Assembly: GCA_964600255.1 (NCBI GenBank) | Contig: CAZRIX010000002.1 | Location: 34,067-98,066 of the forward strand | Reading direction: 5' to 3' | Length of the DNA: 64,000 nt | Source of the DNA: an uncultured Candidatus Saccharibacteria bacterium | GTDB taxonomy: Bacteria; Patescibacteriota; Minisyncoccia; Phycocordibacterales; PALSA-1337 | Part shown: positions 1 to 64,000 of the stretch, one piece after another | How the letters are laid out: the number at the start of each line of letters is the position of its first letter | Position numbering within the stretch: position 1 is the stretch's first letter | Program-made: the position numbers and the translations under genes | Notes under the pieces: generated by a model | Database searches by the model: none | Seen by the model: the letters and a program-made list of their open reading frames with translations, nothing else | What the model was told of the DNA's origin: nothing

Positions 1-957
1 GATTCTAACCGAGATGCTGAGAAGGACGTTTTCCGTATTATCGCGCGTCAGAACGAAGTACGTGGCTTTCTGAACGGTATTAAGGTTCGTGAGGATAAGT
101 TAATCATAGAAGATTCGAACTATAAGAGTGAAATGCAGCAAGCTTACTCAATAGTTGGTCGTGAAGCATTGGATAATGCAGATTTGATAGTCTCTGATGA
201 ACCAAGATCATCACAGTACGATCGCATGAAGCAAATAGAAAAAATAAAGGTGCGCATCGAGGATTCTGGTGCTGGTAATAGTATAGATATTCTACGTGAA
301 TATAAGGAGGTTGAGGACAGAGACAATTTCTTAGCAAAAGAATTGGTGGATCTAGAAGCTTCAAAAGCTAATCTTCATAATTTGATTGCTGATCTTGATG
401 CACGTTTGAATCTTGAATTCAAGGATGGAATACTAAAAATAAATGCACAGTTCCAGAACTATTTTTCTCTAATGTTTGGTGGTGGAAGTGCAAGTCTAAG
501 TGTTATACGAGAAAAGAAAAGAAAGAAGAAGTCTGATACAGATATCAGTGCTGTACTAGCAGATGATGCTGACGCTGGTGTTGAAGAAATGGAAGAAGGT
601 GAAGAGGGAATCGATATTTCTGTTAACCTACCACGCAAAAAAGTAAAAAGTCTAATGATGCTATCTGGTGGCGAAAGAGCACTGACCTCAATCGCATTAC
701 TTTTTGCTATATCATCGGTGAACCCACCTCCATTTATCATTCTCGATGAAACAGATGCAGCACTTGATGAGGCGAATTCACGTAAGTATGGAGATATGAT
801 CTCAAGTCTTTCACAGTACTCACAACTTATCCTAATCACACACAACCGCGAGACAATGTCACGAGCAGGAGTACTCTATGGAGTCACAATGGGTGGAGAT
901 GGATCGTCAAAGTTACTCTCAATTCAATTTGAAGAGGCGGTGAAGGTGGCGAAGTAG
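1..957 (+). CDS. smc: Chromosome segregation protein SMC, C-terminal part (5' end lies outside the window)
   Basis: The frame is open from base 1. It carries the ABC-ATPase signature and D-loop (LSGGERALTSIALLFAI...ILDETDAALD) and a C-terminal coiled-coil/hinge-proximal segment. Confidence 0.8.
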   Translation, partial: DSNRDAEKDVFRIIARQNEVRGFLNGIKVREDKLIIEDSNYKSEMQQAYSIVGREALDNADLIVSDEPRSSQYDRMKQIEKIKVRIEDSGAGNSIDILREYKEVEDRDNFLAKELVDLEASKANLHNLIADLDARLNLEFKDGILKINAQFQNYFSLMFGGGSASLSVIREKKRKKKSDTDISAVLADDADAGVEEMEEGEEGIDISVNLPRKKVKSLMMLSGGERALTSIALLFAISSVNPPPFIILDETDAALDEANSRKYGDMISSLSQYSQLILITHNRETMSRAGVLYGVTMGGDGSSKLLSIQFEEAVKVAK

Positions 958-983
958 GGAAAACTTAGAAAAATATGTGTTTA

Positions 984-1013
984 TTGACACATAGCGTCTA
1001 GTCATGATATAAT
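984..1013 (+). promoter_or_regulatory. Near-consensus sigma70 promoter, TTGACA-N18-TATAAT
   Basis: TTGACA at 984-989 and TATAAT at 1008-1013, read directly from the sequence, about 50-80 nt upstream of the secreted-protein ORF. Confidence 0.55.
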
Positions 1014-1064
1014 ATCAAAGTAAGTGATCATTGACAACCGAATCCAGCAGGCTCCTGTTGAGTA

Positions 1065-1484
1065 ATGCTGAATAGGTTAACTTTTACTACCGTTATGAAG
1101 AAGATGTTTCAGGTACTGGCCCTCATTGCGGCCTTCGCGTCTGTTCATGCAATTGACCAGACGCTCGGTATTGCCGAGCCGACCAAGGCCTTCAAGGGGG
1201 AGTTGTTCCAGGTGCCGGCGGAGATCACCGAGTTAGAGGTCAATCGTGATGACTACGAGGGGGAGGTCTGGTACGGGGTTTATACCCCAAACACCCCTGG
1301 TGGGTTCGTCAACTTCATGCAGTCCGACGATGGCACTCTCACCTCACTCAGGATCGTGGTCAACGACCAAACGGTGTACGAGTGGTCGTCGAAGCCGGGC
1401 CAGTCCGAGCCTAACAGGATCAAGATCGAGCTCGATGACTGGAAGGCCTTCTTCAAGAAGGATGTCCTCAGTCGGATGAAGTAA
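1065..1484 (+). CDS. Small secreted protein of unknown function; GC-rich islet
   Basis: N-terminal signal peptide (MKKMFQVLALIAAFASVHA), so the true start is probably the Met at 1095. Local GC is clearly higher than in the flanking genes. A hairpin terminator follows at about 1519-1550. Confidence 0.5.
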   Translation: MLNRLTFTTVMKKMFQVLALIAAFASVHAIDQTLGIAEPTKAFKGELFQVPAEITELEVNRDDYEGEVWYGVYTPNTPGGFVNFMQSDDGTLTSLRIVVNDQTVYEWSSKPGQSEPNRIKIELDDWKAFFKKDVLSRMK

Positions 1485-1584
1485 CTTTCGAGTTACCGTG
1501 CACAGCAACGAATGCTTAAGCTGGTCAGCCCCTGTGGTTGGCCAGTTTTTATTATATAGTCTATGTATTAAACAAAGCGTTATA

Positions 1585-3516
1585 TTAAGCCGGTACAAAA
1601 TCCAAAGTCTTTTTATCTAGATCTGCCGCCACTACTTTGAACTTGATAGGGTCCCCAAGAGTAAATCTCTTACCTGTCTTTTGTCCGATAATTGAATATG
1701 TTTTCTTGTCGAATTGATAGAAATCTGTACCAATGTTTCTGATATTTATCATTCCTTCTGACTTAGTTTCCTTTTCTTCTACATAGATTCCGTACTCTGT
1801 AACTCCGGAAATAGTGCCATCAAATACACTTCCAACTTTATCTGACATGTACTCGACTTGCTTTAGTTTCTTTGATTCTCGCTCTGCACTAGCAGCATCG
1901 ATCTCGCGAGCTGTAGATTTTTCGGCAATGTCTTGGAAGGCGATTATCTCTTTGTCACCAAATGTATCGTGCATCAAATGTCTCTGTAGAATTCTTTGGA
2001 TCAAAAGATCGGGGTAACGACGAATAGGTGAAGTGAAGTGAGTGTAGTACTCAAATGCTAGTCCGAAGTGGCCAATGTTCTTTGTTGAATACACAGCCTT
2101 TTGCATTGAACGAATCAAAGCTGTACTGATGAGTGCCTCATGCTGTGTGCCTTGTATTTGGTTCAATAGAGACTTTATGTCGCGTGCTGTGACTTTGCCA
2201 TCCTTAGTCTTTAGATCATAACCTAGAGCCTTTACAAATACTGCAAGGTCAGCCATACGTTCCTGGTCTGGTAGGTCGTGGATTCGGTAAAGTGAGCCTG
2301 TATCTCTTTTTCCTTTACTTTTAATTGCGTCAAAAATGAACCTAGCAACTTCACGGTTTGCCAATAGCATATATTCCTCAACTAGCTTGTGAGTATCAAG
2401 ACGTTCTTTCTTGTAAACTCCGATTGGCTTGCCATTTTCATCTAGCTTAAACTTTATTTCTTCCTGTTCGAACTCTATAGCGCCATTGTCATACTTTTGT
2501 TTCTGGAGTATTTTTGCAATCTCATTTAATTTATTTAATTCCTTAAAATACATTCCAGACTTTACATTCAAAACTTCCTGAGCATCTTCATATGTGAATC
2601 TGTGATCAGAGTTTATGATCGTTTTGCCAAAATGTCTTTCAAGTACGTCACCTTTTTCATTTAGAACAAACCATGCAGAGAAAGTAAGCTTGTCTTCATG
2701 TGGATTAAGACTACAAACGTCGTTTGATAGGACCTCAGGAAGCATTGGTATTGTACGATCTACTAGATATATGGAACAACCGCGCTTCAAAGCCTCTTTA
2801 TCAAGTTCTGAACCTACTGCTACATAATGAGATACGTCGGCAATGTGTACTCCGATTTCGTATTTGCCGTTACCGACTTCCTTGAATGAAATAGCGTCAT
2901 CGAAGTCTTTTGCATCAAATGGATCGATAGTAAAAGTAAGTGTCTTTCGGAAATCGACACGTTTTGGAATCTCATTTGCTATGTCGGTGTTTTTGTTCTT
3001 CTCGATTGTGTCAGCTTCGGCTTCGACTGCAGGAGGGAAGTTGATCTCGAATCCTTTCTCGAGAACAATAGATTCCATCTCTACATTGTTATTACCTTTG
3101 CGTCCAAGTATGCGGATGATGTCACCCTCAGGGTTTACCTTTGGATCTGTCCATTCACGCATTTTGACGTAAACTTTGTCACCTATAGATACCTTGGTCT
3201 GATCTTCTTTTGATAGGCGAATAGAAGCATAGGCCTTTTTATCATCAGGATATGCTGTTAGAACTCCTTCGCGAGAATCAACTATACAAACAAAAGAGTC
3301 ACGAGCTCGTTTTATAACCTTTGTTACTTCAGCTGTTTGCTGCTTGAATGAATTGGTCTTACCTAGCTTAACCTCTACAATATCTCCGTTTAGAGCTGTA
3401 TTTAGATTACCTATTTCAACTATTATATCTTTCTCTGCATCCTCTGGGTTTCTTATGTATCCGATTCCTTTACGAGTAGTGATTATTGTACCTTGCATTA
3501 TTACGTCTTTTTTCAT
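1585..3516 (-). CDS. rnr: RNase R / RNase II family 3'-5' exoribonuclease (RNB domain), short form
   Basis: RNB catalytic-domain motifs (HFGLAFEYYTHFTSPIRRYPDL), an N-terminal cold-shock-like region and a C-terminal S1-like region. At 643 aa it is shorter than a typical RNase R. Confidence 0.85.
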   Translation of the reverse strand: MKKDVIMQGTIITTRKGIGYIRNPEDAEKDIIVEIGNLNTALNGDIVEVKLGKTNSFKQQTAEVTKVIKRARDSFVCIVDSREGVLTAYPDDKKAYASIRLSKEDQTKVSIGDKVYVKMREWTDPKVNPEGDIIRILGRKGNNNVEMESIVLEKGFEINFPPAVEAEADTIEKNKNTDIANEIPKRVDFRKTLTFTIDPFDAKDFDDAISFKEVGNGKYEIGVHIADVSHYVAVGSELDKEALKRGCSIYLVDRTIPMLPEVLSNDVCSLNPHEDKLTFSAWFVLNEKGDVLERHFGKTIINSDHRFTYEDAQEVLNVKSGMYFKELNKLNEIAKILQKQKYDNGAIEFEQEEIKFKLDENGKPIGVYKKERLDTHKLVEEYMLLANREVARFIFDAIKSKGKRDTGSLYRIHDLPDQERMADLAVFVKALGYDLKTKDGKVTARDIKSLLNQIQGTQHEALISTALIRSMQKAVYSTKNIGHFGLAFEYYTHFTSPIRRYPDLLIQRILQRHLMHDTFGDKEIIAFQDIAEKSTAREIDAASAERESKKLKQVEYMSDKVGSVFDGTISGVTEYGIYVEEKETKSEGMINIRNIGTDFYQFDKKTYSIIGQKTGKRFTLGDPIKFKVVAADLDKKTLDFVPA

Positions 3517-3605
3517 GTGAATACTATAGCTTAAATATGAGCTTGTATCAATGTATGTGTGGTAAGTGTTGACGTTTTTTATGCATTCTGCTAGTATATC
3601 TCCAC

Positions 3606-3953
3606 ATGTTAATGATACGTCTACAACGAGTAGGAAGAAAGCACGAACCAGTTTTTCGTCTTGTTCTTACTGATTCAAAAAATAGTACAAAGAGTGGCAA
3701 GTACATCGAGGTACTTGGTTCATATGATCCAAGACAAGAAAACAAGATTGAGCAGTTCAATCTTGCAAAGATCAAGGAACATATGTCAAAGGGTGCTAAG
3801 CTTTCAGACACAGTTCATAACTTCCTAGTTAGTAAGAAGGCAATAGATGGAAAGAAGAAGAATGTTCTTCCAAAGAAGACTCCTATAAAGAAGGATGCCC
3901 CTGAAGGTGAGGCAAAGCCAGCTCCTGCTCCAGCAGCTGCACCTGCTGCTTAG
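3606..3953 (+). CDS. rpsP: 30S ribosomal protein S16
   Basis: The MIRLQRVGRKHEPVFRLVLTD N-terminus is canonical S16. The Met at 3612 is the likelier start. It has a C-terminal low-complexity Ala/Pro/Lys tail. Confidence 0.9.
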   Translation: MLMIRLQRVGRKHEPVFRLVLTDSKNSTKSGKYIEVLGSYDPRQENKIEQFNLAKIKEHMSKGAKLSDTVHNFLVSKKAIDGKKKNVLPKKTPIKKDAPEGEAKPAPAPAAAPAA

Positions 3954-4077
3954 TTTGTTTGAATGCCGGTGTTTTTAATATATTTCTATATATTTGACAC
4001 TGTGTAAAACTCGCTTTTAATATATCCATAGTACGGTACAATTATCCAGAGACGATTATAAAATAAGAAAAACAGAA

Positions 4078-4392
4078 ATGAACAATATTGACCAGCAATT
4101 TTTAGACTACGTAGTTAAAGGACTAGTAGATAATCCAAATGATGTAAAGATTACAAGAACAGTAGATGAAATGGGAGTACTTTTGACACTAGAAGTAAGT
4201 GCGGCTGATATGGGAAAAGTTATCGGTCGTTCAGGTAACACAGCAAAAGCTATCAGAACTCTACTTCGCGTAGTGGGCATGAAGAATAATTCAAGAGTGA
4301 ACTTAAAGATTAATGAACCGGAAGGGGGGATCAAGGTTCCCGGATCAACAATGAAAACAGTTGATGAAGCAATGGCGGATTTGAATCTATAA
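4078..4392 (+). CDS. KH-domain RNA-binding protein (UPF0109/YlqC-like)
   Basis: KH motif VIGRSGNTAKAIRTLL. It sits downstream of rpsP, as this protein does in many bacteria. Confidence 0.8.
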   Translation: MNNIDQQFLDYVVKGLVDNPNDVKITRTVDEMGVLLTLEVSAADMGKVIGRSGNTAKAIRTLLRVVGMKNNSRVNLKINEPEGGIKVPGSTMKTVDEAMADLNL

Positions 4393-4413
4393 TAAAAAAT
4401 AATCTCAAAACAG

Positions 4414-4444
4414 AAGCCACTCGAAAGGGTGGTTTTTGTTTTGC
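4414..4444 (+). terminator. Intrinsic terminator after the KH gene
   Basis: aagCCACTCgaaaGGGTGGtttttgtttt: a 6-bp stem, GAAA loop and T-tract. Confidence 0.6.
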
Positions 4445-4507
4445 TCCTATATAGACCATATACTCATGATGTGGTATATTGTTGGCTGGTAAGAGAAAGG
4501 GTAATAG

Positions 4508-4882
4508 ATGAAACATGCTAAGTTAAAAGAATCGCCACTTGACGAAGTTGTGCATATACATGCCGTAGCACAGCACAATATCGAGGCGTACGAGAGAATG
4601 CCATTCAAACGCCTCGTCGGTCTGCTGCCGCATCTGCTCACAACCATCAACTGCTGGTTGCATCAGACTGATACCAAGATGCTCGGTCTGTGCAATGGGA
4701 ATAAGGCTTCGCTCAGGCGCTGGGCAAGTAGGGCCGACTTGATTCTGCGACACATCCACAGTCTTGAGCGCCTAGCGTCTCAAGATAAACCGCCTCGCCA
4801 AGAGGTAATTGCACAGTTGGCATTGATTGAAGCATATCGAGCTGGTGCCAGCTCAACCCTAGCCATCAACGGTGTCCTCTAG
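4508..4882 (+). CDS. Hypothetical protein; GC-rich; paralog of the ORF at 5020
   Basis: Open frame in a GC-rich segment. It shares the C-terminal motif I.QLALIEAYR with the next ORF. A hairpin terminator follows at about 4895-4930. Confidence 0.5.
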   Translation: MKHAKLKESPLDEVVHIHAVAQHNIEAYERMPFKRLVGLLPHLLTTINCWLHQTDTKMLGLCNGNKASLRRWASRADLILRHIHSLERLASQDKPPRQEVIAQLALIEAYRAGASSTLAINGVL

Positions 4883-5019
4883 GACACCCCTTTCACAACT
4901 TCGCGCAGCCACCTTTGTGTGGCGCGCGATTTTCTTTCAGCATTTTATAAGTTGAATTATTATTAAAAAAACGTATTATGCTTAGGAAAACTGCACTACA
5001 CAACAAAACATAGAAATAA

Positions 5020-5433
5020 ATGAGCAAAACATTCATCAGGGTTCCAGAGTATGAAGTAGCTTACATCCAAGGATTCACATCACGATGCATGGTTGCTCTG
5101 CAATCGCTAGTGGGTAGAGATCTTAGTGATCTAAGAAAGATGGTTTCCAATTATCGCAGTACCTTTATAGGACTCGGGGCGTCGATGATGCAACTACTCA
5201 AGGATGATGTTACTGAGTCTCATAACTGGACCGTCAGATTCGATCAAGTCATGGCTATGATTGATGAGGTTGAGCAACTACTCACCACTTATCCTGAAAC
5301 ACCCAATGACTGGCAAAAGGTGATAGGACGGATTGCTATCATTGAGGCGTATCGTGATAGTACGGATTGTACAATTCGAACCAACATCGCGCGCGCCTCA
5401 AATGAAGGTGAGATACAGTCTCTTTCAGCTTGA
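5020..5433 (+). CDS. Hypothetical protein; paralog of the ORF at 4508
   Basis: Shares ...VIGRIAIIEAYRDS... with the ORF at 4508. No recognisable domain. Confidence 0.5.
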   Translation: MSKTFIRVPEYEVAYIQGFTSRCMVALQSLVGRDLSDLRKMVSNYRSTFIGLGASMMQLLKDDVTESHNWTVRFDQVMAMIDEVEQLLTTYPETPNDWQKVIGRIAIIEAYRDSTDCTIRTNIARASNEGEIQSLSA

Positions 5434-5502
5434 AGGTGATCTCTCGTGACAAATTCAACATTCCGTGGTATTGTGTGATAACACCTACCACGGGATTTTT
5501 TT

Positions 5503-6186
5503 ATGAAATACCACATAATCACATTGTTTCCGCAAAGCCTCGATTCATATCTAAGTGAGTCTATTTTGAAACGCGCAATAGAGAAAAAGAAAATAGAGGT
5601 TAAGTTCTATAATCCTAGAGAATTCGCAACAACAAAGAAGAATCCAACATACTCAGACCTACGAGTTGATAACAAGCCATATGGCGGCGGTCCAGGAATG
5701 ATAATCGAGGCACTTCCAGTTATTCGTGCTATCGACAAAGCGGTTGGTAAAAAATTAAAAGATAAGAAAACTAAGTCTAAAGTTAAAATAGTCTGGTTTA
5801 GTCCATCTGGTAAACAGTTCGATACTGAGCAGGCCAAAACTTTTTCAAATAAACTCACTGACATAGTATTTATCTGTGGAAGATATGAAGGGATAGACGC
5901 TAGAGTTAAGAAAGCTTTTAAGGTTGAAGATATATCAGTAGGACCATTTGTCCTTACAGGAGGTGAATTGCCAGCTATGATCCTGATAGACACAATTTCT
6001 CGTCAGATAGAAGGGGTACTTGGAGACCATGCTTCACTAGAAGAAAATAGAATAGCCAGTCCAGATGTATATACTCGCCCAGAAGTAGTACAATATAAGG
6101 GTAAGAACTACAAAGTACCAAAGGTACTTCTGTCGGGTAACCACAAACTTATAGATGAATGGAGAAAACAACAGGGTCAGAAATAG
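5503..6186 (+). CDS. trmD: tRNA (guanine37-N1)-methyltransferase
   Basis: MKYHIITLFPQ... with RVDNKPYGGGPGMI, which matches the TrmD SPOUT-family signature. Confidence 0.9.
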   Translation: MKYHIITLFPQSLDSYLSESILKRAIEKKKIEVKFYNPREFATTKKNPTYSDLRVDNKPYGGGPGMIIEALPVIRAIDKAVGKKLKDKKTKSKVKIVWFSPSGKQFDTEQAKTFSNKLTDIVFICGRYEGIDARVKKAFKVEDISVGPFVLTGGELPAMILIDTISRQIEGVLGDHASLEENRIASPDVYTRPEVVQYKGKNYKVPKVLLSGNHKLIDEWRKQQGQK

Positions 6187-7117
6187 TCTCATAGTAGTTA
6201 CAGCTACTGTCCCATTTATTTTTATTGCTCTACTTTTTTATCTAAAACCAAATCAAATAAGCTTTGATCAATACACAGCTAACCATCACTATGTTCAGAA
6301 TGTAAAACTTTTGATAGTTGGAGACATTATGCTTGATCGTAATGTTCGAAATATTATAAATAAAAATGGATTCGAAAGTTTTTTTGCTGGTGTTAGAGAT
6401 CTCATTCAAAACGCCGACATATCGATTGCAAACTTAGAGGGTGCATTTACTACAAACCCTTCAGTTACCGCTAGTCTGGTTAGTAAGGAATTGATTTTTA
6501 CATTTGATCCTGTGCTTGCACCAAAGCTATCTGTGCTCGGATTCGATATTATGGGGCTTGCGAATAACCATACATATAACTACGGTGCCAAGGGTCTGGA
6601 ATCTACACGTAGATACGTAGGTACTGCCGGTATGCTCTACTACGGAGATCCGTTTAATAGGACTGAAATAAGTACGATAATAATAAAGAATGGAATAAGA
6701 ATAGGTGTGGTCGGTTTTCATGAGTTTTATTACACTAATTTTAATAATGTATTTTCAGAGATATCACGCTTAAGAAGTGAGGTGGATGTACTAATAGTTA
6801 CTCCACATTGGGGTGTTGAGTATCAGAAAGAACCAACAAAGAAGATGAAAGAGTGGGCTCACGCATTCATCGATAGTGGCGCCGATGCTGTTGTCGGTAC
6901 TCATACTCATATAGTAGGTGATACTGAGGTATATAAAGGTAAGAAAATATACTATTCACTAGGGAACTTTGCTTTCGATCAGTATTTCTCAAAGGCAACT
7001 AGTCAGGGATTGGCTGTCATTCTCGATATTGGAAAAGAAAGTGAAGGAATAACTATAGACTTTACAGATATACCAGTATATATAGACCGAACAGGGGTAA
7101 GAGTAGGAAGTATTTAA
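6155..7117 (+). CDS. CapA/PgsA-family metallophosphatase-fold protein (poly-gamma-glutamate capsule biosynthesis-like)
   Basis: N-terminal TM helix, then the calcineurin-like motifs LIVGDIMLDR and GLANNHTYNYG. Its 5' end overlaps trmD, and its last 50 nt fall inside the direct repeat described below. Confidence 0.75.
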   Translation: MNGENNRVRNSLIVVTATVPFIFIALLFYLKPNQISFDQYTANHHYVQNVKLLIVGDIMLDRNVRNIINKNGFESFFAGVRDLIQNADISIANLEGAFTTNPSVTASLVSKELIFTFDPVLAPKLSVLGFDIMGLANNHTYNYGAKGLESTRRYVGTAGMLYYGDPFNRTEISTIIIKNGIRIGVVGFHEFYYTNFNNVFSEISRLRSEVDVLIVTPHWGVEYQKEPTKKMKEWAHAFIDSGADAVVGTHTHIVGDTEVYKGKKIYYSLGNFAFDQYFSKATSQGLAVILDIGKESEGITIDFTDIPVYIDRTGVRVGSI

Positions 7118-7287
7118 CCCACTTGACAAATATCCTAGATATGCTAGGATATTAGAGGATCAACAGGGAAAGTCTATAAAAGCCAATAGGCTCTTTCAAG
7201 GGGATCCACAAATACAAATTCTCAAAAAGAGAAAGGAGTTAGCAACTCAGAACCCGATGTCTGCAGCCAATGCAAGCTAGGGCTAGT
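7068..7287 (+). repeat. Direct repeat, copy 1 (about 220 bp): CapA 3' end, operator/promoter palindrome and 5' part of a putative small RNA
   Basis: It is largely identical at both ends to 7343-7554, with a divergent internal hairpin (see the finding). Confidence 0.8.
7123..7153 (+). promoter_or_regulatory. TTGACA -35 box followed by a perfect 10-bp inverted repeat (AATATCCTAG-atatg-CTAGGATATT)
   Basis: Read directly from the sequence. This is an operator-like palindrome occupying the promoter spacer. Confidence 0.55.
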
Positions 7288-7335
7288 AAAATTAAGTTCA
7301 TGCAGAAATAAAACCGGCCGTAAAACGCCGGTTTC
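7155..7335 (+). ncRNA. Candidate small RNA 1 (unidentified), bounded by promoter/operator and intrinsic terminator
   Basis: No ORF. It contains internal hairpins and ends with aaaaCCGGCcgtaaaacGCCGGttt plus a T-tract (7311-7338). Confidence 0.3.
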
Positions 7336-7342
7336 TTCTTGT

Positions 7343-7554
7343 ATACCGATATATATAGACCTAACAGGGGTAAGAGTGGGTAGTATTTAACCCCCCTTGA
7401 CAAATATCCTAGATATGATAGGATATTAGAGGATCAACAGGGAAGTGTGCCGCTAGGCACCTTCTAGGGGATCCACAAATACAAATTCTCCAAAAGAGAA
7501 AGGAGTTGACCACTCGGAACCCGATGTCTGCAGCCAATGCAAGCTAGGGCTAGT
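7343..7554 (+). repeat. Direct repeat, copy 2, including a remnant of the CapA C-terminal coding sequence
   Basis: Near-identical to 7068-7287. It carries a second TTGACA plus palindrome (7397-7427) with one mismatch in the right arm. Confidence 0.8.
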
Positions 7555-7765
7555 CGACAAGTATTAAACCTACGGAATTAACGAAACCTACGTAAGAAGA
7601 AAGGCGCTAGTAACTAGTCACCCAAATGTTTACAGCAGCCAAAACTACCTTCCCAGAGGTAGTCGCCGTAAGCAAGGGCTGGTAAAAGAGTAAAAAAAAT
7701 AAAACGAGTTGGTATTAAAGAAAGAATAAAATGACCGGCGTCCTCAGAGGATCGCCGGTCTAATC
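7429..7765 (+). ncRNA. Candidate small RNA 2 (unidentified, about 330 nt): longer paralog of RNA 1 with a roughly 200-nt unique 3' extension
   Basis: Its 5' part is shared with RNA 1 but has a different internal hairpin (gtgccGCTAggcac versus agccAATaggct). It ends in a strong terminator GACCGGCGtcctcagaggatCGCCGGTC plus T-tract (7733-7768). No ORF. Confidence 0.3.
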
Positions 7766-7968
7766 TTTTATAAAAACCCAAAAACTGTGTATAAACCCAT
7801 TGACTTCTCTCTATATCTCTGCTAAGCTCACCCTAACTTCATTAGATTGTGTTACTCTTGCAAATTGAAGGATTTCGTTAGTATTCATTAGGTAGTGAGC
7901 GCACCCATTGAGTTTTATTACTAATTATTAATCCTTAGCATTTTTTGCTATTTTTGTTTACACTTTTT

Positions 7969-10900
7969 ATGCATACAACAAAAAAGTATTTCAGTCGTTT
8001 CAAGGCACCTCTGACCGAGATGCCAAACCTGGTAGAATCACAGGTTAAATCATTCGAAGTTTTAATAGAACAAGGTATAAGTGAAGTTTTGAAGGAATTT
8101 TCTCCTATCAAAGACTATGCTGGTAAGAAATTCGAACTATCATTTGTAGGTTTCGAACTTGCTAAGCCAAAGTATGACGAGCATTTTGCTAAGAACAACA
8201 AGCTTTCATATGAAGGTCAGATCAAGGTAAAGGTAAAGTTGAAGAACAAGTTGCTGGATTCAACAAAAGAGCAGGAAATGTTCCTTGCTGATTTGCCATT
8301 GATGACCGATCACGGTACTTTCATCATTAACGGTATCGAGAGAGTGATAGTTGCTCAGCTAGCACGCTCATTCGGTATTTTCTTCACAGCAAATGAAGCA
8401 AAGGGTAAAACTTTCTTCGGTGCAAAGGTTATCCCAGCTCGCGGAGTTTGGATGGAGATCGAATCTGATTCAGACGGTACTATATATGTAAGAATCGACC
8501 GCAAGAGAAAGTTCCCAATCACATCTCTTCTAAGAATCCTAGGTGCACAGACAGATGCTGATATCCTAGCGTACTTTAAGGGTAATGAATTGGCTGTAAA
8601 AGCTATAGAACTTACTCTAGCAAAGGATCATGCAAAGACAGTTGATGATGCCTATGTTGAGATTCACAAGAGATTAAGAGATGGTGATCTAGCTACAGCA
8701 GACAATGCTCGTGAATTCATCGGAAATATTTTTAATCCAGAAAGATACGACATCAATCGTGTTGGACGTTTCCGTTTCAACAAGAGATTCAATAAGTCTA
8801 TGGATGAAAAGGAATTGGAGAGACGTACAGTTAATGCTGATGACGTTGCTACAATTATTTCTCATATCGTAGAGCTAAACAATACTCCAGATGCAGTTGA
8901 AGATGATATTGATCACCTAGGATCAAGACGTGTTCGATATGTTGGAGAGCTTCTACAGCAAAAGCTTCGTGTTGGTATGACACAGATGAAGAGAAATATT
9001 CAGGACAGAATGTCTACAGTAGAGCCTGATGTTACTTTGCCTGTGAATTTCGTTTTCCCACGTCCACTACAGGCACGTATTAAGGAATTCTTCACAACAA
9101 ACCAGCTATCACAGTTCATGGGTCAGGAAAACGTTCTATCTGAGATCGAAAACCTACGTCTTCTAACAGCACTCGGTCCTGGAGGTCTTACACGCGAGAG
9201 AGCAGGATTCGAGGTTCGTGACGTTCACCCTTCTCACTACGGAAGACTATGTCCGATCCACACACCAGAAGGTCCAAACATCGGTCTTGTGCTACGTCTT
9301 TCAACATATGCACGTATCAATGATTTCGGAATGATTGAAACTCCATATGCAAAGGTAAAGAATGGAAAGGTCACAGAGGAAATCTCATATCTAAACGCTC
9401 TTGAAGAAGAGAATTTCAGAATCGCTCACGCAGCTATTCCTTATGATAAGTCAGGTAAAATCACAGCTGATGAAGTTGAGGTTCGTATCAATGGTAAACC
9501 AGGTCTTGCAAAGGCAAATGACGTGGACTATATCGACGTATCAACAAACCAAGCCTTTTCTATCGGTACATCATTGATTCCTTTCCTAAACCACGACGAT
9601 GCAAACCGTGCACTCATGGGATCTAACATGCAAAGACAGGCTACTCCTTGTATCGTAACTGAAGCACCTCTAGTTGCTACAGGAATCGAAAAGCAAGCCG
9701 TTGTAGATACAGGAAGAATCGTTCTAGCTCCAGAAGACGGAGAGATCGTATATGTAGATGCAAAGAAAGTTATTTTTGAAGGTAAGAAAGTTGGAAAGAA
9801 GGAATACAATCTAGTTCACTTCTCAAGAACAAACGGATTTACATCTTTCCACCAGCGCCCAATCGTTAATCTAGGACAAAAAGTAAAGAAGGGAGATGTT
9901 CTAGTTGATACATCGACATCAGACAATGGAGAGATCGCTCTAGGACAAAACATGCTAGTAGCCTTCATGTCATGGTCAGGAAACAACTACGAAGACGCTA
10001 TTATTCTTTCAGAAAGAGTTGTTAAGAATAGTAAGTTTACATCAATCAACATTGAAGAATTCGTAGTAAACGTTCGCGATACAAAGCTAGGACCTGAAGT
10101 TACAACTTGCGATATTCCAAACGTCAGTGAAGCAAAGCTAAAGAATCTTGCAGAAGATGGAGTAGTTCGTGTTGGAGCAGAAGTTCGTCCAGGAGATATC
10201 TTGGTTGGTAAGATTTCACCAAAGGGTGAGACTCAACTTACACCAGAAGAGAGACTGCTACGCTCAATCTTCGGAGAAAAAGCTCGTGATGTAAAAGATA
10301 CATCAAAGAGAATGGAAGGAGGAAAGAGAGGACGTGTTATCTCAGTTAAGATTTTCTCTAGAGACAGAGGAGACAAGCTAGAATCTGGAATCATCAAGAA
10401 GATTTACATTGAAGTTGCAGAACTAAGAAATGTATCTGTTGGAGACAAGCTAGCTGGTCGTCACGGAAACAAGGGAGTTATTTCAAGAATCCTACCTGAG
10501 GAAGATATGCCATACATGGAAGATGGAACACCAGTAGATGTTATTCTAACACCACTTGGAGTGCCTTCACGTATGAACCTAGGACAGATTCTAGAACTTC
10601 ACCTTGGTCTAGCTGCAAATACTCTAGGATACCAGGCTATTGTTCCACCATTTACAGGAGCTACTGATGTTGAAATCAAGGAGGAGCTTGTAAAGGCAGG
10701 ATTCGATGCTTCAGGTAAAATGAAACTACGCGATGGTAGAACAGGAGTACATTTCGATCAGCCAATCGCTGTTGGTTATATGTACATCTTGAAACTTCAC
10801 CACATGGTTGAGGATAAAATCCACATGCGTTCAATCGGACCTTACTCTCTCATTACTCAACAGCCACTTGGAGGTAAAGCTCAGGGTGGAGGACAGAGAT

Positions 10901-11145
10901 TCGGAGAAATGGAAGTCTGGGCACTTCTAGGTCACGGAGCAGCACATACACTACGAGAAATCCTAACAATCAAGTCAGATGATATCCAGGGACGTTCACA
11001 GGCATTCGATTCAATCGTTAAGGGAGAGAGAATGAAACAGCCAAACCTTCCAGCATCATTCAACGTGCTTCTAAAGTCACTACGTGGCTTGGCTCTTGAT
11101 GTAGAACTTATTAAAAAGGGTCGCACTGAGGAAGAAACAGAGTAA
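7969..11145 (+). CDS. rpoB: DNA-directed RNA polymerase subunit beta
   Basis: Canonical RpoB motifs throughout. The ORF opens at 7945, but the Met at 7969 (MHTTKKYFSRF...) is the likelier start. Confidence 0.97.
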   Translation: MHTTKKYFSRFKAPLTEMPNLVESQVKSFEVLIEQGISEVLKEFSPIKDYAGKKFELSFVGFELAKPKYDEHFAKNNKLSYEGQIKVKVKLKNKLLDSTKEQEMFLADLPLMTDHGTFIINGIERVIVAQLARSFGIFFTANEAKGKTFFGAKVIPARGVWMEIESDSDGTIYVRIDRKRKFPITSLLRILGAQTDADILAYFKGNELAVKAIELTLAKDHAKTVDDAYVEIHKRLRDGDLATADNAREFIGNIFNPERYDINRVGRFRFNKRFNKSMDEKELERRTVNADDVATIISHIVELNNTPDAVEDDIDHLGSRRVRYVGELLQQKLRVGMTQMKRNIQDRMSTVEPDVTLPVNFVFPRPLQARIKEFFTTNQLSQFMGQENVLSEIENLRLLTALGPGGLTRERAGFEVRDVHPSHYGRLCPIHTPEGPNIGLVLRLSTYARINDFGMIETPYAKVKNGKVTEEISYLNALEEENFRIAHAAIPYDKSGKITADEVEVRINGKPGLAKANDVDYIDVSTNQAFSIGTSLIPFLNHDDANRALMGSNMQRQATPCIVTEAPLVATGIEKQAVVDTGRIVLAPEDGEIVYVDAKKVIFEGKKVGKKEYNLVHFSRTNGFTSFHQRPIVNLGQKVKKGDVLVDTSTSDNGEIALGQNMLVAFMSWSGNNYEDAIILSERVVKNSKFTSINIEEFVVNVRDTKLGPEVTTCDIPNVSEAKLKNLAEDGVVRVGAEVRPGDILVGKISPKGETQLTPEERLLRSIFGEKARDVKDTSKRMEGGKRGRVISVKIFSRDRGDKLESGIIKKIYIEVAELRNVSVGDKLAGRHGNKGVISRILPEEDMPYMEDGTPVDVILTPLGVPSRMNLGQILELHLGLAANTLGYQAIVPPFTGATDVEIKEELVKAGFDASGKMKLRDGRTGVHFDQPIAVGYMYILKLHHMVEDKIHMRSIGPYSLITQQPLGGKAQGGGQRFGEMEVWALLGHGAAHTLREILTIKSDDIQGRSQAFDSIVKGERMKQPNLPASFNVLLKSLRGLALDVELIKKGRTEEETE

Positions 11146-11157
11146 TACAATAATTAT

Positions 11158-11952
11158 ATGAATAAAATTATAAAAATAATTATTGCGACAATTGCCATCC
11201 TGCTTATTGGCGGAGCTATATATGCTATAAAATATTACGATCCGAAGGCACCAAAATATAGCAAAGAAGTAAACACTTCCGTTTCTGATTGGAAGACTTA
11301 TACAAGTACTAAATTTGGATTTGAAATAAAATATCCTAATGATTGGAAGATCGATGAAAATACTGGAGGATTGGATACTTCTATTTCTATTTACAAGCCA
11401 AATAGTTCAACAGGAGGCAATGATGTTTTAGAAAACAGAATACATATAGATATCAACCCTTCATGTGATTCGACAGCTTGGACAATCAGTGGAAACGAAA
11501 TATACGATTCATTTAATATACTTAATGTGTGTTTGGATTCTAGTAAGTCATTGCAAGCAAAATTAACGGCTTTAAATGATGATTATAAAACTATAGAAGA
11601 TCTAATTATTTCTACGTTCAAACTTACCTCTCCAACAAATACTTCATCAACACAGTCATCAGAATCAATAGGTATTCAGGTAATTTCTCCTAAGTCAGGT
11701 GATAAATTGGTAATTGGTAAAACTTACGACGTAAAGTGGTCAAATTATTCTGGCCAAGAGAAGCTAAATATAGTGCTAGTTGGAAAGAAGTCTTCAACGG
11801 TAATCACTTCAACATTAAAGGCAGCTAACGTCGGTACTTATACAATGACAGTACCAGCTGTTGATACAAGTGATACTTATAAAATAGAAGTATATCCAGC
11901 AGGAGGTAGAGAGCTAGTCGGAAGAAGCGGAGAGTTCACTATTACCAATTAA
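11158..11952 (+). CDS. Membrane-anchored Ser/Thr-rich protein of unknown function, inserted between rpoB and rpoC
   Basis: N-terminal TM helix (IIKIIIATIAILLIGGAIYAI). It starts 12 nt after the rpoB stop and ends 23 nt before the rpoC start, with no terminator on either side. Confidence 0.6.
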   Translation: MNKIIKIIIATIAILLIGGAIYAIKYYDPKAPKYSKEVNTSVSDWKTYTSTKFGFEIKYPNDWKIDENTGGLDTSISIYKPNSSTGGNDVLENRIHIDINPSCDSTAWTISGNEIYDSFNILNVCLDSSKSLQAKLTALNDDYKTIEDLIISTFKLTSPTNTSSTQSSESIGIQVISPKSGDKLVIGKTYDVKWSNYSGQEKLNIVLVGKKSSTVITSTLKAANVGTYTMTVPAVDTSDTYKIEVYPAGGRELVGRSGEFTITN

Positions 11953-11975
11953 TTTCATCAAATAATATAAAATAT

Positions 11976-14900
11976 ATGGAAAAATATACAAACAAAAAAA
12001 TGAATGATCCTCAAGATTTCGATGCTGTGAAGCTCGGAGTTGCTTCTCCAGAGAAAATCCTTGAATGGTCATTTGGTGAAATCACAAAGCCCGAGACTAT
12101 CAACTACAGAACACAGCGTTCTGAGAAGAGCGGTCTATTTGATGAAAAAATCTTTGGTCCAGATCGTGACTATGAGTGTTACTGTGGTAAATACCGTGGT
12201 ATTCGTTATAAGGGAATTATCTGTGAAAAGTGTGGAGTTGAAATCACACGCTCAATAGTTCGCCGTGAGAGAATGGGTCATATCGAGCTAGCTACTCCTG
12301 TATCACATATCTGGTTCCTACGCTCTATGCCATCAAGAATTGGTCTAGTTCTTGGAATGACTACTTCTGATCTAGAAAAGGTAGTTTACTTTGCTGGATA
12401 CATCGTTACAAAGATTCACCAGGGAGAGAAAGATTCATTCCTAAAGGAATTGGATTCTGAATACAAGACAAAGGTAAAGGCAGCTCAGGACGACAAGACA
12501 AAGGAAGCTCTAAAGGAACTTGTAGTTACAGCTCGTCGTGAAATCGAAAGTCTAGAACCTGGATTTGTTATGGATGAGGTTCAGTACCACAAGTACTCAA
12601 TGAAGTATGGTTCACTGTTTGAGGCAGGAATCGGAGCTGAAGCCATTTTTGAAATATTAAAAAAGACAGATATGGTAAAGCTTCTAGAATCTCTAAATGC
12701 AGAATTCGAGAAGGCAAGTGCAATCGAGAAGGAGAAGCTTTCAAAGAGAATTTCTTTGATCAAGTCTATGATCAAGTCTGAAACACGACCTGAATGGATG
12801 TTCCTTACAAGAATTCCAGTTATTCCACCAGCACTTCGCCCTATGGTTGCTCTAGATGGAGGACGTTATGCAACATCAGATGCAAACGATCTATACCGAA
12901 GAGTTATCAACCGTAACAACCGTCTTCTAAAGCTAAAGGAAATTGACGCTCCAGATGTTATCTTGAGAAATGAAAAAAGAATTCTTCAGGAAGCTGTTGA
13001 TGCCCTAATCGACAACTCAATCCGTCATGGTGCAGCTACAGGAGCAGCAGCTATCCAGGCTCAAAAGCGCGCTCTGAAGTCACTTTCAGACAATTTGAAG
13101 AGTAAGAGAGGTCTATTCCGTCAAAACCTTCTAGGAAAGCGTGTAGACTACTCAGGACGTTCTGTAATCGTTGTTGGACCTGAACTAGCTCTTGACCAGT
13201 GTGGACTTCCAAAGCACATGGCTCTTGAACTTTTCCGTCCATTCGTTATCTCAGGACTATTGAAGAGAGAACTAGCATTCAACATTCGTGGAGCTGGTAA
13301 GCTTATCGATGAAGGTGCAAAGGAAGTTTGGGAAATTCTAGAAGAAGTTATTGAAGGTAAGTACGTTCTACTAAACCGTGCTCCTACTCTACACAGACTA
13401 GGTATCCAGGCTTTCCGCCCAACCTTGATCGAAGGTAACGCTATCCAGGTTCACCCTCTAGTATGTACAGCTTTCAACGCTGACTTCGACGGAGACCAGA
13501 TGGCCGTTCACGTTCCACTTGGAGTTGAAGCTCAACTTGAAGCAAAGGAGATCATGGCTTCAAATAAAAATATTCTAAAGCCAGGAAACGGAGATCCTAC
13601 TGTTGTAGCAAAGCTACTTGATATCGTGCTTGGATGTTTCTGGGTTACAAAGGCGGTTGATGGAGAAATAGGAGAAGGTAAAATCTTCGAAAGTCCAGAA
13701 GCAGCTCTTTCAGCTCATAACTTCGGTGCAGTGTCATATCGCTCAAAGGTAAAGGTTCTTCCAGGAGAAGGTAAGAAGTACGAACAATTTGATGGAAAGC
13801 TATTCGAGACAACAGTTGGAAGAATTCTTTTCAACAATATGCTTCCAGCAGACTTCGCATTTATCAACAAGGAAATCGATCGTAAGAAGCTATCAGGAAT
13901 TATCGATGAACTTATCATTTCACATGGTATTGCTCAGATCCCTGGTATCCTAGACGGAATCAAGGCATTCGGATTCAAGTATGCTACTCATTCAGGTACA
14001 ACTTGGGGTATCGATGACGTTGTAATTCCAGAAGGAAAGAAGGATGTTATCGCTCAAGCAAAGGTAAAGTCAGAAGAGGTTATGAATCAATTCGGTGAAG
14101 GTCTTCTAACTGATGAAGAGAGACTACGTAAGAATATTGAGATCTGGCACAAGGCCAAGAACGATGTTGAAAAGCTAATCCCTGCGTCACTAGATAAGAT
14201 GGGATCAGTTTACGACATGGTTAACTCTGGAGCCAGAGGATCATACTCACAGATTACACAGATGGCGGGTATGAAGGGTCTTATCGCATCTACATCTGGA
14301 GAGACAATCGAATTCCCAATTCTATCTTGTTCAAAGGAAGGTCTAACACCTATCGAATACTTCATTACAACTCACGGTTCAAGAAAGGGTCTAACAGACA
14401 CAGCTTTGAACACAGCTAAGGCTGGTTATCTAACAAGAAAGCTTTTCGTTGTTGCTCAGGACGTTATGATCAATGAAGATGATTGTGGTACAAAGGACTC
14501 AATTATCATCAAGAAACAAACAGCTTCAGGAATCAACATTCCACTTTCAAAGAACATCAGAGGAAGAGTCCTTGCTGAAGATATCGTAGACAAGAGTGGA
14601 GCCGTTCTTTTCAAAAAGAATCACCTACTTACAAAGCTTGAAGCACAGAAGGTTGAAGAGACAGGAATCGAATCAGTTCATGTTCGCTCACCACTTTCAT
14701 GTAAGAGTATTAAGGGAGTTTGTGCACAATGTTATGGAGTGGATCTAGGAAACAACAAGATTGTTGAACTTGGAGAAGCTGTTGGAACAGTTGCAGGACA
14801 AGCTATCGGTGAACCAGGAACACAGCTAACAATGCGTACATTCCACGCCGGAGGTACAGCGTCAGTTGGAGGAGACATCACTCAGGGTCTACCACGTGTT

Positions 14901-15659
14901 GAAGAAATTTTTGAAAAGAGAAGACCAAAGAATCCTGCCGTTATCGCAACAGTTACAGGAACAGTTACAGAAATCAAGGATCTTGGAAAAGAGAAGTCAA
15001 TCAAGATTATGCCGGAAATGGAAGATCGCGCAAAGGGCAAGAAGGCAAGTGAAGTTGAATATCTATTCAATGTAAAGCGTGTACCTTTCGTTAAGGTTGG
15101 TGACCAAGTGAACAAGGGAGACATCATTACAGACGGATCAGCAGATATTGATGAGAAATTCGAATATGCAGGTGCAGAGAAGGCAAAGAATTACGTTATC
15201 GGAGAAATCGCAAAGATTTACGAACTTCAGGGAGAAACCGTTGCTCGTAAGCACATTGAGATTATCGTGAAGCAGATGTTCTCAAGAAGAAAGGTAACTG
15301 AGACTGGAGACACAAATCTAGCAGAGGGTACTATCGTTGATGATCTACAGCTACAAGAGGAGAATGCAATGGCAAAGGCAAATGGAGGAGCACCAGCCAA
15401 GGCAGAGCCAGTAGTTATGGGTATCACCGAAGTATCACTATCACGTAAGAGTTTCCTATCAGCAGCATCATTCCAGCACACAACACGCGTACTTATCAAC
15501 AGTGCAGTTCGTGGAAGTGAGGATGATCTAGTAGGTTTGATGGAAAACGTTATCATCGGCCGCCTAATCCCAGCAGGATCAGGATTCGTTGGAAGTCCAA
15601 AGCAAAGAATGATTGCAGAGGTACAACCAAAGGAAGGGGAGGACGAAGAGAATTACTAA
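11976..15659 (+). CDS. rpoC: DNA-directed RNA polymerase subunit beta'
   Basis: Zinc-finger CxxC motifs and the NADFDGDQM catalytic loop. Full-length at 1227 aa. Confidence 0.97.
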   Translation: MEKYTNKKMNDPQDFDAVKLGVASPEKILEWSFGEITKPETINYRTQRSEKSGLFDEKIFGPDRDYECYCGKYRGIRYKGIICEKCGVEITRSIVRRERMGHIELATPVSHIWFLRSMPSRIGLVLGMTTSDLEKVVYFAGYIVTKIHQGEKDSFLKELDSEYKTKVKAAQDDKTKEALKELVVTARREIESLEPGFVMDEVQYHKYSMKYGSLFEAGIGAEAIFEILKKTDMVKLLESLNAEFEKASAIEKEKLSKRISLIKSMIKSETRPEWMFLTRIPVIPPALRPMVALDGGRYATSDANDLYRRVINRNNRLLKLKEIDAPDVILRNEKRILQEAVDALIDNSIRHGAATGAAAIQAQKRALKSLSDNLKSKRGLFRQNLLGKRVDYSGRSVIVVGPELALDQCGLPKHMALELFRPFVISGLLKRELAFNIRGAGKLIDEGAKEVWEILEEVIEGKYVLLNRAPTLHRLGIQAFRPTLIEGNAIQVHPLVCTAFNADFDGDQMAVHVPLGVEAQLEAKEIMASNKNILKPGNGDPTVVAKLLDIVLGCFWVTKAVDGEIGEGKIFESPEAALSAHNFGAVSYRSKVKVLPGEGKKYEQFDGKLFETTVGRILFNNMLPADFAFINKEIDRKKLSGIIDELIISHGIAQIPGILDGIKAFGFKYATHSGTTWGIDDVVIPEGKKDVIAQAKVKSEEVMNQFGEGLLTDEERLRKNIEIWHKAKNDVEKLIPASLDKMGSVYDMVNSGARGSYSQITQMAGMKGLIASTSGETIEFPILSCSKEGLTPIEYFITTHGSRKGLTDTALNTAKAGYLTRKLFVVAQDVMINEDDCGTKDSIIIKKQTASGINIPLSKNIRGRVLAEDIVDKSGAVLFKKNHLLTKLEAQKVEETGIESVHVRSPLSCKSIKGVCAQCYGVDLGNNKIVELGEAVGTVAGQAIGEPGTQLTMRTFHAGGTASVGGDITQGLPRVEEIFEKRRPKNPAVIATVTGTVTEIKDLGKEKSIKIMPEMEDRAKGKKASEVEYLFNVKRVPFVKVGDQVNKGDIITDGSADIDEKFEYAGAEKAKNYVIGEIAKIYELQGETVARKHIEIIVKQMFSRRKVTETGDTNLAEGTIVDDLQLQEENAMAKANGGAPAKAEPVVMGITEVSLSRKSFLSAASFQHTTRVLINSAVRGSEDDLVGLMENVIIGRLIPAGSGFVGSPKQRMIAEVQPKEGEDEENY

Positions 15660-15689
15660 TATTTTGTAGACTTAAGTAATATATAAAGC

Positions 15690-15720
15690 AAAGAGGGTCC
15701 GAAAGGGCTCTTTTTGCTTT
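15690..15720 (+). terminator. Intrinsic terminator after rpoC
   Basis: aAGAGGGTCCgaaaGGGCTCTtttttgcttt. Confidence 0.6.
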
Positions 15721-15797
15721 GTTTGACAACGATATATATTTTTTATAGTATTTGGCTGTTACTCTCGGTAACCAAAACTAGTACAGAAGGGTTAAAC

Positions 15798-16148
15798 ATG
15801 ACTATAGATCTCGGTGTTTGTGCTTGGGTGATTCTTCCAAAGAGAAGGTTCGACAAAGTATGGACTTACGTTCATCAAAATGATATGGAATCTGGATTCT
15901 GTCATCATAATATTGGACCTGAATATTCAGTAAGAAGTTATCATCACAGCGAAGAGGAGCTCTTCATTAATCTAATGTCAATAAGAGAGTGTATTGTTGA
16001 CTACGATGTCCCTGGTGGAAAAGAAGATGAGCTTGAGTATACTAATTTGTATAAAGGTTTGTTGCGTATCCTAAGGCGCCATGTCTTTAAAGCGAAAGAA
16101 GTAAATATTGATGACCTTCATATGATCTTACTTCGTGTATCTGCTTAG
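15798..16148 (+). CDS. Hypothetical protein
   Basis: The ORF opens at 15714 inside the rpoC terminator, so the start is more likely the Met at 15798 (MTIDLG...). No recognised domain. Confidence 0.4.
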   Translation: MTIDLGVCAWVILPKRRFDKVWTYVHQNDMESGFCHHNIGPEYSVRSYHHSEEELFINLMSIRECIVDYDVPGGKEDELEYTNLYKGLLRILRRHVFKAKEVNIDDLHMILLRVSA

Positions 16149-16157
16149 TTCTCGTGT

Positions 16158-16245
16158 CACGCAGCAACTACGTACACACCGACGAAACGGTGCGGTGTTC
16201 ACTCACCAACCCTGGCGATTCCTCACGGATTCGCCGGTTTTTTAA
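16158..16245 (+). repeat. Repeat R1: two-hairpin GC-rich module ending in an intrinsic terminator
   Basis: ACACCGACGAAACGGTGC...ACCAACCCTGGCGATTCCTcacGGATTCGCCGG plus T6. It is paralogous to 16712-16790. Confidence 0.7.
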
Positions 16246-16384
16246 TCTAAATGAGTGGAGGGATCTGATGACTTCATATGCTCATTACTCTTTGACATGG
16301 GTGTTGTTTAATGATATTTTGTTGTGTGTGGACTGGCGTGCAAAAGTAAGCCGTGATGGTCCAAAGTACATATAAAACCTGGTT

Positions 16385-16705
16385 ATGATAACTAGAAAGA
16401 CTGTCTGCATAGTCACTGTGATTGTGATGGTCGCTTGCGCAAGCATTGGCGTACCAGTGTTGGTTGCATACGAAGAGGACTTCGTAATCGCTGTCAATTC
16501 GTTAGAATCTCATGGCAGAGACACGACGTATGTCTGTCGCTGGACTGACGGAAAGGTTGCACTGATGCACAGTTCCACTGGTGAAGTTTGTATTCTCTCT
16601 ATTCAATGTAACTTCCAAAACATCGCGGTGGGCGAAACCTACACCGCCATGCCGGGACTTACATGTAGATGGGGACGTCTTCCTGGACAACTCAGGAAGG
16701 TATAA
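16385..16705 (+). CDS. Small Cys-rich secreted/membrane-anchored protein; GC-rich
   Basis: Signal/anchor sequence (VCIVTVIVMVACASIGVPVLVA). It sits between repeats R1 and R2. GC is elevated. Confidence 0.4.
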   Translation: MITRKTVCIVTVIVMVACASIGVPVLVAYEEDFVIAVNSLESHGRDTTYVCRWTDGKVALMHSSTGEVCILSIQCNFQNIAVGETYTAMPGLTCRWGRLPGQLRKV

Positions 16706-16711
16706 CAGTTT

Positions 16712-16790
16712 ACATAGCGTTCACACCGACGAAACGGTGCTGGTACAAAATACCAACCCTGGCGATTCCTAGCGGAGTCGCCGGTTTTTT
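16712..16790 (+). repeat. Repeat R2: second copy of the two-hairpin terminator module
   Basis: ACACCGACGAAACGGTGC...ACCAACCCTGGCGATTCCTagcGGAGTCGCCGG plus T7, with compensatory changes in the stem. Confidence 0.7.
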
Positions 16791-16796
16791 TATATA

Positions 16797-18017
16797 CTAC
16801 TTCAAATACGTAATATCTCTTGGATAAAACGTATTTGCAGTCCACTCGCCAGCTATTTCAAAACGTTTACGCCATGATAGGAAGTTGAATAGATAAATTG
16901 TTCTCCATACCCACCACATTATTCTTCCACTTACATTTATACCAAAGAAATTTCCGATAGCATACCACTGACCAATAGATATGAGGAGTCCTTTTGATTT
17001 GAAATCAAAAGATCGTGGTTTTTTATTAGACTTTGTGGCTATTATAAAAATATTATCCGCTAAGACCTTGCTTTGCTGTACCGCAACCTGTGCCAACATT
17101 GGAAAGGTTCCAGACGCATCTCCAAGTGCAAAGGTATGTGGATCATTCTGACTGTGGAGTGAAGAGTCTACCTCCATACGTCCTTTTGCTCCTACTGCTA
17201 CGCCTTTTATCTCGGATAAAGTTGGTGCTACACCTGCAACCCAAACGAGTGTATGAGCTTTTAAGCTACTGCCATCTTTAAAACTTAGAGCATATGGTTC
17301 AACCTTGGTAACTATAGCGTTTGCAACTACGTTTATCCCAAGCTCGCCCAACCTTTTAAGTGCCAATGCCCGCATTTTCACTGGGAACTGAGAGATAATA
17401 TCTGGTGTGGCAGTGACAAGTGAGATATGTATATCTGACTCAACAAAACCAGATCTACTATAGTAGGTTTTTAGCAATAAATGCATATACTCAGCGTACT
17501 CTGCTGCCAATTCAACTCCAGTAGGTCCAGCGCCTACAATAGCAACTTTCAGCATGTCTTTGTTGCCAGTTTCGACTGCTTGCTCAAATGTCTGCAATAT
17601 ATGGTTGCGTAGAACTATTGCATCGTGAAGACTCTTTAGAGTAAAGCAATGTTCCTTTGCGCCTACGGTACCAAAATAGTTCGTATCAGCTCCAGTCGCA
17701 ACAACAAGAAAGTCGTATGAATATTGAGATTTGTCTGTAATGACTCGCTTCGAATTTTGATCCACTTCAATAACTTCATCCTCAACAAAGTTTACACATG
17801 TGCCACGAAAGACCTCGCGGATAGGCTCTACAATACTTGTTGGAGATAGACCACCAGTAGCGACTTCGTGAAGTAGTGGAGTGAAAAGGAAAAAATTGGA
17901 ACGATTGATTAAAGTGATTTCTATTGTATTTTTTTCGAAAAGTTTTTCGAGACGGCGAGCAGTATAGACTCCACCGAATCCTCCACCTACTATAACTATT
18001 TTTGTTTTTTCTTTCAT
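16797..18017 (-). CDS. ndh: Type II NADH dehydrogenase / FAD-dependent pyridine nucleotide-disulfide oxidoreductase
   Basis: Two Rossmann GxGxxG motifs (IVIVGGGFGGVYTA and VAIVGAGPTGVELAAE) and a C-terminal hydrophobic segment. Confidence 0.8.
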   Translation of the reverse strand: MKEKTKIVIVGGGFGGVYTARRLEKLFEKNTIEITLINRSNFFLFTPLLHEVATGGLSPTSIVEPIREVFRGTCVNFVEDEVIEVDQNSKRVITDKSQYSYDFLVVATGADTNYFGTVGAKEHCFTLKSLHDAIVLRNHILQTFEQAVETGNKDMLKVAIVGAGPTGVELAAEYAEYMHLLLKTYYSRSGFVESDIHISLVTATPDIISQFPVKMRALALKRLGELGINVVANAIVTKVEPYALSFKDGSSLKAHTLVWVAGVAPTLSEIKGVAVGAKGRMEVDSSLHSQNDPHTFALGDASGTFPMLAQVAVQQSKVLADNIFIIATKSNKKPRSFDFKSKGLLISIGQWYAIGNFFGINVSGRIMWWVWRTIYLFNFLSWRKRFEIAGEWTANTFYPRDITYLK

Positions 18018-18055
18018 TGCTTTTCATTATATAGCATTTAACTTATAATATAAAC

Positions 18056-19051
18056 ATGAAAAAAATAAAAGTTGCAATAAATGGTTTCGGTAGAATCGGA
18101 AGAGCTTTTTATAAACTATCAAAAGAGAATCCAGAGTTAGAGGTTGTTGCAGTAAATGACCTCACATCGATAGAGAATGTGGAGTATCTCTTAAAGTACG
18201 ACTCTGCATATGGTCAAACAAAGTATACCCTCGAAGGCGTAAAGTATATTAGCGAGAAAGATCCTACAAAACTTCCATGGAAGGAATTGGGTATAGATGT
18301 TGTTGTAGAGTCTACTGGACTCTTTACTTCAAGTGAAAAGGCTCAAGCTCACATTGTAGCTGGAGCGAAGAGAGTCGTAGTTACAGCACCGATAAAAGAC
18401 GAACCAGGATCAGCTATCAAGGGCGAGACTATTTTGATGGCAATGAATGAGGACAAGCTTGCGAACTGCCAGATTTCATCAAATGCTAGTTGTACAACAA
18501 ATGCTGGAAGTCCACTACTAGCCATCCTAGATGAAGCAATTGGTGTAGAGAAGGCACTTTTGAATACCGTTCATGCCTACACAGCAAGCCAGTCACTAGT
18601 AGATGGTCCAAGCAAGAAGGATATGCGAGAAGGACGTGCAGCTGCTCAGAACATCGTACCTTCATCAACAGGTGCGGCTATTGCTGTAACAAAGATCATG
18701 ACAGGATTAAAGGGACTTTTCGATGGAATCTCTATCCGTGTTCCAGTAGTTACAGGGTCAGTAGTAGACATTACTTTTATTTCAAAGAGAGATACAACAG
18801 CTGAGGAAGTAAATGAAATATTAAAAAAGGCAGCCGCTCTACCAAGATGGAAGGGGATATTTACAGTTACAGAAGAAGACCTGGTGTCTTCAGATATAAA
18901 GGGTAATCCACATGCGTCAATAGCAGACCTAGCATTTACAAGGGTAGTAGGAGGTAACCTAGTGAAAGTATTGGGTTGGTATGATAATGAGATGGGGTAT
19001 ACAAATACCTTGGTGAGACATGTGATTGAGGCGGGGAAGTTAATTAATTAA
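18056..19051 (+). CDS. gap: Glyceraldehyde-3-phosphate dehydrogenase
   Basis: INGFGRIGR NAD-binding motif and the catalytic SNASCTTN. Confidence 0.95.
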   Translation: MKKIKVAINGFGRIGRAFYKLSKENPELEVVAVNDLTSIENVEYLLKYDSAYGQTKYTLEGVKYISEKDPTKLPWKELGIDVVVESTGLFTSSEKAQAHIVAGAKRVVVTAPIKDEPGSAIKGETILMAMNEDKLANCQISSNASCTTNAGSPLLAILDEAIGVEKALLNTVHAYTASQSLVDGPSKKDMREGRAAAQNIVPSSTGAAIAVTKIMTGLKGLFDGISIRVPVVTGSVVDITFISKRDTTAEEVNEILKKAAALPRWKGIFTVTEEDLVSSDIKGNPHASIADLAFTRVVGGNLVKVLGWYDNEMGYTNTLVRHVIEAGKLIN

Positions 19052-19052
19052 A

Positions 19053-19307
19053 ATGAAACAGAAAAGATATTGGTTAAGAATTGGGATGCTTGGAATCATA
19101 CTCGGACCAATTGTCTGGTTTTGCTATTTAAAATTAGCAATTCCCACCTCGGTTGAAGTTACGGAACTTCCATTATATGATGCAATAGTACTCGGTCTGA
19201 TAGTTTACGGATCAGCTGCATTAATAGGATTTATCGTCGGATCAATAATTGGTTGGATTTACGATAGTGTGAAAAAAAGAAAGTATATAGTAAGTGGAGA
19301 TAAATAA
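19053..19307 (+). CDS. Small membrane protein (2 TM helices)
   Basis: Hydrophobic helices. It is tightly packed between gap and the next ORF. Confidence 0.4.
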   Translation: MKQKRYWLRIGMLGIILGPIVWFCYLKLAIPTSVEVTELPLYDAIVLGLIVYGSAALIGFIVGSIIGWIYDSVKKRKYIVSGDK

Positions 19308-19548
19308 ATATATGGATAATACAACAAATAAAATAGAATATTTTAATAAGCGAGCAAGACTTATACTGGATGAACGTAAAACACCAGGACAAGATGCTCA
19401 AATATACTCTGATCTCGGAGATGCTCTTGCATTGATCTCAAATAGGGTATTTGATCTTGGAATCGAGTCTGCTCAAAGGGTTTGCATGGCATTGAAAGAT
19501 GAAGAATTAAACAAAATTTTTGAAGAGTTAAAAACCATAACTAAATAG
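19294..19548 (+). CDS. Hypothetical small protein
   Basis: Open frame overlapping the previous ORF by 14 nt. Confidence 0.35.
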   Translation: MEINKYMDNTTNKIEYFNKRARLILDERKTPGQDAQIYSDLGDALALISNRVFDLGIESAQRVCMALKDEELNKIFEELKTITK

Positions 19549-19655
19549 AGCAGAAAATCCGTAATGTAAACATATCTTGCTCTATTATACAATCTATGGT
19601 ATTGTGTGGTCTGCAGTTTTAGAGAAAATCAGTAAAAATCAACAGTTCATTTGTT

Positions 19656-20051
19656 ATGAAAAGTGCGATTCGTCTATTGGCCATCATTGGCCTGCTCTTG
19701 GGAATCAACATCGGTTCAAGTGCTGCAGACATGCGCAGTGTGTTTGAGTCCCCGAAGTCTACTGCCTCGATGCCTGGCAAGGTCGTGTTCGACCGCGACA
19801 TCGAGGGTTCGAAGTTTGTGGCTATCAAGTCCGGCAAGACCACGTACGTCCAGTATATGCTGGCTACGGATGTGAATCTTTACTCGATCGACCCCGTGAG
19901 TGGTGGTTCTTGCATCACCCTTAGGAAGGACAAGCGTCGTACCATCGTCTTCTTTCCCATCCCGTTCCCGGACAACAAGGATGAGAGCGTTGAGTGGGTA
20001 CAGCTCGAGGAAGCCGATTTCAAGAAGTTGATCGAGGCTCTCAAACCCTGA
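19656..20051 (+). CDS. Small secreted protein; GC-rich islet; possibly related to the ORF at 1065
   Basis: Signal peptide (LLAIIGLLLGINIGSSAA), elevated GC, and a GC-rich terminator region after the stop (ccccggctgcgccaaaagcgtacgccgggttcttttttat). Confidence 0.5.
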   Translation: MKSAIRLLAIIGLLLGINIGSSAADMRSVFESPKSTASMPGKVVFDRDIEGSKFVAIKSGKTTYVQYMLATDVNLYSIDPVSGGSCITLRKDKRRTIVFFPIPFPDNKDESVEWVQLEEADFKKLIEALKP

Positions 20052-20140
20052 ACCTTCTCATCCCCCCACCCACAAGTCCCCGGCTGCGCCAAAAGCGTAC
20101 GCCGGGTTCTTTTTTATATTTATTGTGATAAAATACCAAC

Positions 20141-20590
20141 ATGAAAATATTACTTGCTAGTGACCATGCTGGTTTCAAGATGAAAGAGGAAATCAAGGCA
20201 TTTCTAAACGCTGAAAATTTTAATATTGAAGACCTCGGTGCACATGTTTTTGCGGAGAATGATGACTACCCTGAGATCATGCTTCCAGTTGCAATGAGAA
20301 TCGTGAATGACCCTGTTGGTACAAAGGCAGTTATTTTTGGCAAAAGTGGCAATGGTGAGGCTATGATCTGCAACAGATTACCCGGAGTTAGGGCTGCTGT
20401 TTACCACGGAGGCAACCTCGAGATAGTAAGACTATCTAGAATGCATAATGATGCCAATATCCTATCAATCGGTGCTGGTTTTATGGAAGACGAAGAAGTA
20501 AAGGAGGCTGTGAGACTTTGGATATCTACGCCATTTAGTAATGAGGAAAGGCACATCAGAAGAATAGAAAAGCTAGATGCTATAGAATAG
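20141..20590 (+). CDS. rpiB: Ribose-5-phosphate isomerase B
   Basis: MKILLASDHAGFKMKEEI with the RpiB/LacAB fold. Confidence 0.9.
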   Translation: MKILLASDHAGFKMKEEIKAFLNAENFNIEDLGAHVFAENDDYPEIMLPVAMRIVNDPVGTKAVIFGKSGNGEAMICNRLPGVRAAVYHGGNLEIVRLSRMHNDANILSIGAGFMEDEEVKEAVRLWISTPFSNEERHIRRIEKLDAIE

Positions 20591-20592
20591 TC

Positions 20593-21282
20593 TTGAATAT
20601 TAAAATGGAAATCATACCTGCAATATTGCCTAAGAATTTTAGAGAAATAGAGGAAAAGATCGGACTTTTGGTTGGATTGAGTAAAAAAGTACAAGTAGAC
20701 ATTTGTGATGGAAAATTTGTACCAAGTATTACATGGCCATATTGGAAAGCTAACGAAAGACCAGATGAAAACTTCGAGGCAATCCTCAGGGAAGAAAGAG
20801 GTATGCCAGAGTGGGAGGATTTTGACTATGAATTCGATCTAATGATAGAGAATCCTACTGCAGACGACGCTAGAAAGTGGCTTTCTGCTGGTGCGGAGAG
20901 AATAATACTACATCTACACTCATCAAAAGACTTAGATCCAGTTATAGGAGTATTGGACGGCCTGGTACAGATAGGAATCGCAATAAATTCGACTACTGAT
21001 GTTAACGATTTGAAAAAATACGCTGATAGAATTCAATACGTACAGGTAATGGGTATAAGAAAAGCTGGATTCCAAAGGCAGAAATTTGAAATGGCAACGT
21101 TGGATAAAGTTAAAGAAGTCAAAACCACATTTCCAAATCTACAGGTACAGGTTGATGGAGGTGTAACCCTAGAAACTGCAGAAATGCTGAAGGAAGCTGG
21201 AGTAGATCGAGTTGTTGCTGGCTCTGCTGTTTTTGATTCAACCGATATTGTGGATACCTTGGAACAATTCAGAAGTATTTAG
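20593..21282 (+). CDS. rpe: Ribulose-phosphate 3-epimerase family protein
   Basis: TIM-barrel Rpe motifs (IIPAILP...VDICDGKFVP...VDGGV). Divergent, with insertions. Confidence 0.7.
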   Translation: MNIKMEIIPAILPKNFREIEEKIGLLVGLSKKVQVDICDGKFVPSITWPYWKANERPDENFEAILREERGMPEWEDFDYEFDLMIENPTADDARKWLSAGAERIILHLHSSKDLDPVIGVLDGLVQIGIAINSTTDVNDLKKYADRIQYVQVMGIRKAGFQRQKFEMATLDKVKEVKTTFPNLQVQVDGGVTLETAEMLKEAGVDRVVAGSAVFDSTDIVDTLEQFRSI

Positions 21283-21299
21283 GTGCTATAATATAGCAA

Positions 21300-22151
21300 A
21301 TGCCACTGAACCCACTAAATGATGAGAAAGCCAAACTTCTTTTTGATAAGGCTTACGCCATAAGAAAGTCTATTATTGAAATGCTCATAGAGGCAAAAAG
21401 TGGTCACACGGCAGGACCTCTGGATATGGCTGATATTTTTGCATATTTGTACTTTCATGCATTAAGACATGATCCAAAAAAGCCCGATTGGGAATACAGA
21501 GACAGACTAGTGCTTTCAAATGGGCATATTTGTCCAGTTCTGTATGCAACAATGGCCCATGCAGGATATTTCCCCGTTGAGGAACTCAAAACTCTTCGCA
21601 AGTTCAAGTCTCGTCTGCAAGGTCATCCACATCGCGAATTTCTACCAATGCTCGAGAATTCATCTGGACCACTAGGATCTGGACTATCTCAGGCTGTAGG
21701 AATGGCACTAGCTGAAAGAATTGACCATGGCAAAACATCAAGCAAACAATTCGTCTGCCTTTTGGGTGATGGAGAACTCGATGAAGGTCAGAATTGGGAG
21801 GCTATAATGCTTGCTGGCAAGGAAAAAATCCAAAATCTCACAGTTTTTGTAGATAGAAACAATATTCAAATAGATGGTTTTACCGAGGATGTTATGCCAC
21901 TCAATCCACTTGCTGATAAGTGGCGTTCTTTCAACTGGCATGTGCAGGAAATTGACGGGCACAATTTCCGCGCTATCGATGAGGCTTGGGGACAAGCTCA
22001 GGCTGTGTTCGACAAGCCTTCGGTGATAATAGCAAATACAATATCATCAAAGGGAATTCGGGATTATGAGCGCAAATACGAATGGCATGGCAAACCACCA
22101 ACAGCTCCAGAGGAGATAAAGGTGGCAAAGCATGCATTTGGAATTATTTAA
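21300..22151 (+). CDS. Transketolase, N-terminal (TPP-binding) subunit
   Basis: HTAGPLDMADIFAYLY, GDGELDEGQNWEA. Confidence 0.9.
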   Translation: MPLNPLNDEKAKLLFDKAYAIRKSIIEMLIEAKSGHTAGPLDMADIFAYLYFHALRHDPKKPDWEYRDRLVLSNGHICPVLYATMAHAGYFPVEELKTLRKFKSRLQGHPHREFLPMLENSSGPLGSGLSQAVGMALAERIDHGKTSSKQFVCLLGDGELDEGQNWEAIMLAGKEKIQNLTVFVDRNNIQIDGFTEDVMPLNPLADKWRSFNWHVQEIDGHNFRAIDEAWGQAQAVFDKPSVIIANTISSKGIRDYERKYEWHGKPPTAPEEIKVAKHAFGII

Positions 22152-22160
22152 TATAAAATT

Positions 22161-22421
22161 ATGAAAATATTTGAAATCATTTTAAAAGTTTTGTTTCTGG
22201 CTGGGTCTATTTATTCAATTCGTGCCGAATCTATACAAACCCCATACTTGATCGCATATTTGGTCATATGTTTGGTACTTGGAGTTGTTCTATTCTTCAA
22301 CAAAAAGCAAAGTTATGGCTATGAACTAGCAAATAGAGAGATTGTGATCAGGAAGATTGAGGGAGTACTGCTAGGGGTTTTTGCTATATTCGCTTTCATT
22401 GTTCAAGTACTTAACTTTTAA
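22161..22421 (+). CDS. Small membrane protein between the transketolase halves
   Basis: Three hydrophobic helices; 86 aa. Confidence 0.4.
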   Translation: MKIFEIILKVLFLAGSIYSIRAESIQTPYLIAYLVICLVLGVVLFFNKKQSYGYELANREIVIRKIEGVLLGVFAIFAFIVQVLNF

Positions 22422-22427
22422 TCAGAA

Positions 22428-23423
22428 ATGTTAAACGCAATTCAAAAACTTAATCCAAAACTATTCGACAAGGATGTCGAGCAACTTCCTATTCGCAAGG
22501 GATTTGGCGAAGGGCTTTTGAAAGCTGGGGAAAATGATAAAAGAGTGGTTGGGTTGTGTGCTGACCTGACTGAATCGACATACATGCACCTTTTTAAAGA
22601 GAAATTTCCTGAAAGGTTCATTGAGATGGGTATTGCTGAGCAGAATCTTGCTAGTGTGGCATCTGGAATGGCTGCTATGGGTAAGATTCCATTCATTACT
22701 TCATATGCAATGTTTTCTCCAGGTAGAAATTGGGAGCAGATTCGTACTACGATCTGCTATAACGACCGTCCAGTGAAGATTGCAGGCTCACACGCTGGAA
22801 TCTCGGTCGGACCTGACGGAGGAACTCATCAAGCTATCGAGGATATCGCTATTACTCGTGTAATTCCAAATATGGTAGTTATCTCTCCATGTGACGCAAT
22901 AGAGGCACGCAAAGCCACTATCGCATGTGCAAGTACAAATTTTCCTACATATCTACGTCTAGCAAGAAACAATACCCCAGTTATAACTACAAACGAGAGT
23001 CCGTTCGAAATCGGCAAGGCTCAGTTATTGTTCTCATCCACCAAGAAGGCTGAAGTGGGAATAATAGTCACTGGGGCTCTGACATACAGGGCTTTAAAGG
23101 TTGCAAACGAGTTAGAGAAGGTAGGAAAGTCCGTTAAGGTTCTAAACATCAGTACTATAAAGCCACTAGATGAACAAGCTGTATGGCAACTGGCTCATGA
23201 AGCCGGAGCTATCGTTACCGTGGAGGAGCATCAGATCGCTGGAGGTCTCGGGGGATCGGTGGCGGAGTGTCTAGCAAAGCATTATCCGACGCCAATGGAA
23301 TTTGTTGGGGTAAAGGATCTATTCGGACAATCTGGAACACCAGATGAGCTCGTAGAACACTATGGAATGGGTGAAAAAGACATACTTTCTGCTGTGCATA
23401 AGGTAATGTTGCGAAAAAAATAA
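22428..23423 (+). CDS. Transketolase, C-terminal (pyrimidine-binding) subunit
   Basis: Transketolase pyrimidine-binding and C-terminal domains (GIAEQNLASVASGMA...). Confidence 0.9.
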   Translation: MLNAIQKLNPKLFDKDVEQLPIRKGFGEGLLKAGENDKRVVGLCADLTESTYMHLFKEKFPERFIEMGIAEQNLASVASGMAAMGKIPFITSYAMFSPGRNWEQIRTTICYNDRPVKIAGSHAGISVGPDGGTHQAIEDIAITRVIPNMVVISPCDAIEARKATIACASTNFPTYLRLARNNTPVITTNESPFEIGKAQLLFSSTKKAEVGIIVTGALTYRALKVANELEKVGKSVKVLNISTIKPLDEQAVWQLAHEAGAIVTVEEHQIAGGLGGSVAECLAKHYPTPMEFVGVKDLFGQSGTPDELVEHYGMGEKDILSAVHKVMLRKK

Positions 23424-23619
23424 AATCTGGTATATTTTTTACATGAATTTTTATTCACAAACCAACTATCACGTGATTAGTCTCTTCTGGCCAAAAAGTT
23501 CCAGAGTTGGTATTGTGATGTATCTATAATCGATAAATCTCAATAACGAGCTCTGGAACAACCCAGGGCTCGTTCTGTATTGGAATACAGAAGCACAAAA
23601 ACATCAGAACAAGTTTGTT

Positions 23620-23913
23620 ATGAGTGATGAAATGTTTAGGAACAAAGCATTGACGACTCCAGTCGATGGCAGGCCAACTCATGGCCTCATCGGCTGGAAG
23701 GTTATTGATGGGATACCGATGGAGTATATCTACATTACAGAAAAGAGGGGTTGGGTACTTATGGAGACACATCGCAAGGAGAAAGAGGAAGCGAAGGCTA
23801 GAAACATCGAACTCTACTCCAGGCCACGAGAACTTCCTCAAGAGAATAGTACAGGTAATTGCGGTACCGCAAGGCTATTCTGGAGAGTAAGTCCTTTTGG
23901 AAGCGCATGGTAG
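23620..23913 (+). CDS. Hypothetical protein; GC-rich
   Basis: Followed directly by a perfect 9-bp-stem terminator. The antisense ORF 23524-23841 is probably spurious. Confidence 0.4.
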   Translation: MSDEMFRNKALTTPVDGRPTHGLIGWKVIDGIPMEYIYITEKRGWVLMETHRKEKEEAKARNIELYSRPRELPQENSTGNCGTARLFWRVSPFGSAW

Positions 23914-23933
23914 CTCCAAGACCAGTTCTTAAT

Positions 23934-23963
23934 CCACCACCTCGAAAGAGGTGGTGATTTTTT
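23934..23963 (+). terminator. Intrinsic terminator (CACCACCTCgaaaGAGGTGGTG plus T6). A second hairpin at 23978-24004 serves the convergent minus-strand gene.
   Basis: Read directly from the sequence. Confidence 0.7.
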
Positions 23964-24021
23964 ATATATAAAAGAAAGCAGCGTCCGTTTCCGAACGCTG
24001 CTGCAGGAGTGGCTCCTAACT

Positions 24022-24507
24022 CTACCAATTCGCTTTCCACTGATCCACGATGTATTTCAGAGAATCGAACTCGGTACCAGCTTGAATTTCCGGCAAGACC
24101 CTGGTGTTGCTGATTCTAGCACCGAAGTAACGCTCAAACTCCTTCCTCTGAGAAGGATGTAGGACAATCACCCTGAGCAAGGTCCTGTCACTACCGACCG
24201 TGATGTTTTGGACAGCTTCCACAACTTGCAGTGACTGGCAGTAAACACCTGTCCTCCTCAACTCCTTCAGTGCTCCATACCAGGCATGTCGATTCTCGAC
24301 ACGACTCGTAATAACTACCGAGACCGCCTTGAGGTGTTGGATCGCAAACGCGACTCTTTCCGCAAGGTCAGATGGTATTTCACCCCAATGATAATCCTGC
24401 ATGTGGTGCGCGATCGTACTGCACAAGCCTTCGCTAAACATAGCTTGGACTCGGGATGCATTTATCCCATGTTGGCTGTTCGACATAATCAATGTACTAT
24501 AACCCAA
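24022..24507 (-). CDS. Hypothetical protein; GC-rich
   Basis: A 161-aa ORF convergent with 23620-23913. The hairpin GCAGCGtccgtttccgaaCGCTGC followed by an A/T run lies 3' of it. Confidence 0.45.
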   Translation of the reverse strand: MGYSTLIMSNSQHGINASRVQAMFSEGLCSTIAHHMQDYHWGEIPSDLAERVAFAIQHLKAVSVVITSRVENRHAWYGALKELRRTGVYCQSLQVVEAVQNITVGSDRTLLRVIVLHPSQRKEFERYFGARISNTRVLPEIQAGTEFDSLKYIVDQWKANW

Positions 24508-24644
24508 TCGGCTACCAAGTCACAGCGTACACACGTACACCAGAAAAATTGATAAGCAAAAGGATTGTTCAAAAAAATAGTATCATTGTAATGTAGACTG
24601 TCAATACTAATCAAATACGCGAATATAAGATATAGTTATGTCAA

Positions 24645-26657
24645 ATGCCACTTTTTGACCTATCCAAAAACATGTCTCCTGCGGGAGATCAACCAAAAGC
24701 GATCGAGGCACTGACCAAGGGTCTCAAGAAAGGTTTGCGCAAGCAGACTCTATTTGGCGTTACAGGATCAGGTAAAACATTTACTATGGCGAACGTTATA
24801 GCCAATAACGGCAAGCCTACATTGATCATTGCTCATAACAAAACATTAGCTGCTCAACTTGCTCAAGAGTATAGAGAATTTTTCCCAAACAATGCCGTAC
24901 ACTATTTCGTATCATATTACGACTACTATCAACCAGAAGCTTACATGCCAGTGACTGATACATATATTGAGAAGGAAGCTATGATCAATGAAGAAATAGA
25001 TCGTTTAAGACATGCCTCAACACAAGCACTACTTACTAGAAAAGATGTAATCATTGTCGCTTCCGTTTCTTGTATATATGGATTGGGAAGTCCAGAAGAG
25101 TATGAAAAAGTGAATATGAAGATTGCGGTTGGTATGGAGGTCTCTAGAACTGAATTGATACGCAAGCTTATCGATATACATTTTGAAAGAACAAATGCCG
25201 ATATCAATGCAGGACAATTCCGTGCTTTGGGAAATATGATTGAGATAATGCCTGTAAGTGATCGAACAATCTATAGAATAGAATATGATGCAAGTACTAT
25301 ATCGAAAATCATTGAGCTTGACCCTGTAACTATGTCTATACGTGGCGAGCACGAGATAATTTTTCTTTTCCCAGCAAAACATTTCATATCTACAGATGAG
25401 CAGTCAAAAAGAGCTTTCAATACCATCAAGACTGAGCTCGAATCAAGATTAAAGGAATTGGAAAAGGCCGGAAAGAATCTCGAGGCTGAAAGATTGAAGA
25501 GGCGAGTAAAATATGATCTGGCACTTATCAAAGAAGTTGGGTACTGCAATGGTATAGAGAATTACTCAAGACATTTCTCTGGCAAAAAAGCCGGCGAAGC
25601 ACCTGATTCTCTTTTGGCATATTTCCCCCACAAAGCTGATGGAACTCCAGACTTCCTAACTGTTATAGACGAATCACACGTAACTGTTCCACAACTAGGT
25701 GGAATGTATGCAGGGGACGCTTCACGTAAAGACACCTTGATCGAGTACGGTTTCCGCCTTCCATCAGCTCGTGACAATCGCCCGATGAAGTTTGAAGAGT
25801 TCGAGAAGGCAGTTGGCCAGGTAATTTACACTACCGCAACCCCCGGCAAGTTCGAGAAGGAACATTCAGAACAAGTTGTTGAGCAAATCATTCGCCCAAC
25901 AGGTCTGATAGACCCTGTGATAGATGTTCGTCCTGTAGCAGAGAAAGGGAACTATAAGGGGCAGATTTTTGACTTTATAGAGCAAGCCGAGGCTGTGATA
26001 AAGAAAGGCGATCGCGTAATTGCAACAACTCTAACCAAGAAAATGGCAGAGGATTTGAGTGAATATTTGAAAGAAAAAAAGATTAAAGCAGAATATCTAC
26101 ATAGCGATATCAAAACTATTGATAGAATTACGATTTTAACTGAATTCCGTCGTGGTAAATTCGACGTTCTAGTTGGAGTTAATCTACTTCGAGAAGGTTT
26201 GGATCTTCCAGAAGTTTCTTTGATTGGAATTCTTGATGCTGATAAGGCTGGATTCCTGCGTTCAGAAACTTCTCTCATTCAAATCATCGGTCGTGCAGCG
26301 CGTAATGTGAATGGCCGAGTTATCCTTTATGCTGATGTTATGAACGATGCTCTCAACTATGCAATCGCCGAAACTGAGCGTCGTCGCAAGATACAAACTG
26401 ATTACAATACAAAGCATGGTATAACTCCAAAGACGATAATAAAGAAAATTCAAGATATTACTGATCAACTTCAGACTGAGCACGATAAAGCCGTGAATGA
26501 GCTAGTGAAGATAGACGAAAAAATGATGGCGGAGAATCCAAAGAAGCTTATCAAGATGAAAGAAGATGAAATGAGCGAGGCTGTGAAGGTCCTAGACTTT
26601 GAAACTGCAGCTATGCTCCGAGATGAGATTGCGATACTAAAGAAAAGAATGGTATAA
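24645..26657 (+). CDS. uvrB: Excinuclease ABC subunit B
   Basis: Walker A motif GVTGSGKTF, helicase motifs, and the C-terminal UVR domain. Confidence 0.97.
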   Translation: MPLFDLSKNMSPAGDQPKAIEALTKGLKKGLRKQTLFGVTGSGKTFTMANVIANNGKPTLIIAHNKTLAAQLAQEYREFFPNNAVHYFVSYYDYYQPEAYMPVTDTYIEKEAMINEEIDRLRHASTQALLTRKDVIIVASVSCIYGLGSPEEYEKVNMKIAVGMEVSRTELIRKLIDIHFERTNADINAGQFRALGNMIEIMPVSDRTIYRIEYDASTISKIIELDPVTMSIRGEHEIIFLFPAKHFISTDEQSKRAFNTIKTELESRLKELEKAGKNLEAERLKRRVKYDLALIKEVGYCNGIENYSRHFSGKKAGEAPDSLLAYFPHKADGTPDFLTVIDESHVTVPQLGGMYAGDASRKDTLIEYGFRLPSARDNRPMKFEEFEKAVGQVIYTTATPGKFEKEHSEQVVEQIIRPTGLIDPVIDVRPVAEKGNYKGQIFDFIEQAEAVIKKGDRVIATTLTKKMAEDLSEYLKEKKIKAEYLHSDIKTIDRITILTEFRRGKFDVLVGVNLLREGLDLPEVSLIGILDADKAGFLRSETSLIQIIGRAARNVNGRVILYADVMNDALNYAIAETERRRKIQTDYNTKHGITPKTIIKKIQDITDQLQTEHDKAVNELVKIDEKMMAENPKKLIKMKEDEMSEAVKVLDFETAAMLRDEIAILKKRMV

Positions 26658-26664
26658 TCTTGCC

Positions 26665-27441
26665 ATGAGAGAAAAAGTACTAGTCGCTATAAGTGACTTG
26701 AATCTAGCAAAAGTATTATTAGAACAAGTTTCTAAAGAAGGTTTTGATGCTTACAGTGTTGTTAGCGGTTCAGATGTGATTCCGAAAATGAAAGAGGTCA
26801 AGCCAGATATACTTTTGATAGATACGATGCTTCCAGATATGAATGGTTATGACGTTTTAAACGAGAAAAGTTTGGATAAGGATGTAACAAAGATTCCAGT
26901 TATAGTTATTTCAAATTCCGGAGCACCAATACATGTAAACAAGATTCCATCTACACCGATGATGCGAGATTACATCGTCAAAGCGCACATAGAGCCGTCT
27001 GAAGTTATAGAAAAGATAAACAAGGTATTCGGTAAGTCATTAAATACTGCAGATTCAGCGAAGCAGAGCACTGGTGGAAAAAAGATTCTATGGGTAGAGG
27101 ACGATAGACTTTTGAGTACAATACTATCAAAGAAAATAACTGCATCAGGGTATACATTACTAAAGGCAAATCAGGGTGACGATGCATTTAAAATATTGGA
27201 AAAAGATACACCTGACCTCATAATGCTAGACATAATGCTACCTGGAATGACTGGGCTTGAGGTTCTACAGAAGATCAAAATGGATACAAAGTTCAAAAAC
27301 ATTCCAGTTATCATGCTTTCAAATACCAACAAGCAAAGCTATATAGAGAATGCAAAAATGTTGGGAGCTAACAAGTTTTTGGTAAAGGCTGCAGTATCAC
27401 TAGATGAAATCATAGCTGAAGTAGATAGACTAGCGAAATAG
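26665..27441 (+). CDS. Response regulator with two tandem receiver (REC) domains and no output domain
   Basis: Two CheY-like domains (ILLIDTMLPDMNGYDVL and LIMLDIMLPGMTGLEVL), each with the phospho-acceptor Asp and conserved Lys. It starts 8 nt after uvrB. Confidence 0.8.
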   Translation: MREKVLVAISDLNLAKVLLEQVSKEGFDAYSVVSGSDVIPKMKEVKPDILLIDTMLPDMNGYDVLNEKSLDKDVTKIPVIVISNSGAPIHVNKIPSTPMMRDYIVKAHIEPSEVIEKINKVFGKSLNTADSAKQSTGGKKILWVEDDRLLSTILSKKITASGYTLLKANQGDDAFKILEKDTPDLIMLDIMLPGMTGLEVLQKIKMDTKFKNIPVIMLSNTNKQSYIENAKMLGANKFLVKAAVSLDEIIAEVDRLAK

Positions 27442-27476
27442 TCACGAGACTGATATAGTAGGCTATTATACAAAAT

Positions 27477-30146
27477 ATGCCCAAAAAAGACCCCAATTTT
27501 ACACATAGAGGTGATGAGAAAATCATTGTTAAAGGCGCTAGAACACACAATTTGAAAAATATCAGTGTGGAGATGCCTCGTAACAAAATGGTTGCAATAA
27601 CTGGCCTATCAGGATCAGGTAAGTCTTCTCTTGCATTTGATACTATTTTTGCTGAAGGACAAAGACGTTATGTTGAATCTCTTTCATCATATGCGCGCCA
27701 ATTCCTAAAGCAGATGCAGAAGCCTGATGTGGATGAGATTATAGGTCTTTCTCCAGCCATTTCTATTGATCAAAAATCTAGATCGAACAACCCCCGCTCA
27801 ACTGTTGCAACAATCACAGAGATCTACGATTATCTTCGTATTCTTTTTGCTCGTGTTGGAAAGCCTCATTGTCTTATCTGCGATCGTGAAATTCATCGTA
27901 TTTCAAAGGAGGAGATTCTTGAAACAATCATAAAGCAAGTAAGTAATCACAACAAGACTGGCAAAAAAGTCATGGGTGTTGAACTTAATGAACAGAAAGT
28001 AAAAATCTACGCTCCAATTGTAGTCGGAAGAAAGGGTGAATACTATCAGCTACTTTATGATCTACTAGGCAAAGGTTATGATCGTGTAAAGGTTGATGGC
28101 AAGGTTATGCGTCTTCGTGAACAGATCATTCTAGACAAAAACAAGAAGCACGATATCGATGTTCTAGTTGATGAAATGTTCCTAAGCGAGTTCAAGCCTG
28201 CAGTAAAAGTTGCAGCAATAGCTGGCAAGTCTGGAGACAAGACTAGTGAAAAGGCTGGGAAGAATACAGAGCGTGCGAAGCAGGTAGACAATGCACGTGA
28301 GAGACTTTCAGAGGCACTAGAAAAAGCAATAGAAGAAGCACAGGGTCTCATCAAGATAGAATTCCCAGACGAAGAAAAGCTTATGTCGGTGAAGTTTATG
28401 TGTCCATACGACGGATTCTCATATCCTGAGATCGAACCTCGTCTCTTCTCTTTCAATTCTCCATATGGAGCTTGTGCAACATGTAATGGATTGGGTACAA
28501 AGGAGTTTTTTAGTAACGAGGAATGTCCTGCTTGTAAAGGTGCGCGTCTACGCGAGGAAGCTTTGAATGTTCGTCTAGATAAGAAGAACATCATCGCTAT
28601 CACAGCGATGTCTATCGAGGACTGCATGGAATTTTTTAAGAAAATAGAGCTTACCGAGACAGAACGTGGGATCGCGAAGATCATCCTTCGTGAAATCGAG
28701 GCTAGATTACAGTTCATGGTAAACGTAGGTATTGAGTACCTAACCCTAGATCGTCGCGCACATACACTGTCTGGTGGAGAGGCGCAACGTATTCGTCTAG
28801 CATCTCAGCTTGGTTCAGGGCTAGTAGGTGCATTGTACGTACTTGATGAACCAACAATCGGTCTGCATCAGCGTGATAATGATAGATTGATCAAAACCCT
28901 TACAAGTCTACGAGATCTTGGTAATACAATTATAGTTGTTGAGCACGATGAGGATACAATGTTTGCCTCTGACTATATAATCGATATCGGTCCTGGCGCA
29001 GGAGTTCATGGTGGTAATGTTGTCGTATCCGGTTATCTAGATGAATTACTTACAGCAAAGAAAAATACTTCAAATTCTCTGACTCTTTCATATCTACGCG
29101 GAGAAAGTAAGATAGAGGTCCCAGATACTCGACGCGAACCTAAGGGCAAGATCTCGATCAAGGGTGGCAATATCTTTAACATTAAGAACATGGACGCAGA
29201 CATTTCACTCAATTGTCTGAATGTCATCACAGGAGTGTCTGGATCTGGTAAATCATCATTTATGTACGAGATTCTACACAAGAACCTTGAGGCTAGACTG
29301 GAGTTTAGACATAGAACAGCGCAAATATTTAACTGTTCTAGTTTTACTGGAACTGAATACCTAGGAAGAACAATTCTAATAGATCAGAGTGCAATAGGTC
29401 GTACTCCAAGATCAAATCCAGTTACATATACTGGCGCATGGACACATATTCGTGATCTTTTTGCTAATTCTCCAGAATCACGAGCTCATGGTTGGGGCCC
29501 AAGTCGTTTTTCTTTCAATGTAAAAGGTGGACGCTGTGAAGCTTGTCAGGGTAATGGTGAGATTGCAGTTGAAATGCATTTCCTTCCAACGGTATACGTA
29601 CCTTGCGAAGTATGTAATGGTAAAAGATTCATGAAAGAAACATTGGAGATAAAGTACAAGGGTAAAAATGTATTCGAAGTTCTAGAAATGACAGTTGAGG
29701 AAGGGCTGAAGTTCTTTGAGGATATCCCATCGGTATCAGACCGTTTGCAGACATTGGGTGAAGTAGGTCTTGGATATCTAAAACTCGGTCAATCTGCAAC
29801 AACACTATCAGGTGGAGAAGCGCAGAGAGTCAAAATCTCTTCAGAACTTTATCGTGCACATCTACAGAAGACTATTTACCTTCTTGATGAACCGACCGTA
29901 GGACTACATTATGAAGACGTGCGCAAGCTCATCGAAATTCTACAGAGACTTGTTGAAAAGGGAAATACTGTGGTGGTGATCGAGCACAACCTAGACTTGA
30001 TCAAGTCAGCAGATTACATAATAGACATCGGTCCAGATGGCGGCGCTCGTGGAGGTAAAATTGTTGCAAAGGGAACTCCAGAAGATGTTGCGAGAAATGA
30101 GAAGTCTTATACTGGGCAGTATTTGAAGAAAGTTTTGAAGAGATAG
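27477..30146 (+). CDS. uvrA: Excinuclease ABC subunit A
   Basis: Two ABC ATPase modules (GLSGSGKSSLAF and GVSGSGKSS) and Zn-finger CxxC pairs. At 889 aa it is slightly short. Confidence 0.97.
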   Translation: MPKKDPNFTHRGDEKIIVKGARTHNLKNISVEMPRNKMVAITGLSGSGKSSLAFDTIFAEGQRRYVESLSSYARQFLKQMQKPDVDEIIGLSPAISIDQKSRSNNPRSTVATITEIYDYLRILFARVGKPHCLICDREIHRISKEEILETIIKQVSNHNKTGKKVMGVELNEQKVKIYAPIVVGRKGEYYQLLYDLLGKGYDRVKVDGKVMRLREQIILDKNKKHDIDVLVDEMFLSEFKPAVKVAAIAGKSGDKTSEKAGKNTERAKQVDNARERLSEALEKAIEEAQGLIKIEFPDEEKLMSVKFMCPYDGFSYPEIEPRLFSFNSPYGACATCNGLGTKEFFSNEECPACKGARLREEALNVRLDKKNIIAITAMSIEDCMEFFKKIELTETERGIAKIILREIEARLQFMVNVGIEYLTLDRRAHTLSGGEAQRIRLASQLGSGLVGALYVLDEPTIGLHQRDNDRLIKTLTSLRDLGNTIIVVEHDEDTMFASDYIIDIGPGAGVHGGNVVVSGYLDELLTAKKNTSNSLTLSYLRGESKIEVPDTRREPKGKISIKGGNIFNIKNMDADISLNCLNVITGVSGSGKSSFMYEILHKNLEARLEFRHRTAQIFNCSSFTGTEYLGRTILIDQSAIGRTPRSNPVTYTGAWTHIRDLFANSPESRAHGWGPSRFSFNVKGGRCEACQGNGEIAVEMHFLPTVYVPCEVCNGKRFMKETLEIKYKGKNVFEVLEMTVEEGLKFFEDIPSVSDRLQTLGEVGLGYLKLGQSATTLSGGEAQRVKISSELYRAHLQKTIYLLDEPTVGLHYEDVRKLIEILQRLVEKGNTVVVIEHNLDLIKSADYIIDIGPDGGARGGKIVAKGTPEDVARNEKSYTGQYLKKVLKR

Positions 30147-30190
30147 TATACGTATTTTTCTCTGCATTGTAATATAATGATATAGATTCT

Positions 30191-31414
30191 ATGACTATAG
30201 ATGATTTTAAAAAAATAAATCTACCCGAAGCACCAGGAGTCTATTTTTTCAAGGATATTGAAAATAATATCCTGTATATTGGTCGTGCAACTTCACTACA
30301 TGATCGTGTGAAGAGCTATTTTAGTAATGACCTCATCGCTACACGAGGTCCATTACTAGTGGATATGGTTACAAAGGCTAATACTATTGAATTCATTCAA
30401 ACTGATTCAGTGCTTGAGGCGATAATTCTCGAAAGTAACCAGATAAAAGCCAATCTACCTTTTTACAATACTAAAGAAAAGGATAATAAGAGTTATAACT
30501 TTGTAGTTATTACTGACGAAGAGTTTCCAAGAGTCGTAATCGTTCGAGGAAGAACTTTGGATAAACTGGATGAAAATGAATTGGGTTACAAGATAAAATA
30601 TCAATTCGGTCCATACCCTCAAGGTTCTCTTCTTCGTGATGCTCTGAAGATTGTGCGCAAGATTTTCCCTTTTAGAGATGAAAAAGCAAGCCTTAAGCAT
30701 CAAGAATCTTTCTACAAATCTCTCGGCCTTTCTCCGAAAACCGACAGTCCTGAGGCCAAGCGAGACTATCAATTAACTATTCGTAACCTAGTCCTATTTT
30801 TTGAAGGCAAAAAAGAGAAGTTGATCAAGACTTTGGAGAAAGAGATGGATGAATATGCCAAACTTGAGCAGTTTGAGAAAGCAAAGGAGGTTCGCAACAC
30901 TATTTATGCTTTGAACCATATTCAGGACGTATCTTTGATCAAAAGTAATACTGAAGTTGATTATGCTGATGGTTTTCGAATAGAAGCATATGATATAGCA
31001 CACATGTCCGGCAAGGATACCGTGGGTGTGATGACGGTCGTTGTAAATGGTGAGCTACAAAAAAGTCAGTACAAGAAATTTAAATTATCTAAAGATGCAA
31101 ACAATGATACAGCTGGACTTCGAGAGATCCTGACTCGTAGATTTACTCATCCGGAATGGAAATCTCCTGACCTAATCGTTATCGATGGTGGACTTGGTCA
31201 AATAAACACTGCTATTGAAGTAGTAAAGAATATTCCCATAGTCTCAGTTGTTAAAAATGAGGCACATAAACCTGATCATTTCCTGGGTGATGAGGCTATG
31301 GTCAAACAATATTCAAAAGATATACTACTAGCCAATAGTGAGGCTCATCGTTTTGCAATTGCATACCACAAGAAGGTTCGTGCAAGGAATTTCATAAATA
31401 GGTTGATAAAGTAG
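30191..31414 (+). CDS. uvrC: Excinuclease ABC subunit C, short form lacking the C-terminal (HhH)2 domain
   Basis: GIY-YIG motif (GVYFFKD...ILYIGRA), UVR domain, and an RNase H-like 3' endonuclease domain (RIEAYDIAHMSG...IVIDGGLGQ). Only 407 aa. Confidence 0.85.
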   Translation: MTIDDFKKINLPEAPGVYFFKDIENNILYIGRATSLHDRVKSYFSNDLIATRGPLLVDMVTKANTIEFIQTDSVLEAIILESNQIKANLPFYNTKEKDNKSYNFVVITDEEFPRVVIVRGRTLDKLDENELGYKIKYQFGPYPQGSLLRDALKIVRKIFPFRDEKASLKHQESFYKSLGLSPKTDSPEAKRDYQLTIRNLVLFFEGKKEKLIKTLEKEMDEYAKLEQFEKAKEVRNTIYALNHIQDVSLIKSNTEVDYADGFRIEAYDIAHMSGKDTVGVMTVVVNGELQKSQYKKFKLSKDANNDTAGLREILTRRFTHPEWKSPDLIVIDGGLGQINTAIEVVKNIPIVSVVKNEAHKPDHFLGDEAMVKQYSKDILLANSEAHRFAIAYHKKVRARNFINRLIK

Positions 31415-31535
31415 GGATTAGTGGTAATATTGATATGTATTGCCCTTTGTGTAAATAAGTATCGAAGAGTCCTTTGAGACTCCCTGACACTGACCATGTC
31501 TGAGAACGGTAACAATATCCGTACCTCGATGCTTT

Positions 31536-31566
31536 CCGGCCCCTCCTCCTGGGGGCCGGTTTTTCT
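31536..31566 (+). terminator. Intrinsic terminator (CCGGCCCCtcctcctGGGGGCCGG plus T5)
   Basis: Read directly from the sequence. It lies 120 nt after uvrC, and the intervening 31415-31535 is hairpin-rich. Confidence 0.65.
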
Positions 31567-31660
31567 TTATGTGAGCTAACTTATCCACAAACGATGCGAT
31601 ACTTACGGTAGTTACTTGATACAATGGTATGGATATAAAAATCTATATATTCAAACAAAT

Positions 31661-32584
31661 ATGCACAGAATACGAGCAGGAATAATACGAGGTGGACCAA
31701 GTAGTGAGTATGACAACTCGCTTAAAACTGGTGCGAATATATTGAAGCACCTACCACCTGACAAATTCTCAGTTAGAGATATTTATATAGATAAGAATGG
31801 TGTATGGTACATGCATGGAATTCCGAGTACTCCACACGAGGTGCTCAACCATCTAGATGTGGTCATCAATGGTCTGCATGGACACTATGGTGAGGACGGC
31901 AAGATCCAGCAGATTTTTGAACAACATGGAATACCTTTTACAGGTTCTGACTCATTCGCATCAGCCATTGGCATGAACAAGAAGCTCGCAAAGGAAGTTT
32001 ATAAGAAAGAAGGTATAAAAACTCCAGAATCAAGACTTATAGAATCATTGGCTGAAGTGAGCAAGGAGGCCCACAAAATATTTAGGACATTCTCTCCACC
32101 CATGGTAGTTAAACCTAACCGTGGCGGTTCATCGCATGGAATAACCATTGCAAAGGATTTTACTGCTTTTGATGATGCTGTTCGTAAAGTATACGAGCAC
32201 AGTGGGTCTGTTCTTGTAGAAGAATTTATTAATGGAAAAGAAGCAAACTGTGTAGTTGTTGATGGATATAGAGGTCAGGATTTCTATACACCACCTCCAA
32301 TAGAAGTCCGAGGCAACGAACATTTCTCGCCTGGTTTATTCACTGACAAGGAGAAAGAAGAGATTTCAAGTATGGCAATTAAAGCTCACAAAGCTCTAGG
32401 ACTGAAGCACTACTCAAGTTCAGACTTCATCGTGCACCCCAAGAGAGGAGTGTTCATACTTGAGACTGACTCTCAACCAAGTTTGGCTGAAGAATCACTT
32501 TTCCCAAAAGCACTGAGATCTGTAGGGGCGTCACTTACACACTTTCTTGAGCACATAATCGACCTTGCATTAAATAAAAAATAA
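31661..32584 (+). CDS. ddl: D-alanine--D-alanine ligase
   Basis: MHRIRAGIIRGGPSSEYDNSL and the ATP-grasp fold. The ORF opens at 31616, but the Met at 31661 fits the Ddl N-terminus. Confidence 0.9.
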   Translation: MHRIRAGIIRGGPSSEYDNSLKTGANILKHLPPDKFSVRDIYIDKNGVWYMHGIPSTPHEVLNHLDVVINGLHGHYGEDGKIQQIFEQHGIPFTGSDSFASAIGMNKKLAKEVYKKEGIKTPESRLIESLAEVSKEAHKIFRTFSPPMVVKPNRGGSSHGITIAKDFTAFDDAVRKVYEHSGSVLVEEFINGKEANCVVVDGYRGQDFYTPPPIEVRGNEHFSPGLFTDKEKEEISSMAIKAHKALGLKHYSSSDFIVHPKRGVFILETDSQPSLAEESLFPKALRSVGASLTHFLEHIIDLALNKK

Positions 32585-32610
32585 TGTAAAATCATTAAAT
32601 CCCTCGTAAA

Positions 32611-32752
32611 GGGCTCGTAGCTGTCATGGTAGATATACAACGGATAGCTTCAAGCTAAGTAGGAAATCAAATAGTAAACAAGGGCTTGTGGCTGTTATGG
32701 TAGGTATACAACAGATAGCTACAATCAGTGATTAAGTTAGTATAAGTTACAA
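32611..32752 (+). repeat. Two tandem 71-nt degenerate copies of tRNA-Ala (pseudo-tRNA units)
   Basis: Each unit starts GGGCT(C/T)GT(A/G)GCTGT(C/T)ATGGTAG and matches the 5' half of the adjacent tRNA-Ala. Their 3' halves lack T-loop motifs. Confidence 0.6.
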
Positions 32753-32825
32753 GGGCTCGTAGCTCAGATGGTAGAGCAATCGCTTTGCAAGCGAAAGGTC
32801 AGGAGTTCGAATCTCCTCGAGTCCA
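32753..32825 (+). tRNA. tRNA-Ala (anticodon UGC)
   Basis: GGGCTCGTAGCTCAGATGGTAGAGC...CTTTGCAAG...GGAGTTCGAATCTCCTCGAGTCCA: a cloverleaf with a G3:U70 pair in the acceptor stem, anticodon TGC, and the GTTCGAATC T-loop. No encoded CCA. Confidence 0.9.
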
Positions 32826-32835
32826 CAACTAAAGA

Positions 32836-32866
32836 AAAGACTGGCGTTTGCTAGTCTTTTCTTTTG
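32836..32866 (+). terminator. Intrinsic terminator after the tRNA
   Basis: AAGACTGGCgtttGCTAGTCTT plus T-rich tail. Confidence 0.6.
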
Positions 32867-32977
32867 TCTGAAACTTGAAAGGAGATGAGAAAAGCGGAGC
32901 TATGTCGAGCCAGCAGGCGAGACTGCGAGCTGGGGTCGCGGAAAGTTCTGAACGTCGGTGAAGAACTTATCCGTGAC

Positions 32978-32997
32978 CGAATCTCCTCGAGTCCACA
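32978..32997 (+). repeat. 20-bp direct repeat of the tRNA-Ala 3' end (CGAATCTCCTCGAGTCCACA)
   Basis: Identical to 32808-32827 and lying 150 bp downstream. This is an att-site-like signature. Confidence 0.7.
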
Positions 32998-33030
32998 AAA
33001 ACAAACCCGCAGCCAACACTGCGGGTTTCG

Positions 33031-33486
33031 CTATTTGCTTTTCATACACTGTGCTAACACAGTAGTAATTGAACCGTCCTCCATTAAGACCAGATTTGTT
33101 GGATGGTCACGTGGATGACACCTACAGGACTCACCGAGAGAGGTCCGAATCTTCACTCGATTGCCCTTGTTCGTCTGGTGATAGTACCAGCGCACACCAA
33201 TCTCCATTGTAGGTACTGGAGAAAGCGGTGCTGGACGTTTCGCTACGTGTTGCCACCTTGTATACCGTACACCATTGTCATCGAGCGCTAAACTTTGTCG
33301 ACAAAGCCAAGTGAAACTTACCATCAGGATTGGTCTGCCGGACGTTTTTTTAATACTCCAATTGCAGACCTCACCTCGGTAAACACCGACCTCTACAGAC
33401 TCTAATTCTACTTGTCCACCATCTGACAGCCTGAGATCTTCCAGCCAACCCATAAGGCGATCTGGACACCTAAGATACAGATGCAT
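33031..33486 (-). CDS. Hypothetical protein; GC-rich islet adjacent to the tRNA
   Basis: A 151-aa ORF with elevated GC. It ends next to the hairpin CCCGCAGccaacaCTGCGGG (32997-33025), which is followed on the minus strand by a T-tract. Confidence 0.35.
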   Translation of the reverse strand: MHLYLRCPDRLMGWLEDLRLSDGGQVELESVEVGVYRGEVCNWSIKKTSGRPILMVSFTWLCRQSLALDDNGVRYTRWQHVAKRPAPLSPVPTMEIGVRWYYHQTNKGNRVKIRTSLGESCRCHPRDHPTNLVLMEDGSITTVLAQCMKSK

Positions 33487-33570
33487 TTTACCTCCTTTCT
33501 GTTTCTGACGAAATTATACCACTAGAGATAGTCTTATACATACTACGAAACATAAATATGAAAAAGTATA

Positions 33571-34443
33571 CTAATCAGTCTTTGCCACCTGAACATTCTT
33601 GTATTCTGGTGCTTCGGCTAAATATCTAGCTTGGATTTCAGCAATTCCTAAGCCTCTCTTGTAAATACCGACTTTATCTAGAGTACCGACTGTTGAATAT
33701 GTTGATGTATTACCGGGGGCTCCGAAATAGAAATAATAATTGCTATTATCCCATAGAGTATATAGAGCAAACGAATTACTTCCAACTTCTTTCCCATCTA
33801 CATACAGTCTCGTGACTTTAGAAACTGCATCAACACTATAGGCTATAAAGTACCATTTACCAATTGTTAGAACAGGACCACTACTGATATTAACGGTTAA
33901 GCCTGCTCCTGGAACAATATATGTAAAAGCTCCAACTTTATTGCCTGTCATTGTAATCCCTGAATGATTACCTTCTCTACCCATAAGCATTCTGTTTACA
34001 CCTGGCTGAGCTTCTGTTGGTTTAAACCATAATGCATAAGTGAATGAAACATTAGCTGCATTAGTTGCCGATCTATCCTCACTATTACCTGGAATAAATC
34101 TAGCACCTGTATTAGTACCACTGCAATACAATCCTTTTCCACCCGTAGTCGGAGAGTCGTTGACGATACTACAACCACTTGGCATAGCGATTGAATATCC
34201 GTTACCTATACTATCTTTTATTACAGAGGTATCTGTATCTTCAAAATCAAAGTAAGCGATTGAGTCAGCTCCGTATCCTCTAAAAATAGATCCACTAGCC
34301 TGCTGCCCAGCAGCAATTCTAGCTTTTTCCCTTGAACTGCCGAGACTAGCAAGCACCACAGATGACAGGAGTCCTATTATTGATATCACTACGAGTAGCT
34401 CTATCAATGTAAAACCTTTCCCGTAAGTTACACTAATTTTCAT
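33571..34443 (-). CDS. Type IV pilin-like protein (prepilin N-terminal cleavage/methylation motif) with a beta-rich C-terminal domain
   Basis: KGFTLIELLVVISIIGLLSSVVLASL is a class III signal/prepilin motif. Confidence 0.7.
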   Translation of the reverse strand: MKISVTYGKGFTLIELLVVISIIGLLSSVVLASLGSSREKARIAAGQQASGSIFRGYGADSIAYFDFEDTDTSVIKDSIGNGYSIAMPSGCSIVNDSPTTGGKGLYCSGTNTGARFIPGNSEDRSATNAANVSFTYALWFKPTEAQPGVNRMLMGREGNHSGITMTGNKVGAFTYIVPGAGLTVNISSGPVLTIGKWYFIAYSVDAVSKVTRLYVDGKEVGSNSFALYTLWDNSNYYFYFGAPGNTSTYSTVGTLDKVGIYKRGLGIAEIQARYLAEAPEYKNVQVAKTD

Positions 34444-34511
34444 ATAATTATCATATCACACAAATATAGATATTTGTATAATAAATTAGAATAAGTGGTA
34501 TAATTATATCT

Positions 34512-34781
34512 ATGTTGGATATTAATGTTGTGCTAGCTGCAATCGCATTTTTATTAATAATCGTATACTGGATTTCTGTATTCATTATTTTCTACCACCT
34601 CGTGCGATTTGGTGTTGGTCGTCAGCCCAAAATTCTCTCAGCGTTATTCGTCCTAGGATCATTTATACTTTTCTTTATCAGTATTGTTTTATTTTCAAAT
34701 ATAAACACAGGACAACTCAACATTCAACTCCAAAGTATTATAAATAGTAACTCATCATTTTTTAATATTAATCTAATCTAA
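34512..34781 (+). CDS. Small membrane protein
   Basis: Two long hydrophobic helices. Confidence 0.4.
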   Translation: MLDINVVLAAIAFLLIIVYWISVFIIFYHLVRFGVGRQPKILSALFVLGSFILFFISIVLFSNINTGQLNIQLQSIINSNSSFFNINLI

Positions 34782-34782
34782 A

Positions 34783-35340
34783 ATGGCAACACTTTTCTCA
34801 GTATTCAAAAATACATTAAACACATTTCAGGGTCAGGAGCCGGGGGAACGTGTATTACTGTTCCTCAGAAGACATCCGATTACCATAATACTAAGAATAG
34901 TGGGGCTTCTTATAGCATACGTAATACCGATACTTCTCAGTTTTATCTTTGTAGAGTTCATAGTAAACAATGAGCTTATGGTCGTGTACCTATTTATACT
35001 AAGCATATGGACTCTATTCGTGTGGGTGATAATTTTCTACTCTCTTACGATGTACACCCTGGATGTGTGGATAGTTACTGATACAAGAATAATAGACAGC
35101 ACTCAGCATGGATTCTTCAATAGAACAGTAGCTGAACTTCACCTATCTAGAATTCAAGATATATATGTAAAAATGGGTGGGCCACTAGAAAACATTGTAA
35201 ACTTTGGAAACCTTATGATACAAACTGCAGGAACTGAGGAGAGATTTGTATTTGAACAAATACCAAGACCAATACAGGTAAAAGATACGATAATGGAAAT
35301 ATCATTTCCAGACAATCACCAACCAAAAACTAGTGTTTAA
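34783..35340 (+). CDS. Membrane protein with a bacterial PH (YdbS/YdbT-like) domain
   Basis: Two TM helices followed by a bPH_2-like region (DTRIIDSTQHGFFNRTVAELHLSRIQDIYV). Confidence 0.55.
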   Translation: MATLFSVFKNTLNTFQGQEPGERVLLFLRRHPITIILRIVGLLIAYVIPILLSFIFVEFIVNNELMVVYLFILSIWTLFVWVIIFYSLTMYTLDVWIVTDTRIIDSTQHGFFNRTVAELHLSRIQDIYVKMGGPLENIVNFGNLMIQTAGTEERFVFEQIPRPIQVKDTIMEISFPDNHQPKTSV

Positions 35341-35363
35341 ATCATAGTTATCCACAGATTTAT

Positions 35364-35392
35364 TTGCAGGTGAACGTACGTTCACTTATAAT
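35364..35392 (+). promoter_or_regulatory. Promoter (TTGCAG-N17-TATAAT) with a perfect 16-bp palindrome GTGAACGTACGTTCAC (35370-35385); candidate LexA (Cheo-type GAAC-N4-GTTC) operator
   Basis: The palindrome is read directly from the sequence. It lies in the promoter spacer upstream of the small ORF plus lexA. Confidence 0.6.
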
Positions 35393-35421
35393 GTACTCAT
35401 ACAAGAATAATTTAAAAACTT

Positions 35422-35631
35422 ATGAGTAAAATTACACTAGCACATAATTTAAGAAAGGAAATTAAGAAGTTGAACCGCGAGATAGATCTAAAGATTATAA
35501 AGGGTTTACCATACAAAGCAGAGGCACGAAGACACAAGTTCCTAGTATCACAGTTCTACGGCTTTTACGAAAGTTCAAAGAGAAGCTGGTTTCAGAAGAC
35601 ATTTAACGTTTTTGCTAGCTTTGTTCTATAA
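35422..35631 (+). CDS. Small basic protein (69 aa), first gene of the putative lexA operon
   Basis: Its ORF ends 8 nt before the lexA start, directly downstream of the LexA-box promoter. Confidence 0.45.
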   Translation: MSKITLAHNLRKEIKKLNREIDLKIIKGLPYKAEARRHKFLVSQFYGFYESSKRSWFQKTFNVFASFVL

Positions 35632-35639
35632 TAACAATA

Positions 35640-36203
35640 ATGAACGAATACAAAGACAAAATATTTTCTTTCTACGAAAGACAGAAACGAATGCCAAGCT
35701 ATGCGGAGATTATGAATCTTCTAGGATTCAAGTCTAAGAATGCAGTCTACAAACTTATAAACAAGCTTATAGACGCGGGCATTCTAGAGAAGGACAGCAC
35801 TGGCAAGTTACTGCCAACCAACTTATTTCAAGAAGTTAAGCTTCTCGGTCTAGTTGAAGCTGGAATACCATCTGTAGCTGATGAGGAAGTTTTGGACACA
35901 ATCAATCTCGACAGTTATCTCGTTAGGAATCGACTAGCCTCATATCTACTCGAAGTTAAAGGAGATTCCATGATTGAAGAGGGAATCCATGAAGGAGATT
36001 TGGTTATAGTAGAGCGAAGAAGTGATGCAAAGGAGGGTGACATAGTAATAGCCGATGTGGATGGAGGTTGGACTATGAAGTACTATAGAAAAAAGGGTAA
36101 TCAAGTCTATCTTGAGCCAGCCAACAAAAAGTATAAGCCTATTTACCCAGAAAATGACCTAAAAGTCGCTGCTATAGTCAAAGGTGTAATCAGGAAATAC
36201 TAA
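35640..36203 (+). CDS. lexA: LexA repressor (S24 peptidase)
   Basis: N-terminal winged HTH plus an S24 domain with the catalytic Ser (GDSM) and Lys (TMKYY). Confidence 0.9.
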   Translation: MNEYKDKIFSFYERQKRMPSYAEIMNLLGFKSKNAVYKLINKLIDAGILEKDSTGKLLPTNLFQEVKLLGLVEAGIPSVADEEVLDTINLDSYLVRNRLASYLLEVKGDSMIEEGIHEGDLVIVERRSDAKEGDIVIADVDGGWTMKYYRKKGNQVYLEPANKKYKPIYPENDLKVAAIVKGVIRKY

Positions 36204-36251
36204 TTTGACTTTTACTTGTAAAAAGGGTGGATTTCGGCTAGAATTGCCGGT

Positions 36252-36794
36252 ATGAATAATTCACATTTTCACACAATACCACAAAACAAAGCACCCGAGA
36301 TTCTTAACCTAATTGTTGAGATAACTCAGGGCGAATCAAACAAGTATGAGTACAACAAGGAGCTTGGAATACTAGAGCTTGATCGTGTACTTTTTGGACC
36401 TATGTTCTATCCAGTAAACTACTGTGATGTACCTTCTACATGGAATGAGGGTGACAATGATCCGCTGGATGCTGTAGTCTTTAGTACATATCCAGTACTA
36501 CCTGGAACTCTTGTTAAGGGTCGTGTTATAGGTGTTATGGAAATGATTGATAACGGAGAGGAAGATTACAAGATCATTACAGTTAACAGTAAGGATCCTA
36601 GATACGCACATATAGACCATGTAGATCAACTAGCTCCATACGAGAGAAAGGATATCCAGACTTTCTTTGAAACATACAAGATACCTCAGACAGGCAAGGA
36701 TACAGTAAAAGTTGGCAAGTTCCTTGGACCAAAGGAAGCTTACGAACACATCAAGAAGGCGATGGATTGCTATAACAAGAAGTTTGGCAAATAA
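36252..36794 (+). CDS. ppa: Inorganic pyrophosphatase
   Basis: Family I PPase motifs (DNDPLDAVV, EYNKELG). Confidence 0.9.
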   Translation: MNNSHFHTIPQNKAPEILNLIVEITQGESNKYEYNKELGILELDRVLFGPMFYPVNYCDVPSTWNEGDNDPLDAVVFSTYPVLPGTLVKGRVIGVMEMIDNGEEDYKIITVNSKDPRYAHIDHVDQLAPYERKDIQTFFETYKIPQTGKDTVKVGKFLGPKEAYEHIKKAMDCYNKKFGK

Positions 36795-37020
36795 TAGCAC
36801 CATCATTTAAGTTAGAGTAAAATTCAAGACCATGGCTGAAGCATTAGAAACAATCAAAGAGGCACTAGGAAAGCTATCATTCTTCATAATGTGGATCGTT
36901 GTTGGTGTCCTAGTACTTCCTTGTGTCTATGTTGCAACCGTCTACTATCCAATGTGGGAAAAGTGGGGTGAAGATTTCTAATTTATTTTGTTTAAGTGCT
37001 TGAAGTGATAGAATACCCTT

Positions 37021-38406
37021 ATGTCGCCAACGATTTTTATTATTCTCGGTATTACTGGAGATCTAGCTGGCAGGAAACTACTTCCTGCGCTTCTTAGTCT
37101 GTATGTTAAAAAAGAGTTACCCAGCAAGTTTGCTATTGTTGGTTTTTCTAGACGTCCTTTGAACCGTGCAGAGTTCCGAGCCTTCATTAGAAGTCATATG
37201 CATATCAAGCCTGGTCAGTTCCACGAAGAGGATGTGAAGCACTTCATAGATCATATGTACTATGAGCAAGGTAATTTCGACACATCGGATTCGTACGCGC
37301 ACCTTTCTCAAAGATTAAAGAGTATTGATGATATTTTTGGTCAATGTTCTAACAAACTTTTCCACCTTTCAACACCACCGTCGCTATACGAATCAATTTT
37401 TACTCAGTTATACAACTCAGGACTAACAATCCCTTGTGGTGGAGATGAGGGTTGGACTAGAATATTGGTTGAGAAGCCTTTTGGGAATGATATTGAAACA
37501 GCAAAGAAGCTCGACAAAAAACTTGGTGGTCTCTTCAAGGAGGACCAGATTTTCCGTATAGATCACTACCTTGCAAAAGAAGCTTTGCAAAATATTCTCG
37601 CATTTCGTTTTGCCAATTCTCTTTTTGAATCACTATGGAACAGAAACCACATAGACAAGATTCATATCAAGCTAATGGAGAAAATAGGTGTAGGGACTCG
37701 AGGATCTTTTTATGACGCTATCGGAGCATTGAAGGATGTGGGACAAAACCACATACTCCAGATGCTAGCCTTGGTTGCTATGGAACCTCCAGCAAAGATG
37801 GATGCTCACTCTATTCGAGAAGAGAGGGCAAAGGTCCTATCTAAACTTCAGCTAGCAAATCCAAAAAATATCTCATCACGTGTTGTTAGAGGACAGTATG
37901 AAGGATATAGATATGAACCTGGAATAAAGGAGCATACACAGACCGAAACTTTTTTCCGTATAGAAGCCTTCATAGACAATCCTAGGTGGAAGAATGTGCC
38001 ATTCTATATCGAAAGTGGCAAAGAAATGTCAGAGCAGAAAACTGAGATCAATATTTATTTTAAGAATGATAAAGACGATAAGACATACGAGGACAGACAG
38101 AACGTACTAACATTCCGTATTCAGCCAGATGAGCTTATAAAAATTGGCTTCTGGGTAAAGACGCCAGGTTTTACAATGGATGTTGAACCAAAAGTTTTAA
38201 AATTCAAATACAGTGACCACCCTTCACACGCTATTCTGCCTGATGCATACGAGAGAGTGCTCTATGATTCAATAATAGGAGATCAGACACTGTTTACCAG
38301 TACGGATGAAGTGCTCCATGCTTGGAAATATATTACTTCTATTATAAACTCATGGAGTTCAGTGCCATTAACAATATACAAAAAAGGTTCACAGGAGGTG
38401 ATATAA
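37021..38406 (+). CDS. zwf: Glucose-6-phosphate 1-dehydrogenase
   Basis: GITGDLAGRKL NADP motif and the RIDHYLAKE active-site motif. Confidence 0.9.
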   Translation: MSPTIFIILGITGDLAGRKLLPALLSLYVKKELPSKFAIVGFSRRPLNRAEFRAFIRSHMHIKPGQFHEEDVKHFIDHMYYEQGNFDTSDSYAHLSQRLKSIDDIFGQCSNKLFHLSTPPSLYESIFTQLYNSGLTIPCGGDEGWTRILVEKPFGNDIETAKKLDKKLGGLFKEDQIFRIDHYLAKEALQNILAFRFANSLFESLWNRNHIDKIHIKLMEKIGVGTRGSFYDAIGALKDVGQNHILQMLALVAMEPPAKMDAHSIREERAKVLSKLQLANPKNISSRVVRGQYEGYRYEPGIKEHTQTETFFRIEAFIDNPRWKNVPFYIESGKEMSEQKTEINIYFKNDKDDKTYEDRQNVLTFRIQPDELIKIGFWVKTPGFTMDVEPKVLKFKYSDHPSHAILPDAYERVLYDSIIGDQTLFTSTDEVLHAWKYITSIINSWSSVPLTIYKKGSQEVI

Positions 38407-38426
38407 TACTTAAATAAAATAAATAT

Positions 38427-38654
38427 ATGTTTCAAAACTTTCTACTTAAGCAAATGTTAAAAAAGCAGATGAAGGATGTGCCTGCAGAGCAACAAGAACA
38501 GATCCTGGCTATGATTGAGAAGAATCCTGATTTCTTTATGAAGGTAGCTCAGGAGGCGCAAGAGAAAATAAAAGGTGGCATGCCACAACAAGAGGCTATG
38601 ATTGCGGTAATGAAGGCGCATGAAGCAGAACTTAGAGAAGTAATGGGTAAGTAG
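38427..38654 (+). CDS. Small hypothetical protein
   Basis: 75 aa, Gln/Lys/Met-rich. Confidence 0.35.
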   Translation: MFQNFLLKQMLKKQMKDVPAEQQEQILAMIEKNPDFFMKVAQEAQEKIKGGMPQQEAMIAVMKAHEAELREVMGK

Positions 38655-38726
38655 CGAGCGAGGAGTGGATAAATGTATTGATGTAAAATCCTAGGTCTGA
38701 TAAGATTTTGTTTGGAAGGAGAAAAC

Positions 38727-38921
38727 ATGAGCTTAAAATATCATCTAGTCATGGGATTCTTTTACGTCGTTCAGCTGGAGCAGCGTTATCCGTCACCGGA
38801 GAACTGGTGTTCGCACCCGAGGGACGGGGACTACATCGAGGATGTCCACCGTTGGAGGGGGATCCCCCATACAGTCTGTGCAGGCGGGATATTCCGACAC
38901 GGTTTTAACAGGGGCCAATAG
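38727..38921 (+). CDS. Small Cys/His/Trp-rich protein (64 aa); GC-rich
   Basis: Strong Shine-Dalgarno sequence (GGAAGGAG) 7 nt upstream of the ATG. A strong terminator follows at 38945-38975 (GCCCGCCGACTCagaGTCGGCGGGC). Confidence 0.35.
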   Translation: MSLKYHLVMGFFYVVQLEQRYPSPENWCSHPRDGDYIEDVHRWRGIPHTVCAGGIFRHGFNRGQ

Positions 38922-39294
38922 CAGGCTCCTGTACAGGTAAGCAAGCCCGCCGACTCAGAGTCGGCGGGCGCTTTACTTGTCAAAATTAATCAAATAGTAA
39001 GACAAAAGGCGCCTGTAGGGGCGCCTTGTTGCGTGTGAAAGAGGTGTCAGATAGACATTCTCAGAAGTTCAAAAAGTGGTACGTAACGCCTATGCGTGAA
39101 GATACTCAGTATTCCGACACCGAGCTCGTAAACAGCAAACGCTACGAAACCAAGCAAGAACAAGAATACGCAGACGAATAGAGCAGCTGCGATTTGAAAT
39201 ACAAACCATAAGGCTTTTAGTGCGTTCATCTCGCAATATACTACCATTTTTCGTCCTCTTTCAAAATACCCAAATATCTGCTATTGTTTTCTTC

Positions 39295-40392
39295 ATGTCA
39301 CTATCAATAGGAATCGTAGGTCTACCAAACGTAGGTAAATCAACACTTTTTAACGCCCTTACCAAGAAGAGTGTTCTTGTCGCTAACTATCCTTTCGCCA
39401 CAATAGACCCTTCTGTGGGCGTTGTGGCAGTTCCTGACGAGCGTCTTTGGAAGCTTTCTGATTTTTCTAAAACTCAAAAAACTGTTCCTGCAGTAGTCGA
39501 ATTCGTAGACATTGCTGGTCTAGTAAAAGGTGCATCTGATGGCGAAGGTCTCGGTAACCAATTCCTTACAAATATTCGTGAGACTGACGCTATCGCTGAA
39601 GTGGTGCGTATTTTCGAAGACGACAACATCATTCACGTCGATGGTAAGGTTAATCCAATCAAAGACATTGAGGTTATTAACCTCGAACTCATTCTCGCTG
39701 ATCTTCAAACCGTTACGAAGCGTCTTTCAAATCTTGGAAGAGAAGTTAAATCTGGCCGCAAGGAGGCTATTTTGGAAAATGGTCTATTAGAAAAAATAAA
39801 GGTTGCATTGGAAGCCGGTAAACTTGCATCAAGTGTTGTTCCTGATGAATTCGAAGCTCCTTTTGTGAAGTCACTTCATCTTCTAACTTCAAAGCCTTTT
39901 ATGTATATTCTAAACAAAAAATCTGGCGGCAAGAATCTAGATGAATTAAAGGATGCACGCTGGGATGCTCTCATGTCTTTCTTTAAGGAGAATAACGCTA
40001 AATGGGTAGTAGTTGATGCAGGAATCGAACATGAATTAAAAGATATTGATGACAAAGATAAAAAGGAACTACGCGAAGGCCTAGGTGCCAATGACGATGG
40101 CATAGATAATTTGATAAAAAAAGGTTATGAACTTCTAAACCTTATGACTTATTTCACTACGGGTGAAAAGGAAACTCGTGCTTGGACAATAGGTAGAGGT
40201 TGGAAGGCACCAAAAGCAGGAACAGCTATTCACGGAGATTTCGAGGAGAAGTTTATCAAAGCAGAAGTAATAGAATGGGACAAACTAATAGAGTCAGGAT
40301 CATTTGCAAACGCACGTGAGAAGGGACTTTTGAGAACAGAAGGAAAGGAGTATGTCGTGCAGGATGGAGATGTGATGGAGTTTAAAATCTAA
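39295..40392 (+). CDS. ychF: Ribosome-binding ATPase YchF (Obg-family GTPase)
   Basis: [20 protein letters not shown]1 motif, the TGS domain and the C-terminal (DGDVMEFKI). Confidence 0.9.
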
Positions 40393-41321
40393 ACAAAATA
40401 TGTTCCAATCATTATTAGAGTAATGGCAACTATTTTTTGTGCTAAATGCTTTTTAGAAAGAGATTCGATAGATATTTGGGGGAAAAATAATGTTAGGATA
40501 ACTCCAATAACAAGCACGAATACTGGTTGAAATGCTCCAGCAAGCAGCACAAGAGCCACTGGGGCTAGCAAAGTTGCATAACCTACGCATCCATCAGCGA
40601 GAATACTGAGTGTCTCATTAAATGAACTTAGCGACAGAACGCTAATCTTATTACTCCTTAAAACATTCAAAAACTGATTCCTGTACACAGGTACAAATAG
40701 TAGGAATATGCCTCCGAGCACCACTTTTCCAAGCAAAGACCAGAACGTAGATAGCCAGAATCCCTCATCTATAGCAACTAGTTTAAACAAAACTGTGCTT
40801 ATAGCATACAACATTGAGGCGGTTAGCATATAAAGTACAACTTTGCCTTTGAAACGAATTTCGCTTACACCAAGATCAAACGATAGCACCACAGCTCCTG
40901 CAATAATCACCAGAGAAGCCACAGTTTGAGTTAATGTTATACTTTCTCCTAAAATAAAATAACCGAGAATAAATCCGAATATTGGAACTGTTTGATAGAA
41001 AGGCACTACGTTAGTTGCTTCGTCCTCAGATAGCGCATACAAATACAAAAGAATCGCAACAACCGTCATCATACCGGTAATAGCCAAGACCACACCTTGC
41101 AATACTGTTACAGAGAACACGGCAGGGTACATAAAATAAACAATGGGTAGAGCGAAGATACTGAAAATTGCTGAGAAAATGATTAGTGATCCAACCTCAC
41201 CACCCTTGAGGTACTTGGATATCAGGTACTTATCAAGATGATTCGTTGATGCGTAGAATAGGGAACCTAGAATTGCAATAATTAACCAGCTCATGGGAAG
41301 TATAGTAGCATACAAATACAT
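40389..41321 (-). CDS. EamA/DMT-family transporter (10 TM)
   Basis: Two EamA-like repeats of hydrophobic helices. Confidence 0.75.
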   Translation of the reverse strand: MYLYATILPMSWLIIAILGSLFYASTNHLDKYLISKYLKGGEVGSLIIFSAIFSIFALPIVYFMYPAVFSVTVLQGVVLAITGMMTVVAILLYLYALSEDEATNVVPFYQTVPIFGFILGYFILGESITLTQTVASLVIIAGAVVLSFDLGVSEIRFKGKVVLYMLTASMLYAISTVLFKLVAIDEGFWLSTFWSLLGKVVLGGIFLLFVPVYRNQFLNVLRSNKISVLSLSSFNETLSILADGCVGYATLLAPVALVLLAGAFQPVFVLVIGVILTLFFPQISIESLSKKHLAQKIVAITLIMIGTYFV

Positions 41322-41339
41322 CGTGAGTCTAAAATATAT

Positions 41340-41500
41340 TCCCCTGGATGCGCAACAAGGGACCCGAAGACACGGGGTCTAAGGGTCCCTACAACCAATG
41401 CCGTGGGCATTCTTAACCAGGTGGTCCCGGTGTCGATGCGCCTTTCGTTCGCCACTACTCAGCGCAGTAGGTTGCATAGCCAGCTTATCAAAACTTTACA
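41340..41500 (+). other. GC-rich hairpin-dense non-coding segment (candidate structured RNA, unidentified)
   Basis: Nested stems GGGACCC-ga-AGAC-acggg-GTCT-aa-GGGTCCC, ATGCCgtggGCAT and CTACTcagcgcAGTAG. No convincing ORF. Confidence 0.25.
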
Positions 41501-41519
41501 ATCCCAGACATATGGTCAA

Positions 41520-41738
41520 ATATATACAAGTGTGGTATAGTATGGCAAATGAAAAAACGCTCTTTTCGGATCCTGCAACATCTCGGCAGACACACTTATA
41601 GTGACAAGCCGGAACGATTCGGTCAGGATATGTTTATGGTGGTGCTCATCATAAGCATCGTATGGGCCTTTCCAAAATAGGCCCGTCAACAAATTCGAGA
41701 AAGCCCCGCGTCTCTTCACGACCGGGGCTTTTTGTTAT
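41520..41738 (+). promoter_or_regulatory. leuS leader: extended -10 promoter (TGGTATAGT) plus a roughly 190-nt leader ending in an intrinsic terminator that abuts the start codon
   Basis: Terminator AAAGCCCCGcgtctcttcacgaCCGGGGCTTTTTG at 41703-41735, with the leuS ATG at 41739. GGUGG-containing segments lie upstream. Confidence 0.4.
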
Positions 41739-44585
41739 ATGATGTCTAATACTATGAATCCATATGATCATACAAAAGTTGAAAAGAAGTGGCAAAAAGT
41801 TTGGGAATCAAAGAAACCAAACAAGGTAAAAGAGGATCCGAAGAAACCCAAATTCTATGCACTCATAGAATTCCCATTTCCATCTGGTGCAGGACTTCAT
41901 GTAGGTCATATCAGAAGTAATACCGCTATGGATATAATTTCCCGTAAGCGAAGAATGGAAGGTTACAATGTTCTATATCCAATCGGTTGGGATGCATTTG
42001 GATTGCCAACAGAAAACTACGCCATCAAGACTGGTATCCAACCCGCAATAGTTACAAAGCAGAATACTGACAATTTCCGTAAGCAACTGAAAGCTCTAGG
42101 ATTTTCTTTTGACTGGTCACGAGAAATAGATACAACAGATCCAAAATACTACAAATGGACGCAGTGGATTTTCCTACAATTTTTGAAAAAAGGATTGGCA
42201 TACAAAAAGAAGATGATTATAAACTGGTGTCCAAAAGACCTTATCGGACTAGCAAACGAGGAGGTGGTCAACGGATGTTGCGATCGCTGTGGAACACAAG
42301 TTGAGAAAAAAGAAAAAGAGCAGTGGATGCTTGCCATTACCAAGTATGCTGACCGTTTGGACAAAGATCTAGATGAGACTGAATTCCTAGAGAAAATAAA
42401 GATCCAACAAAGAAATTGGATTGGAAAGAGTGAGGGTGCAGAGATTAATTTTCCAATAAAAGGTAGTAGTGACAAAATTAAGGTTTATACAACACGTCCA
42501 GATACATTGTTTGGTGTGACTTATGTTGTACTTGCGCCAGAACACCCCTTTGTCCAGGAATATTCAGGCAAAGCAGAGAATACAATAGAGATTGCAAAGT
42601 ATATTAAAGATGTAAAGAGTAAGACCGACATCGAGCGCACAGACACAAAGAAAGAAAAGACTGGGGTTGAATTAAAGGGAATTAAAGCAATTAACCCAAT
42701 TAATAATGAAGAAATACCTGTCTGGGTGGCAGATTATGTACTAGGTGACTACGGAACTGGGGCTGTTATGGCTGTACCTGCACATGACGAAAGGGATTTT
42801 GAATTTGCAAAAAAATATGGGTTGGGTATGAGACATGTTATTGCTCCAAGTCTAATTGATACAACAAACCCACCACAGCAAGGAAAGCAGGATACTTTTA
42901 GAGAAATAATTCTAGCTATAGTTTACGATCCGAGAAACAAGAAGTACTTAACGCTTAAATGGAAAAATCAGCCTTGGACAACTTTTGTGACCGGCGGAAT
43001 TGAAAAGAATGAGAGCGCATTAGAATCGGCAAAGAGAGAAATCCTGGAAGAAACAGGATATAAGAATATAAGACTTGTAAGAAGCCTTGGAATGTCTGAA
43101 TCCTTTTTCTACGCAGCTCACAAGGGAGTGAACAGAAGGGTTCATGTCGAGCACTTTTTATTTGAATTAGTAGACGATGCAAGAGTGGATTTAGGTGAAG
43201 TAGAAAAAGCTAATTATGATGTGCAGTGGCTATCCACTGAGGAAATTTCAAAAACAAAACTACAGCACGTAGAGTTTAATATGCTTTGGAAACGTATTCA
43301 GACAGGGAACGACACCTTTATTGATTCAGGAACTATTGTAAACTCAGGAGATTTTACAGGCAAGAATTCTGAAGAAGCTAAGAAGGCGATGACCCTAGTA
43401 GCCGGTGGCGAATGGGTTACAAAGTTCAAACTCCGCGATTGGGTTTTCTCTCGCCAGCGATATTGGGGTGAACCTATTCCTGTTGTTCACTGTGAAAAAT
43501 GTGGAATAGTTCCACTTCCAGACAAGGAACTTCCTTTGAAACTTCCTAAAGTTAAAAACTATGCACCTACTCAAAACGGTGAGTCTCCGCTTTCAGCTAT
43601 AGATAAGTGGGTAAATACAAAGTGTCCAAATTGTAAAGGTAAAGCAAAAAGAGAAACTGACACTATGCCAAACTGGGCAGGAAGTAGTTGGTACTATTTG
43701 AGATACACTGATGCAAAAAACAAAAAAGTTTTTGCTGATCCAAAGAACTTAAAATACTGGACTCCAGTAGACTGGTACAACGGTGGTATGGAGCATACAA
43801 CACTTCACTTACTGTATTCCCGATTCTGGCACAAATTCCTTTATGATCTTGGTCTAGTACCTACGAAGGAGCCTTACAAGAAGCGTACATCTCACGGTTT
43901 GATACTTGCTGAAGGAGGGGCAAAGATGTCTAAGTCAGTTGGTAATGTAATCAATCCAGATGATTTCGTAAAAACTGTCGGTGCTGACACGTTGAGAATA
44001 CATGAAATGTTTATGGGTCCATTTGATCAAGCTATTGCATGGGACACAAATAGTATTGCCGGCTCAAGAAGATTCATCGAGAGAGTTTGGAAACTTGTAG
44101 AAAAGATTGGTGAAAATAATATTGAAAAGATAGAGGTGGCAACACACAAAACAATAAAAAAAGTAGGTGAAGATATTGAGAAGATGGGATTCAATACTGC
44201 GATCAGTTCAATCATGATTTTATTGAATGATTTGGAGAAGGAAGACAAGATTCCAAAGGAAATTTATGAGACTTTACTCAAAATTTTGGCCCCCTTTGCA
44301 CCCCATGTTACCGAGGAATTATGGTCATTACTAAAGAACAAAGGTTCAGTTCACGCCAACTCATGGCCTCAGTATGATCCATCAAAACTTATAGAGAGTA
44401 CGGTAAGGATAATGATTCAAGTAAACGGGAAGGTTAGGGGGGAGATGAGTATACCAGCCGACACTGCAGATGCCGAGGTTGAGAAAATGGCTCTAAATAT
44501 GGATGAAATAAAAAAGTGGACATTTGACAAAGAAATTAAAAAGGTTATAGTTATTAAAAATAGGCTGGTGAATATCGTGTTTTAG
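41739..44585 (+). CDS. leuS: Leucyl-tRNA synthetase with an inserted NUDIX hydrolase domain
   Basis: Class I HIGH (PSGAGLHVGH) and KMSKS motifs, plus the editing-domain region (AVPAHDERDFEFAKKYGL). Inserted at about 42890-43330 is a domain carrying the NUDIX box GGIEKNESALESAKREILEETGY. Confidence 0.95.
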   Translation: MMSNTMNPYDHTKVEKKWQKVWESKKPNKVKEDPKKPKFYALIEFPFPSGAGLHVGHIRSNTAMDIISRKRRMEGYNVLYPIGWDAFGLPTENYAIKTGIQPAIVTKQNTDNFRKQLKALGFSFDWSREIDTTDPKYYKWTQWIFLQFLKKGLAYKKKMIINWCPKDLIGLANEEVVNGCCDRCGTQVEKKEKEQWMLAITKYADRLDKDLDETEFLEKIKIQQRNWIGKSEGAEINFPIKGSSDKIKVYTTRPDTLFGVTYVVLAPEHPFVQEYSGKAENTIEIAKYIKDVKSKTDIERTDTKKEKTGVELKGIKAINPINNEEIPVWVADYVLGDYGTGAVMAVPAHDERDFEFAKKYGLGMRHVIAPSLIDTTNPPQQGKQDTFREIILAIVYDPRNKKYLTLKWKNQPWTTFVTGGIEKNESALESAKREILEETGYKNIRLVRSLGMSESFFYAAHKGVNRRVHVEHFLFELVDDARVDLGEVEKANYDVQWLSTEEISKTKLQHVEFNMLWKRIQTGNDTFIDSGTIVNSGDFTGKNSEEAKKAMTLVAGGEWVTKFKLRDWVFSRQRYWGEPIPVVHCEKCGIVPLPDKELPLKLPKVKNYAPTQNGESPLSAIDKWVNTKCPNCKGKAKRETDTMPNWAGSSWYYLRYTDAKNKKVFADPKNLKYWTPVDWYNGGMEHTTLHLLYSRFWHKFLYDLGLVPTKEPYKKRTSHGLILAEGGAKMSKSVGNVINPDDFVKTVGADTLRIHEMFMGPFDQAIAWDTNSIAGSRRFIERVWKLVEKIGENNIEKIEVATHKTIKKVGEDIEKMGFNTAISSIMILLNDLEKEDKIPKEIYETLLKILAPFAPHVTEELWSLLKNKGSVHANSWPQYDPSKLIESTVRIMIQVNGKVRGEMSIPADTADAEVEKMALNMDEIKKWTFDKEIKKVIVIKNRLVNIVF

Positions 44586-44684
44586 AGACAGATTGGGGAT
44601 TCGTAGCTAGTGTAAGTTTTCCATAGATTTGACATATTATAAATGATAATGTAGTATCAAGAATACAAAACAAACAAAAATAGC

Positions 44685-45737
44685 ATGGCCAACATTCAAT
44701 TCAAACCAAAACAAACAACAAAGAGACTGCTTTCAGTTCTACCTGATCGTGCACGTGAGGTATTGATAAAAAGATACGGCCTTGGCAAAAGTACAGAGAA
44801 AATGACTCTTGATGCTATTGGAAAACTATATGGTATCACTCGTGAACGCGTACGTCAGATCGAAAACTATGCACTAGCAAATATTCGTAAGTCTGAATCA
44901 TACAAGACAGAGAAGGTAGCCTTTGCAGAACTAGAAACATTGATCCACAGTTTGGGAGGTATAGTTGTTGAGGAAGATTTCCTTGGTCATGCTTCAAGAG
45001 ATAAAGAACTACAGAACCATATTCACTTTATCCTAGTCATTGGTGATATCTTCAAGAAGAGAAGAGAGGATGACGAATTCAAGCATCGTTGGCATGTAAA
45101 TGAAGAGCTAGCAAAACAAGTAGAGGATTCTCTAAAGAAGCTTTACAGTGGTCTTTCAGATGATGATCTACTTCCTGAATCTGAAATCGTAGGCAAGTTC
45201 CTAGGTCACCTAGAGAATGTTTCTGAAAAATACAAGAATCAAGAAATCATAAAGAGATGGTTGGGTCTTTCAAAGTCTCTTGGCAAAAATGCTATGGGAG
45301 AATGGGGAGTTTCCAGTTCATCAAATATAAAGACAAAGGGTATGCGTGACTATGCATTCCTAGTTATCAGAAAGCATGGTTCTCCTATTCACTTCAAGGA
45401 AGTGGCAAAGCAGATCACTCAAGTTTTCAACAAGAAGGCCCACATTGCAACAACTCATAATGAGCTTATAAAGGACAAGAGATTTGTACTAGTAGGAAGA
45501 GGACTTTATGCACTAAAGGAATGGGGTTACATGTCAGGAGTCGTGAAGGATGTTATAAGAAATATCTTAGAAAAGAACGGTCCTCTAACAAAAGAAGAGA
45601 TTGTGGATAAGGTTATGAAGGAAAGATATGTGAAGGAAAACACAATCATGGTAAATCTTCAGAATCAGAAGCATTTCAAAAAAACTAAGGATGGTAAGTA
45701 CGAAGTGGTAGGTATTGCAACTCCTATTTCAGCTTAG
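44685..45737 (+). CDS. Protein with an N-terminal sigma-70 region-4-like HTH domain and an unknown C-terminal region
   Basis: LLSVLPDRAREVLIKRYGL...MTLDAIGKLYGITRERVRQIENYALANIR resembles sigma-70 region 4.2. The remaining roughly 270 aa have no recognisable domain. Confidence 0.55.
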   Translation: MANIQFKPKQTTKRLLSVLPDRAREVLIKRYGLGKSTEKMTLDAIGKLYGITRERVRQIENYALANIRKSESYKTEKVAFAELETLIHSLGGIVVEEDFLGHASRDKELQNHIHFILVIGDIFKKRREDDEFKHRWHVNEELAKQVEDSLKKLYSGLSDDDLLPESEIVGKFLGHLENVSEKYKNQEIIKRWLGLSKSLGKNAMGEWGVSSSSNIKTKGMRDYAFLVIRKHGSPIHFKEVAKQITQVFNKKAHIATTHNELIKDKRFVLVGRGLYALKEWGYMSGVVKDVIRNILEKNGPLTKEEIVDKVMKERYVKENTIMVNLQNQKHFKKTKDGKYEVVGIATPISA

Positions 45738-45798
45738 TTTGATCTAAAATTTCTATACTTTAAACATGTGTTAAAACATGTGATATAATATTTCCTGT

Positions 45799-47088
45799 AT
45801 GAATTTCATTTCAGTGCTATCTAATCTACTTTCTGAGCAACTCGTAACGACCGTGAGGGATCTAGTCATTCCAGTGATGCCAATGATGTTGGCATACATT
45901 CTCTTTAAGCTATTTTGGCCACTGTGGATAAACTATATTCGATCTGACACCTTTGCAAGAAGGAAATTCACCGTACTTGAGGTCAAACTACCCAGAGACT
46001 CTTTTAGATCACCAGCTGCTATGGAGCTTTTTATCAATGCACTACACAATACATCAGATGGTGGATTTTTTGCACAATATTGGAAAGGGGAAAAGAGACC
46101 TGGATATTCTCTGGAGATCATATCTGTCGAAGGAAAGGTGAAATTTATGATCTATACAGAAGATCAAAGAAAGAATGGAGTTATGGCTGCATTGTATTCA
46201 CAGTTCCCAGGAATAGAAGTTATGGAGGTACCTGACTACACTAGGGGAGTTCAATTTGATCCCAAGGAATCGACTATGTATGCAGCTGAGTTTATTTTTA
46301 CAAAAGAGGATTCAAGTAAGAACATGGCACATGTGTATCCCATAAAGACATATGTTGACTATGGACTTGATAAAGATCCAAAGGAAGAATTTAAAGTTGA
46401 TCCGTTAACGCCTATGATAGAGTTCCTTGGTTCTGTCGGCGCGAACCAGCAAGTTTGGTTTCAATATGTAATAAGGGCAAACATAAAAGAAGTTCAAGGT
46501 TCTCACATATATTTTAAAAAAACACAGCCTTACAAGGACCAGGCAAAGAAGGTTATTAACGAGATCATGGGTAGAGATCCAAAAACAAGGATAGCTGGTA
46601 CAAAGGATAAAGTATCCGGCAGAATTACACCACCCACACTTTCTGATGGAGAAAAGGAAATAGTAAAGGCAATTGAGCGTAACATGGCGAAGCCAGCGTT
46701 TGATGTCGGTATTCGAGTCATATACATGGGAAAGAAGAATGTATTCGACAAGCCAAACGGAATCGGTGGTATTGTTGGGTCTTTCAAACATTTTAGTACA
46801 GAAAACTTCAATGGTCTGAAGCCAAATGGAGACAAATATTCATCCAAATTCTCTGGATTACCATGGCAAGACTACAAAAAGATGAGAGAGACGAAGCAGA
46901 TGAAGATCGCACTCGAAGCATACAAGAGAAGATCATTCTTCTATGATCCAATAAAAAGTAAACATGTAATAATGAGTAGTGAGGAACTTGCAACTCTATA
47001 TCACTTCCCAGGTGCTGTTGCAGCTACTCCAGGTCTAAATCGTATTCCTTCAAAGAAATTCGAGGCTCCTTCAAATCTACCTATATAG
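45799..47088 (+). CDS. Hypothetical protein (429 aa) with an N-terminal hydrophobic segment
   Basis: Long ORF with AT-rich, host-like codon usage and no recognised motifs. Confidence 0.5.
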   Translation: MNFISVLSNLLSEQLVTTVRDLVIPVMPMMLAYILFKLFWPLWINYIRSDTFARRKFTVLEVKLPRDSFRSPAAMELFINALHNTSDGGFFAQYWKGEKRPGYSLEIISVEGKVKFMIYTEDQRKNGVMAALYSQFPGIEVMEVPDYTRGVQFDPKESTMYAAEFIFTKEDSSKNMAHVYPIKTYVDYGLDKDPKEEFKVDPLTPMIEFLGSVGANQQVWFQYVIRANIKEVQGSHIYFKKTQPYKDQAKKVINEIMGRDPKTRIAGTKDKVSGRITPPTLSDGEKEIVKAIERNMAKPAFDVGIRVIYMGKKNVFDKPNGIGGIVGSFKHFSTENFNGLKPNGDKYSSKFSGLPWQDYKKMRETKQMKIALEAYKRRSFFYDPIKSKHVIMSSEELATLYHFPGAVAATPGLNRIPSKKFEAPSNLPI

Positions 47089-47089
47089 T

Positions 47090-48046
47090 ATGCTTAAAAA
47101 TCATATGAAAAAAATTACAGGAGTCATAGTGTCTTTGATAATCGTCATCGTTGCTGTAATCCTGAACCTATCTTCAGCTCCAGATAATTTTCCTAAAACC
47201 CCGTTTGAGTATTCGATTCCAAAAGGTGGTTCACTGTACTCCACATCAAGAGACATGGAAACTAAGGGCATGATCAAGTCAGCTACATTTCTTAAGTACG
47301 CAGTAGCTGTACTTTCATTTAACAGAATAATTAAAGCTGGTGACTACAAATTTGAAGGGCCAGAATCAAGCATACAAATAGCACGAAGACTATATAAAGG
47401 TGACTTTAGGCAAACTAAAATTTCAGTAACAATACCTGAGGGCACAAATGTACGTGATATGGCCCTTATTCTCCTAAAGAATATACCTGGTTTTAATGCA
47501 CCATATTTCGTAAAGATTGCTAATAAGGAAGAGGGGTATCTATATCCTGACACATATTTATTCTTTGAAAATGTTAAAAGTGAAGAGATAGTTAGAACTA
47601 TGAAAGAAAATTTTAATAAAAAAATCTCATCAATAGACCAGGATATAAAAGCTACACAGAAGAGCTTAAGTGATATTGTAATAATGGCGTCTCTAATTGA
47701 AAAGGAATCTAACAATTTAGCTGATAGCAAAATAATTTCAGGGATACTTTGGAAAAGATTGGAGGAGGGCATGCCTTTGCAAGTAGACGCACCCTTCTAT
47801 TATCTAACAGGGAAGACAGGACCATATACGTCAGTAGACTTGAAAATAAAGTCTCCATACAATACATATTTGAATAAAGGCCTTCCGGTAGGACCCATTA
47901 CAAGTCCAAGCTTAGATTCAATAAAAGCTGCAATTAATCCTGTTGACTCGAAATATTATTATTATCTAACCGGCACTGATAAATTAATGCATTACGCCGT
48001 GACGTATCAGGAACATTTAGCGAATAAGGCTAAGTATATTAAATAG
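47090..48046 (+). CDS. mltG: Endolytic murein transglycosylase MltG (YceG family)
   Basis: N-terminal TM helix and a YceG-like domain (GDYKFEGPESSIQIARRLYKG...ASLIEKES...LQVDAPFYY). Confidence 0.8.
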   Translation: MLKNHMKKITGVIVSLIIVIVAVILNLSSAPDNFPKTPFEYSIPKGGSLYSTSRDMETKGMIKSATFLKYAVAVLSFNRIIKAGDYKFEGPESSIQIARRLYKGDFRQTKISVTIPEGTNVRDMALILLKNIPGFNAPYFVKIANKEEGYLYPDTYLFFENVKSEEIVRTMKENFNKKISSIDQDIKATQKSLSDIVIMASLIEKESNNLADSKIISGILWKRLEEGMPLQVDAPFYYLTGKTGPYTSVDLKIKSPYNTYLNKGLPVGPITSPSLDSIKAAINPVDSKYYYYLTGTDKLMHYAVTYQEHLANKAKYIK

Positions 48047-48099
48047 AAAATCACCCGACTAGCGGGTGACGTTCAGCACAATCTGGTTTCGTCTTGCGA

Positions 48100-48570
48100 C
48101 TACTTGCCACGCAAAGTGCTCGGGGTGACAGGCCTTATCTGTCTATCGTCCTTACTACCAGAAATTTGGACGATGGGTGTGAAGTTCGTGTCTTGCGGTC
48201 CTGGAATTTTCATTCGAGTCGCTAGGATGACAGAGTGCGGGGATATTGGAACGCTATCGATCCGCGATCCCATAGGTAGTTGGTGAAAACTGACCTGTGC
48301 TGGCTGTAGAATTGTCAACCAATTTCCATTCCCGTCGTAGTACGACCCGTGCACCTCGTAGGTGCCGTTGGTAATAGTGGTACTGGTTATAACCCACCTA
48401 TGACGCTTCTTTTCCTCCATTCGAGTTAGTACGGCAAGCACCGTGCACACTGCAAATGAAAACAAGATACTTGCAACTGCCAGTTTACGCTTGCTGTTAA
48501 CTAAAAACCAGACGCCAACAAGAATAGAAATGGCCGATACACATCCGAGCAGTATAGAGATATTATTCAT
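48100..48570 (-). CDS. Hypothetical membrane-anchored protein; GC-rich islet
   Basis: Two N-terminal hydrophobic helices and elevated GC. The hairpin CACCCGactaGCGGGTG at 48049-48075 lies between it and mltG. Confidence 0.4.
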   Translation of the reverse strand: MNNISILLGCVSAISILVGVWFLVNSKRKLAVASILFSFAVCTVLAVLTRMEEKKRHRWVITSTTITNGTYEVHGSYYDGNGNWLTILQPAQVSFHQLPMGSRIDSVPISPHSVILATRMKIPGPQDTNFTPIVQISGSKDDRQIRPVTPSTLRGK

Positions 48571-48626
48571 ATGATTTGCGTTGATCCAAAATTAGTTATA
48601 TACTGCATTTCAATAATAGTCAAGGT

Positions 48627-49688
48627 ATGAATATTTCGAGTAAAAGAAAAGTCTATGTTGGTATGTCAGGAGGAGTGGATAGCTCGGTCTCTGCTGCATT
48701 GCTTAAAAAGCGAGGGTACGACGTCACAGGAGTCTTTATCAAGGTTTGGCAACCAGACTGGATAAACTGTACATGGAAAGAAGACCGACTCGATGCTATG
48801 CGAGTTGCTGCAAAGCTAGAAATTCCATTTATCACACTAGATCTAGAGAAAGAGTATAAGGAGGAAGTGGTGGACTATATGATAAACGAATACAAGGCTG
48901 GCAGAACCCCAAACCCCGATGTGATGTGCAATCGTTACGTAAAGTTTGGAGGGTTTTTCGACTGGGCCATGAAACAAGGAGCTGACTATGTCGCAACAGG
49001 ACATTACGCGCAGGTTATAGACAATAACCTGGTAGCAGGCAACGACAAAAACAAAGACCAAACATATTTCCTATGGACCCTAAAGAAAGAACATTTAGCA
49101 AAAACGATATTTCCCGTAGGTAACATTGAGAAACCAGAGGCAAGAAAGCTGGCAAAAAAGTTCAATTTACCCAATGCAGAGAAGAAAGATAGCCAGGGAC
49201 TATGTTTCATAGGCAAAATAGATATAAAAGAGTTTCTAACGCACTATATAGACTCAAAACCAGGCATAGTTCTAAATGAAGACGGTGAGAATATCGGCGA
49301 GCACGATGGAAGCTTTTTCTATACCATAGGCGAGAGACACGGTTTTAATATAACAAAGAAAACACCGAATGATGAACCATACTATGTGATCTCAAAAGAC
49401 ATAGTCCGCAATACAATCACGGTCGCAAACAAGAATAGTGACGGAGAACTTCCAAATGGAATTACAAGGATAAAGCTAAGAGACGTAAATTGGAATACGG
49501 GTGAGGAACAAATAGGAAAAAATCTCAAGGCTCGCTCTCGATATAGAGCAGAACTGCAGGACATAAAGTTTATAGATGAAAGTACGGTGGAGTTTGCAAA
49601 ACCTCAGTACACTATCTCACCCGGACAGTCACTTGTCATATACGATGGGGAAATATGCCTAGGGGGAGGGATTATAGATATGATATAA
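48627..49688 (+). CDS. mnmA: tRNA-specific 2-thiouridylase
   Basis: PP-loop SGGVDSS, catalytic Cys residues, C-terminal beta-barrel. Confidence 0.9.
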   Translation: MNISSKRKVYVGMSGGVDSSVSAALLKKRGYDVTGVFIKVWQPDWINCTWKEDRLDAMRVAAKLEIPFITLDLEKEYKEEVVDYMINEYKAGRTPNPDVMCNRYVKFGGFFDWAMKQGADYVATGHYAQVIDNNLVAGNDKNKDQTYFLWTLKKEHLAKTIFPVGNIEKPEARKLAKKFNLPNAEKKDSQGLCFIGKIDIKEFLTHYIDSKPGIVLNEDGENIGEHDGSFFYTIGERHGFNITKKTPNDEPYYVISKDIVRNTITVANKNSDGELPNGITRIKLRDVNWNTGEEQIGKNLKARSRYRAELQDIKFIDESTVEFAKPQYTISPGQSLVIYDGEICLGGGIIDMI

Positions 49689-49695
49689 TCTCCGC

Positions 49696-50538
49696 ATGAA
49701 TCACCTGATAACCATAACAAAAGCTGACGGTAAGAAGGAACTTTTTGAAGAAACAAAACTCATAGACTCACTTCGAAACGCCGGAGGCAATGAGGTTATC
49801 ATCGAGGAAATACTAGAACAACTAAACAAAGAGATTTACGACGGAATGCCAACTAGCGAGATCTATTCAAAAGCATTCCATCTTTTACGCAGCCATTCTA
49901 TGCCGATGGCAGTAAAATATTCTCTTCGTCGAGCGCTATCTGAACTTGGTCCAGACGGTTTTCCATTTGAAAAATACGTGGCAAAGATTTTCCAAACTTG
50001 GGGTTACGAAACTTTAACAGATCAAACTGTTTTGGGAATTTGCGTACCACACGAAGTAGATGTAGTTGCTTGGAACAAAGACAAGCTAATCATGGTTGAA
50101 GCCAAGTTCCACAATGAACTCGATCTCAAGTCAGACTTGAAGGTTGCATTGTATATAAAAGCACGTTTTGACGATCTAAGGGGAAATCTATTTAACTATG
50201 GAGGAATACAGAGAAGACTTGATGAAGGATGGCTTATAACAAACACAAAGTTTACAGAACAAGCGATCCGCTACGGTGAATGTAACAAGCTAAAGATGCT
50301 AGGTTGGAACTATCCAGTTCGAGGCAACTTGCAAGACATCATTGAAGAATTACGTTTACATCCTTTCACATGTCTAACCTCACTTTCAAATGTTCACAAA
50401 AAAGCATTACTACAAAAGGGTGTAGTCATTTGTATGGAAATTTATGAAAATCAGTCTGTTCTAACTGAAATTGGTATGAAGCAAGATGATATCAAGCTAG
50501 TGATTGACGAAATCAAAACAGTTTGCGATATTAAGTAG
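49696..50538 (+). CDS. ATP-cone domain fused to a PD-(D/E)xK (Mrr-like) restriction-endonuclease-fold domain
   Basis: N-terminal ATP-cone ([22 protein letters not shown]...) and a nuclease core [18 protein letters not shown] (D...EAK). Confidence 0.6.
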
Positions 50539-50540
50539 TA

Positions 50541-52397
50541 ATGAATACAAAACAAATTACCGCATTTAACAAAAAGTATAAAAAGGACTCATCACTACTT
50601 GAGTATCTTAATTCTGAGTACTACAAACTACATAAAAAGTATGAGGATCTTTTCTGGAATACATACATGGGTATTTCCAAGGACTTAAAGACGGACGGGG
50701 AGAAGAAGATAAAGGCAGAAGCCGCACGTGATGCCTTTAGATCCAATAGACATCTAAAAGCGCTAGTTGACGAGAGAATAAAAACTGCAAAATCTGCAGA
50801 TAAGAAAAGACTCGAGATATGGTCTGACTTTTTTTCACTATTTCAAATACCAGAGAATGCAGTTCCAATTCGTGAGAAGGTAGCAAAACTAGAAGAGGAG
50901 CTAGCTACAAAAGTAAAAAGTAGAGAGGAAGGATACATTGATCCGAAGACTGGAAAGTTCGTTATTGCGTCTAGAAACAAAATGAGAACTACCATGCGCA
51001 CCGATTCAGACGAGGCAATTCGTAAAGCGTGTTTTGAGGCACTTGAGAAGCTTCCAATGGAGCATATTGATACATATATCGATATCATAAATGGTAGAAA
51101 CGAATATGCACAAGCGTTAGGTTATGAGGATTTCTATGACTACAAGATTCATCTCGATGAGGGCATGACAAAGGATGAGCTTTTCTCTATTTTTGACAAA
51201 ATCTATGATAAAACCAAATACGCATTTGAGAATATTAGAAAACTAGAAGAGAGTATGCCTGGCCTACGTAAGCCTTGGAACTTCGGGTACATGATGTCTG
51301 GTGATTTTGCAAAAGAGGAGGATCCGTATTTCCAATTTGAGAATGTGATTAATGTGTGGGGAAGGTCATTTTCTGCTCTAGGAATCGATTATAAGGGTGG
51401 AGAACTAAAACTTGATCTACTTGATAGAAAAGGTAAATATGACAATGGCTTTTGTCACTATCCAAAACTAGTAACTTACGATAAGAAGAATAGATTGGTC
51501 CCAGGATCATCAAACTTTACCTCAAATGCCATACCGAAACAGATAAGCTCAGGTGCAGGGGGTATCCATACTGTATTTCATGAAGCTGGGCACGCAGCAG
51601 ATAGACTGAACTCGGTTCAAAGAGAGGTCTGTATAAATAGTGAGTATCCACCAAATGCGGTGTCATGGGCAGAAACACAGAGTATGTTCATGGACTCAAT
51701 ATCAAGTAGTATTGAATGGAGAATGAGATATGCAAAGAATAACGAGGGTAAGTCATATCCATTTGATCTATACGAACGAAGGGTCAGGAAGTTGCATCCT
51801 TTAATACCACTCGACATGATGTCTATTATGTTTGTTATGAATTTTGAGAGGAGAATATATGAATGTAAGAATCTAACAAAAGATTTTGTAATCAAGACTG
51901 CGTATGAGGTCAATAAAATGTATTTTGATCGCTCAGAAGACAGTATTTCAATATTAAATGTCCCTCATATATATTCATGGGAGTCATCAGCGTATTACCA
52001 CGGTTATGGATTAGCAGAACTTGGAGTTAGTCAGTGGAGGGAGTATTTCTACAAAAAGTACGGCTATATTGTGGACAATCCTAAAGTCGGCAAAGAGATG
52101 ACAAAGGTTTGGAGATACGCTTCACTTTACAAACCAAAGGTATTGGTAAAGATGGCAACAGGCAAAACATTAACAGCTGATGCATATATCAACGAGATTA
52201 CTAGAGATATCGACGAGATTCTGAAAACTGCAAAGCAGAGAGTTTCAAGACTAGAAAAAGTTCCGGTAAACAAAAAACCTGTTCGTCTAAATGCAAAAAT
52301 TACTATGATCCATGGTGCCAAAAAGATTGCTGATAACAAGAAAAGTTTCGAGGATATGGAGAGAAAGTACAGGAAGTGGGTCTTGGAGCAAAAATAG
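50541..52397 (+). CDS. Putative zinc metallopeptidase (HExxH; M3/M32-like oligopeptidase/carboxypeptidase fold)
   Basis: HEAGH motif ([14 protein letters not shown]) in a roughly 600-aa all-helical protein. It starts 3 nt after the preceding gene ends. Confidence 0.5.
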
Positions 52398-52430
52398 AAA
52401 AAGCTAATATTTTATGCTAAACTCATTGGC

Positions 52431-54233
52431 ATGAACAAAGTTAATACAAAGCTAACAGGAGCAGAGATCCGATCTAGATTCCTTAAGTTTTTTGAAAAAA
52501 GGGGACATGTCATAATCCCTTCTGCCTCTCTAGTTACTCCAGATGAAAAGGGTATTACCAACTCTACACTTTTTAACACTGCAGGAATGCAACCTTTGGT
52601 GCCATATTTACTTGGCAAACCTCACCCTCAAGGTACACGTCTAGCTGATGCACAGAAAGTTCTTCGTACTGTTGATATAGATGATATCGGCGACAAGACT
52701 CACGCTACTTTTTTTGAAATGTTGGGTAACTGGTCACTAGGAGATTATTTCAAAAAGGAGGCGATAGAATGGAGTTATGAATTCCTTACATCAAAAGAAG
52801 AGGGTCTTGGTCTCGATCCTAGAAGACTGTATGTTACTGTTTTTGAAGGAGATGAAAATGCACCTAGAGACGAAGAAGCTGCACTTATTTGGAAAGACAT
52901 TTTTGCCAAGAACAATATTGAAGGAAATAGAATTTTCTATTTACCAGCAAAAAATAACTGGTGGGAAGCAGGAGACAACGGTCCATGTGGACCAGATACC
53001 GAGATGTTCTACGACATAACAAATAGATTTAATGGTCGTGGAATAACTCACGAAGAACACGTTCAAGCTGACGATGTGCGTGATGTAATAGAGATTTGGA
53101 ATGATGTTTTCATGCAGTATGAGAAAAAGGATGGGAAGATCATAGGCAAGCTTCCAAAGCCGTCTGTTGATACTGGTGCTGGATTAGAGAGATTGCTTAT
53201 CACCCTACAAGGTGTTGATAATATTTACGATACAGATCTACTAAAGCCTGCAATGGATTTTGTTCGCAACTCGGCAAAGAATTTTGATCTTAAGTCTGCA
53301 AGAATTATCGCTGACCATATTCGTTCTGCTACTTTCCTGATCAGTGATGGAGTAATTCCTTCAAATACAGATCGCGGATATATCCTAAGACGCCTACTTC
53401 GTCGTGCCATAGTAAATGCAAACAGAATGGGAATGCCAGAATTCAGTCTAAAGGACTTAGTAAATATATATTCAGAAATTTACTCAGATTCATACCCAGA
53501 ACTCACAGAGAAATCTGAGAATATTAGAGCAGAGATAAATCAAGAGGAGGAGAAATTTAGACATACTTTGGAAAAAGGTCTGAGAGAATTCGAAAAAGGC
53601 ACAGATCCTTTTACACTTTTCTCAAGTTATGGTTTTCCACTTGAACTTACCGTAGAACTTTCGAAAGAAAAAGGCATAGATATTGATATTAAAAAGTTCG
53701 AAGCAGAATTTAAGAAACATCAAGACCTATCTCGTGCCGGTGCTGAGCAAAAGTTCAAAGGAGGACTCTCTGATGCTGAAAACCCTATGGTTGTGAAGTA
53801 CCATACAGCAACCCACCTACTTCACCAAGCACTACATGATGTTCTAGGAGATGGTGTTGGTCAAAAGGGATCAAACATTACACCAGAGAGACTACGCTTT
53901 GATTTCTCATACGATAAGAAAATGACAGATGAGGAGAAGAAGAGGGTTGAGGATATAGTAAATGAAAAAATAAAGGCAAGTCTACCGATGAACAATGTCA
54001 TTATGCCAAAAGAGAAGGCATTAGAAACTGGTGCTAGACATTTCTTTGGAGAAAAGTATGGTGATGATGTTTCTATATACTATATTGGTAACAATCTAGA
54101 AACTGCATATTCAAAAGAGTTCTGTGGTGGTCCTCACGTAAAGAATACCTCTGAACTTGGAACATTTAAGATACAAAAAGAGGAGGCCAGTTCACAGGGA
54201 GTTAGAAGAATAAAAGCTGTATTGACACCATAG
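52431..54233 (+). CDS. alaS: Alanyl-tRNA synthetase, short form (catalytic plus tRNA-recognition plus editing domains; lacks the C-terminal C-Ala/DHHA1 domain)
   Basis: Class II motifs (FNTAGMQP), the editing HxxxH (HTATHLLHQALH) and CGGPHV. Only 600 aa. Confidence 0.9.
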   Translation: MNKVNTKLTGAEIRSRFLKFFEKRGHVIIPSASLVTPDEKGITNSTLFNTAGMQPLVPYLLGKPHPQGTRLADAQKVLRTVDIDDIGDKTHATFFEMLGNWSLGDYFKKEAIEWSYEFLTSKEEGLGLDPRRLYVTVFEGDENAPRDEEAALIWKDIFAKNNIEGNRIFYLPAKNNWWEAGDNGPCGPDTEMFYDITNRFNGRGITHEEHVQADDVRDVIEIWNDVFMQYEKKDGKIIGKLPKPSVDTGAGLERLLITLQGVDNIYDTDLLKPAMDFVRNSAKNFDLKSARIIADHIRSATFLISDGVIPSNTDRGYILRRLLRRAIVNANRMGMPEFSLKDLVNIYSEIYSDSYPELTEKSENIRAEINQEEEKFRHTLEKGLREFEKGTDPFTLFSSYGFPLELTVELSKEKGIDIDIKKFEAEFKKHQDLSRAGAEQKFKGGLSDAENPMVVKYHTATHLLHQALHDVLGDGVGQKGSNITPERLRFDFSYDKKMTDEEKKRVEDIVNEKIKASLPMNNVIMPKEKALETGARHFFGEKYGDDVSIYYIGNNLETAYSKEFCGGPHVKNTSELGTFKIQKEEASSQGVRRIKAVLTP

Positions 54234-54323
54234 ATATTTGATGTTAATATATAACTATATAACTTAACGTATGCCTTTATATCCCGAAAGGGGGAAGTTG
54301 GGCGATTCAAAGTACATTGTCGT

Positions 54324-54674
54324 ATGAGCAACAGAAACATTTTCATAATGTTGTTGGTTATCGCTGGGGCAGTTTTCGGATTCAAGAAAGTCGAAAAGTC
54401 CCAGGAGGAGCTGAATCATCAGATCCTTACAGGGAAGACCTTTGAGGTGATTCCAGTGATGACAGGTGATCGTTGGGTGGTCTCGACCTCAGGCTACTTA
54501 CCTGAACTCGGGGTCTTCCAAGTGATGACCACGAATGCTAGGGGAAGGGCCATGTTTGGATTCTGCAAGATCCCGATACCGCCCGGTGCCGAGGTGAAGT
54601 TTGAAGAGTACCAATTCTATCCACATGTGGATGTTGGGAAGTGCAAACTTTACATGGCTTCCCGGAAGCATTGA
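54324..54674 (+). CDS. Small secreted/anchored protein; GC-rich
   Basis: N-terminal hydrophobic segment (IFIMLLVIAGAVFGF). Elevated GC. Confidence 0.4.
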   Translation: MSNRNIFIMLLVIAGAVFGFKKVEKSQEELNHQILTGKTFEVIPVMTGDRWVVSTSGYLPELGVFQVMTTNARGRAMFGFCKIPIPPGAEVKFEEYQFYPHVDVGKCKLYMASRKH

Positions 54675-54766
54675 TTAGGGTCTGCCGTGCCAGTCGCATA
54701 GGCAGGCCTTTTCTATTTCTATTTCCACAGCAGCTATATTCATACACATGCTATAATAGACAAATC

Positions 54767-55897
54767 ATGTTCCAACTTTTTTCTAATAAAAAAGAGGGTA
54801 AAAGAAGTCTAATCCTAGATATTCAAAGTGGTCTAGTTCGTGGCGCGATAGTTTTAAAAAAAGATGACAATAGTTCTTTGGTCACATCACTAGTCACAAA
54901 GGCAATATCAGGCACTACCGAGATAAAAAATGCCGAGCATCTTACAAAACGAACTATAAAACTTCTATCCGAGGTTGTAGAACATTTGGCTCGAGACAAT
55001 GGATCATATGAGTTAGACAAAATCGAATACATACTCTCATCACCTTGGGTACATTCAAAACTCAAAACCGTGAAGGTAAAATATGACACAGAAACCGTTG
55101 TGGACAAGAATACCTTGATGGAAATCATCAAGGAAGATGCAGCTGATGCCAACACAACCAAGGATTCAAGGCTGATAGAGAGAAACATCTTTGATGTAAG
55201 GCTAAATGGATATCCAACTACCAACATCGTTAACAAAAAAGCACATGAGCTTGAGGTATCACTCGTAACATCATTTAGCTCAGACAAGTTCCTATCAAAG
55301 GTTAGTGCGACTGTGACCAAGTTTTTCAACTGCAAGAACGACACTTTGCATTCGGGATTACTACTACAATATACGGCTTTGCGTAATATCCTAAATGACA
55401 AAAATGAGTTCATTTACATACATGTTCATAGTGAATTGACCGATATGATAATCATAAAGGATGGTCTATGTCGGCACATAGCGAGTTATCCTTTTGGGAT
55501 AAAGACGCTATTGAGAAAAGTATCTAAGAGTACAAAAGAAACTATCGAGTCTAGTGATTCTATGCTTTCACTTTACCAAGGATCAAAACTAAGTGAAGTT
55601 GAACAAAATAGAATGAAAGATATAGTAAATCCATTAATATTGGAATGGAATAAACTTGGCAGTGATTCGTTTAAGGATATTTTTGATATAACAAATATAC
55701 CCAAGACGGTGTATCTATCCGCACACAGTCATTTTGATTTATTCAAACAGGCCCTAATTTTTGATAATAGCTTTAATTTTGATGTCATTTCATATGAATC
55801 TATTGATGTAGGCGATAACAATATTATATTCGCAAAAGGAGTAGCTCAGAGCAATATGATGAAAATATATGCGATTGCATTGAATGATAAAATATAA
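54767..55897 (+). CDS. Actin-like ATPase-fold protein (FtsA/PilM-like), divergent
   Basis: The N-terminus LILDIQSGLVRGAIV resembles an actin-fold phosphate-1 loop. A degenerate second motif (IHVHSELTDMIIIKDG) is also present. The ORF opens at 54641, so the start is uncertain. Confidence 0.4.
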   Translation: MFQLFSNKKEGKRSLILDIQSGLVRGAIVLKKDDNSSLVTSLVTKAISGTTEIKNAEHLTKRTIKLLSEVVEHLARDNGSYELDKIEYILSSPWVHSKLKTVKVKYDTETVVDKNTLMEIIKEDAADANTTKDSRLIERNIFDVRLNGYPTTNIVNKKAHELEVSLVTSFSSDKFLSKVSATVTKFFNCKNDTLHSGLLLQYTALRNILNDKNEFIYIHVHSELTDMIIIKDGLCRHIASYPFGIKTLLRKVSKSTKETIESSDSMLSLYQGSKLSEVEQNRMKDIVNPLILEWNKLGSDSFKDIFDITNIPKTVYLSAHSHFDLFKQALIFDNSFNFDVISYESIDVGDNNIIFAKGVAQSNMMKIYAIALNDKI

Positions 55898-55923
55898 GTA
55901 TGTTATAATATTTAACAATAAGT

Positions 55924-57300
55924 ATGGCTACCAAAAAAATCGTACAAGATATTGTTCCAGGGGAGAAACACTCTATAAGAGAGGTTACTCTTGATGATGA
56001 GATTGTAACCAAACCTAAAATAAATAGACCAGCAAGCAAGCGTAAAATAGTTAAAAAAGTAGTAGAAGAGGATGTAGAAATTGACGAAGAAGAGAGTGAG
56101 GATGAGGATACCATCGCAGAAAGTACAAGGGCAACTTCAAGAAAGCCTAAAATAAAGAAAAAGAAGATTTCACTGAAGTTTCTTTTAACTTTTGTAGTTA
56201 TTTTTGTATCAGTAGTAGTTATTGGTATAGCTCTTTCTCTTTCATATTCAAAAGCAGTAGTTACCATTACTCCAAAAGTAACAAATTTTGACATCAACGG
56301 AACCTTTACAGCAAAGAAGGGCAATTCTGAGATAGATCTAAACTATGATGTAATCTCAGTAACTGGTAGTACAAGTCAGATGGTCGTCGCAACAAAGGGT
56401 CCAAAGATTCAAACCAAAGCAAAAGGTACAGTAGTCATTTATAATAACTATTCCGACAAAGCACAGTCACTTGTAGCAGGAACTAGAGTTGCTACGCCAG
56501 ATGGACTAGTTTACAGAACAATATCAAGTATCACGGTACCAGGCAAAAAGTCTGTACCAGGCAGTGTTACAACAACAGTTATAGCAGACCAACCAGGTGC
56601 AAACTACAATATAAAGGTTGCTGATCTAAAGGGTGACTTCAAGCTTCCTGGTTACAAGGGTAGTGACAAGTACAATGGATTCTACGCTAGAATGAAGACC
56701 GATATGACCGGCGGATTCCTAGGAGAAAAGATGGTGATTGATGCGCAAGTAAAAGCAAAAGCTGTTAAGGTACTAGAGGATGAGCTGCGAGGAACTCTAC
56801 TATCAAAACTTCAGGCAAACCTACCTGATGACTATGTATTGTACGATGGTGCTTATAGCTTTGAATTTGAGACTCTCGATCCAATTATGAAAGATGCGGC
56901 TAGTGCTGAAATAGTAGTAAGATCTACTGTGTATGGAGCAATATTTAAAATAGATCCATTGATCAAGTTTATTGCAGGAAGTGAGATAAAGAAATTCCCC
57001 TCATCTACATATCAGATCGATGGCGAGGATGATCTAGCTTTCAAGATATCAAACTCAAAAGACTTCTCAGCAAAGAAAGGTACTCCTCTTATATTCACCC
57101 TAAAAGGCCCAATAACAATAAAGGGACTTTTCTCAGAATCTAAGCTAAAGGATGACCTAAAGGGAATCAAACTAACTGATAGTAATGCTGTTTTTGCCAA
57201 GTACCAGTCTATAGCAAATGCCCACGCTTTGATAACACCTTTCTGGCTAAGATCCTTCCCAAATTCTCCAGAACGCATTAATATAGAGTATAAGCATTGA
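55924..57300 (+). CDS. Single-pass membrane protein with an acidic N-terminal region
   Basis: The N-terminal region is charged (DEEESEDED). A single TM helix follows (LLTFVVIFVSVVVIGIALSL), then a large extracytoplasmic beta-rich domain. Confidence 0.5.
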   Translation: MATKKIVQDIVPGEKHSIREVTLDDEIVTKPKINRPASKRKIVKKVVEEDVEIDEEESEDEDTIAESTRATSRKPKIKKKKISLKFLLTFVVIFVSVVVIGIALSLSYSKAVVTITPKVTNFDINGTFTAKKGNSEIDLNYDVISVTGSTSQMVVATKGPKIQTKAKGTVVIYNNYSDKAQSLVAGTRVATPDGLVYRTISSITVPGKKSVPGSVTTTVIADQPGANYNIKVADLKGDFKLPGYKGSDKYNGFYARMKTDMTGGFLGEKMVIDAQVKAKAVKVLEDELRGTLLSKLQANLPDDYVLYDGAYSFEFETLDPIMKDAASAEIVVRSTVYGAIFKIDPLIKFIAGSEIKKFPSSTYQIDGEDDLAFKISNSKDFSAKKGTPLIFTLKGPITIKGLFSESKLKDDLKGIKLTDSNAVFAKYQSIANAHALITPFWLRSFPNSPERINIEYKH

Positions 57301-57344
57301 CTTTTAGTGGGTAGTTCTGGTAGTATATGTAAACGCAAAAATTA

Positions 57345-57584
57345 ATGGATTCCAAGATCAATAATACCCAAAAAACAAAGTCTACGACAACAGCATTTGG
57401 TGTTGTAACCGAAGCTCTGCCAGACACTTTGTTTAAAGTTAAAATTGACGGTAAGGAGGAAGACCAACTTGCGTATTTAGCAGGTAAAATGCGAATGCAT
57501 CGCATCCGAGTCCTTATCGGAGATAAAGTTGAGATGGAGTTGGATTCATACGGAGGTAGGGCACGTATTACAAAGAGATTTTAA
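57345..57584 (+). CDS. infA: Translation initiation factor IF-1
   Basis: S1-like fold: VTEALPDTLFKVKIDGKEEDQLAYLAGKMRMHRIRVLIGDKVEMELDSY. Confidence 0.9.
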   Translation: MDSKINNTQKTKSTTTAFGVVTEALPDTLFKVKIDGKEEDQLAYLAGKMRMHRIRVLIGDKVEMELDSYGGRARITKRF

Positions 57585-57611
57585 TAGCTTACTCATAGAT
57601 TTTTAATAAAA

Positions 57612-57728
57612 ATGAAGGTAAAGGCATCTGTAAAGAAAATTTGTCCAAAATGTAAAGTAGTTCGAAGAAAGAGCTACGTTTATGTTATTTGTAAGTCAAA
57701 CCCAAGACATAAGCAGAGACAAGGCTAA
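57612..57728 (+). CDS. rpmJ: 50S ribosomal protein L36
   Basis: [38 protein letters not shown] (38 aa, zinc-ribbon C-x2-C...C). It falls below the ORF-track cutoff and was found by reading the sequence. Confidence 0.9.
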
Positions 57729-57740
57729 TAATACAAACAT

Positions 57741-58121
57741 ATGAGAATACTAGGTATAACAATTCCAGATACAAAAAGACTTGATGTTGCACTAACTGTT
57801 TTATACGGTGTAGGTAGATCAAGAGCTACTAATATCCTAAAGCAAGCAAAGATTGATCCAACTATTAAATCAAAGGATCTATCAGTTGAACAGGAGAACG
57901 AAATCCGTAAGATCATTGAATCATTTAAAATAGAGGGAGACTTGAAGCGTGAAGTTGCTTCAAACATAAAGAGACACAAAGATATCAAAACATATCGAGG
58001 TACTCGTCATATGAGAAGACTTCCAGTAAGAGGCCAGAGAACAAAGACAAATTCTAGAACTGTCAGAGGTAACATAAGAAAGACCATGGGTTCAGGAAGA
58101 AAGAAAGAGGAAAAGAAATAA
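57741..58121 (+). CDS. rpsM: 30S ribosomal protein S13
   Basis: MRILGITIPDTKRLDVALTVLYGVGRSRA. Confidence 0.95.
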   Translation: MRILGITIPDTKRLDVALTVLYGVGRSRATNILKQAKIDPTIKSKDLSVEQENEIRKIIESFKIEGDLKREVASNIKRHKDIKTYRGTRHMRRLPVRGQRTKTNSRTVRGNIRKTMGSGRKKEEKK

Positions 58122-58145
58122 TACTGAATAATAATCAAGAACAAT

Positions 58146-58577
58146 ATGGCAAAGAAAATAGTTACAACTACAGAGACAGCAGAAGTAAAGGAGAAAGCTC
58201 CCAAGGTAGTTTCTGCTTCATCAAAGAAGCGTCTTTCTTCTGGAATTTTACACGTTCAGTCTACATACAATAACACTAAGGTATTACTTACAGACAATGA
58301 AGGTAATGCTGTTATGTGGGCATCTTGTGGTAACCTAGGATTCAAGGGTGCAAAGAAGGGAACTCCTTTTGCAGCTGCAAAGGTAGGTGAGACACTAGCT
58401 GCAAAGGCTGAGCTTCTAGGTCTAAAAGACATCAAGGTTGTAGTTAAAGGAGTAGGCTCTGGTCGCGAATCTGCAATCAGAGGCTTTATTTCTAGAGGGG
58501 TAAATATTTCTTCTATCAAGGACGAGACTCCAGTTCCTCATAACGGACCTCAGCCCAAGAAGCCAAGACGAGTATAA
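58146..58577 (+). CDS. rpsK: 30S ribosomal protein S11
   Basis: ILHVQSTYNNTKVLLTD..GNAVMWASCG. Confidence 0.95.
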   Translation: MAKKIVTTTETAEVKEKAPKVVSASSKKRLSSGILHVQSTYNNTKVLLTDNEGNAVMWASCGNLGFKGAKKGTPFAAAKVGETLAAKAELLGLKDIKVVVKGVGSGRESAIRGFISRGVNISSIKDETPVPHNGPQPKKPRRV

Positions 58578-58595
58578 TATTTAATTTATAAAATT

Positions 58596-59207
58596 ATGAA
58601 AATTGGACCAAGATACAAAATTGCAAGAAGACTAGGGGTAGGTGTTTTTGAAAAAACACAGACTCAGAAATTTACTGTACGTACAGAACAGAAGAGAGCA
58701 AATAGTAAGTCATCAAAGCCTCGTGCAAAGAGTGAATACGGACTTGGCATGATCGAGAGACAGAAAGCTCGTTTCGGTTACGGTATAACAAGTAAGCAAT
58801 TTTCTAACTATATCGAAAAGGCTATCGACAAGAAAGGCAATACTGGTGAACAACTAATCAGTCTACTTGAAGCTCGTCTAGATAACGTAGCTCTACGTGC
58901 TGGATATGCAACTACTCGTCAGGCTGCTCGTCAGGTATCTTCTCATGGTCACCTAACAGTTAACGGCAAGATCGTTACTATCCCTTCATACCAAGTTAAG
59001 GTTGGAGATGTGATCGGAATAAGAGAAGGAAGCAAGAAGAAGGCCCTTTTCAATACTCTAGATGATAGATTCAAGACAATCAAAATCCCCTCATGGTTAA
59101 AACTAAATTTCGACAAGAAGGAAGTGGAGGTTGTTGGTATACCGCATGTTGCCCCTACGGAGTTATTGTTCAATGTCGGAACAGTTTTGGAATTTTATAG
59201 TCGTTAA
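58596..59207 (+). CDS. rpsD: 30S ribosomal protein S4
   Basis: MKIGPRYKIARRLGV... with an S4 domain (LEARLDNVALRAGYATTRQAARQ). Confidence 0.95.
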   Translation: MKIGPRYKIARRLGVGVFEKTQTQKFTVRTEQKRANSKSSKPRAKSEYGLGMIERQKARFGYGITSKQFSNYIEKAIDKKGNTGEQLISLLEARLDNVALRAGYATTRQAARQVSSHGHLTVNGKIVTIPSYQVKVGDVIGIREGSKKKALFNTLDDRFKTIKIPSWLKLNFDKKEVEVVGIPHVAPTELLFNVGTVLEFYSR

Positions 59208-59243
59208 TTATTAAGGGATTTCAATAATTTTAAATAAAAATAT

Positions 59244-60212
59244 ATGTCAAATCATTCAATTATAGTTCCATCAAAGCCAAAGATAATCCGCGAGGAGGGT
59301 TTTAGTGGTATTTATGAAATTGACGGTCTATACCCAGGATACGGACATACTCTAGGTAATTCTCTAAGAAGAATTATTCTTTCATCTCTACCAGGTGCAG
59401 CTGTTACAAAGGTAAAGATCAAGGGTGTAGAACATGAATTCTCAACGATCGAGGGTGTTAAGGAAGACGTTATCGCTCTTCTTCTAAACTTCAAGAAGCT
59501 GAGAATTCGTTTGATCACAGATGAACCTCAAGTTATTACAATCAAGGCAAAGGGCGTAAAGACAATCACAGCAAAGGATATCGAAACACCAGGACAGGTT
59601 GAAATCCTAAACCCAGAGCTACACATTGCAACTCTTACAGACAAGTCATCTGACTTTGATGTAGAACTTACAGTTGAAAAGGGTCTTGGTTATGTTTCAA
59701 AGGAAATCCTTACAAAGGACCGTGTTGATATCGGTACTATCTCTCTTGATGCAACATTTACTCCTATAAGAAAGGTGAACTACGAGGTTGAGAATATGCG
59801 TGTTGGAGACAGAACAGATTTCAACCGTCTAAGAATCTCAATCGAGACTGATGGAACATTCACTCCAAAGGAAGCCCTTGAGAATTCAATCGCTCTTATG
59901 ATCATGCAATTGAAGTCAATTGTAGGATTCAAGGAGGAGGAAGTTGTTGTTGAGGAAAAGGCAGAAGCTGGATCTGAAACAGACGGAGGAGAACCAAAGC
60001 AAGAGATGGATGTTGAGTTCCTAAAGACACGCATCGATGCTATCGGACTTTCTCCAAGAACAACAAAGGCTCTTACAAGTGCAAACATCCGCACAATCGG
60101 AGGTTTGGCACGCAAGAAGGAAGTTGATATCCTAGATATCGAAGGTCTTGGAAGTAAGGGTATCCAGGAGATCAAGAAGGTACTTTCACAGTACGGTATA
60201 ACATTAAAGTAA
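59244..60212 (+). CDS. rpoA: DNA-directed RNA polymerase subunit alpha
   Basis: N-terminal dimerisation domain (GYGHTLGNSLRRILLSSLPG) and the C-terminal domain (LSPRTTKALTSANIRTIGGL). Confidence 0.95.
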   Translation: MSNHSIIVPSKPKIIREEGFSGIYEIDGLYPGYGHTLGNSLRRIILSSLPGAAVTKVKIKGVEHEFSTIEGVKEDVIALLLNFKKLRIRLITDEPQVITIKAKGVKTITAKDIETPGQVEILNPELHIATLTDKSSDFDVELTVEKGLGYVSKEILTKDRVDIGTISLDATFTPIRKVNYEVENMRVGDRTDFNRLRISIETDGTFTPKEALENSIALMIMQLKSIVGFKEEEVVVEEKAEAGSETDGGEPKQEMDVEFLKTRIDAIGLSPRTTKALTSANIRTIGGLARKKEVDILDIEGLGSKGIQEIKKVLSQYGITLK

Positions 60213-60237
60213 ACAGATTAATATTTAAAATAATTTT

Positions 60238-60588
60238 ATGAGACACCATTCAGTTACAAGAAAATTCGGACGTGAGAAAGATCAAAGAAATGCTTTGATT
60301 CGTTCTCTTGCACGAAACCTCATAAACGAGAACAGAATCCAGACTACTCTTGCCAAGGCAAAGGAGATCCGTCCTTTTGTTGAAAAGCTAGTTACAAAGG
60401 CTAAGTCAGGAACTCTTGCTTCACGTCGTACAGTTATTTCACAGCTAGGTGGTGAAGCAGAGACAAAGGTTCTCTTCGACACATTAGCAAAGAAATATGC
60501 TGATAGAAAGGGAGGATATACAAGAATTATTAAAATGGCTCCTCGTGTGCTTGACGCAGCACCTATGGCTATGATTGAATTTGTATAA
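60238..60588 (+). CDS. rplQ: 50S ribosomal protein L17
   Basis: MRHHSVTRKFGREKDQRNALIRSLARNLI. Confidence 0.95.
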   Translation: MRHHSVTRKFGREKDQRNALIRSLARNLINENRIQTTLAKAKEIRPFVEKLVTKAKSGTLASRRTVISQLGGEAETKVLFDTLAKKYADRKGGYTRIIKMAPRVLDAAPMAMIEFV

Positions 60589-60610
60589 TCATAATATAAT
60601 ACTGAAACAT

Positions 60611-60955
60611 ATGAATCACACTATAGATGCACAAGGAAAGAAGTTGGGAAGAGTAGCTAGTGAAGCTGCAGCACTTTTGAATGGTAAAATGTCTGTAAGT
60701 TTTTCTAGAAACGTAGTTTCTGACGTAAAGGTTAGTATCGTGAATACTAGTAAGGCAGATTTTGATATCAAAAAGTTAAAACAGAAGGAATACATCACTT
60801 TCACAGGTTTTAGAGGAGGTCTATATACAGAATCTCTTGAACACCTAATCGCTCGCAAGGGTGCAAAGGAGGTTTTTGAAAGAGCTGTTTACAGAATGCT
60901 TCCTTCAAACAGTTTGAGAAAGCAGAAGATGAAGAATTTAACTATCACAGATTAA
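60611..60955 (+). CDS. rplM: 50S ribosomal protein L13 (short)
   Basis: DAQGKKLGRVASEAAALLNGK. The ORF opens at 60575, but the Met at 60611 is the likely start. Confidence 0.8.
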   Translation: MNHTIDAQGKKLGRVASEAAALLNGKMSVSFSRNVVSDVKVSIVNTSKADFDIKKLKQKEYITFTGFRGGLYTESLEHLIARKGAKEVFERAVYRMLPSNSLRKQKMKNLTITD

Positions 60956-60960
60956 TTTAT

Positions 60961-61374
60961 ATGACAGCAATTAAAACAACAGATAAATACATTGAAGCAA
61001 TCGGACGTCGCAAGACTGCTACAGCTCGCGTAAGAATCGTTCCTGCAGCCAAGACTACTTACGATGTAAATGGTAAGACAGTTGAGGACTATTTTGCAAC
61101 AAAGGAACTTCAAGCAGTAGCTACTGGCTCAATGACTGAAGCGGCACTTACAGAAACAAAGTTTAAGGTTACTGTAGTTACAAAGGGTGGAGGTGTTAAC
61201 GGCCAGGCAGAGGCTATGAGACACGGTATCGCTCGTGCACTTATCGATTGGGACAAGGAACTAAGAGGTAAGCTAAAGAAGGCAGGAATGCTAAAGCGTG
61301 ATCCTAGAGCAAAGGAAAGACGTAAGTTCGGTCTAAAGAAAGCTCGCAAGTCACCTCAGTGGAGTAAGAGATAA
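60961..61374 (+). CDS. rpsI: 30S ribosomal protein S9
   Basis: C-terminus ...RKFGLKKARKSPQWSKR; GGGVNGQAEAMRHGIARAL. Confidence 0.95.
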   Translation: MTAIKTTDKYIEAIGRRKTATARVRIVPAAKTTYDVNGKTVEDYFATKELQAVATGSMTEAALTETKFKVTVVTKGGGVNGQAEAMRHGIARALIDWDKELRGKLKKAGMLKRDPRAKERRKFGLKKARKSPQWSKR

Positions 61375-61386
61375 TAAATACAAAAA

Positions 61387-61409
61387 GTCCGGCTTGCCCG
61401 GATTTTTTG
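61387..61409 (+). terminator. Intrinsic terminator after rpsI (TCCGGcttgcCCGGA plus T6)
   Basis: Read directly from the sequence. Confidence 0.6.
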
Positions 61410-61432
61410 TTTCAAGTATACTACCTTCACAT

Positions 61433-61975
61433 ATGAATGAAGAAAATGATATCAAAATAGAAGCCGATGAGAATCTAGATGATTCTGTAATCGCAGAGGA
61501 GAATGCTCTAGATACCATCAAATCATTAAAGGAGAAGCTAAAGGAGGCTGCTGCGGAGAAGCAGGAGTATCTTAATAACTGGCAGAGGGACAAAGCTGAG
61601 TTTCTAAACGCCCGCAAGCGCGACCAGGAGGCTCAGAAGGACTTTGCACGTTTTTCAAATGAGAATATTATTTCTGAACTTATTCCTGTCCTAGATAGCT
61701 TTAACATGGCAATGGGGAACAAGGAGGCTTGGGAGAAGGTAGACAAGAATTGGAGAATAGGTGTTGAATATATTTCAAATCAATTGAAAAAAGTTCTCGA
61801 GGATTTTGGACTAAAGGAGATTGACCCTATTGGCAAGCAATTCGACCCTATGCGCGACGAGGCGATAGAAGATGACAAAGACAGCGATATAGTCACAACC
61901 GTGGTTCAGAAGGGTTATGAGCTAAATGGTAAGGTCCTAAAGGCACCTAAGGTAAAGATTGGGGAGAAGAAATAG
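61433..61975 (+). CDS. grpE: Nucleotide exchange factor GrpE
   Basis: Coiled-coil N-terminus and the GrpE motif (DFARFSNENIISELIPVLDSFNMAM). The Met at 61433 is the likely start. Confidence 0.9.
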   Translation: MNEENDIKIEADENLDDSVIAEENALDTIKSLKEKLKEAAAEKQEYLNNWQRDKAEFLNARKRDQEAQKDFARFSNENIISELIPVLDSFNMAMGNKEAWEKVDKNWRIGVEYISNQLKKVLEDFGLKEIDPIGKQFDPMRDEAIEDDKDSDIVTTVVQKGYELNGKVLKAPKVKIGEKK

Positions 61976-62013
61976 CACAAATGCCCCTCATGCATTGCAA
62001 TTGGGGCATTAAA

Positions 62014-62463
62014 TCAGATTTGGTAATACCAAGATCTGTATTCCGCATTAGCGAGCATTTTGCATGCCAAACGGTATGTACCTTTCCTCTTAACAATTGA
62101 TAGTTGTTCAACTACTAATCTTATAGCTGGAGTCGATAACTCTTTCTCCTTAAGCATTTTCCAGATCAACTTATGATATTCCCGATACTCAGTATGGGAA
62201 TATTCAACAAACAACTTCCAATTCTCAACTGTTGGGTACAAAGACAACAGTTTAGCAAACCACCAAACACCGCACTCCTTGCCACTCTCCCTGAATCGCT
62301 TTAGGATATAGTGTAACTGATCTTCCCGGGGGATCTCCATCTCAGAATAGAACCATCGATAAACCTTCTCGTATTCATGAATATTCCAGGTATTATCGTT
62401 AGGCTTCCTCTTCATGATGATCTGAACCTCACGGAACAGTTCGCGTAACTTCCTTCTCGTCAT
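62014..62463 (-). CDS. Hypothetical protein (Trp/Tyr-rich, 149 aa)
   Basis: A minus-strand ORF between grpE and dnaK with AT-rich codon usage. Confidence 0.45.
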   Translation of the reverse strand: MTRRKLRELFREVQIIMKRKPNDNTWNIHEYEKVYRWFYSEMEIPREDQLHYILKRFRESGKECGVWWFAKLLSLYPTVENWKLFVEYSHTEYREYHKLIWKMLKEKELSTPAIRLVVEQLSIVKRKGTYRLACKMLANAEYRSWYYQI

Positions 62464-62545
62464 TTATCTCACCTCCTTTCACTTTTCATAGATTAACACA
62501 AATTAACTGCGTAGTCAATGTAACTGGGTAATTAATATATCCAAA

Positions 62546-62586
62546 CGAAAAGGCGGTCCATGTGGGGGAGCCGCCTATGTGGGTGA
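62546..62586 (+). repeat. GC-rich hairpin repeat, copy A (GAAAAGGCGGTCC..G..GGGAGCCGCC)
   Basis: Paralogous to 63197-63230. Both lie at the 3' ends of small genes. Confidence 0.6.
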
Positions 62587-62618
62587 CTTGTGATGTTTGA
62601 AGGCGTCACCCGGAGCCT

Positions 62619-62753
62619 TTAACAAACGAGCCTTAATGGGTAGCTGTTTGTGTACCTTTGGAGCCTCCCGTCTGTACCTCGGCGAACGTTGAGGATGGCA
62701 ATCACAACGACAGTAGCAAGGACTCCGAGTATAATAGCAACACGAGTTTTCAT
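62619..62753 (-). CDS. Small membrane peptide (44 aa): MKTRVAIILGVLATVVVIAILNVRRGTDGRLQRYTNSYPLRLVC
   Basis: Below the ORF-track cutoff. It contains one TM helix and is GC-rich. Its 3' end abuts hairpin repeat copy A. Confidence 0.25.
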   Translation of the reverse strand: MKTRVAIILGVLATVVVIAILNVRRGTDGRLQRYTNSYPLRLVC

Positions 62754-62863
62754 TTCTATTAGTATTCTATCATACTATATTACTTTGTCAATACCTTCGT
62801 AATGATTCAGAACCATCTAAAGTACCACCTAGACAACCCTGAATTTGTTGTTATAATACACAC

Positions 62864-63196
62864 ATGTTAGCTATTTCAAATAAACAATTGAATAGCACCT
62901 TTGAAAGAATCGTTCGCGACAAGAATGGGGTACTTGTTCGTGTTCGCTTCATTGTGGTTGAGGTTAATGGTAGCTTCCAAGCTCAGATCGTTTCTGCTGA
63001 AGCTATTGCGAGTCATGTAAATACAAATTCTAATACTCAATCTACTAAGCCAGAGTCTGAAGTTTTCTTTTTTCCTATATTTAAAAAGTCAGTAAATTTC
63101 CACAAGGAAGTTAAACACTTTGTTGAGTCATTCATTTCACCATACCAACCTCTCGACTTTTTAATGAGTCAACCAACTAGAGCGCCGTCTATGTAA
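62864..63196 (+). CDS. Hypothetical protein (110 aa)
   Basis: The ORF ends exactly where hairpin repeat copy B begins. Confidence 0.4.
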   Translation: MLAISNKQLNSTFERIVRDKNGVLVRVRFIVVEVNGSFQAQIVSAEAIASHVNTNSNTQSTKPESEVFFFPIFKKSVNFHKEVKHFVESFISPYQPLDFLMSQPTRAPSM

Positions 63197-63230
63197 AAGA
63201 AAAGGCGGTCCTGATGAGGGAGCCGCCCAT
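63197..63230 (+). repeat. GC-rich hairpin repeat, copy B (bidirectional terminator between convergent genes)
   Basis: AAAAGGCGGTCCtgatgaGGGAGCCGCCC. Confidence 0.6.
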
Positions 63231-63246
63231 TTGTACCATTTTCGGT

Positions 63247-63501
63247 TTAGACCAGACAGATATCATCAACACGACACCACGTTTCTCGTTGATCATCTTC
63301 GAAACTAATCCTAAATGCAACACCATGCGGAAACGCAATTGTCGCATAAGTACCTTGTGGAGTAGTTACCGACCCACTTTCAGGAACAGGAATTATCTCA
63401 ATAATGGTCGCGGTCTTACCGTTAATGGTAAATTGGCCATGAACAGATTCAAATTTGACCCTGTCCTTGACCTTGAATTGGTGAACTAACGATGTGCTCA
63501 T
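63247..63501 (-). CDS. Hypothetical protein; GC-rich
   Basis: A minus-strand ORF (the longest extension runs to 63546). The Met at 63501 (MSTSLVHQFKVKDRVKFE...) is the likely start. Confidence 0.4.
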   Translation of the reverse strand: MSTSLVHQFKVKDRVKFESVHGQFTINGKTATIIEIIPVPESGSVTTPQGTYATIAFPHGVAFRISFEDDQRETWCRVDDICLV

Positions 63502-63530
63502 ATAATCGGATATTATCAAAATATATATAA

Positions 63531-64000
<470 letters not shown>

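Follow-up and report, generated by a model that had tools for sequence, protein, structure and literature searches.

Small GC-rich islets with divergent alleles at fixed positions between housekeeping genes of a Patescibacteria-type chromosome

Background

Several types of small or variable genetic unit resemble the genes described here. Morons, as Juhala and Hendrix reportedly described them in 2000, are autonomous units of promoter, open reading frame (ORF) and terminator located between conserved genes of lambdoid phages. Replacement-type flexible islands, or hypervariable regions, including those of the O-antigen type, are known from SAR11, Prochlorococcus and other streamlined free-living bacteria. 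Integron gene cassettes consist of an ORF and a hairpin-forming attC site. Finally, taxonomically restricted (ORFan) genes of bacteria are said to have been characterized by Daubin and Ochman in 2004. The literature that we found on horizontal transfer and hypervariation in CPR bacteria describes larger islands or a repeat locus, and not single-gene GC-rich cassettes.

In this work, we analyse a 64-kb stretch of DNA (the window), in which a sequence-only reading had pointed out twelve short GC-rich segments, or islets. In the following sections, related genomes and contigs are referred to by numbers beginning with L, and islet ORFs by their leftmost positions in the window.

Organization of the islets

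The GC content of the window is 39.8%, with a standard deviation of 4.8% among 200-nt windows. A sliding GC calculation places ten of the twelve segments between the 97th and the 99.8th percentile of windows of the same length (the top ~3%), so that the description of GC-richer islets in an AT-rich window is correct for most of them. For example, GC is 0.537 in both 1065-1500 and 19656-20100 (z 3.8 each) and 0.527 in 38700-38980. The GC-rich status is weak for 62470-62760 (92nd percentile) and 63200-63500 (86th percentile), and within 4508-5433 it applies to ORF4508, the GC of ORF5020 being only mildly raised at 0.44. Weaker peaks, reaching a threshold of 0.49-0.52, also occur within rpoB, rpoC, tkt, uvrA and uvrB, and are ordinary fluctuation in conserved genes. 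The excess in the islet ORFs is mainly at codon position 3: their GC3 is 0.50-0.76 (Table 1), as against 0.333 (sd 0.038, n=37) in core genes of at least 180 aa. This deviation from the core genes is of the kind by which genomic islands are recognized, and it agrees with the proposal of a distinct gene class under different compositional constraints.

The coding islets are wedged amid housekeeping genes; flanking or neighbouring genes include rpoB/rpoC, rnr, smc, uvrA/uvrB, tkt, alaS, leuS, ribosomal-protein genes and dnaK. Their ORFs are 44-161 aa long. The islets had been said to encode small proteins, each with its own GC-rich terminator. A GC-rich hairpin followed by a U-run is indeed found 3' of every coding islet, and most islets contain a small ORF, the exceptions being 41340-41740 and the part of 32880-33490 left of 33031, where no ORF is supported. 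Strong promoter matches are located upstream of several islet ORFs. The gene behind the best of them, ORF1065, probably starts at ATG 1095, in which case its protein begins with MKKMFQVLALIAAFASVHA. ORFs 4508 and 5020 form a tandem pair and ORFs 23620 and 24022 a convergent pair; several overlapping ORFs occur on both strands within islets.

Table 1. Features of the islets and their signals in the window
Feature	Position	Strand	Remarks
Promoter of the ORF1065 unit	984..1013	+	sigma-70-type, TTGACA-18-TATAAT, TG-extended; 12/12 consensus, best in the window
ORF1065	1065..1484	+	139 aa as called; predicted signal peptide; GC 0.54, GC3 0.76
Intrinsic terminator of ORF1065	1518..1548	+	13-bp stem and T-run
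ORF4508	4508..4882	+	124 aa; predicted cytosolic four-helix bundle; GC3 0.55
ORF4508 signals	promoter-like 4452-4480; terminator hairpin ~4901-4929	+	terminator fold z -4.6
ORF5020	5020..5433	+	137 aa; tandem paralogue of ORF4508
ORF5020 signals	promoter-like 4952-4979; terminator ~5460-5502	+	
~78-nt composite repeat, left copy	16165..16249	+	3' of gene 15714-16148
ORF16385	16385..16705	+	106 aa; predicted N-terminal membrane anchor; GC 0.48; promoter-like 16292-16320
~78-nt composite repeat, right copy	16712..16796	+	includes terminator 16759-16784
ORF19656	19656..20051	+	131 aa; predicted signal peptide; GC3 0.69
ORF19656 terminator hairpin	~20079-20115	+	fold z -5.5
ORF23620	23620..23913	+	97 aa; predicted cytosolic; terminator 23935-23956
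ORF24022	24022..24486	-	154 aa from ATG 24486; predicted cytosolic; GC3 0.56
ORF24022 signals	promoter 24604-24577; terminator 24002-23977	-	
tRNA-Ala 3' end and exact 19-nt repeat	32809-32827 and 32979-32997	+	spacing ~151-152 nt; 0 chance matches expected
ORF33031	33031..33486	-	151 aa; strong Shine-Dalgarno; GC 0.47; terminator 33028-33003
ORF38727	38727..38921	+	64 aa; GC3 ~0.63 (0.63 as 38712/38727); terminator 38945-38969
Small hydrophobic ORF	39047..39247	-	66 aa; terminator 39027-39006
GC-rich stretch 5' of leuS	41340..41740		no supported ORF; terminal hairpin and T-run ~41700-41735
ORF48100	48100..48570	-	156 aa; two predicted N-terminal transmembrane segments; GC3 0.51; terminator 48070-48050
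ORF54324	54324..54674	+	116 aa; predicted N-terminal anchor; GC3 0.61
ORF54324 signals	promoter 54222-54250; terminator hairpin ~54677-54720	+	
44-nt hairpin repeat, two copies	62538-62581 and 63190-63233		bracket two ORFs
Hydrophobic ORF	62620-62753	-	44 aa; promoter 62791-62764
ORF between the 44-nt repeats	62864-63196	+	110 aa; not GC-rich

Repeats accompany few of the islets: one is adjacent to a tRNA gene and has the 19-nt repeat, two have duplicated terminator repeats, and the others have none. Judged by sequence, the duplicated 3' end of the tRNA-Ala gene resembles the footprint of an attachment site beside the 32880-33490 islet. The ~78-nt composite repeat comprises a small hairpin (CACCG-loop-CGGTG), a terminator hairpin and a T-run; in the small hairpin, two base pairs differ between genomes by compensatory changes. 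In L083, the same pair of composite repeats brackets other cargo, an unrelated 181-aa membrane protein being present in place of ORF16385. As the sequence-only reading had stated, no recombinase is associated with any islet; none was found among the called genes of the contig or in Pfam scans of the window. The called genes of the contig also lack a reverse-transcriptase domain, and a repeat search of the window found no template-like repeat of any islet. A shared 13-mer, AGCAGGCTCCTGT, at 1046 and 38920 was dropped from consideration: 0.82 chance matches are expected at two or fewer mismatches, and one exact repeat of this type is unremarkable in 64 kb.

Variation among related genomes

The RpoC protein of the window is 69-71% identical to those of Patescibacteria MAGs, and the related contigs derive from groundwater metagenomes (Hainich, PRJEB22302). 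When the window is compared with same-genus genomes whose flanking DNA is 95-99% identical, the alignment is lost exactly across the bodies of islet ORFs, that is, at 4511-5441, 16247-16714, 23655-24488, 39013-39224, 48057-48589 and 54360-54671. Such same-species comparisons cover the islets other than 1065, 32880-33490 and 41340-41740. The divergence begins at codon ~2-12 and continues through all the rest of the ORF to its stop codon. The positional alleles mostly have 25-40% amino-acid identity and are GC-rich too, the GC of replacement alleles being 0.45-0.51. Hypervariability of this replacement type was found at slots 4508, 5020, 16385, 23620, 24022, 38727, 48100 and 54324. ORF19656, on the other hand, is a conserved islet: its orthologues are 85-98% identical, occupy the same position and have a GC3 of 0.68 in three lineages. 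Its dN/dS is 0.17 and its dS 0.38 versus 1.25-1.9 in neighbouring genes, a low value that could reflect synonymous constraint or a recent sweep. Note that the variable DNA of these genomes also includes AT-rich segments, such as an insert at 11179-11946 and a 3.2-kb block in L083.

The clearest case of discordant histories is the khpA/trmD slot, which contains ORF4508 and ORF5020. In L090, whose flanking DNA is 95-97.6% identical and whose RpoB and RpoC proteins are 99.9% identical to those of the window, the alignment breaks at the start codon of ORF4508 and picks up again after ORF5020; the alleles in between are 27-34% identical (32% for ORF4508). In L192, the ORF4508 allele is 77% identical to that of the window, and its dS (0.64) equals that of the flanking khpA (0.61). 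The ORF5020 allele of the same genome is 29% identical to that of the window and 81% identical to that of L090; between L192 and L090, dS is 0.19 for ORF5020 and 0.89 for khpA. In addition, ORF5020 is missing from L193. On these sequence comparisons, the alleles of the two neighbouring genes reassort independently between strains. Among 5.8 billion proteins, the family of these two paralogues has 12 members. Synteny was too low for use in the distant relatives found through RpoC, except in L012, where khpA and trmD are adjacent.

Other slots behave similarly. The L083 allele of ORF23620 is 38-39% identical, with the first ~12 codons conserved and the sequence divergent beyond them, and that of ORF24022 is 36-37% identical; the latter gene is missing from L087. 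The L103 allele of ORF38727 is 67% identical (pS 0.81, pN 0.18) between flanking proteins that are 100% identical, and nearby the segment 39013-39224 is swapped in L103 and L104 for 803 nt containing a 131-aa ORF. Alleles of ORF48100 in L093, L095 and L096 are 25-32% identical to that of the window; L096 is the closest relative of the window, with a dS of 0.08 in the adjoining mnmA, yet it has another allele class. ORF54324 has two allele classes, one 76-97% identical in L096, L097 and L098 (dN/dS 0.07-0.10) and one 40% identical in L093. Against L096, its pN is 0.015, an estimated four or so nonsynonymous changes, with zero synonymous ones, which is the only hint of diversifying selection. 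L093, L094 and L099 have other contents in the GrpE-DnaK gap.

For ORF1065, an exhaustive HMMER search of 1.84 billion representative proteins found only three relatives, with 34-50% identity, two of which likewise lie in the SMC/RNase R slot of their genomes. The GC3 of these relatives is 0.47-0.65 compared with 0.22-0.32 in their flanks. Each of them exceeds its flanks in GC content, so that high GC appears as a stable trait rather than the fading mark of a recent import. No member of the family was found in JGI metagenome contigs, and a look-up by S16 for further relatives of the slot gave no identical protein on record. The neighbouring slot in L188 and L190 holds an ORF6N-domain gene.

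These observations bear on the proposal that the islets reflect repeated horizontal acquisition of small effector-like genes. Horizontal exchange is involved, as indicated by allele histories that are decoupled from the flanking core genes, by the exact second copy of a tRNA-Ala 3' end next to one islet, and by the SMC/RNase R and khpA/trmD slots, where many relatives have no gene (2-100 nt) and others have unrelated cargo. It is the foreign source that finds little support. If the genes had been imported recently and repeatedly from GC-richer donors, such as a host bacterium, a plasmid or a phage, and their GC had not yet reached the 40% of the recipient, one could understand their strongly deviant composition, the empty or differently filled slots, the tRNA-Ala repeat and the duplicated terminator repeats around cargo at 16165-16796 and 62538-63233. 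However, all homologues found are from within this CPR genus or family and occupy the same slot wherever the flanks are readable (P0005, which lies on contigs too short for this reading, is left out of the statement). No relatives on viral contigs were found for three families (those of ORF1065, ORF19656 and ORF24022), the relatives of ORF1065 are extremely few, and no recombinase is present. Moreover, high GC3 is kept in homologues down to 25-50% identity, over a range of 15-75% protein divergence, and AT-to-GC and GC-to-AT changes in the islets are balanced, with no GC-to-AT excess, although this comparison has low power and is affected by saturation. Among wider relatives, the genes in these slots clearly exceed their locus in GC in only about half of the cases. 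We consider recent import improbable; repeated foreign acquisition fits less well than an exchange, within the genus, of alleles that are old and evolve fast.

Protein classes and orphan status

The islet proteins were also said to be secreted in many cases, which is an overstatement. Hydropathy, the sole basis of our export and anchor calls, indicates an N-terminal signal or anchor in about half of them (ORFs 1065, 16385, 19656, 48100 and 54324, and 62620 and 39047 on the minus strand); ORFs 4508, 5020, 23620, 24022, 33031 and 38727 look cytosolic. An all-against-all comparison of the islet proteins, which the earlier reading had suggested, yielded ORF4508 and ORF5020 as the sole paralogous pair (E=7e-6). 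The likeness that it saw between ORF1065 and ORF19656 did not survive (BLASTP E=25; profile-profile probability with hhalign 0.7%). Judged by sequence comparison, then, the islet proteins are genus-restricted orphans that fall into at least eight families unrelated to one another. When ten of them were scanned against Pfam, PHROG and PADLOC, no match was convincing, the few weak ones being below curated cut-offs or at E ~0.01-0.05. The AF2 model of ORF4508 is a four-helix bundle (pLDDT 93). That of ORF1065 (pLDDT 74) has a sheet of five strands between a signal-peptide helix and a C-terminal helix, with no fold match in the PDB; fold searches with the islet protein models gave no informative match.

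An explanation that turns on gene function is that the islets are selfish or conflict modules (toxin-antitoxin, toxin-immunity, type I toxin, defence or anti-defence genes) of moron-like build, kept and diversified by an arms race, much as if phage morons had become resident in a cellular chromosome. The promoter-ORF-terminator build with its deviant GC, the tandem and convergent pairs, the two tiny hydrophobic ORFs of 44 and 66 aa, the extreme allele diversity and the ORF6N-domain gene in the slot next to that of ORF1065 would all suit such modules. Nevertheless, the profile and fold searches returned nothing specific and there is no prophage context. In addition, ORF4508 and ORF5020 reassort independently and ORF5020 is dispensable, which argues against an obligate cognate pair. 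This explanation is therefore doubtful in our judgement.

Coding status and codon usage

Since GC-rich DNA is poor in stop codons, long ORFs can arise in it by chance, and the islets might be GC-rich structured RNAs or other non-coding DNA. The overlapping ORFs on both strands, the two stretches that lack a supported ORF, and the absence of ORF54324 and ORF38727 from the public annotation of the contig point in this direction. They are outweighed by a strong position-3 periodicity, by the confident AF2 fold of ORF4508, and by pN values well below pS in ORFs 19656, 38727, 54324 and 4508 and in the ORF48100 family. Within allele lineages, pairwise estimates of dN/dS are 0.07-0.46, none above 1 having been seen, which indicates real genes. 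An Rfam search of the whole window with gathering and E-value thresholds found tRNA-Ala only, and thus no islet. We regard a non-coding nature of the islets as a whole as very improbable. Only 41340-41740 is probably a non-coding element or structured RNA rather than a protein gene; a T-box was considered there, but a local Rfam search of 41300-41780 produced only terminator-like matches at chance level. Similarly, the GC peak at 38.7 kb was considered as RNase P, tmRNA or SRP RNA, which found no support; matches in 38500-39300 were at chance level only.

If the islet genes were a specially expressed set with ordinary codon adaptation, one could see why the excess is mainly at position 3 and why A-ending codons are extremely avoided in ORF1065 and ORF19656 (A3 0.06-0.07). 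This is scarcely credible, because the ribosomal-protein, rpoB/rpoC and tRNA-synthetase genes have a low GC3 of 0.25-0.35 (0.25-0.33 for the ribosomal-protein genes) and GC2 is likewise raised, to 0.43-0.45, in several islets; codon choice alone would not give such a regional shift.

Proposed mechanism and significance

The account that we favour, with moderate confidence, is that the islets are autonomous single-gene cassettes at fixed slots, whose old, divergent alleles are exchanged within the genus and whose GC content is gene-specific. Each cassette would combine an ORF of 44-160 aa with its own sigma-70-type promoter and intrinsic terminator, and would occupy a fixed intergenic slot between housekeeping genes of a groundwater bacterium of the Patescibacteria (CPR, Paceibacteria-like). 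The products would be genus-restricted orphans, about half of them exported or membrane-anchored and the rest cytosolic, including the predicted four-helix-bundle tandem pair. The alleles found at a given slot would be homologous to one another yet strongly diverged. Homologous recombination would carry whole cassettes from strain to strain, the conserved promoter, the terminator and the core flanks being the sites of crossover; occasionally, a cassette would be lost or replaced by unrelated cargo. DNA uptake seems the likeliest route of transfer; natural competence has been demonstrated in other CPR bacteria (PMC10187176).

Within an allele lineage, selection is purifying, though relaxed relative to core genes. 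The diversity of alleles may be driven most plausibly by interactions with host cells or phages, through diversifying or frequency-dependent selection. A surface-attached or symbiotic lifestyle, which the sequence-only reading had proposed, is plausible from the Patescibacteria genome type. The high GC, chiefly GC3, would be long-lived and upheld by a gene-specific force, for which GC-biased gene conversion at recombination hot spots and selection on mRNA or codon choice are candidates. In this account, the composition, the coding status, the homology of alleles at one position, their discordance with the flanks and the independent reassortment of neighbouring cassettes come directly from the sequence comparisons, whereas the agent of selection, the route of uptake and the source of the GC excess are inferred.

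A more far-reaching version is conceivable, although we give it little credence: a genus-wide pool of cassettes may be swapped at dedicated slots without a recombinase, the promoters and terminators serving as "handles" for recombination, GC-biased conversion at these hot spots driving both the GC content and the fast protein evolution, and the cassettes setting the host or phage specificity of the epibiont. If so, the loci would be a bacterial counterpart of GC-biased accelerated regions. The candidate handles are duplicated in two slots as repeats of 44-78 nt, one of them with compensatory changes.

CPR bacteria have tiny genomes, and the near-identical strains compared here differ most in about ten very small orphan genes, each predicted to be transcribed on its own. 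The GC3 excess is a cheap flag, obtainable from sequence only, for candidate genes of host interaction, phage interaction or immunity in uncultured episymbionts. In addition, the cassettes are a natural system for testing whether the GC of bacterial DNA rises at hot spots of recombination. Should the same pattern extend over the whole genome and throughout the Paceibacteria, it would be a useful marker for annotation and population genomics; otherwise, it is a local curiosity of one genus.

Comparison with known systems

Diversity-generating retroelements vary a target gene by means of a reverse transcriptase and a template repeat, with changes confined to adenine positions in a short variable region at the C terminus; neither component was found here, and the divergence of the islets is ORF-wide. 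Classical genomic islands differ from them in having an integrase or transposase, whereas here a single islet is tRNA-adjacent and repeats occur at few; moreover, the positional homologues are in same-genus genomes, with none outside the clade or in the viral contigs tested.

As small single-ORF units that end in an imperfect inverted repeat, the islets are similar to integron gene cassettes. In each of two slots, the cargo lies between two copies of one hairpin-containing repeat, and at 16165-16796 the cargo between these repeats differs between two genomes. Unlike integron cassettes, they have their own promoters and no IntI integrase, attI site or cassette array; their hairpins and T-runs resemble ordinary intrinsic terminators, and most slots have no flanking repeat. 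With ORFans, they share shortness, lineage restriction, fast evolution and the lack of homologues beyond a narrow clade. ORFans, however, are typically AT-richer than the genome, whereas the islet genes are consistently GC-richer, a trait conserved among their homologues. In this respect, the islets contradict the usual rule that lineage-restricted or acquired genes of bacteria are AT-richer than the genome.

Phage morons are also single small ORFs with their own sigma-70 promoter and factor-independent terminator, inserted between conserved genes, with deviant base composition and patchy presence among relatives. The islets differ from them in being located amid housekeeping genes of a cellular chromosome with no prophage, in having no convincing PHROG matches and, in the three families tested, no viral-contig homologues, and in showing homologous divergent alleles per slot whose higher GC is kept over deep divergence. 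Replacement-type islands share with the islets a fixed position, conserved syntenic core flanks and very divergent content between close strains, together with alleles that are incongruent with the core phylogeny, which points to homologous recombination in the flanks. Such islands are clusters of 10-100 kb, usually GC-poorer than the genome, that encode glycosyltransferases or transporters, whereas the islets are single genes of 0.3-1 kb for orphan products, with GC above that of the genome, in about ten separate slots within 64 kb.

Genomic setting and related contigs

The window has an overall GC content of 39.8% and carries the housekeeping genes smc, rnr, rpsP, khpA, trmD, rpoB, rpoC, ndh, gap, rpiB, rpe, a split tkt, uvrB, uvrA, uvrC, ddl, zwf, ychF, leuS, mnmA, alaS, infA, a ribosomal-protein block, rpoA, grpE and dnaK. 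Syntenic contigs from other samples were retrieved via identical or near-identical core proteins. Since the window's RpoC is 69-71% identical to those of Patescibacteria MAGs (labelled Saccharibacteria, Zambryskiibacteria or Paceibacteria), and the related contigs come from the WGS project of the window-matching contig JACCDT011200955.1, Hainich groundwater wells and another groundwater metagenome, the organism is an uncultured groundwater CPR bacterium.

Three features of the housekeeping regions were recorded separately. The leucyl-tRNA synthetase (41739-44585) has a NUDIX-domain insertion (residues ~390-510) between the editing domain and the remaining catalytic core. The alaS-infA interval (54764-57300) holds two conserved unknown-function genes (~376 and 458 aa), syntenic in all relatives, the second with a weak match to phage Baseplate_J (PF04865). 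In the long non-coding stretch ahead of rpoB there is a tandem duplication of ~273 bp (7069-7287 / 7342-7554; 90-93% identical), each copy with a TTGACA-16-TAGGAT promoter-like site; it is apparently single-copy in the close relative L090.

GC excess and coding status of the islets

The sequence-only reading had listed 12 GC-rich segments. These are discrete in sliding-window GC, and ten of them rank between the 97th and 99.8th percentiles when compared with windows of equal length; the two at the end of the list (62470-62760 and 63200-63500) stand out only weakly. The signal resides in the codons: GC3 is 0.333±0.038 in core genes (n=37) and, in islet ORFs (named by left coordinate), 0.76 for ORF1065, 0.69 for ORF19656, 0.63 for 38712/38727, 0.61 for ORF54324, 0.56 for ORF24022, 0.55 for ORF4508 and 0.51 for ORF48100. 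Expression-linked codon bias is not the source, because ribosomal-protein genes have a low GC3 (0.25-0.33). No ORF is supported in segment 41340-41740, and Rfam gave no match there; the GC-rich leuS leader (41340-41753) ends, ~20 nt before the start codon, in a strong, attenuator-like hairpin and T-run, and matched neither T-box nor any other family in Rfam.

Because pN is far below pS within the allele lineages of six islet ORF types, the islet ORFs are real genes. Within lineages, dN/dS is 0.17 for ORF19656, 0.07-0.10 for ORF54324, 0.18-0.23 for ORF4508, 0.46 for the ORF5020 type and 0.16 for the ORF48100 type, and ORF38727 has a pN of 0.18 against a pS of 0.81. ORF54324 (54324-54674) and its near-identical allele in L096 (6973-7323) differ by a pN of 0.015 (roughly four changes by estimate) with zero synonymous changes, and the flanking genes have a dS of ~0.08; the all-nonsynonymous pattern hints at positive selection, with counts too few to test.

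Each coding islet indeed has a GC-rich hairpin and, after it, a U-run. Promoter matches are good at many islets, too; the window's top match (12/12) precedes ORF1065. The description of many products as secreted applies to part of the set: by hydropathy, an N-terminal hydrophobic segment is seen in seven ORFs and is lacking in six. A proposed resemblance between ORF1065 and ORF19656 does not hold up (BLASTP E=25; hhalign probability 0.7%), and all-against-all comparison of the islet proteins found ORF4508 and ORF5020 as the sole paralogous pair.

Pfam, PHROG and PADLOC scans of the islet proteins gave nothing convincing, only a few weak matches below curated cut-offs or at E ~0.01-0.05. ORF1065 matches only itself in an index of 5.8 billion proteins, and HMMER, run exhaustively against 1.84 billion representatives, yielded three relatives (34-50% identity). 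ORF19656 has three relatives (85-98% identity), and the ORF4508/5020 family comprises twelve proteins. Viral contigs contained no relatives of the three families searched (those of ORF1065, ORF19656 and ORF24022). The predicted structure of ORF4508 is a confident four-helix bundle (pLDDT 93), and that of ORF1065 a signal helix, five-strand sheet and C-terminal helix (pLDDT 74); neither model had an informative match in the PDB, nor ORF4508 any in BFVD.

Allele replacement at fixed positions

The key result is the comparison of the islets with genomes of the same genus. L090 shares 99.9% protein identity with the window in RpoB and RpoC, and 95-97.6% identity in flanking DNA. The nucleotide alignment breaks off at 4511, the start codon of ORF4508, returns for 84 nt across the ORF4508 terminator, and returns again from 5441, just past the ORF5020 stop; the ORFs found there in L090, likewise GC-rich, are 32-34% (ORF4508 slot) and 27% (ORF5020 slot) identical to the window's. 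The same sharp-edged divergence was found at five further places.

Replacement slots and repeat-bracketed segments in the window
Feature	Position	Observation
Replacement slot	23655-23930 + 24003-24488	Alleles 36-39% identical; flanking UvrB 97% identical
Replacement slot	48057-48589	Alleles 25-32% identical; adjoining mnmA dS 0.08 vs L096
Replacement slot	54360-54671	Two allele classes, 40% identity between classes
Replacement slot	39013-39224	803 nt instead in relative
Replacement slot	16247-16714	Unrelated 181-aa membrane protein instead in relative
Composite repeat, ~78 nt	16165-16796 (bracketed cargo)	Small hairpin + terminator
Hairpin repeat, 44 nt	62582-63189 (bracketed)	

The cassettes reassort independently of each other. 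In L192, the gene in the ORF4508 slot belongs to the window's lineage (77% identity), with a dS of 0.64 equal to that of flanking khpA (0.61), and the gene in the ORF5020 slot belongs to the lineage of L090 (81% identity), with a dS of 0.19 against 0.89 for khpA. In L193, the first gene is present and the second absent. The exception is ORF19656, which is conserved at the same position with a dS of 0.38 against 1.25-1.9 in its neighbours; the low dS could stem from constraint on synonymous sites or from a recent sweep.

Relatedness is also mosaic over 19621-30298: at 19.6-22.1 kb L087 is nearer to the window than L083 (dS 0.05-0.5 vs 0.4-1.9), whereas over tktC, uvrB and the response regulator it is more distant (UvrB 90% vs 97%). 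This indicates that core genes, too, recombine among lineages.

The convergent smc/rnr junction, which holds ORF1065, measures 2-30 nt in many genomes of the wider family and carries unrelated cargo in others; metagenome contigs supplied 80 RNase R loci, none with a relative of ORF1065. Two of the three ORF1065 relatives do occupy exactly this slot, where smc is followed by the relative, an ORF6N gene and rnr, with flanking proteins 83-90% identical to the window's; the third lies on an 831-bp groundwater contig, downstream of a TTGACA promoter. Their GC3 values are 0.47, 0.63 and 0.65, against 0.22-0.32 in the flanks. Because relatives share the slot and all exceed their surroundings in GC, ORF1065 is an old, fast-evolving occupant present only in some lineages, not a one-off import. 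The ORF6N-domain gene (L188 7628-8170, L190 2621-3163) is AT-rich, encodes 180 aa and is absent from the window.

Insertion traces and probable route of exchange

The ~78-nt repeat also surrounds different cargo in L083, where its small hairpin shows two compensatory pair changes relative to the window. Beside the 32880-33490 islet, the last 19 nt of tRNA-Ala (32809-32827) are repeated exactly 152 nt downstream (32979-32997), which resembles an attachment-site footprint left by an integrative element since lost; there is no integrase nearby. Two tandem 71-nt units (32607-32677, 32678-32748) immediately precede the real tRNA-Ala gene (32753-32826), each starting with a copy of the gene's first ~25 nt (acceptor and D arm); ARAGORN called only the last tRNA-Ala copy.

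The window contains no recombinase gene, judged from its called genes and Pfam scans and in agreement with the sequence-only reading, and natural competence has been demonstrated in other CPR bacteria (PMC10187176); for these reasons, the simplest route would be DNA uptake and then homologous recombination within the conserved flanks.

Persistence of high GC

ORF19656 orthologues keep a GC3 of 0.68 in each of three lineages, the ORF1065 family also retains high GC3, and all replacement alleles have a GC of 0.45-0.51. Polarised islet substitutions, a weak test, are balanced (28 AT-to-GC against 26 GC-to-AT, and 47 against 44), with no decay toward AT seen. Because GC3 is retained in homologues and decay is not seen, a gene-specific force maintains the high GC; candidates are GC-biased gene conversion at recombination hot spots, or selection on mRNA or codon choice.

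Some flexible DNA is AT-rich, namely a 768-bp rpoB/rpoC insert and a 3.2-kb block in L083. The insert brings in a 264-aa ORF (11158-11952; GC 0.33, GC3 0.24) with a weak Kre9_KNH match, and L090 lacks the 768-nt segment despite the near-identity of RpoB and RpoC. In L083/L084 the block (L083 6339-9872) separates gap from the ORF19656 orthologue and consists of seven small genes, most of them encoding predicted membrane proteins; the window counterpart (19257-19595) has only two 84-aa ORFs.

Comparison with known systems

The original observation was largely right. Its interpretation stands as far as a distinct, compositionally odd and horizontally exchanged gene class is concerned, but the idea of foreign effector genes being captured repeatedly does not hold: old alleles appear to be exchanged at fixed slots inside the clade. 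No description of single-gene units in a CPR host with a persistent GC excess was found in the searched literature. The closest analogues are phage morons, which have the same architecture as the islet units, and replacement-type hypervariable loci, which show the same population behaviour; what is new relative to both is the combination of single-gene scale, a CPR host and a persistent GC excess.

Follow-up and report, generated by a model that had tools for sequence, protein, structure and literature searches.

Two tandem units upstream of rpoB in a Patescibacteria genome as candidate sibling small RNA genes

The capA-rpoB interval of a Patescibacteria genome contains two adjacent promoter-to-terminator units with zero protein-coding capacity. 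They lie in a 64-kb window, by which we mean the whole stretch of DNA that was analysed (64,000 nucleotides). On the evidence of the sequence we favour, at roughly even probability, the reading that these units are two tandem paralogous sRNA genes ('sibling sRNAs') of an uncatalogued, lineage-restricted Patescibacteria family. At this level the locus shows what characterises tandem siblings, namely homologous non-coding genes that adjoin one another and have separate promoters and terminators. The original prediction of two homologous units, each with a sigma-70-like promoter, a structured ORF-free body and a terminator-like end, is supported to the same extent. The lineage-restricted sRNA family would be new, but the kind of gene is ordinary; bacteria commonly have sRNA genes limited to one lineage, as well as sibling pairs in tandem. 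In Patescibacteria (the candidate phyla radiation, CPR) genomes are very small and hold few regulators that can be recognised, and to our knowledge no small RNA from this group has been characterised so far.

Organisation of the duplicated locus

In the window alignment a direct repeat extends from 7069 to 7287 and recurs at 7342-7554, all features of the locus being on the + strand. The two copies align over 220 columns with 21 substitutions and 8 gap columns (~90% identity), a similarity far above chance. By alignment, the first unit begins inside the capA ORF (6155-7117; PGA_cap domain) and takes in its final 49 nt including the stop codon (7069-7117). The second begins with a duplicated, non-coding version of this 3' end (7342-7390), which differs from the real capA end by 5 substitutions in 49 nt. 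No ORF of at least 20 aa is present on the + strand between 7118 and 7799. The repeat, with the end of capA in it, and the ORF-free nature of the two bodies were therefore correctly recognised in the original prediction.

Both copies carry a promoter of the form TTGACA-N16-TGnTAGGAT, which matched 10/12 hexamer positions plus the TG in a promoter scan. For gene 1, the TTGACA, the 16-nt spacer and the TAGGAT, with the TG at -14, occupy 7123-7150, and transcription would start near 7157. Gene 2 has the same hexamers and spacing at 7397-7424, with a predicted start near 7431. Each gene would thus have a strong promoter of the sigma-70 type and an intrinsic terminator to itself, yielding products of ~185 nt (~7157-7341) and ~340 nt (~7431-7769). 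The first terminator, T1 (7311-7341), consists of AAACCGGC-CGUAAAAC-GCCGGUUU followed by CUUCUUG, and would form the 3' end of sRNA 1; it was identified both by fold and by a terminator scan (hairpin 7311-7334 plus U-rich tail). Copy 2 lacks an equivalent of T1 at the matching position. The candidate 3' end of sRNA 2 is T2 (7733-7769), in which a hairpin at 7733-7760 (GACCGGCG...CGCCGGUC) precedes CUAAUCUUUU. The T2 hairpin is strong in predicted folds but was missed by the scan, because the interrupted T run fails its T-run rule. It is kept in the closest relative (L002, 4856-4883). Intrinsic terminators had been proposed for both copies, and terminator-like hairpins are found in both, T1 by scan and T2 by fold and conservation.

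The predicted folds are multi-hairpin with unpaired ends. With the terminators removed, the fold energies of the two bodies lie at z = -3.3 and -3.0 relative to shuffled sequences, and that of the L002 orthologue at -2.7. In sRNA 1 a 5' hairpin domain (7157-7207) is predicted, with a closing stem GGAUC/GAUCC and an apex (~7173-7194) that is hypervariable between the copies. According to folds and alignment, the corresponding domain of sRNA 2 (7431-7474) has the same closing stem and an apex of GUGCC-GCUA-GGCAC. Further downstream, a small predicted hairpin, H1, is formed in sRNA 1 by UUCUC-AAAAA-GAGAA (7219-7233) and runs into an invariant AGAAAGG. Its counterpart in sRNA 2, UUCUC-CAAAA-GAGAA (7486-7500), was assigned by homology and differs in the loop alone; this stretch is only partly paired in the predicted fold of copy 2. 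We also noted a 10-nt complementarity between the copy 1 apex (7169-7178) and capA (7054-7063), which is at chance level for 2 kb.

Divergence between the two copies is strongly non-uniform. The ACCC...GUAA core has no substitution in 36 positions, and promoter, outer stem and linker together have 2 in 74. Values are higher for the dead capA fragment (5/49), the second-loop region (4/18) and, above all, the apex of the 5' hairpin (8/17 plus an indel). The copies had been described as near-identical except for one internal hairpin; these counts show further clusters of substitutions, in the second small hairpin's loop and in the capA fragment. Nor has the internal hairpin been replaced by a different sequence, as was first thought. 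The two apices are diverged homologues with a common GCC-NN-UAGGC, separated by a 7-nt indel and the 8 substitutions, and one apex pair has changed from A-U to U-A, a compensatory change that retains the stem. Gene conversion could be a source of the patchy identity between copies.

The 3' module and its occurrence in relatives

The 3' parts of both units are built from a module of ~70-100 nt, AGAAAGG...ACUAGGNACCC...AAGCNAGGGCUNGUAA, of which the window holds three copies (M1, M2 and M3). Its layout is AGAAAGG, ACUAGG-N-ACCC, an internal hairpin and AAGCNAGGGCUNGUAA, after which an A-rich spacer leads to the terminator. M1 (7226-7293), located by pattern search and covariance model, comprises AGAAAGG, the small hairpin, ACCC, a short hairpin UGCA-GCCAA-UGCA and AAGCUAGGGCUAGUAA; it scores 72.6 bits with the covariance model, of whose training set it is itself a member. 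M2 (7493-7565), located in the same ways and by alignment, is the same as M1 from ACCC on and has a different small-hairpin loop. M3 (7594-7694), recognised by pattern search, covariance model and folds, is a long form with an apical hairpin CUACCU-UCCCAG-AGGUAG at 7645-7662, and an A-rich unstructured spacer (7695-7732), poorly conserved relative to L002, connects it to T2. What had been taken for a unique 3' domain of copy 2 therefore holds a third, diverged copy of the module. M3 is the orthologue of the single module of L002, and the apical hairpin has been lost from M1 and M2, which are also mismatched at places in the outer helix. AGAAAGG does not vary among the three window modules and that of L002. 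An unpaired ACCC is found in every module, and a UCCC hexaloop (7651-7656 in the window) in M3 and L002.

The module structure is compatible with the pairing data, not proven by them. Covariation had been proposed as a check on the structure, and none was detected either by RNAalifold on a MAFFT alignment, which found almost nothing, or by a formal tally of pairs in the outer two helices of five modules, in which 92.5% of cells are paired and 0 pairs have changed on both sides. By eye, the small hairpin that follows AGAAAGG is out of register between short and long modules. The suggestion that selection has acted on RNA structure thus retains in its favour the apex stem kept by one compensatory change; against it stand the small number of independent comparisons and the lack of double-sided changes in the outer helices.

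The closest relatives (L002, L018 and L019; capA 82% identical) have a single RNA gene in the same place. Its -35 and -10 hexamers and their spacing are identical to those of the window, with which it also shares H1 (UUCUCC-AAAA-GGAGAA in L002), the module and the terminator. The L002 module is ~83% identical to M3, as counted on the alignment, and the 5' domain and A-rich spacer of this lineage are mostly unlike those of the window. L017 has kept a promoter identical to that of L002 and has a different capA 3' end. Relatives with capA 64-71% identical do not have the RNA at this locus, and no module was found in the loci of relatives reached via capA (L003-L011 and L020-L025). The conservation in relatives that the original prediction looked for thus holds, in the nearest relative, for the hexamers, small hairpin, module and terminator, and fails there for the promoter palindrome discussed below. 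An ORF of 63 aa has been called over the L002 RNA. Its start lies upstream of the -10, stop codons break the frame in the window, and a search of 5.8 billion proteins returned only the ORF itself and no homologue.

Pattern scans of public collections gave five matches. One, L016:3847-3925 on the - strand, scores 33 bits (E ~3e-5) with a covariance model built without L016; the other four score at most 12.6 bits under the leave-one-out model and are, by that measure, chance matches. The pattern that found L016 itself demanded GAAAGG. L016 is an unrelated Patescibacteria-like contig, on which the site is ORF-free, has first an A/U-rich spacer and then a strong terminator downstream of it, and lies upstream of dnaX, not rpoB. 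The members of the family found are therefore the window, the close lineage of L002 and L017-L019, and this distant match. Within the reach of these searches the family is thus tiny and very narrowly distributed, which counts against the sRNA reading.

Taken together, M3 and its terminator appear to be the ancestral part of the locus and the duplicated part derived. The ancestor would have had a single long-form module, like the gene of the nearest relative. Duplication of the module within the gene would have followed in the lineage of the window, and later a 273-bp segment, made up of the 3' end of capA, the promoter, the 5' hairpin and the short module, would have been duplicated in tandem. 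Divergence from L002 varies along the locus in a mosaic: at 4-fold degenerate sites, identity is 0.32 in capA and 0.92 in rpoB. A recent common ancestor of the rpoB side, instead of selection, could therefore explain part of the conservation seen in M3 and T2.

An unlikely alternative is that the locus has one functional gene, made up of promoter 2 (or 1), M3 and T2, with copy 1, M1/M2 and the capA fragment representing a recent neutral duplication that is drifting or is homogenised by gene conversion. Consistent with this, the L002 orthologue covers M3 and T2 only, M1 and M2 are the modules that lack the apical hairpin and have outer-helix mismatches, and a useless capA fragment was carried along in the duplication. 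A neighbouring ORFan gene is also duplicated in the window genome, which suggests a duplication-prone locus, and the overall divergence of the copies (~10%) resembles that of the dead capA fragment. However, copy 1 has a full promoter and a good terminator in T1, substitutions are distributed non-uniformly between core (0/36) and apex (8/17), and the apex stem has been kept by a compensatory change.

The claim that the region matches no known RNA family was borne out. Rfam cmscan of 6900-8100 yielded noise alone even at E<=10, the best match being GibS (29.9 bits against a threshold of 115), which covers a terminator on the opposite strand. At gathering thresholds, Rfam 15, whose families include ribosomal-protein and rpoB leaders, riboswitches, OmrA-B and PrrF, found only one tRNA in the whole window, and cmscan of L002, L003, L006, L009 and L016 gave tRNAs alone. 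ARAGORN found only a tRNA-Ala at 32753 in the window and no tmRNA, so a tmRNA, with its tRNA-like domain and tag frame, was rejected. 6S RNA, a ~180-nt rod whose 5' and 3' ends pair and whose centre forms a bubble, does not correspond to multi-hairpin folds with unpaired ends, and there was no Rfam 6S match. Two segments reminiscent of RNase P P4 (GGGAAAGUCU and CAGAACCCG, both in copy 1) are non-complementary, the first is lost in copy 2, the RNA is too small and Rfam gave no match. A resemblance to SRP domain IV (GUUUAC and AGCAGCCAA) fails on the order of the elements and on a loop that is not GNRA. The preQ1-I and nadA riboswitches were rejected because their defining helices are missing, and mimics of the 23S GTPase centre or the 16S 3' minor domain because short blocks alone match. 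A type III toxin-antitoxin RNA array (ToxI-like) was set aside since rpoB lies downstream, where such arrays have a toxin endoribonuclease gene, and the modules, at 70-100 nt and 1-2 per transcript, are not near-identical. Searches bearing on a mobile or phage origin gave no relevant match: blastn against phages found nothing, blastn against plasmids found one 45-nt match in the A-rich spacer, and two pattern scans of viral contigs returned nothing.

Possible promoter control and modes of action

The promoter of gene 1 contains a perfect palindrome, AATATCCTAG-ATATG-CTAGGATATT (7129-7153). This 25-bp dyad (10+5+10) is set within the promoter (7123-7150) between the -35 and the inferred TSS, spanning the spacer and covering the -10, which makes it a candidate operator. 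Perfect 10-bp inverted repeats with a loop of 0-10 nt are rare, occurring at only 5 loci in the 64-kb window, against an average of ~1 in Markov simulations. The original prediction placed a perfect repeat in each copy; this is correct for copy 1, whereas the palindrome of copy 2 (7403-7427) is imperfect, its right arm ATAGGATATT matching at 9/10 with ATAGG in place of CTAGG. The window holds no further site at up to 3 mismatches, and a pattern scan of viral contigs found none. The orthologous promoters of L002 and L017 have AATTTCTGTAGATATGCTAGTATAT at this position, which is not a dyad.

A dedicated repressor had been deduced from the palindrome. Neighbouring ORFan proteins were considered for this role, since their paralogues parallel the RNA genes in number (one of each in L002, two of each in the window). 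In structure models they are four-helix bundles, and no helix-turn-helix was found in them. One of them, P137, is such a bundle with no significant PDB match, and its family is also present in L021, whose locus is without the RNA. The ORFan paralogues were rejected as the repressor because of the lack of a DNA-binding fold and this occurrence in L021. With no dyad in the L002 and L017 promoters, no other site in the window and no helix-turn-helix in the ORFans, the deduction is unsupported or overstated. An operator role of the palindrome is plausible for the window genome and unsupported by conservation, and a dedicated repressor is a conjecture limited to the window lineage. Control via the palindrome over the spacer and -10 would, if it exists, be an additional feature of the promoters in the window genome only.

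As sibling sRNAs, the two products would share a common plan. It would open with a 5' hairpin whose apex varies, and after an A-rich linker would come the small hairpin that leads into the invariant AGAAAGG. One module in sRNA 1, or two in sRNA 2, would make up the 3' part, with an A-rich spacer before the terminator. Most probably they would be trans-acting regulators. The conserved module would then be a scaffold or common effector site, and the hypervariable loops, at the apex of the 5' hairpin and in the small hairpin after AGAAAGG, would give the siblings different specificities. The position of the L016 module beside dnaX, not rpoB, argues for a free-standing RNA rather than a leader. 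RNAduplex was run with both RNAs against 57 start regions, drawn from these 64 kb of the genome, and the best energies fell within the range of shuffled controls. A Shine-Dalgarno-like sequence is present in 6 of the 57 crude start regions and, among 13 inspected genes, is absent from all except the ORFan P124; several genes look leaderless. The sRNA reading is weakened both by the lack of an outstanding target among these start regions and by mRNAs without Shine-Dalgarno sequences, for which the usual C-rich-seed mechanism is removed.

These observations also bear on the improbable alternative that the RNA binds a cellular factor, not mRNAs, the module being a reiterated site for a protein or for the 16S 3' tail of the 30S subunit and the RNA a sponge or decoy. 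The module is indeed reiterated within one transcript, its AGAAAGG is the same in all three window copies and in L002, and this motif is complementary to the usual 16S 3' tail, CCUUUCU. Such a conserved motif is conspicuous where the checked genes have no Shine-Dalgarno sequence, and RNAduplex gave no base-pairing target among the 57 start regions. However, no binding partner was identified, the conservation of GAAAGG in L016 follows from the construction of the search pattern, and AGAAAGG is not rare, the + strand of the window having 17 copies of it. Furthermore, stems are predicted at the GGA motifs, which is not so in CsrA-type sponges. In a broader version, which we likewise consider doubtful, the module would be the core of a wider Patescibacteria-specific class of structured RNA that occurs in unrelated contexts and in arrays of one to several per transcript, and its invariant Shine-Dalgarno-like head may engage the 16S 3' tail or a dedicated protein. 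Were this true, the RNA would be a decoy or regulator of the translation apparatus, in organisms with mostly leaderless mRNAs that have no Shine-Dalgarno sequence, and not an ordinary antisense sRNA.

It is very improbable that the units encode very short peptides, with AGAAAGG as ribosome-binding site and the hairpin bringing an AUG close. The candidates are MSAANAS (M1/M2), MFTAAKTTFPEVVAVSKGW (M3) and MAAKATFPEVVATSKG (L002). An in-frame AUG is found in M3 and L002 despite a 1-nt indel just upstream, and the two share the downstream frame ...TFPEVVA.SKG, in which two of the codon differences are synonymous. Yet 19-27 nt separate the AUG from the Shine-Dalgarno-like motif, a TAG cuts M1/M2 to 7 codons, and a start codon is missing from the equivalent frame of L016. 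Synonymous changes are matched in frequency by non-synonymous ones and a stop/Trp difference, the checked genes do not use Shine-Dalgarno sequences, and no homologous protein is in the database. Most improbable of all is a cis-acting leader, attenuator or processive antitermination signal of the rpoBC operon: the element does lie directly upstream of rpoB in the window and L002, and its terminators could be regulated, but a separate rpoB promoter (TTGACT-N17-TAAGCT by eye) and a ~170-nt leader are situated downstream of T2 and are nearly identical in L003, which is without the RNA, the sole other module found lies beside dnaX, no antiterminator pairing is evident and no Rfam leader matches.

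Comparison with known regulatory systems

The locus is a cleanly delimited candidate with natural variation, as the nearest relative has a single gene where the window has two. With 1-2 modules per transcript, two fast-evolving loops and an identical core, it is convenient for testing how sibling sRNAs originate and specialise. In its position the palindrome resembles the LexA-, TetR- or Fur-type operators that lie over core promoters, as the 25-bp dyad falls between -35 and TSS and over the -10; a repressor bound at such a place keeps RNA polymerase out. It is unlike those operators in that there is no second site in the 64 kb, it is not kept in L002 or L017, and copy 2 is mismatched.

Motifs of the LhrC type pair with G-rich Shine-Dalgarno regions. 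LhrC1-5 of Listeria monocytogenes are multicopy sRNAs with redundant C-rich motifs in loops and single strands (PMC4132741). The UCCC hexaloop of M3 and L002 and the unpaired ACCC of each module recall LhrC and other UCCC-motif sRNAs of low-GC bacteria. In contrast to LhrC, the window has a single UCCC loop, which is in M3 only and missing from sRNA 1. Since the checked window genes lack Shine-Dalgarno sequences and several look leaderless, an LhrC-type mechanism is unlikely, and with only the one UCCC loop we rejected a UCCC-motif anti-Shine-Dalgarno sRNA of the LhrC or RsaE type.

The tandem siblings PrrF1 and PrrF2 of Pseudomonas aeruginosa offer a parallel for the arrangement of the two units, as bypass of the first terminator gives the longer PrrH (PMC4211561). 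Hypothetical read-through of T1 in the window would similarly produce a composite RNA with three modules. Unlike PrrF1/PrrF2, the window RNAs show no Fur-type regulation, and there is no sequence similarity between the two systems.

OmrA and OmrB of Enterobacterales are adjacent sibling sRNAs that arose by duplication, each having a promoter and a terminator of its own; some of their segments are nearly identical, and a divergent internal segment is thought to set their targets (PMC4211561). The window RNAs have no sequence or Rfam relationship to this pair and are longer (~185 and ~340 nt) and modular. Their divergence lies in hairpin loops, whereas that of OmrA/OmrB lies in a single-stranded central stretch. 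Like OmrA and OmrB, the two units are adjacent and combine near-identical parts, here the promoter, outer stem and core, with divergent ones, here the apex and second loop.

Two candidate RNA genes between capA and rpoB

The genes are ordered RNase R (minus strand), rpsP, khpA-like, two ORFan genes, trmD, capA (6155-7117), the RNA region, rpoB (ATG at 7969), a 264-aa gene and rpoC. Homologues of capA with 56-61% identity are assigned by their sources to Patescibacteria or Candidatus Paceibacterota. The original prediction of a tandem repeat was confirmed, as segment 7069-7287 was found again at 7342-7554; over 220 aligned columns the copies differ by 21 substitutions, and 8 columns hold gaps. 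The repeat begins 49 nt inside capA, so that copy 2 opens on a dead remnant of that gene (7342-7390). The expected promoter is present in both copies, a 16-nt spacer separating TTGACA from a TAGGAT that has TG upstream, and the plus strand of 7118-7799 contains no ORF of 20 aa or more, in agreement with the proposal that the region is ORF-free. As regards the two proposed terminators, that of gene 1 (T1, 7311-7334) was called by a terminator scan. That of gene 2 (T2, 7733-7760), with an interrupted U tract, was not called, folds strongly and is conserved in a relative. Read on the minus strand, 7733-7769 has after the T2 hairpin a U tract, AUUUUAUUCUUUCUUU, that is better than the plus-strand one. 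This accounts for a spurious minus-strand match to GibS, and T2 could be a bidirectional terminator. Rfam and ARAGORN gave no match, consistent with the claim that no known RNA family is present.

With the transcription start placed about 7 nt after the -10, the gene 1 RNA would span ~7157-7341 and the gene 2 RNA ~7431-7769, both on the plus strand. In the predicted folds, GGAUC/GAUCC closes the first hairpin of each RNA, and an A-rich linker then leads to a small hairpin (UUCUC-N5-GAGAA), which continues into AGAAAGG and the module. The module is made up of AGAAAGG, a small hairpin, ACCC, an internal hairpin and AAGCNAGGGCUNGUAA. It was found three times, as M1 (7226-7293), M2 (7493-7565) and the long form M3 (7594-7694); thus the 3' domain of copy 2, previously described as unique, is a third module followed by an A-rich spacer and T2. 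The window has four GAAAGG-N11-17-ACCC motifs where 0.43 would be expected, and three of them lie in this RNA region. With the terminators left off, the predicted fold of each RNA body is more stable than those of its shuffled sequences (z = -3.3 and -3.0).

Relatives and history of the module

Relatives were located using capA homologues as handles. The closest lineage, L002 (capA 82% identical; L018 and L019 hold identical copies), has a single RNA gene at the equivalent position. Its promoter is TTGACA-N16-TAGTAT, its 5' hairpin differs from those of the window (closing stem CCAGCC/GGCUGG), and the small hairpin is kept as UUCUCC-AAAA-GGAGAA. One long-form module, orthologous to M3, follows, then a diverged A-rich spacer and T2. 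The 5' side of this gene (promoter and small hairpin) therefore resembles the window copies and its 3' side M3 and T2. L017 has the L002 promoter over the 39 nt present before the contig end; its capA 3' end differs. On the simplest account, the module would have been duplicated within the gene, the upstream module would then have lost its apical hairpin, and a 273-bp tandem duplication would have taken in the 3' end of capA, the promoter, the 5' hairpin and the short module, with T1 now formed by its linker.

More distant relatives had no such element at this locus. In L003-L005 (capA 71%) the capA stop codon directly adjoins the rpoB promoter; in L021 (68%) another gene lies 63 nt downstream of capA; and in L006-L011, L023 and L025 (64-65%), which have no module, ddl or other genes follow capA. 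Four of these loci contain ORF-free promoter-to-terminator units between capA and ddl (L006:6966-7200, L025:3480-3542, L009:7310-7440 and L023:4695-4860), with extended -10 boxes of the TGnTAGTAT type. Their sequences are unrelated to the window RNA, the L006 type recurring in L025, and the intergenic position downstream of capA seems to be a hot spot for small-RNA-like genes. L023 also has, upstream of its rpsP cluster, a 154-aa ORF (821-1285) with a weak Pfam match to Cas12f1-like_TNB (TnpB-type).

One pattern scan each of genome and metagenome collections yielded five matches. When all five were left out of a covariance model, it gave 33 bits (E ~3e-5) to L016:3847-3925 (minus strand); the other four scored at most 12.6 bits and were rejected as module homologues. 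The L016 contig is Patescibacteria-like (pilin-like gene, dnaX, purC-like gene), and its module lies where a long stretch without ORFs reaches its 3' end; an A/U-rich spacer and a strong terminator come after it. Together with the rpoB locus, this match places the module in at least two genomic contexts, beyond which it appears to be rare at the stringency of the pattern scans. The minus strand of L016:3245-4466 is ORF-free over ~1.1 kb upstream of dnaX, without a match in Rfam or ARAGORN, and seemingly comprises two promoter-to-terminator units, the first ending with the module homologue; GAACCCG and GAAAGG motifs recur in it.

The palindrome, the ORFan neighbours and the rpoB leader

A perfect 10+5+10 inverted repeat had been reported for both promoters; this held for copy 1 (7129-7153), and copy 2 matches at 9/10. 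Perfect 10-bp dyads are rare (5 loci in the window versus ~1 match on average in Markov simulations), and this one spans the spacer and -10, the classical position for a repressor. Read by eye, about six changes separate it from the orthologous L002/L017 sequence, AATTTCTGTAGATATGCTAGTATAT, which is not a dyad, and the 64 kb contain no further site. The ORFan genes (4508-4882 and 5020-5433), between khpA and trmD, encode paralogues of 124 and 137 aa, P124 and P137 (BLASTP E = 1e-7 to each other), whose family is confined to 5 clusters among 5.8 billion proteins and a divergent L021 protein. P137 was modelled as a four-helix bundle (pLDDT 83) that lacks a helix-turn-helix and matches no PDB entry significantly; this, and the presence of a member in L021 without the RNA at the locus, led us to reject the paralogues as partners of the palindrome. 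With no orthologous dyad, no second site and failed ORFan candidates, the operator originally predicted, and with it a dedicated repressor, stays a lineage-specific conjecture, which we regard as possible but doubtful. By eye, each ORFan gene seemingly ends in its own terminator hairpin. P124 has diverged unusually little between the window and L002 (0.87 identity at 4-fold sites); its ATG, unlike those of neighbouring genes, is preceded by a Shine-Dalgarno-like AGAGAAAGGG.

The rpoB promoter (TTGACT-N17-TAAGCT, with TG) and ~170-nt leader occupy 7780-7968 in the window, L002:4905-5093 and L003:6990-7167. Window and L002 show 3 differences in ~200 nt, and L003 about ten downstream of the -35. 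The leader, slightly more conserved than rpoB 4-fold sites (0.88-0.92), has no Rfam match and is predicted to be weakly structured (z = -1.1). A conserved regulatory leader is one possible explanation, mere low divergence of the segment another. Divergence from L002/L003 is strongly mosaic along 4078-8292, window-L002 4-fold identity being 0.32 in capA, 0.54 in trmD, 0.61 in khpA, 0.77 in rpsP and 0.92 in rpoB. Either the neighbours of capA evolve far more slowly than it does, or capA was exchanged with a more distant lineage.

Mode of action and known systems

Substitutions between the copies are very uneven: 0 in 36 columns of the ACCC...GUAA core, 2/74 in promoter, outer stem and linker, 5/49 in the dead capA fragment, 4/18 around the second-hairpin loop, and 8/17 plus a 7-nt indel in the 5' hairpin apex. 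Taking 10% as a rough neutral rate, 0/36 has P ~0.02 and at least 8/17 P ~1e-4. The apex stays a hairpin in both copies (AGCC-AAUA-GGCU versus GUGCC-GCUA-GGCAC), with A-U becoming U-A. The pattern agrees with a conserved scaffold that bears two rapidly evolving loops; alternatively, the patchy identity could come from gene conversion. Between the window and L002, the module is ~83% identical, and module and T2 are flanked by a far more diverged 5' domain and spacer, against an ill-defined neutral baseline (4-fold identity 0.32 in capA, 0.54-0.87, and 0.92 in rpoB). Across five modules and two outer helices, 92.5% of cells are paired; since no pair changed on both sides in this count and RNAalifold on a MAFFT alignment was uninformative, the module structure is plausible and not proven.

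We consider the candidate RNA pair credible at the level of sequence, and narrowly distributed. Our best estimate, to which we give about even odds, is that these would be trans-acting sibling sRNAs with a common scaffold and divergent loops. A single functional gene with a neutral duplicate is unlikely. Less probable still is a protein or ribosome decoy, acting through the reiterated AGAAAGG-headed module. The RNA region is not protein-coding: the only long frame, that of L002, begins ahead of the -10, is interrupted in the window and lacks homologues. Coding of short peptides is a minor and quite improbable rival. Least probable of all is a cis leader of rpoB, given that a separate rpoB promoter and leader lie beyond T2, both intact in L003, and that the L016 module is not near rpoB.

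For trans-acting siblings, pairing of C-rich loops with Shine-Dalgarno sequences, as is usual in low-GC bacteria, is an unlikely mechanism because 12 of 13 inspected genes lack such a sequence (starts checked include 3606, 3516(-), 18056, 18017(-), 7969 and 11976). Several genes (rpsP, RNase R, GAPDH) start 6-8 nt past the -10-like hexamers TAGTAT or TATAAT, which suggests that leaderless mRNAs are widespread in this organism. No start region in the window pairs with the RNAs better than shuffled controls.

Tandem sibling sRNAs are already known as an arrangement: OmrA/OmrB, PrrF1/PrrF2 and AbcR1/2 are each organised like the window pair (PMC4211561), and a C-rich loop is common to LhrC-type RNAs and the window RNA (PMC4132741). 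The window RNAs are outside every family catalogued in Rfam, and would represent an uncatalogued addition to this arrangement.

Follow-up and report, generated by a model that had tools for sequence, protein, structure and literature searches.

A gene for a predicted anchored surface protein lies between rpoB and rpoC in one genus-level clade of Patescibacteria

Introduction

Adjacent rpoB and rpoC are one of the most stable bacterial gene pairs, and their adjacency is in wide use as an anchor for phylogeny and synteny. In E. coli and most bacteria, rpoBC forms the distal part of the rplKAJL-rpoBC cluster. Rearrangements of the pair are known: Helicobacter and Wolbachia have rpoB and rpoC fused, and cyanobacteria have rpoC split into rpoC1 and rpoC2. 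At other loci it is surface determinants that vary between conserved neighbours: the pneumococcal cps cluster, between dexB and aliA, and the E. coli O-antigen cluster, between galF and gnd, are variable surface loci exchanged by homologous recombination.

We analysed a window (the whole stretch of DNA under study, 64,000 nucleotides) in which a further gene, hereafter X, stands between rpoB and rpoC. As in the canonical pair, rpoB and rpoC keep their order and orientation, no terminator lies between them and a conserved leader is found 5' of rpoB; unlike in that pair, a 795-nt coding gene separates them. The arrangement resembles the known rearrangements in being a lineage-specific departure from near-universal adjacency, but in Helicobacter, Wolbachia and the cyanobacteria the polymerase genes themselves are altered, whereas here both are intact, with an unrelated gene between them. 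In the literature that could be searched, we found no description of a gene between rpoB and rpoC. The gene order, seen here in a small genus-level group of ultra-small bacteria (Patescibacteria/CPR), is an unusual, narrowly distributed departure from a very conserved arrangement, while the protein encoded by X is ordinary, if fast-changing.

Results

Layout of the locus

The features of the locus that the argument needs are the following, by window position and strand.

7781..7968, + strand: conserved leader 5' of rpoB, with a promoter-like TTGACT-17-TAAGCT at about 7801-7829 (found by eye)
7969..11145, + strand: rpoB (RNA polymerase beta subunit, 1058 aa), with Pfam Rpb2 domains 1, 2, 3, 45, 6 and 7 (E down to 1.9e-125)
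11146..11157, + strand: rpoB-X spacer, 12 nt, TACAATAATTAT, with a -10-like TACAAT at 11146-11151, ending 7 nt upstream of the X start codon
11158..11952, + strand: gene X, 264-aa predicted membrane-anchored modular surface protein, with ATG start and TAA stop
11953..11975, + strand: X-rpoC spacer, 23 nt, AT-rich, with a weak -10-like TAATAT ending 8 nt upstream of the rpoC ATG
11976..15659, + strand: rpoC (RNA polymerase beta-prime subunit, 1227 aa), with Pfam Rpb1 domains 1-5
16759..16794, + strand: first strong intrinsic-terminator-like hairpin and T-run 3' of rpoB (11 pairs, 7 of them G-C, then TTTTTTT)

The immediate succession of rpoB and rpoC that defines the canonical cluster is absent here: 830 nt lie between the two genes, and X is the sole open reading frame (ORF) inside. 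A first-pass annotation had described rpoB and rpoC as non-adjacent, with a 264-aa ORF between them, and had given the gaps as 12 and 23 nt; the coordinates and the Pfam Rpb2 and Rpb1 domains agree with this description, and the gaps from X to rpoB and to rpoC measure exactly that. For rpoB we used the ATG at 7969, which matches the 1058-aa calls in relatives, while the mechanical ORF begins with a TTG at 7945.

The genes upstream of rpoB are trmD and a PGA_cap gene, in place of rplJ and rplL. The leader is 94.7% identical in the related contigs L002/L003 and 75% in L001, and the segment directly 5' of it (7118-7780) is missing from all three. Strain-to-strain variation is also seen in the regions just 5' of rpoB and just 3' of rpoC. 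No known RNA was found in or around the locus at the Rfam gathering threshold, nor any at E<=1 for 7000-8000. Mobile-element features are likewise absent from the locus, and the window's single tRNA lies 21 kb away.

Distribution of the insertion

The order rpoB-X-rpoC recurs in six close relatives, wherever the contigs reach far enough; those bearing X are L001, L002 (with L003 and L004), L005, L006 (with L007) and L008. In every one of them the X ORF is intact (259-324 aa), the gaps are 12-14 nt and 23 nt, and the flanks show 84-98% nucleotide identity to the window. The X-rpoC spacer has the same length and a near-identical sequence in all of them, including L002, which carries a different C-terminal domain.

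We then set this clade against 80 loci retrieved with rpoC, one genome per species (L009-L088), in about 78 of which both genes could be placed. Separated rpoB and rpoC genes were found in none of these ~78 loci outside the X clade, in line with the earlier claim that separation of the two is uncommon. The genes are adjacent, with gaps of about -25 to 266 nt, or fused, as in L017, a Paceibacterota MAG that encodes them as a single 2281-aa ORF. In the nearest relatives lacking X, whose rpoB C-terminus is 62-85% identical at the amino-acid level, rpoB and rpoC stand 0-96 nt apart. The rpoC protein of the window is at most 69-71% identical to those of species representatives labelled Zambryskiibacteria, Paceibacteria or Parcubacteria. 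Since the outgroups all have adjacent genes and the junctions of the carriers are identical, the comparison indicates a single lineage-specific insertion in the ancestor of one genus-level clade. The synteny comparison proposed by the first-pass annotation thus shows the arrangement to be conserved among relatives, but only within that clade, the next relatives having rpoB and rpoC adjacent. Only loose bounds can be set on the age and breadth of the insertion, given that the sampled X clade consists of six lineages and that sampling has a gap from 92% to 74% rpoC N-terminal amino-acid identity.

A predicted exported protein with two extracellular-type domains

The product of X can be divided into four parts.

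11176..11229, + strand: transmembrane (TM) segment, X residues 7-24 (signal anchor or signal peptide); uniformly hydrophobic, AF2 helix at residues 3-26
11290..11628, + strand: PsbP-like N-domain, X residues 45-157; from a sub-threshold PsbP_2 match, the Pfam matches of homologues and the family profile
11629..11676, + strand: Ser/Thr-rich linker, X residues 158-173, and recombination breakpoint zone; from sequence and AF2, with identity to L002 breaking at about 11638
11677..11949, + strand: Kre9/KNH-type C-domain, a predicted Ig-like beta-sandwich, X residues 174-264; from Pfam PF10342 and AF2

The protein begins with MNKIIK followed by 18 hydrophobic residues, so that about 6 residues at most would lie on the cytoplasmic side, and positive charges flank the TM segment on both sides. 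Serine and threonine make up 22% of X, the highest share among the 57 window ORFs of at least 100 aa, and their densest run is in the linker (residues 158-171, SPTNTSSTQSSESI). In the AF2 model (mean pLDDT 73), the TM helix is followed by a beta-rich domain that ends in a helix, then by a disordered linker (pLDDT <50 at residues 160-170) and finally by a beta-sandwich, with pLDDT 81-92 over most of the C-domain. The AlphaFold modelling that had been proposed for X gave a confident C-terminal fold, and the hydrophobic stretch 7-24, the modelled helix and the Ser/Thr content corroborate the earlier description of an N-terminal TM anchor followed by a Ser/Thr-rich, apparently extracytoplasmic domain. 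The features expected of a Sec-dependent anchor, namely a hydrophobic N-terminal helix after a short positive N-region together with extracellular-type domains, are all present in the sequence and the model; X is apparently a Sec-exported, N-terminally anchored extracytoplasmic protein.

In the C-domain, PF10342 scores 27.5 bits against a cut-off of 24.6, residues 177-262 covering profile positions 1-94 of 94, and the modelled domain is all-beta; the best local matches of Foldseek in the PDB are FN3/Ig-like (3pdg, TM 0.56 on target, probability 1.0), none of them reaching E<=0.001. The N-domain is PsbP-like by sequence, X itself falling below the Pfam threshold: PsbP_2 (PF18933) scores 21.6 bits where its cut-off is 27, and the alignment covers just positions 3-84 of the 184 in the profile. 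Among its homologues, 29 of 35 match PsbP_2 (best E 1.1e-14) and 21 of 35 match PsbP (PF01789), and the family profile has the CyanoP structures 2lnj and 2xb3 as its top PDB hits (E 0.008-0.011). Modelled alone, the N-domain reached pLDDT 75 and pTM 0.71, and a fold search with this model gave no confirmation of the PsbP-like assignment; a PDB sequence-profile search with the full-length X alignment returned nothing relevant. The domain carries W-K-T-Y...G-F-E-I-K-Y-P..W at its start and I-I-S-T-F-K-L-T at its end; its Cys103/Cys125 pair is invariant, and residues ~87-142 form a hypervariable patch.

These domains bear on whether X is functionally tied to RNA polymerase, for instance as a membrane tether or as a transcription regulator, a reading whose only ground is the position of the gene and the conservation of this position in six lineages. 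With at most ~6 residues before the TM helix, X would have no cytoplasmic domain for such a contact. Moreover, its two domains are repeat modules of a generic extracellular kind, which unrelated surface proteins contain by the thousand. Close lineages have exchanged entire domains of X (see below), a pattern that fits poorly with a conserved partner interface, and close relatives do without X. We regard a tie of this sort as very improbable, and an RNA polymerase-associated function was rejected because X lacks a cytoplasmic domain. The first-pass annotation had singled out the co-expression of a surface protein with the RNA polymerase core: the position is indeed unusual, but for a protein with ~6 predicted cytoplasmic residues and generic extracellular modules it implies no functional link.

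Both domains belong to large Patescibacterial families

An exhaustive search of 1.84 billion representative proteins returned 2,791 that match X at E<=1e-3. The full architecture, PsbP-like followed by Kre9_KNH, occurs in only two other 50%-identity clusters among these 1.84 billion representatives, and the nearer matches are TM-anchored proteins that join the C-module with Gmad2-type domains. Taken separately, both domains of X are very common Patescibacterial extracellular repeat modules that form large families; among the fetched matches, a single protein holds up to 55 copies of the C-domain and up to 6 of the N-domain. Patescibacterial PsbP_2/Kre9_KNH surface proteins, which often also carry Gmad2 or TIG, have the N-terminal anchor of X and the motifs W-K-T-Y/G-F-E-x-K-Y-P and I-S-T-F-K-F-T, and the X C-domain is 50-54% identical to modules of the Patescibacterial surface proteins P0006-P0015. 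The N-domain of X is short for its family, at ~115 aa against a 184-position PsbP_2 profile. With its two modules, X is a small example of the anchored surface proteins typical of Patescibacteria. What sets it apart is its location, none of the examined relatives of X outside the clade being located in an rpoBC cluster. A scan of metagenome contigs with the X alignment yielded a single weak C-domain relative (L089), uninformative for synteny, and for Kre9/KNH the literature that we found was fungal work only.

X is a mosaic of exchanged modules

We compared X with its flanks between the window and the other carriers. In the near-identical strain L005, of the same species, rpoB differs from that of the window by 1 nonsynonymous and 67 synonymous codons out of 1059; over the 264 codons of X, the same comparison gives 18 nonsynonymous and 11 synonymous differences, mostly at residues 87-142. 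When the carriers are grouped by allele, each module of X yields a different partition.

TM + stalk: window, L005, L002 and L006; L001; L008
N-domain: window, L005, L002 and L001; L006 and L008
C-domain: window, L005, L006, L008 and, more distantly, L001; L002

In L002, a second PsbP-like domain replaces the Ig-like C-domain. Identity profiles shift abruptly where modules meet and are back at the level of the flanks within a few codons of the X stop, and the per-module identity matrices disagree with the flank identities and among themselves. L008, whose rpoB is 95% identical to that of the window, has a foreign TM segment and N-domain, and it shares its N-domain allele with L006, the two being the most distant pair in rpoB (88.8%). 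Conversely, the C-domain of L006 differs from that of the window by a dS of 0.13, against 0.42-0.65 in the adjoining rpoB and rpoC (approximate binomial P 2e-4). These patterns indicate that modules of X are exchanged by recombination between lineages, and that the diversity of X stems largely from module recombination and not from decay.

Inside allele classes, dN/dS ranges from 0.13 to 0.48, a sign of purifying selection, and X is functional by this measure. Every domain comparison gives a dN/dS of at most 1, the sole value above 1 being the 1.12 of the 44-codon TM + stalk segment against L006. Positive selection was considered as the sole cause of the divergence and rejected: values within classes are low, dS is raised in the variable patch as well, and recombination tracts fit better.

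Such an architecture recalls the cps and O-antigen loci, in that a fast-diverging mosaic surface determinant sits between highly conserved genes, that its allele groupings conflict with those of the flanks and that some of its segments are more similar than the flanks. It differs from them in consisting of a single short protein-coding gene, in which breakpoints coincide with domain boundaries, and not of a multi-gene polysaccharide cluster; furthermore, its flanks are essential RNA polymerase genes, and exchange through these flanks is hypothetical. Pushed further, the likeness would mean that the position itself was selected: rpoB and rpoC, which rank with the most conserved of all genes, would serve as long homology arms through which homologous recombination could swap a hypervariable surface cassette across diverged species of these symbiotic bacteria, and the spacer would be a dedicated, constitutive expression site for a variable antigen or adhesin. 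We consider this extension unlikely.

Base composition and the origin of X

With a GC content of 0.333 and a GC3 of 0.238, X is lowest for both among the 57 ORFs that reach 100 aa, the window as a whole averaging 39.8% GC; the GC1 of X is 0.36. The composition of X is continuous with that of the other surface-protein genes: a pilin-like gene at 33571-34443 has a GC3 of 0.254, close to that of X, and further surface-protein genes have values of ~0.25. The low GC of X is due partly to its amino-acid content. The first-pass annotation had held that X matches the host genes in base composition and is not a recent GC-rich import; the second part is right and the first is not, X being the lowest of the 57 in GC and GC3.

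Low GC and GC3 might be expected of an ORF that is spurious or is a decaying pseudogene, and in the same direction a search of NCBIfam with X found no family, and the sources in which a relative is named call it 'hypothetical protein'. Yet a 264-codon open frame would arise in 33% GC DNA with a chance of ~1e-9 by our own estimate, and the frame of X is intact and conserved in six lineages, contains a Pfam domain over threshold, has a confidently predicted C-domain fold and shows dN/dS far below 1 inside allele classes. We give this explanation a practically negligible chance.

The same composition, together with the mosaic alleles, the modules that are sometimes more similar than their flanks and the strain variation on either side of the rpoB-rpoC region, could point to X as a recently acquired foreign or mobile cassette in a hotspot of horizontal transfer. 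Against this, the junctions are near-identical in six lineages whose flanks go down to 84% nucleotide identity, which implies one old insertion; the locus lacks integrase and transposase genes as well as flanking repeats, and X has neither a paralogue nor a repeat anywhere in the 64-kb window; and the low GC, in part a matter of amino-acid content, resembles that of surface genes such as 33571-34443. A recent mobile cassette is quite improbable on this evidence. For the original X gene, low GC and mosaicism make a foreign origin possible.

Expression signals

A consensus scan detected no terminator-like or promoter-like site in the rpoB-X or the X-rpoC gap. The statement of the first-pass annotation that no terminator lies on either side of X is correct, the first strong one on the + strand after rpoB being that at 16759-16784. 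With none between rpoB, X and rpoC, transcription would by default be expected to read through, and read-through from rpoB into X is likely.

Start-codon contexts in the window add a second possibility. No Shine-Dalgarno (SD) core was found 4-13 nt upstream of the start codon in any of the 39 long genes, and 19 of 40 genes have a -10-like hexamer ending 7-10 nt upstream of the start codon, against a background of ~0.02 per position. These hexamers often have a TG extension and are seen even where the upstream gene ends 7-17 nt away. Such a pattern seems to be what leaderless mRNAs with gene-proximal promoters would give. The modal end of the hexamers is position -7 (9 of 40 genes), exactly where the TACAAT of X ends. 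L005 and L002 have the box unchanged, L006 has a degenerate version of it, and L001 and L008 lack it. No -35 element or TG extension accompanies the box, and in DNA this rich in AT it could have matched by chance (estimated chance ~0.1).

An account that gives these boxes full weight would make X an independent unit, transcribed mainly from its own leaderless promoter, with rpoC likewise re-initiated from a weak -10 box and X not co-expressed with the polymerase genes. It draws on the absence of SD sites (0/39), on the frequency of hexamers at -7 to -10, including in 7-17 nt gaps, and on the presence of TACAAT at -7 of X and of TAATAT at -8 of rpoC. But read-through should persist in the absence of a terminator between rpoB and 16759, the boxes of X or rpoC are degenerate or absent in L006, L001, L008 and L002 despite the kept order and spacing, and the box of X lacks both of the accessory elements. 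We hold such independence to be possible, if rather doubtful. X is probably transcribed by read-through and, in the sub-lineage of the window at least, also from a start of its own. The earlier claim of co-transcription with the polymerase genes is retained as far as read-through goes; the step from the apparent lack of a promoter to co-transcription is weak, with TACAAT at -7 and no SD site.

Discussion

The reading that we favour, and consider probable, is that X is a lineage-specific passenger: a constitutively expressed, exported and helix-tethered surface-protein gene that became fixed inside the RNA polymerase gene pair and was diversified by module exchange. A small surface-protein gene would have entered the short rpoB-rpoC spacer in an ancestor shared by a single genus-level clade of Patescibacteria of the Paceibacteria type and would have been kept since. 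It would be transcribed by read-through of the RNA polymerase transcript and, in the window and its closest relatives, probably also from its own -10 box, which is placed for a leaderless mRNA. The product would be exported by Sec and tethered by its N-terminal helix, and it would present a pair of binding-type domains at the cell surface, where contact with phages, hosts or partners may exert the diversifying pressure that the pattern of alleles suggests. In this scheme X would have no mechanistic role in transcription; its position would provide constitutive expression, and the conserved flanks may ease allele exchange.

The locus has no evident bearing on the mechanism of transcription, and its wider significance is modest. 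A long-standing unrelated gene nevertheless shows that the rpoB-rpoC junction tolerates insertion, without a terminator or visible operon repair. X is a candidate for a protein that shapes how a lineage of uncultured episymbionts interacts with hosts or phages and, if it is true that the flanks promote allele exchange, the locus would offer a compact example of how surface variability is kept in reduced genomes. The order rpoB-X-rpoC is also a clean synapomorphy for this Patescibacterial genus, and the insertion needs to be borne in mind wherever sequences are amplified or concatenated across rpoB-rpoC.

Regions flanking rpoB-X-rpoC

The genes preceding rpoB (7969-11145) are rpsP, a KH-domain gene, trmD and PGA_cap, a capsule-synthesis-type gene (together 3606-7117), and the usual rplK-rplA-rplJ-rplL genes are absent directly ahead of rpoB in the window. 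The start of PGA_cap and the end of trmD overlap by 32 nt. The upstream order rpsP, KH-domain gene, trmD, PGA_cap, rpoB is the same in L001, L002 and L003, the loci of close relatives that share the arrangement in which X, the 264-aa surface-protein gene, lies between rpoB and rpoC.

Between PGA_cap and rpoB (7069-7780), a unit of ~270 nt is duplicated in tandem; the copy pairs are 90-93% identical, and two terminator-like hairpins lie in the same interval.

7069-7120 and 7342-7393, copy pair 1
7113-7170 and 7387-7444, copy pair 2
7182-7287 and 7449-7554, copy pair 3
7311-7334, terminator-like hairpin
~7733-7770, terminator-like hairpin

Both copies include the last ~50 nt of PGA_cap, a strong promoter (TTGACA-16(TG)-TAGGAT) and an ORF-free, conserved segment of ~110 nt; the promoter overlaps a palindrome of 25 nt, AATATCCTAGATATGMTAGGATATT. 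The duplication looks like duplicated small-RNA genes; a search of the segment against Rfam gave no match (top, GibS, E 0.06). The duplicated segment is absent from L001, L002 and L003, which retain only the leader, a conserved segment directly upstream of rpoB (7781-7968).

Downstream of rpoC (11976-15659), the window (15660-16800) and the 94% identical relative L002 (12683-14095) are wholly different from rpoC to the terminator at 16759, the first strong one on the forward strand after rpoB. The L002 region encodes a 62-aa ORF with a weak match to RNA_pol_A_CTD, while the only content of the window region is two ORFs that could not be annotated.

15714-16148, ORF without annotation
16385-16705, ORF without annotation

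Strains thus differ upstream as well as downstream, and the rpoB-X-rpoC block is therefore strain-variable on both sides.

Outside the X-bearing clade, the comparison locus L017 (DATJQA010000074.1, a Candidatus Paceibacterota MAG) carries a candidate rpoB-rpoC fusion at 172-7017, where the two genes appear to be joined in a single 2281-aa ORF, an arrangement known from Helicobacter and Wolbachia.

Expression signals and GC-rich ORFs in the window

No Shine-Dalgarno core was found in the 39 long genes of the window. Of 40 genes, 19 have a TATAAT-like hexamer whose end lies 7-10 nt upstream of the start codon. These hexamers frequently carry a TG extension, and some lie within the upstream gene, at its 3' end. 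The pattern (examples at 21300, 26665, 37021, 45799 and 49696) suggests that leaderless mRNAs are widespread in this Patescibacterium.

Eight short ORFs (106-161 aa) are GC-rich (GC 0.47-0.54, GC3 up to 0.76) relative to the 39.8% GC of the window.

1065-1484, GC-rich short ORF
4508-4882, GC-rich short ORF
16385-16705, GC-rich short ORF
19656-20051, GC-rich short ORF
24022-24507, GC-rich short ORF
33031-33486, GC-rich short ORF
48100-48570, GC-rich short ORF
54324-54674, GC-rich short ORF

None of the eight has a Pfam match above threshold, and several begin with a signal-peptide-like N-terminal sequence. These ORFs may be imports of high GC content; alternatively, they may be GC-rich elements that do not code for protein and were merely read as ORFs.
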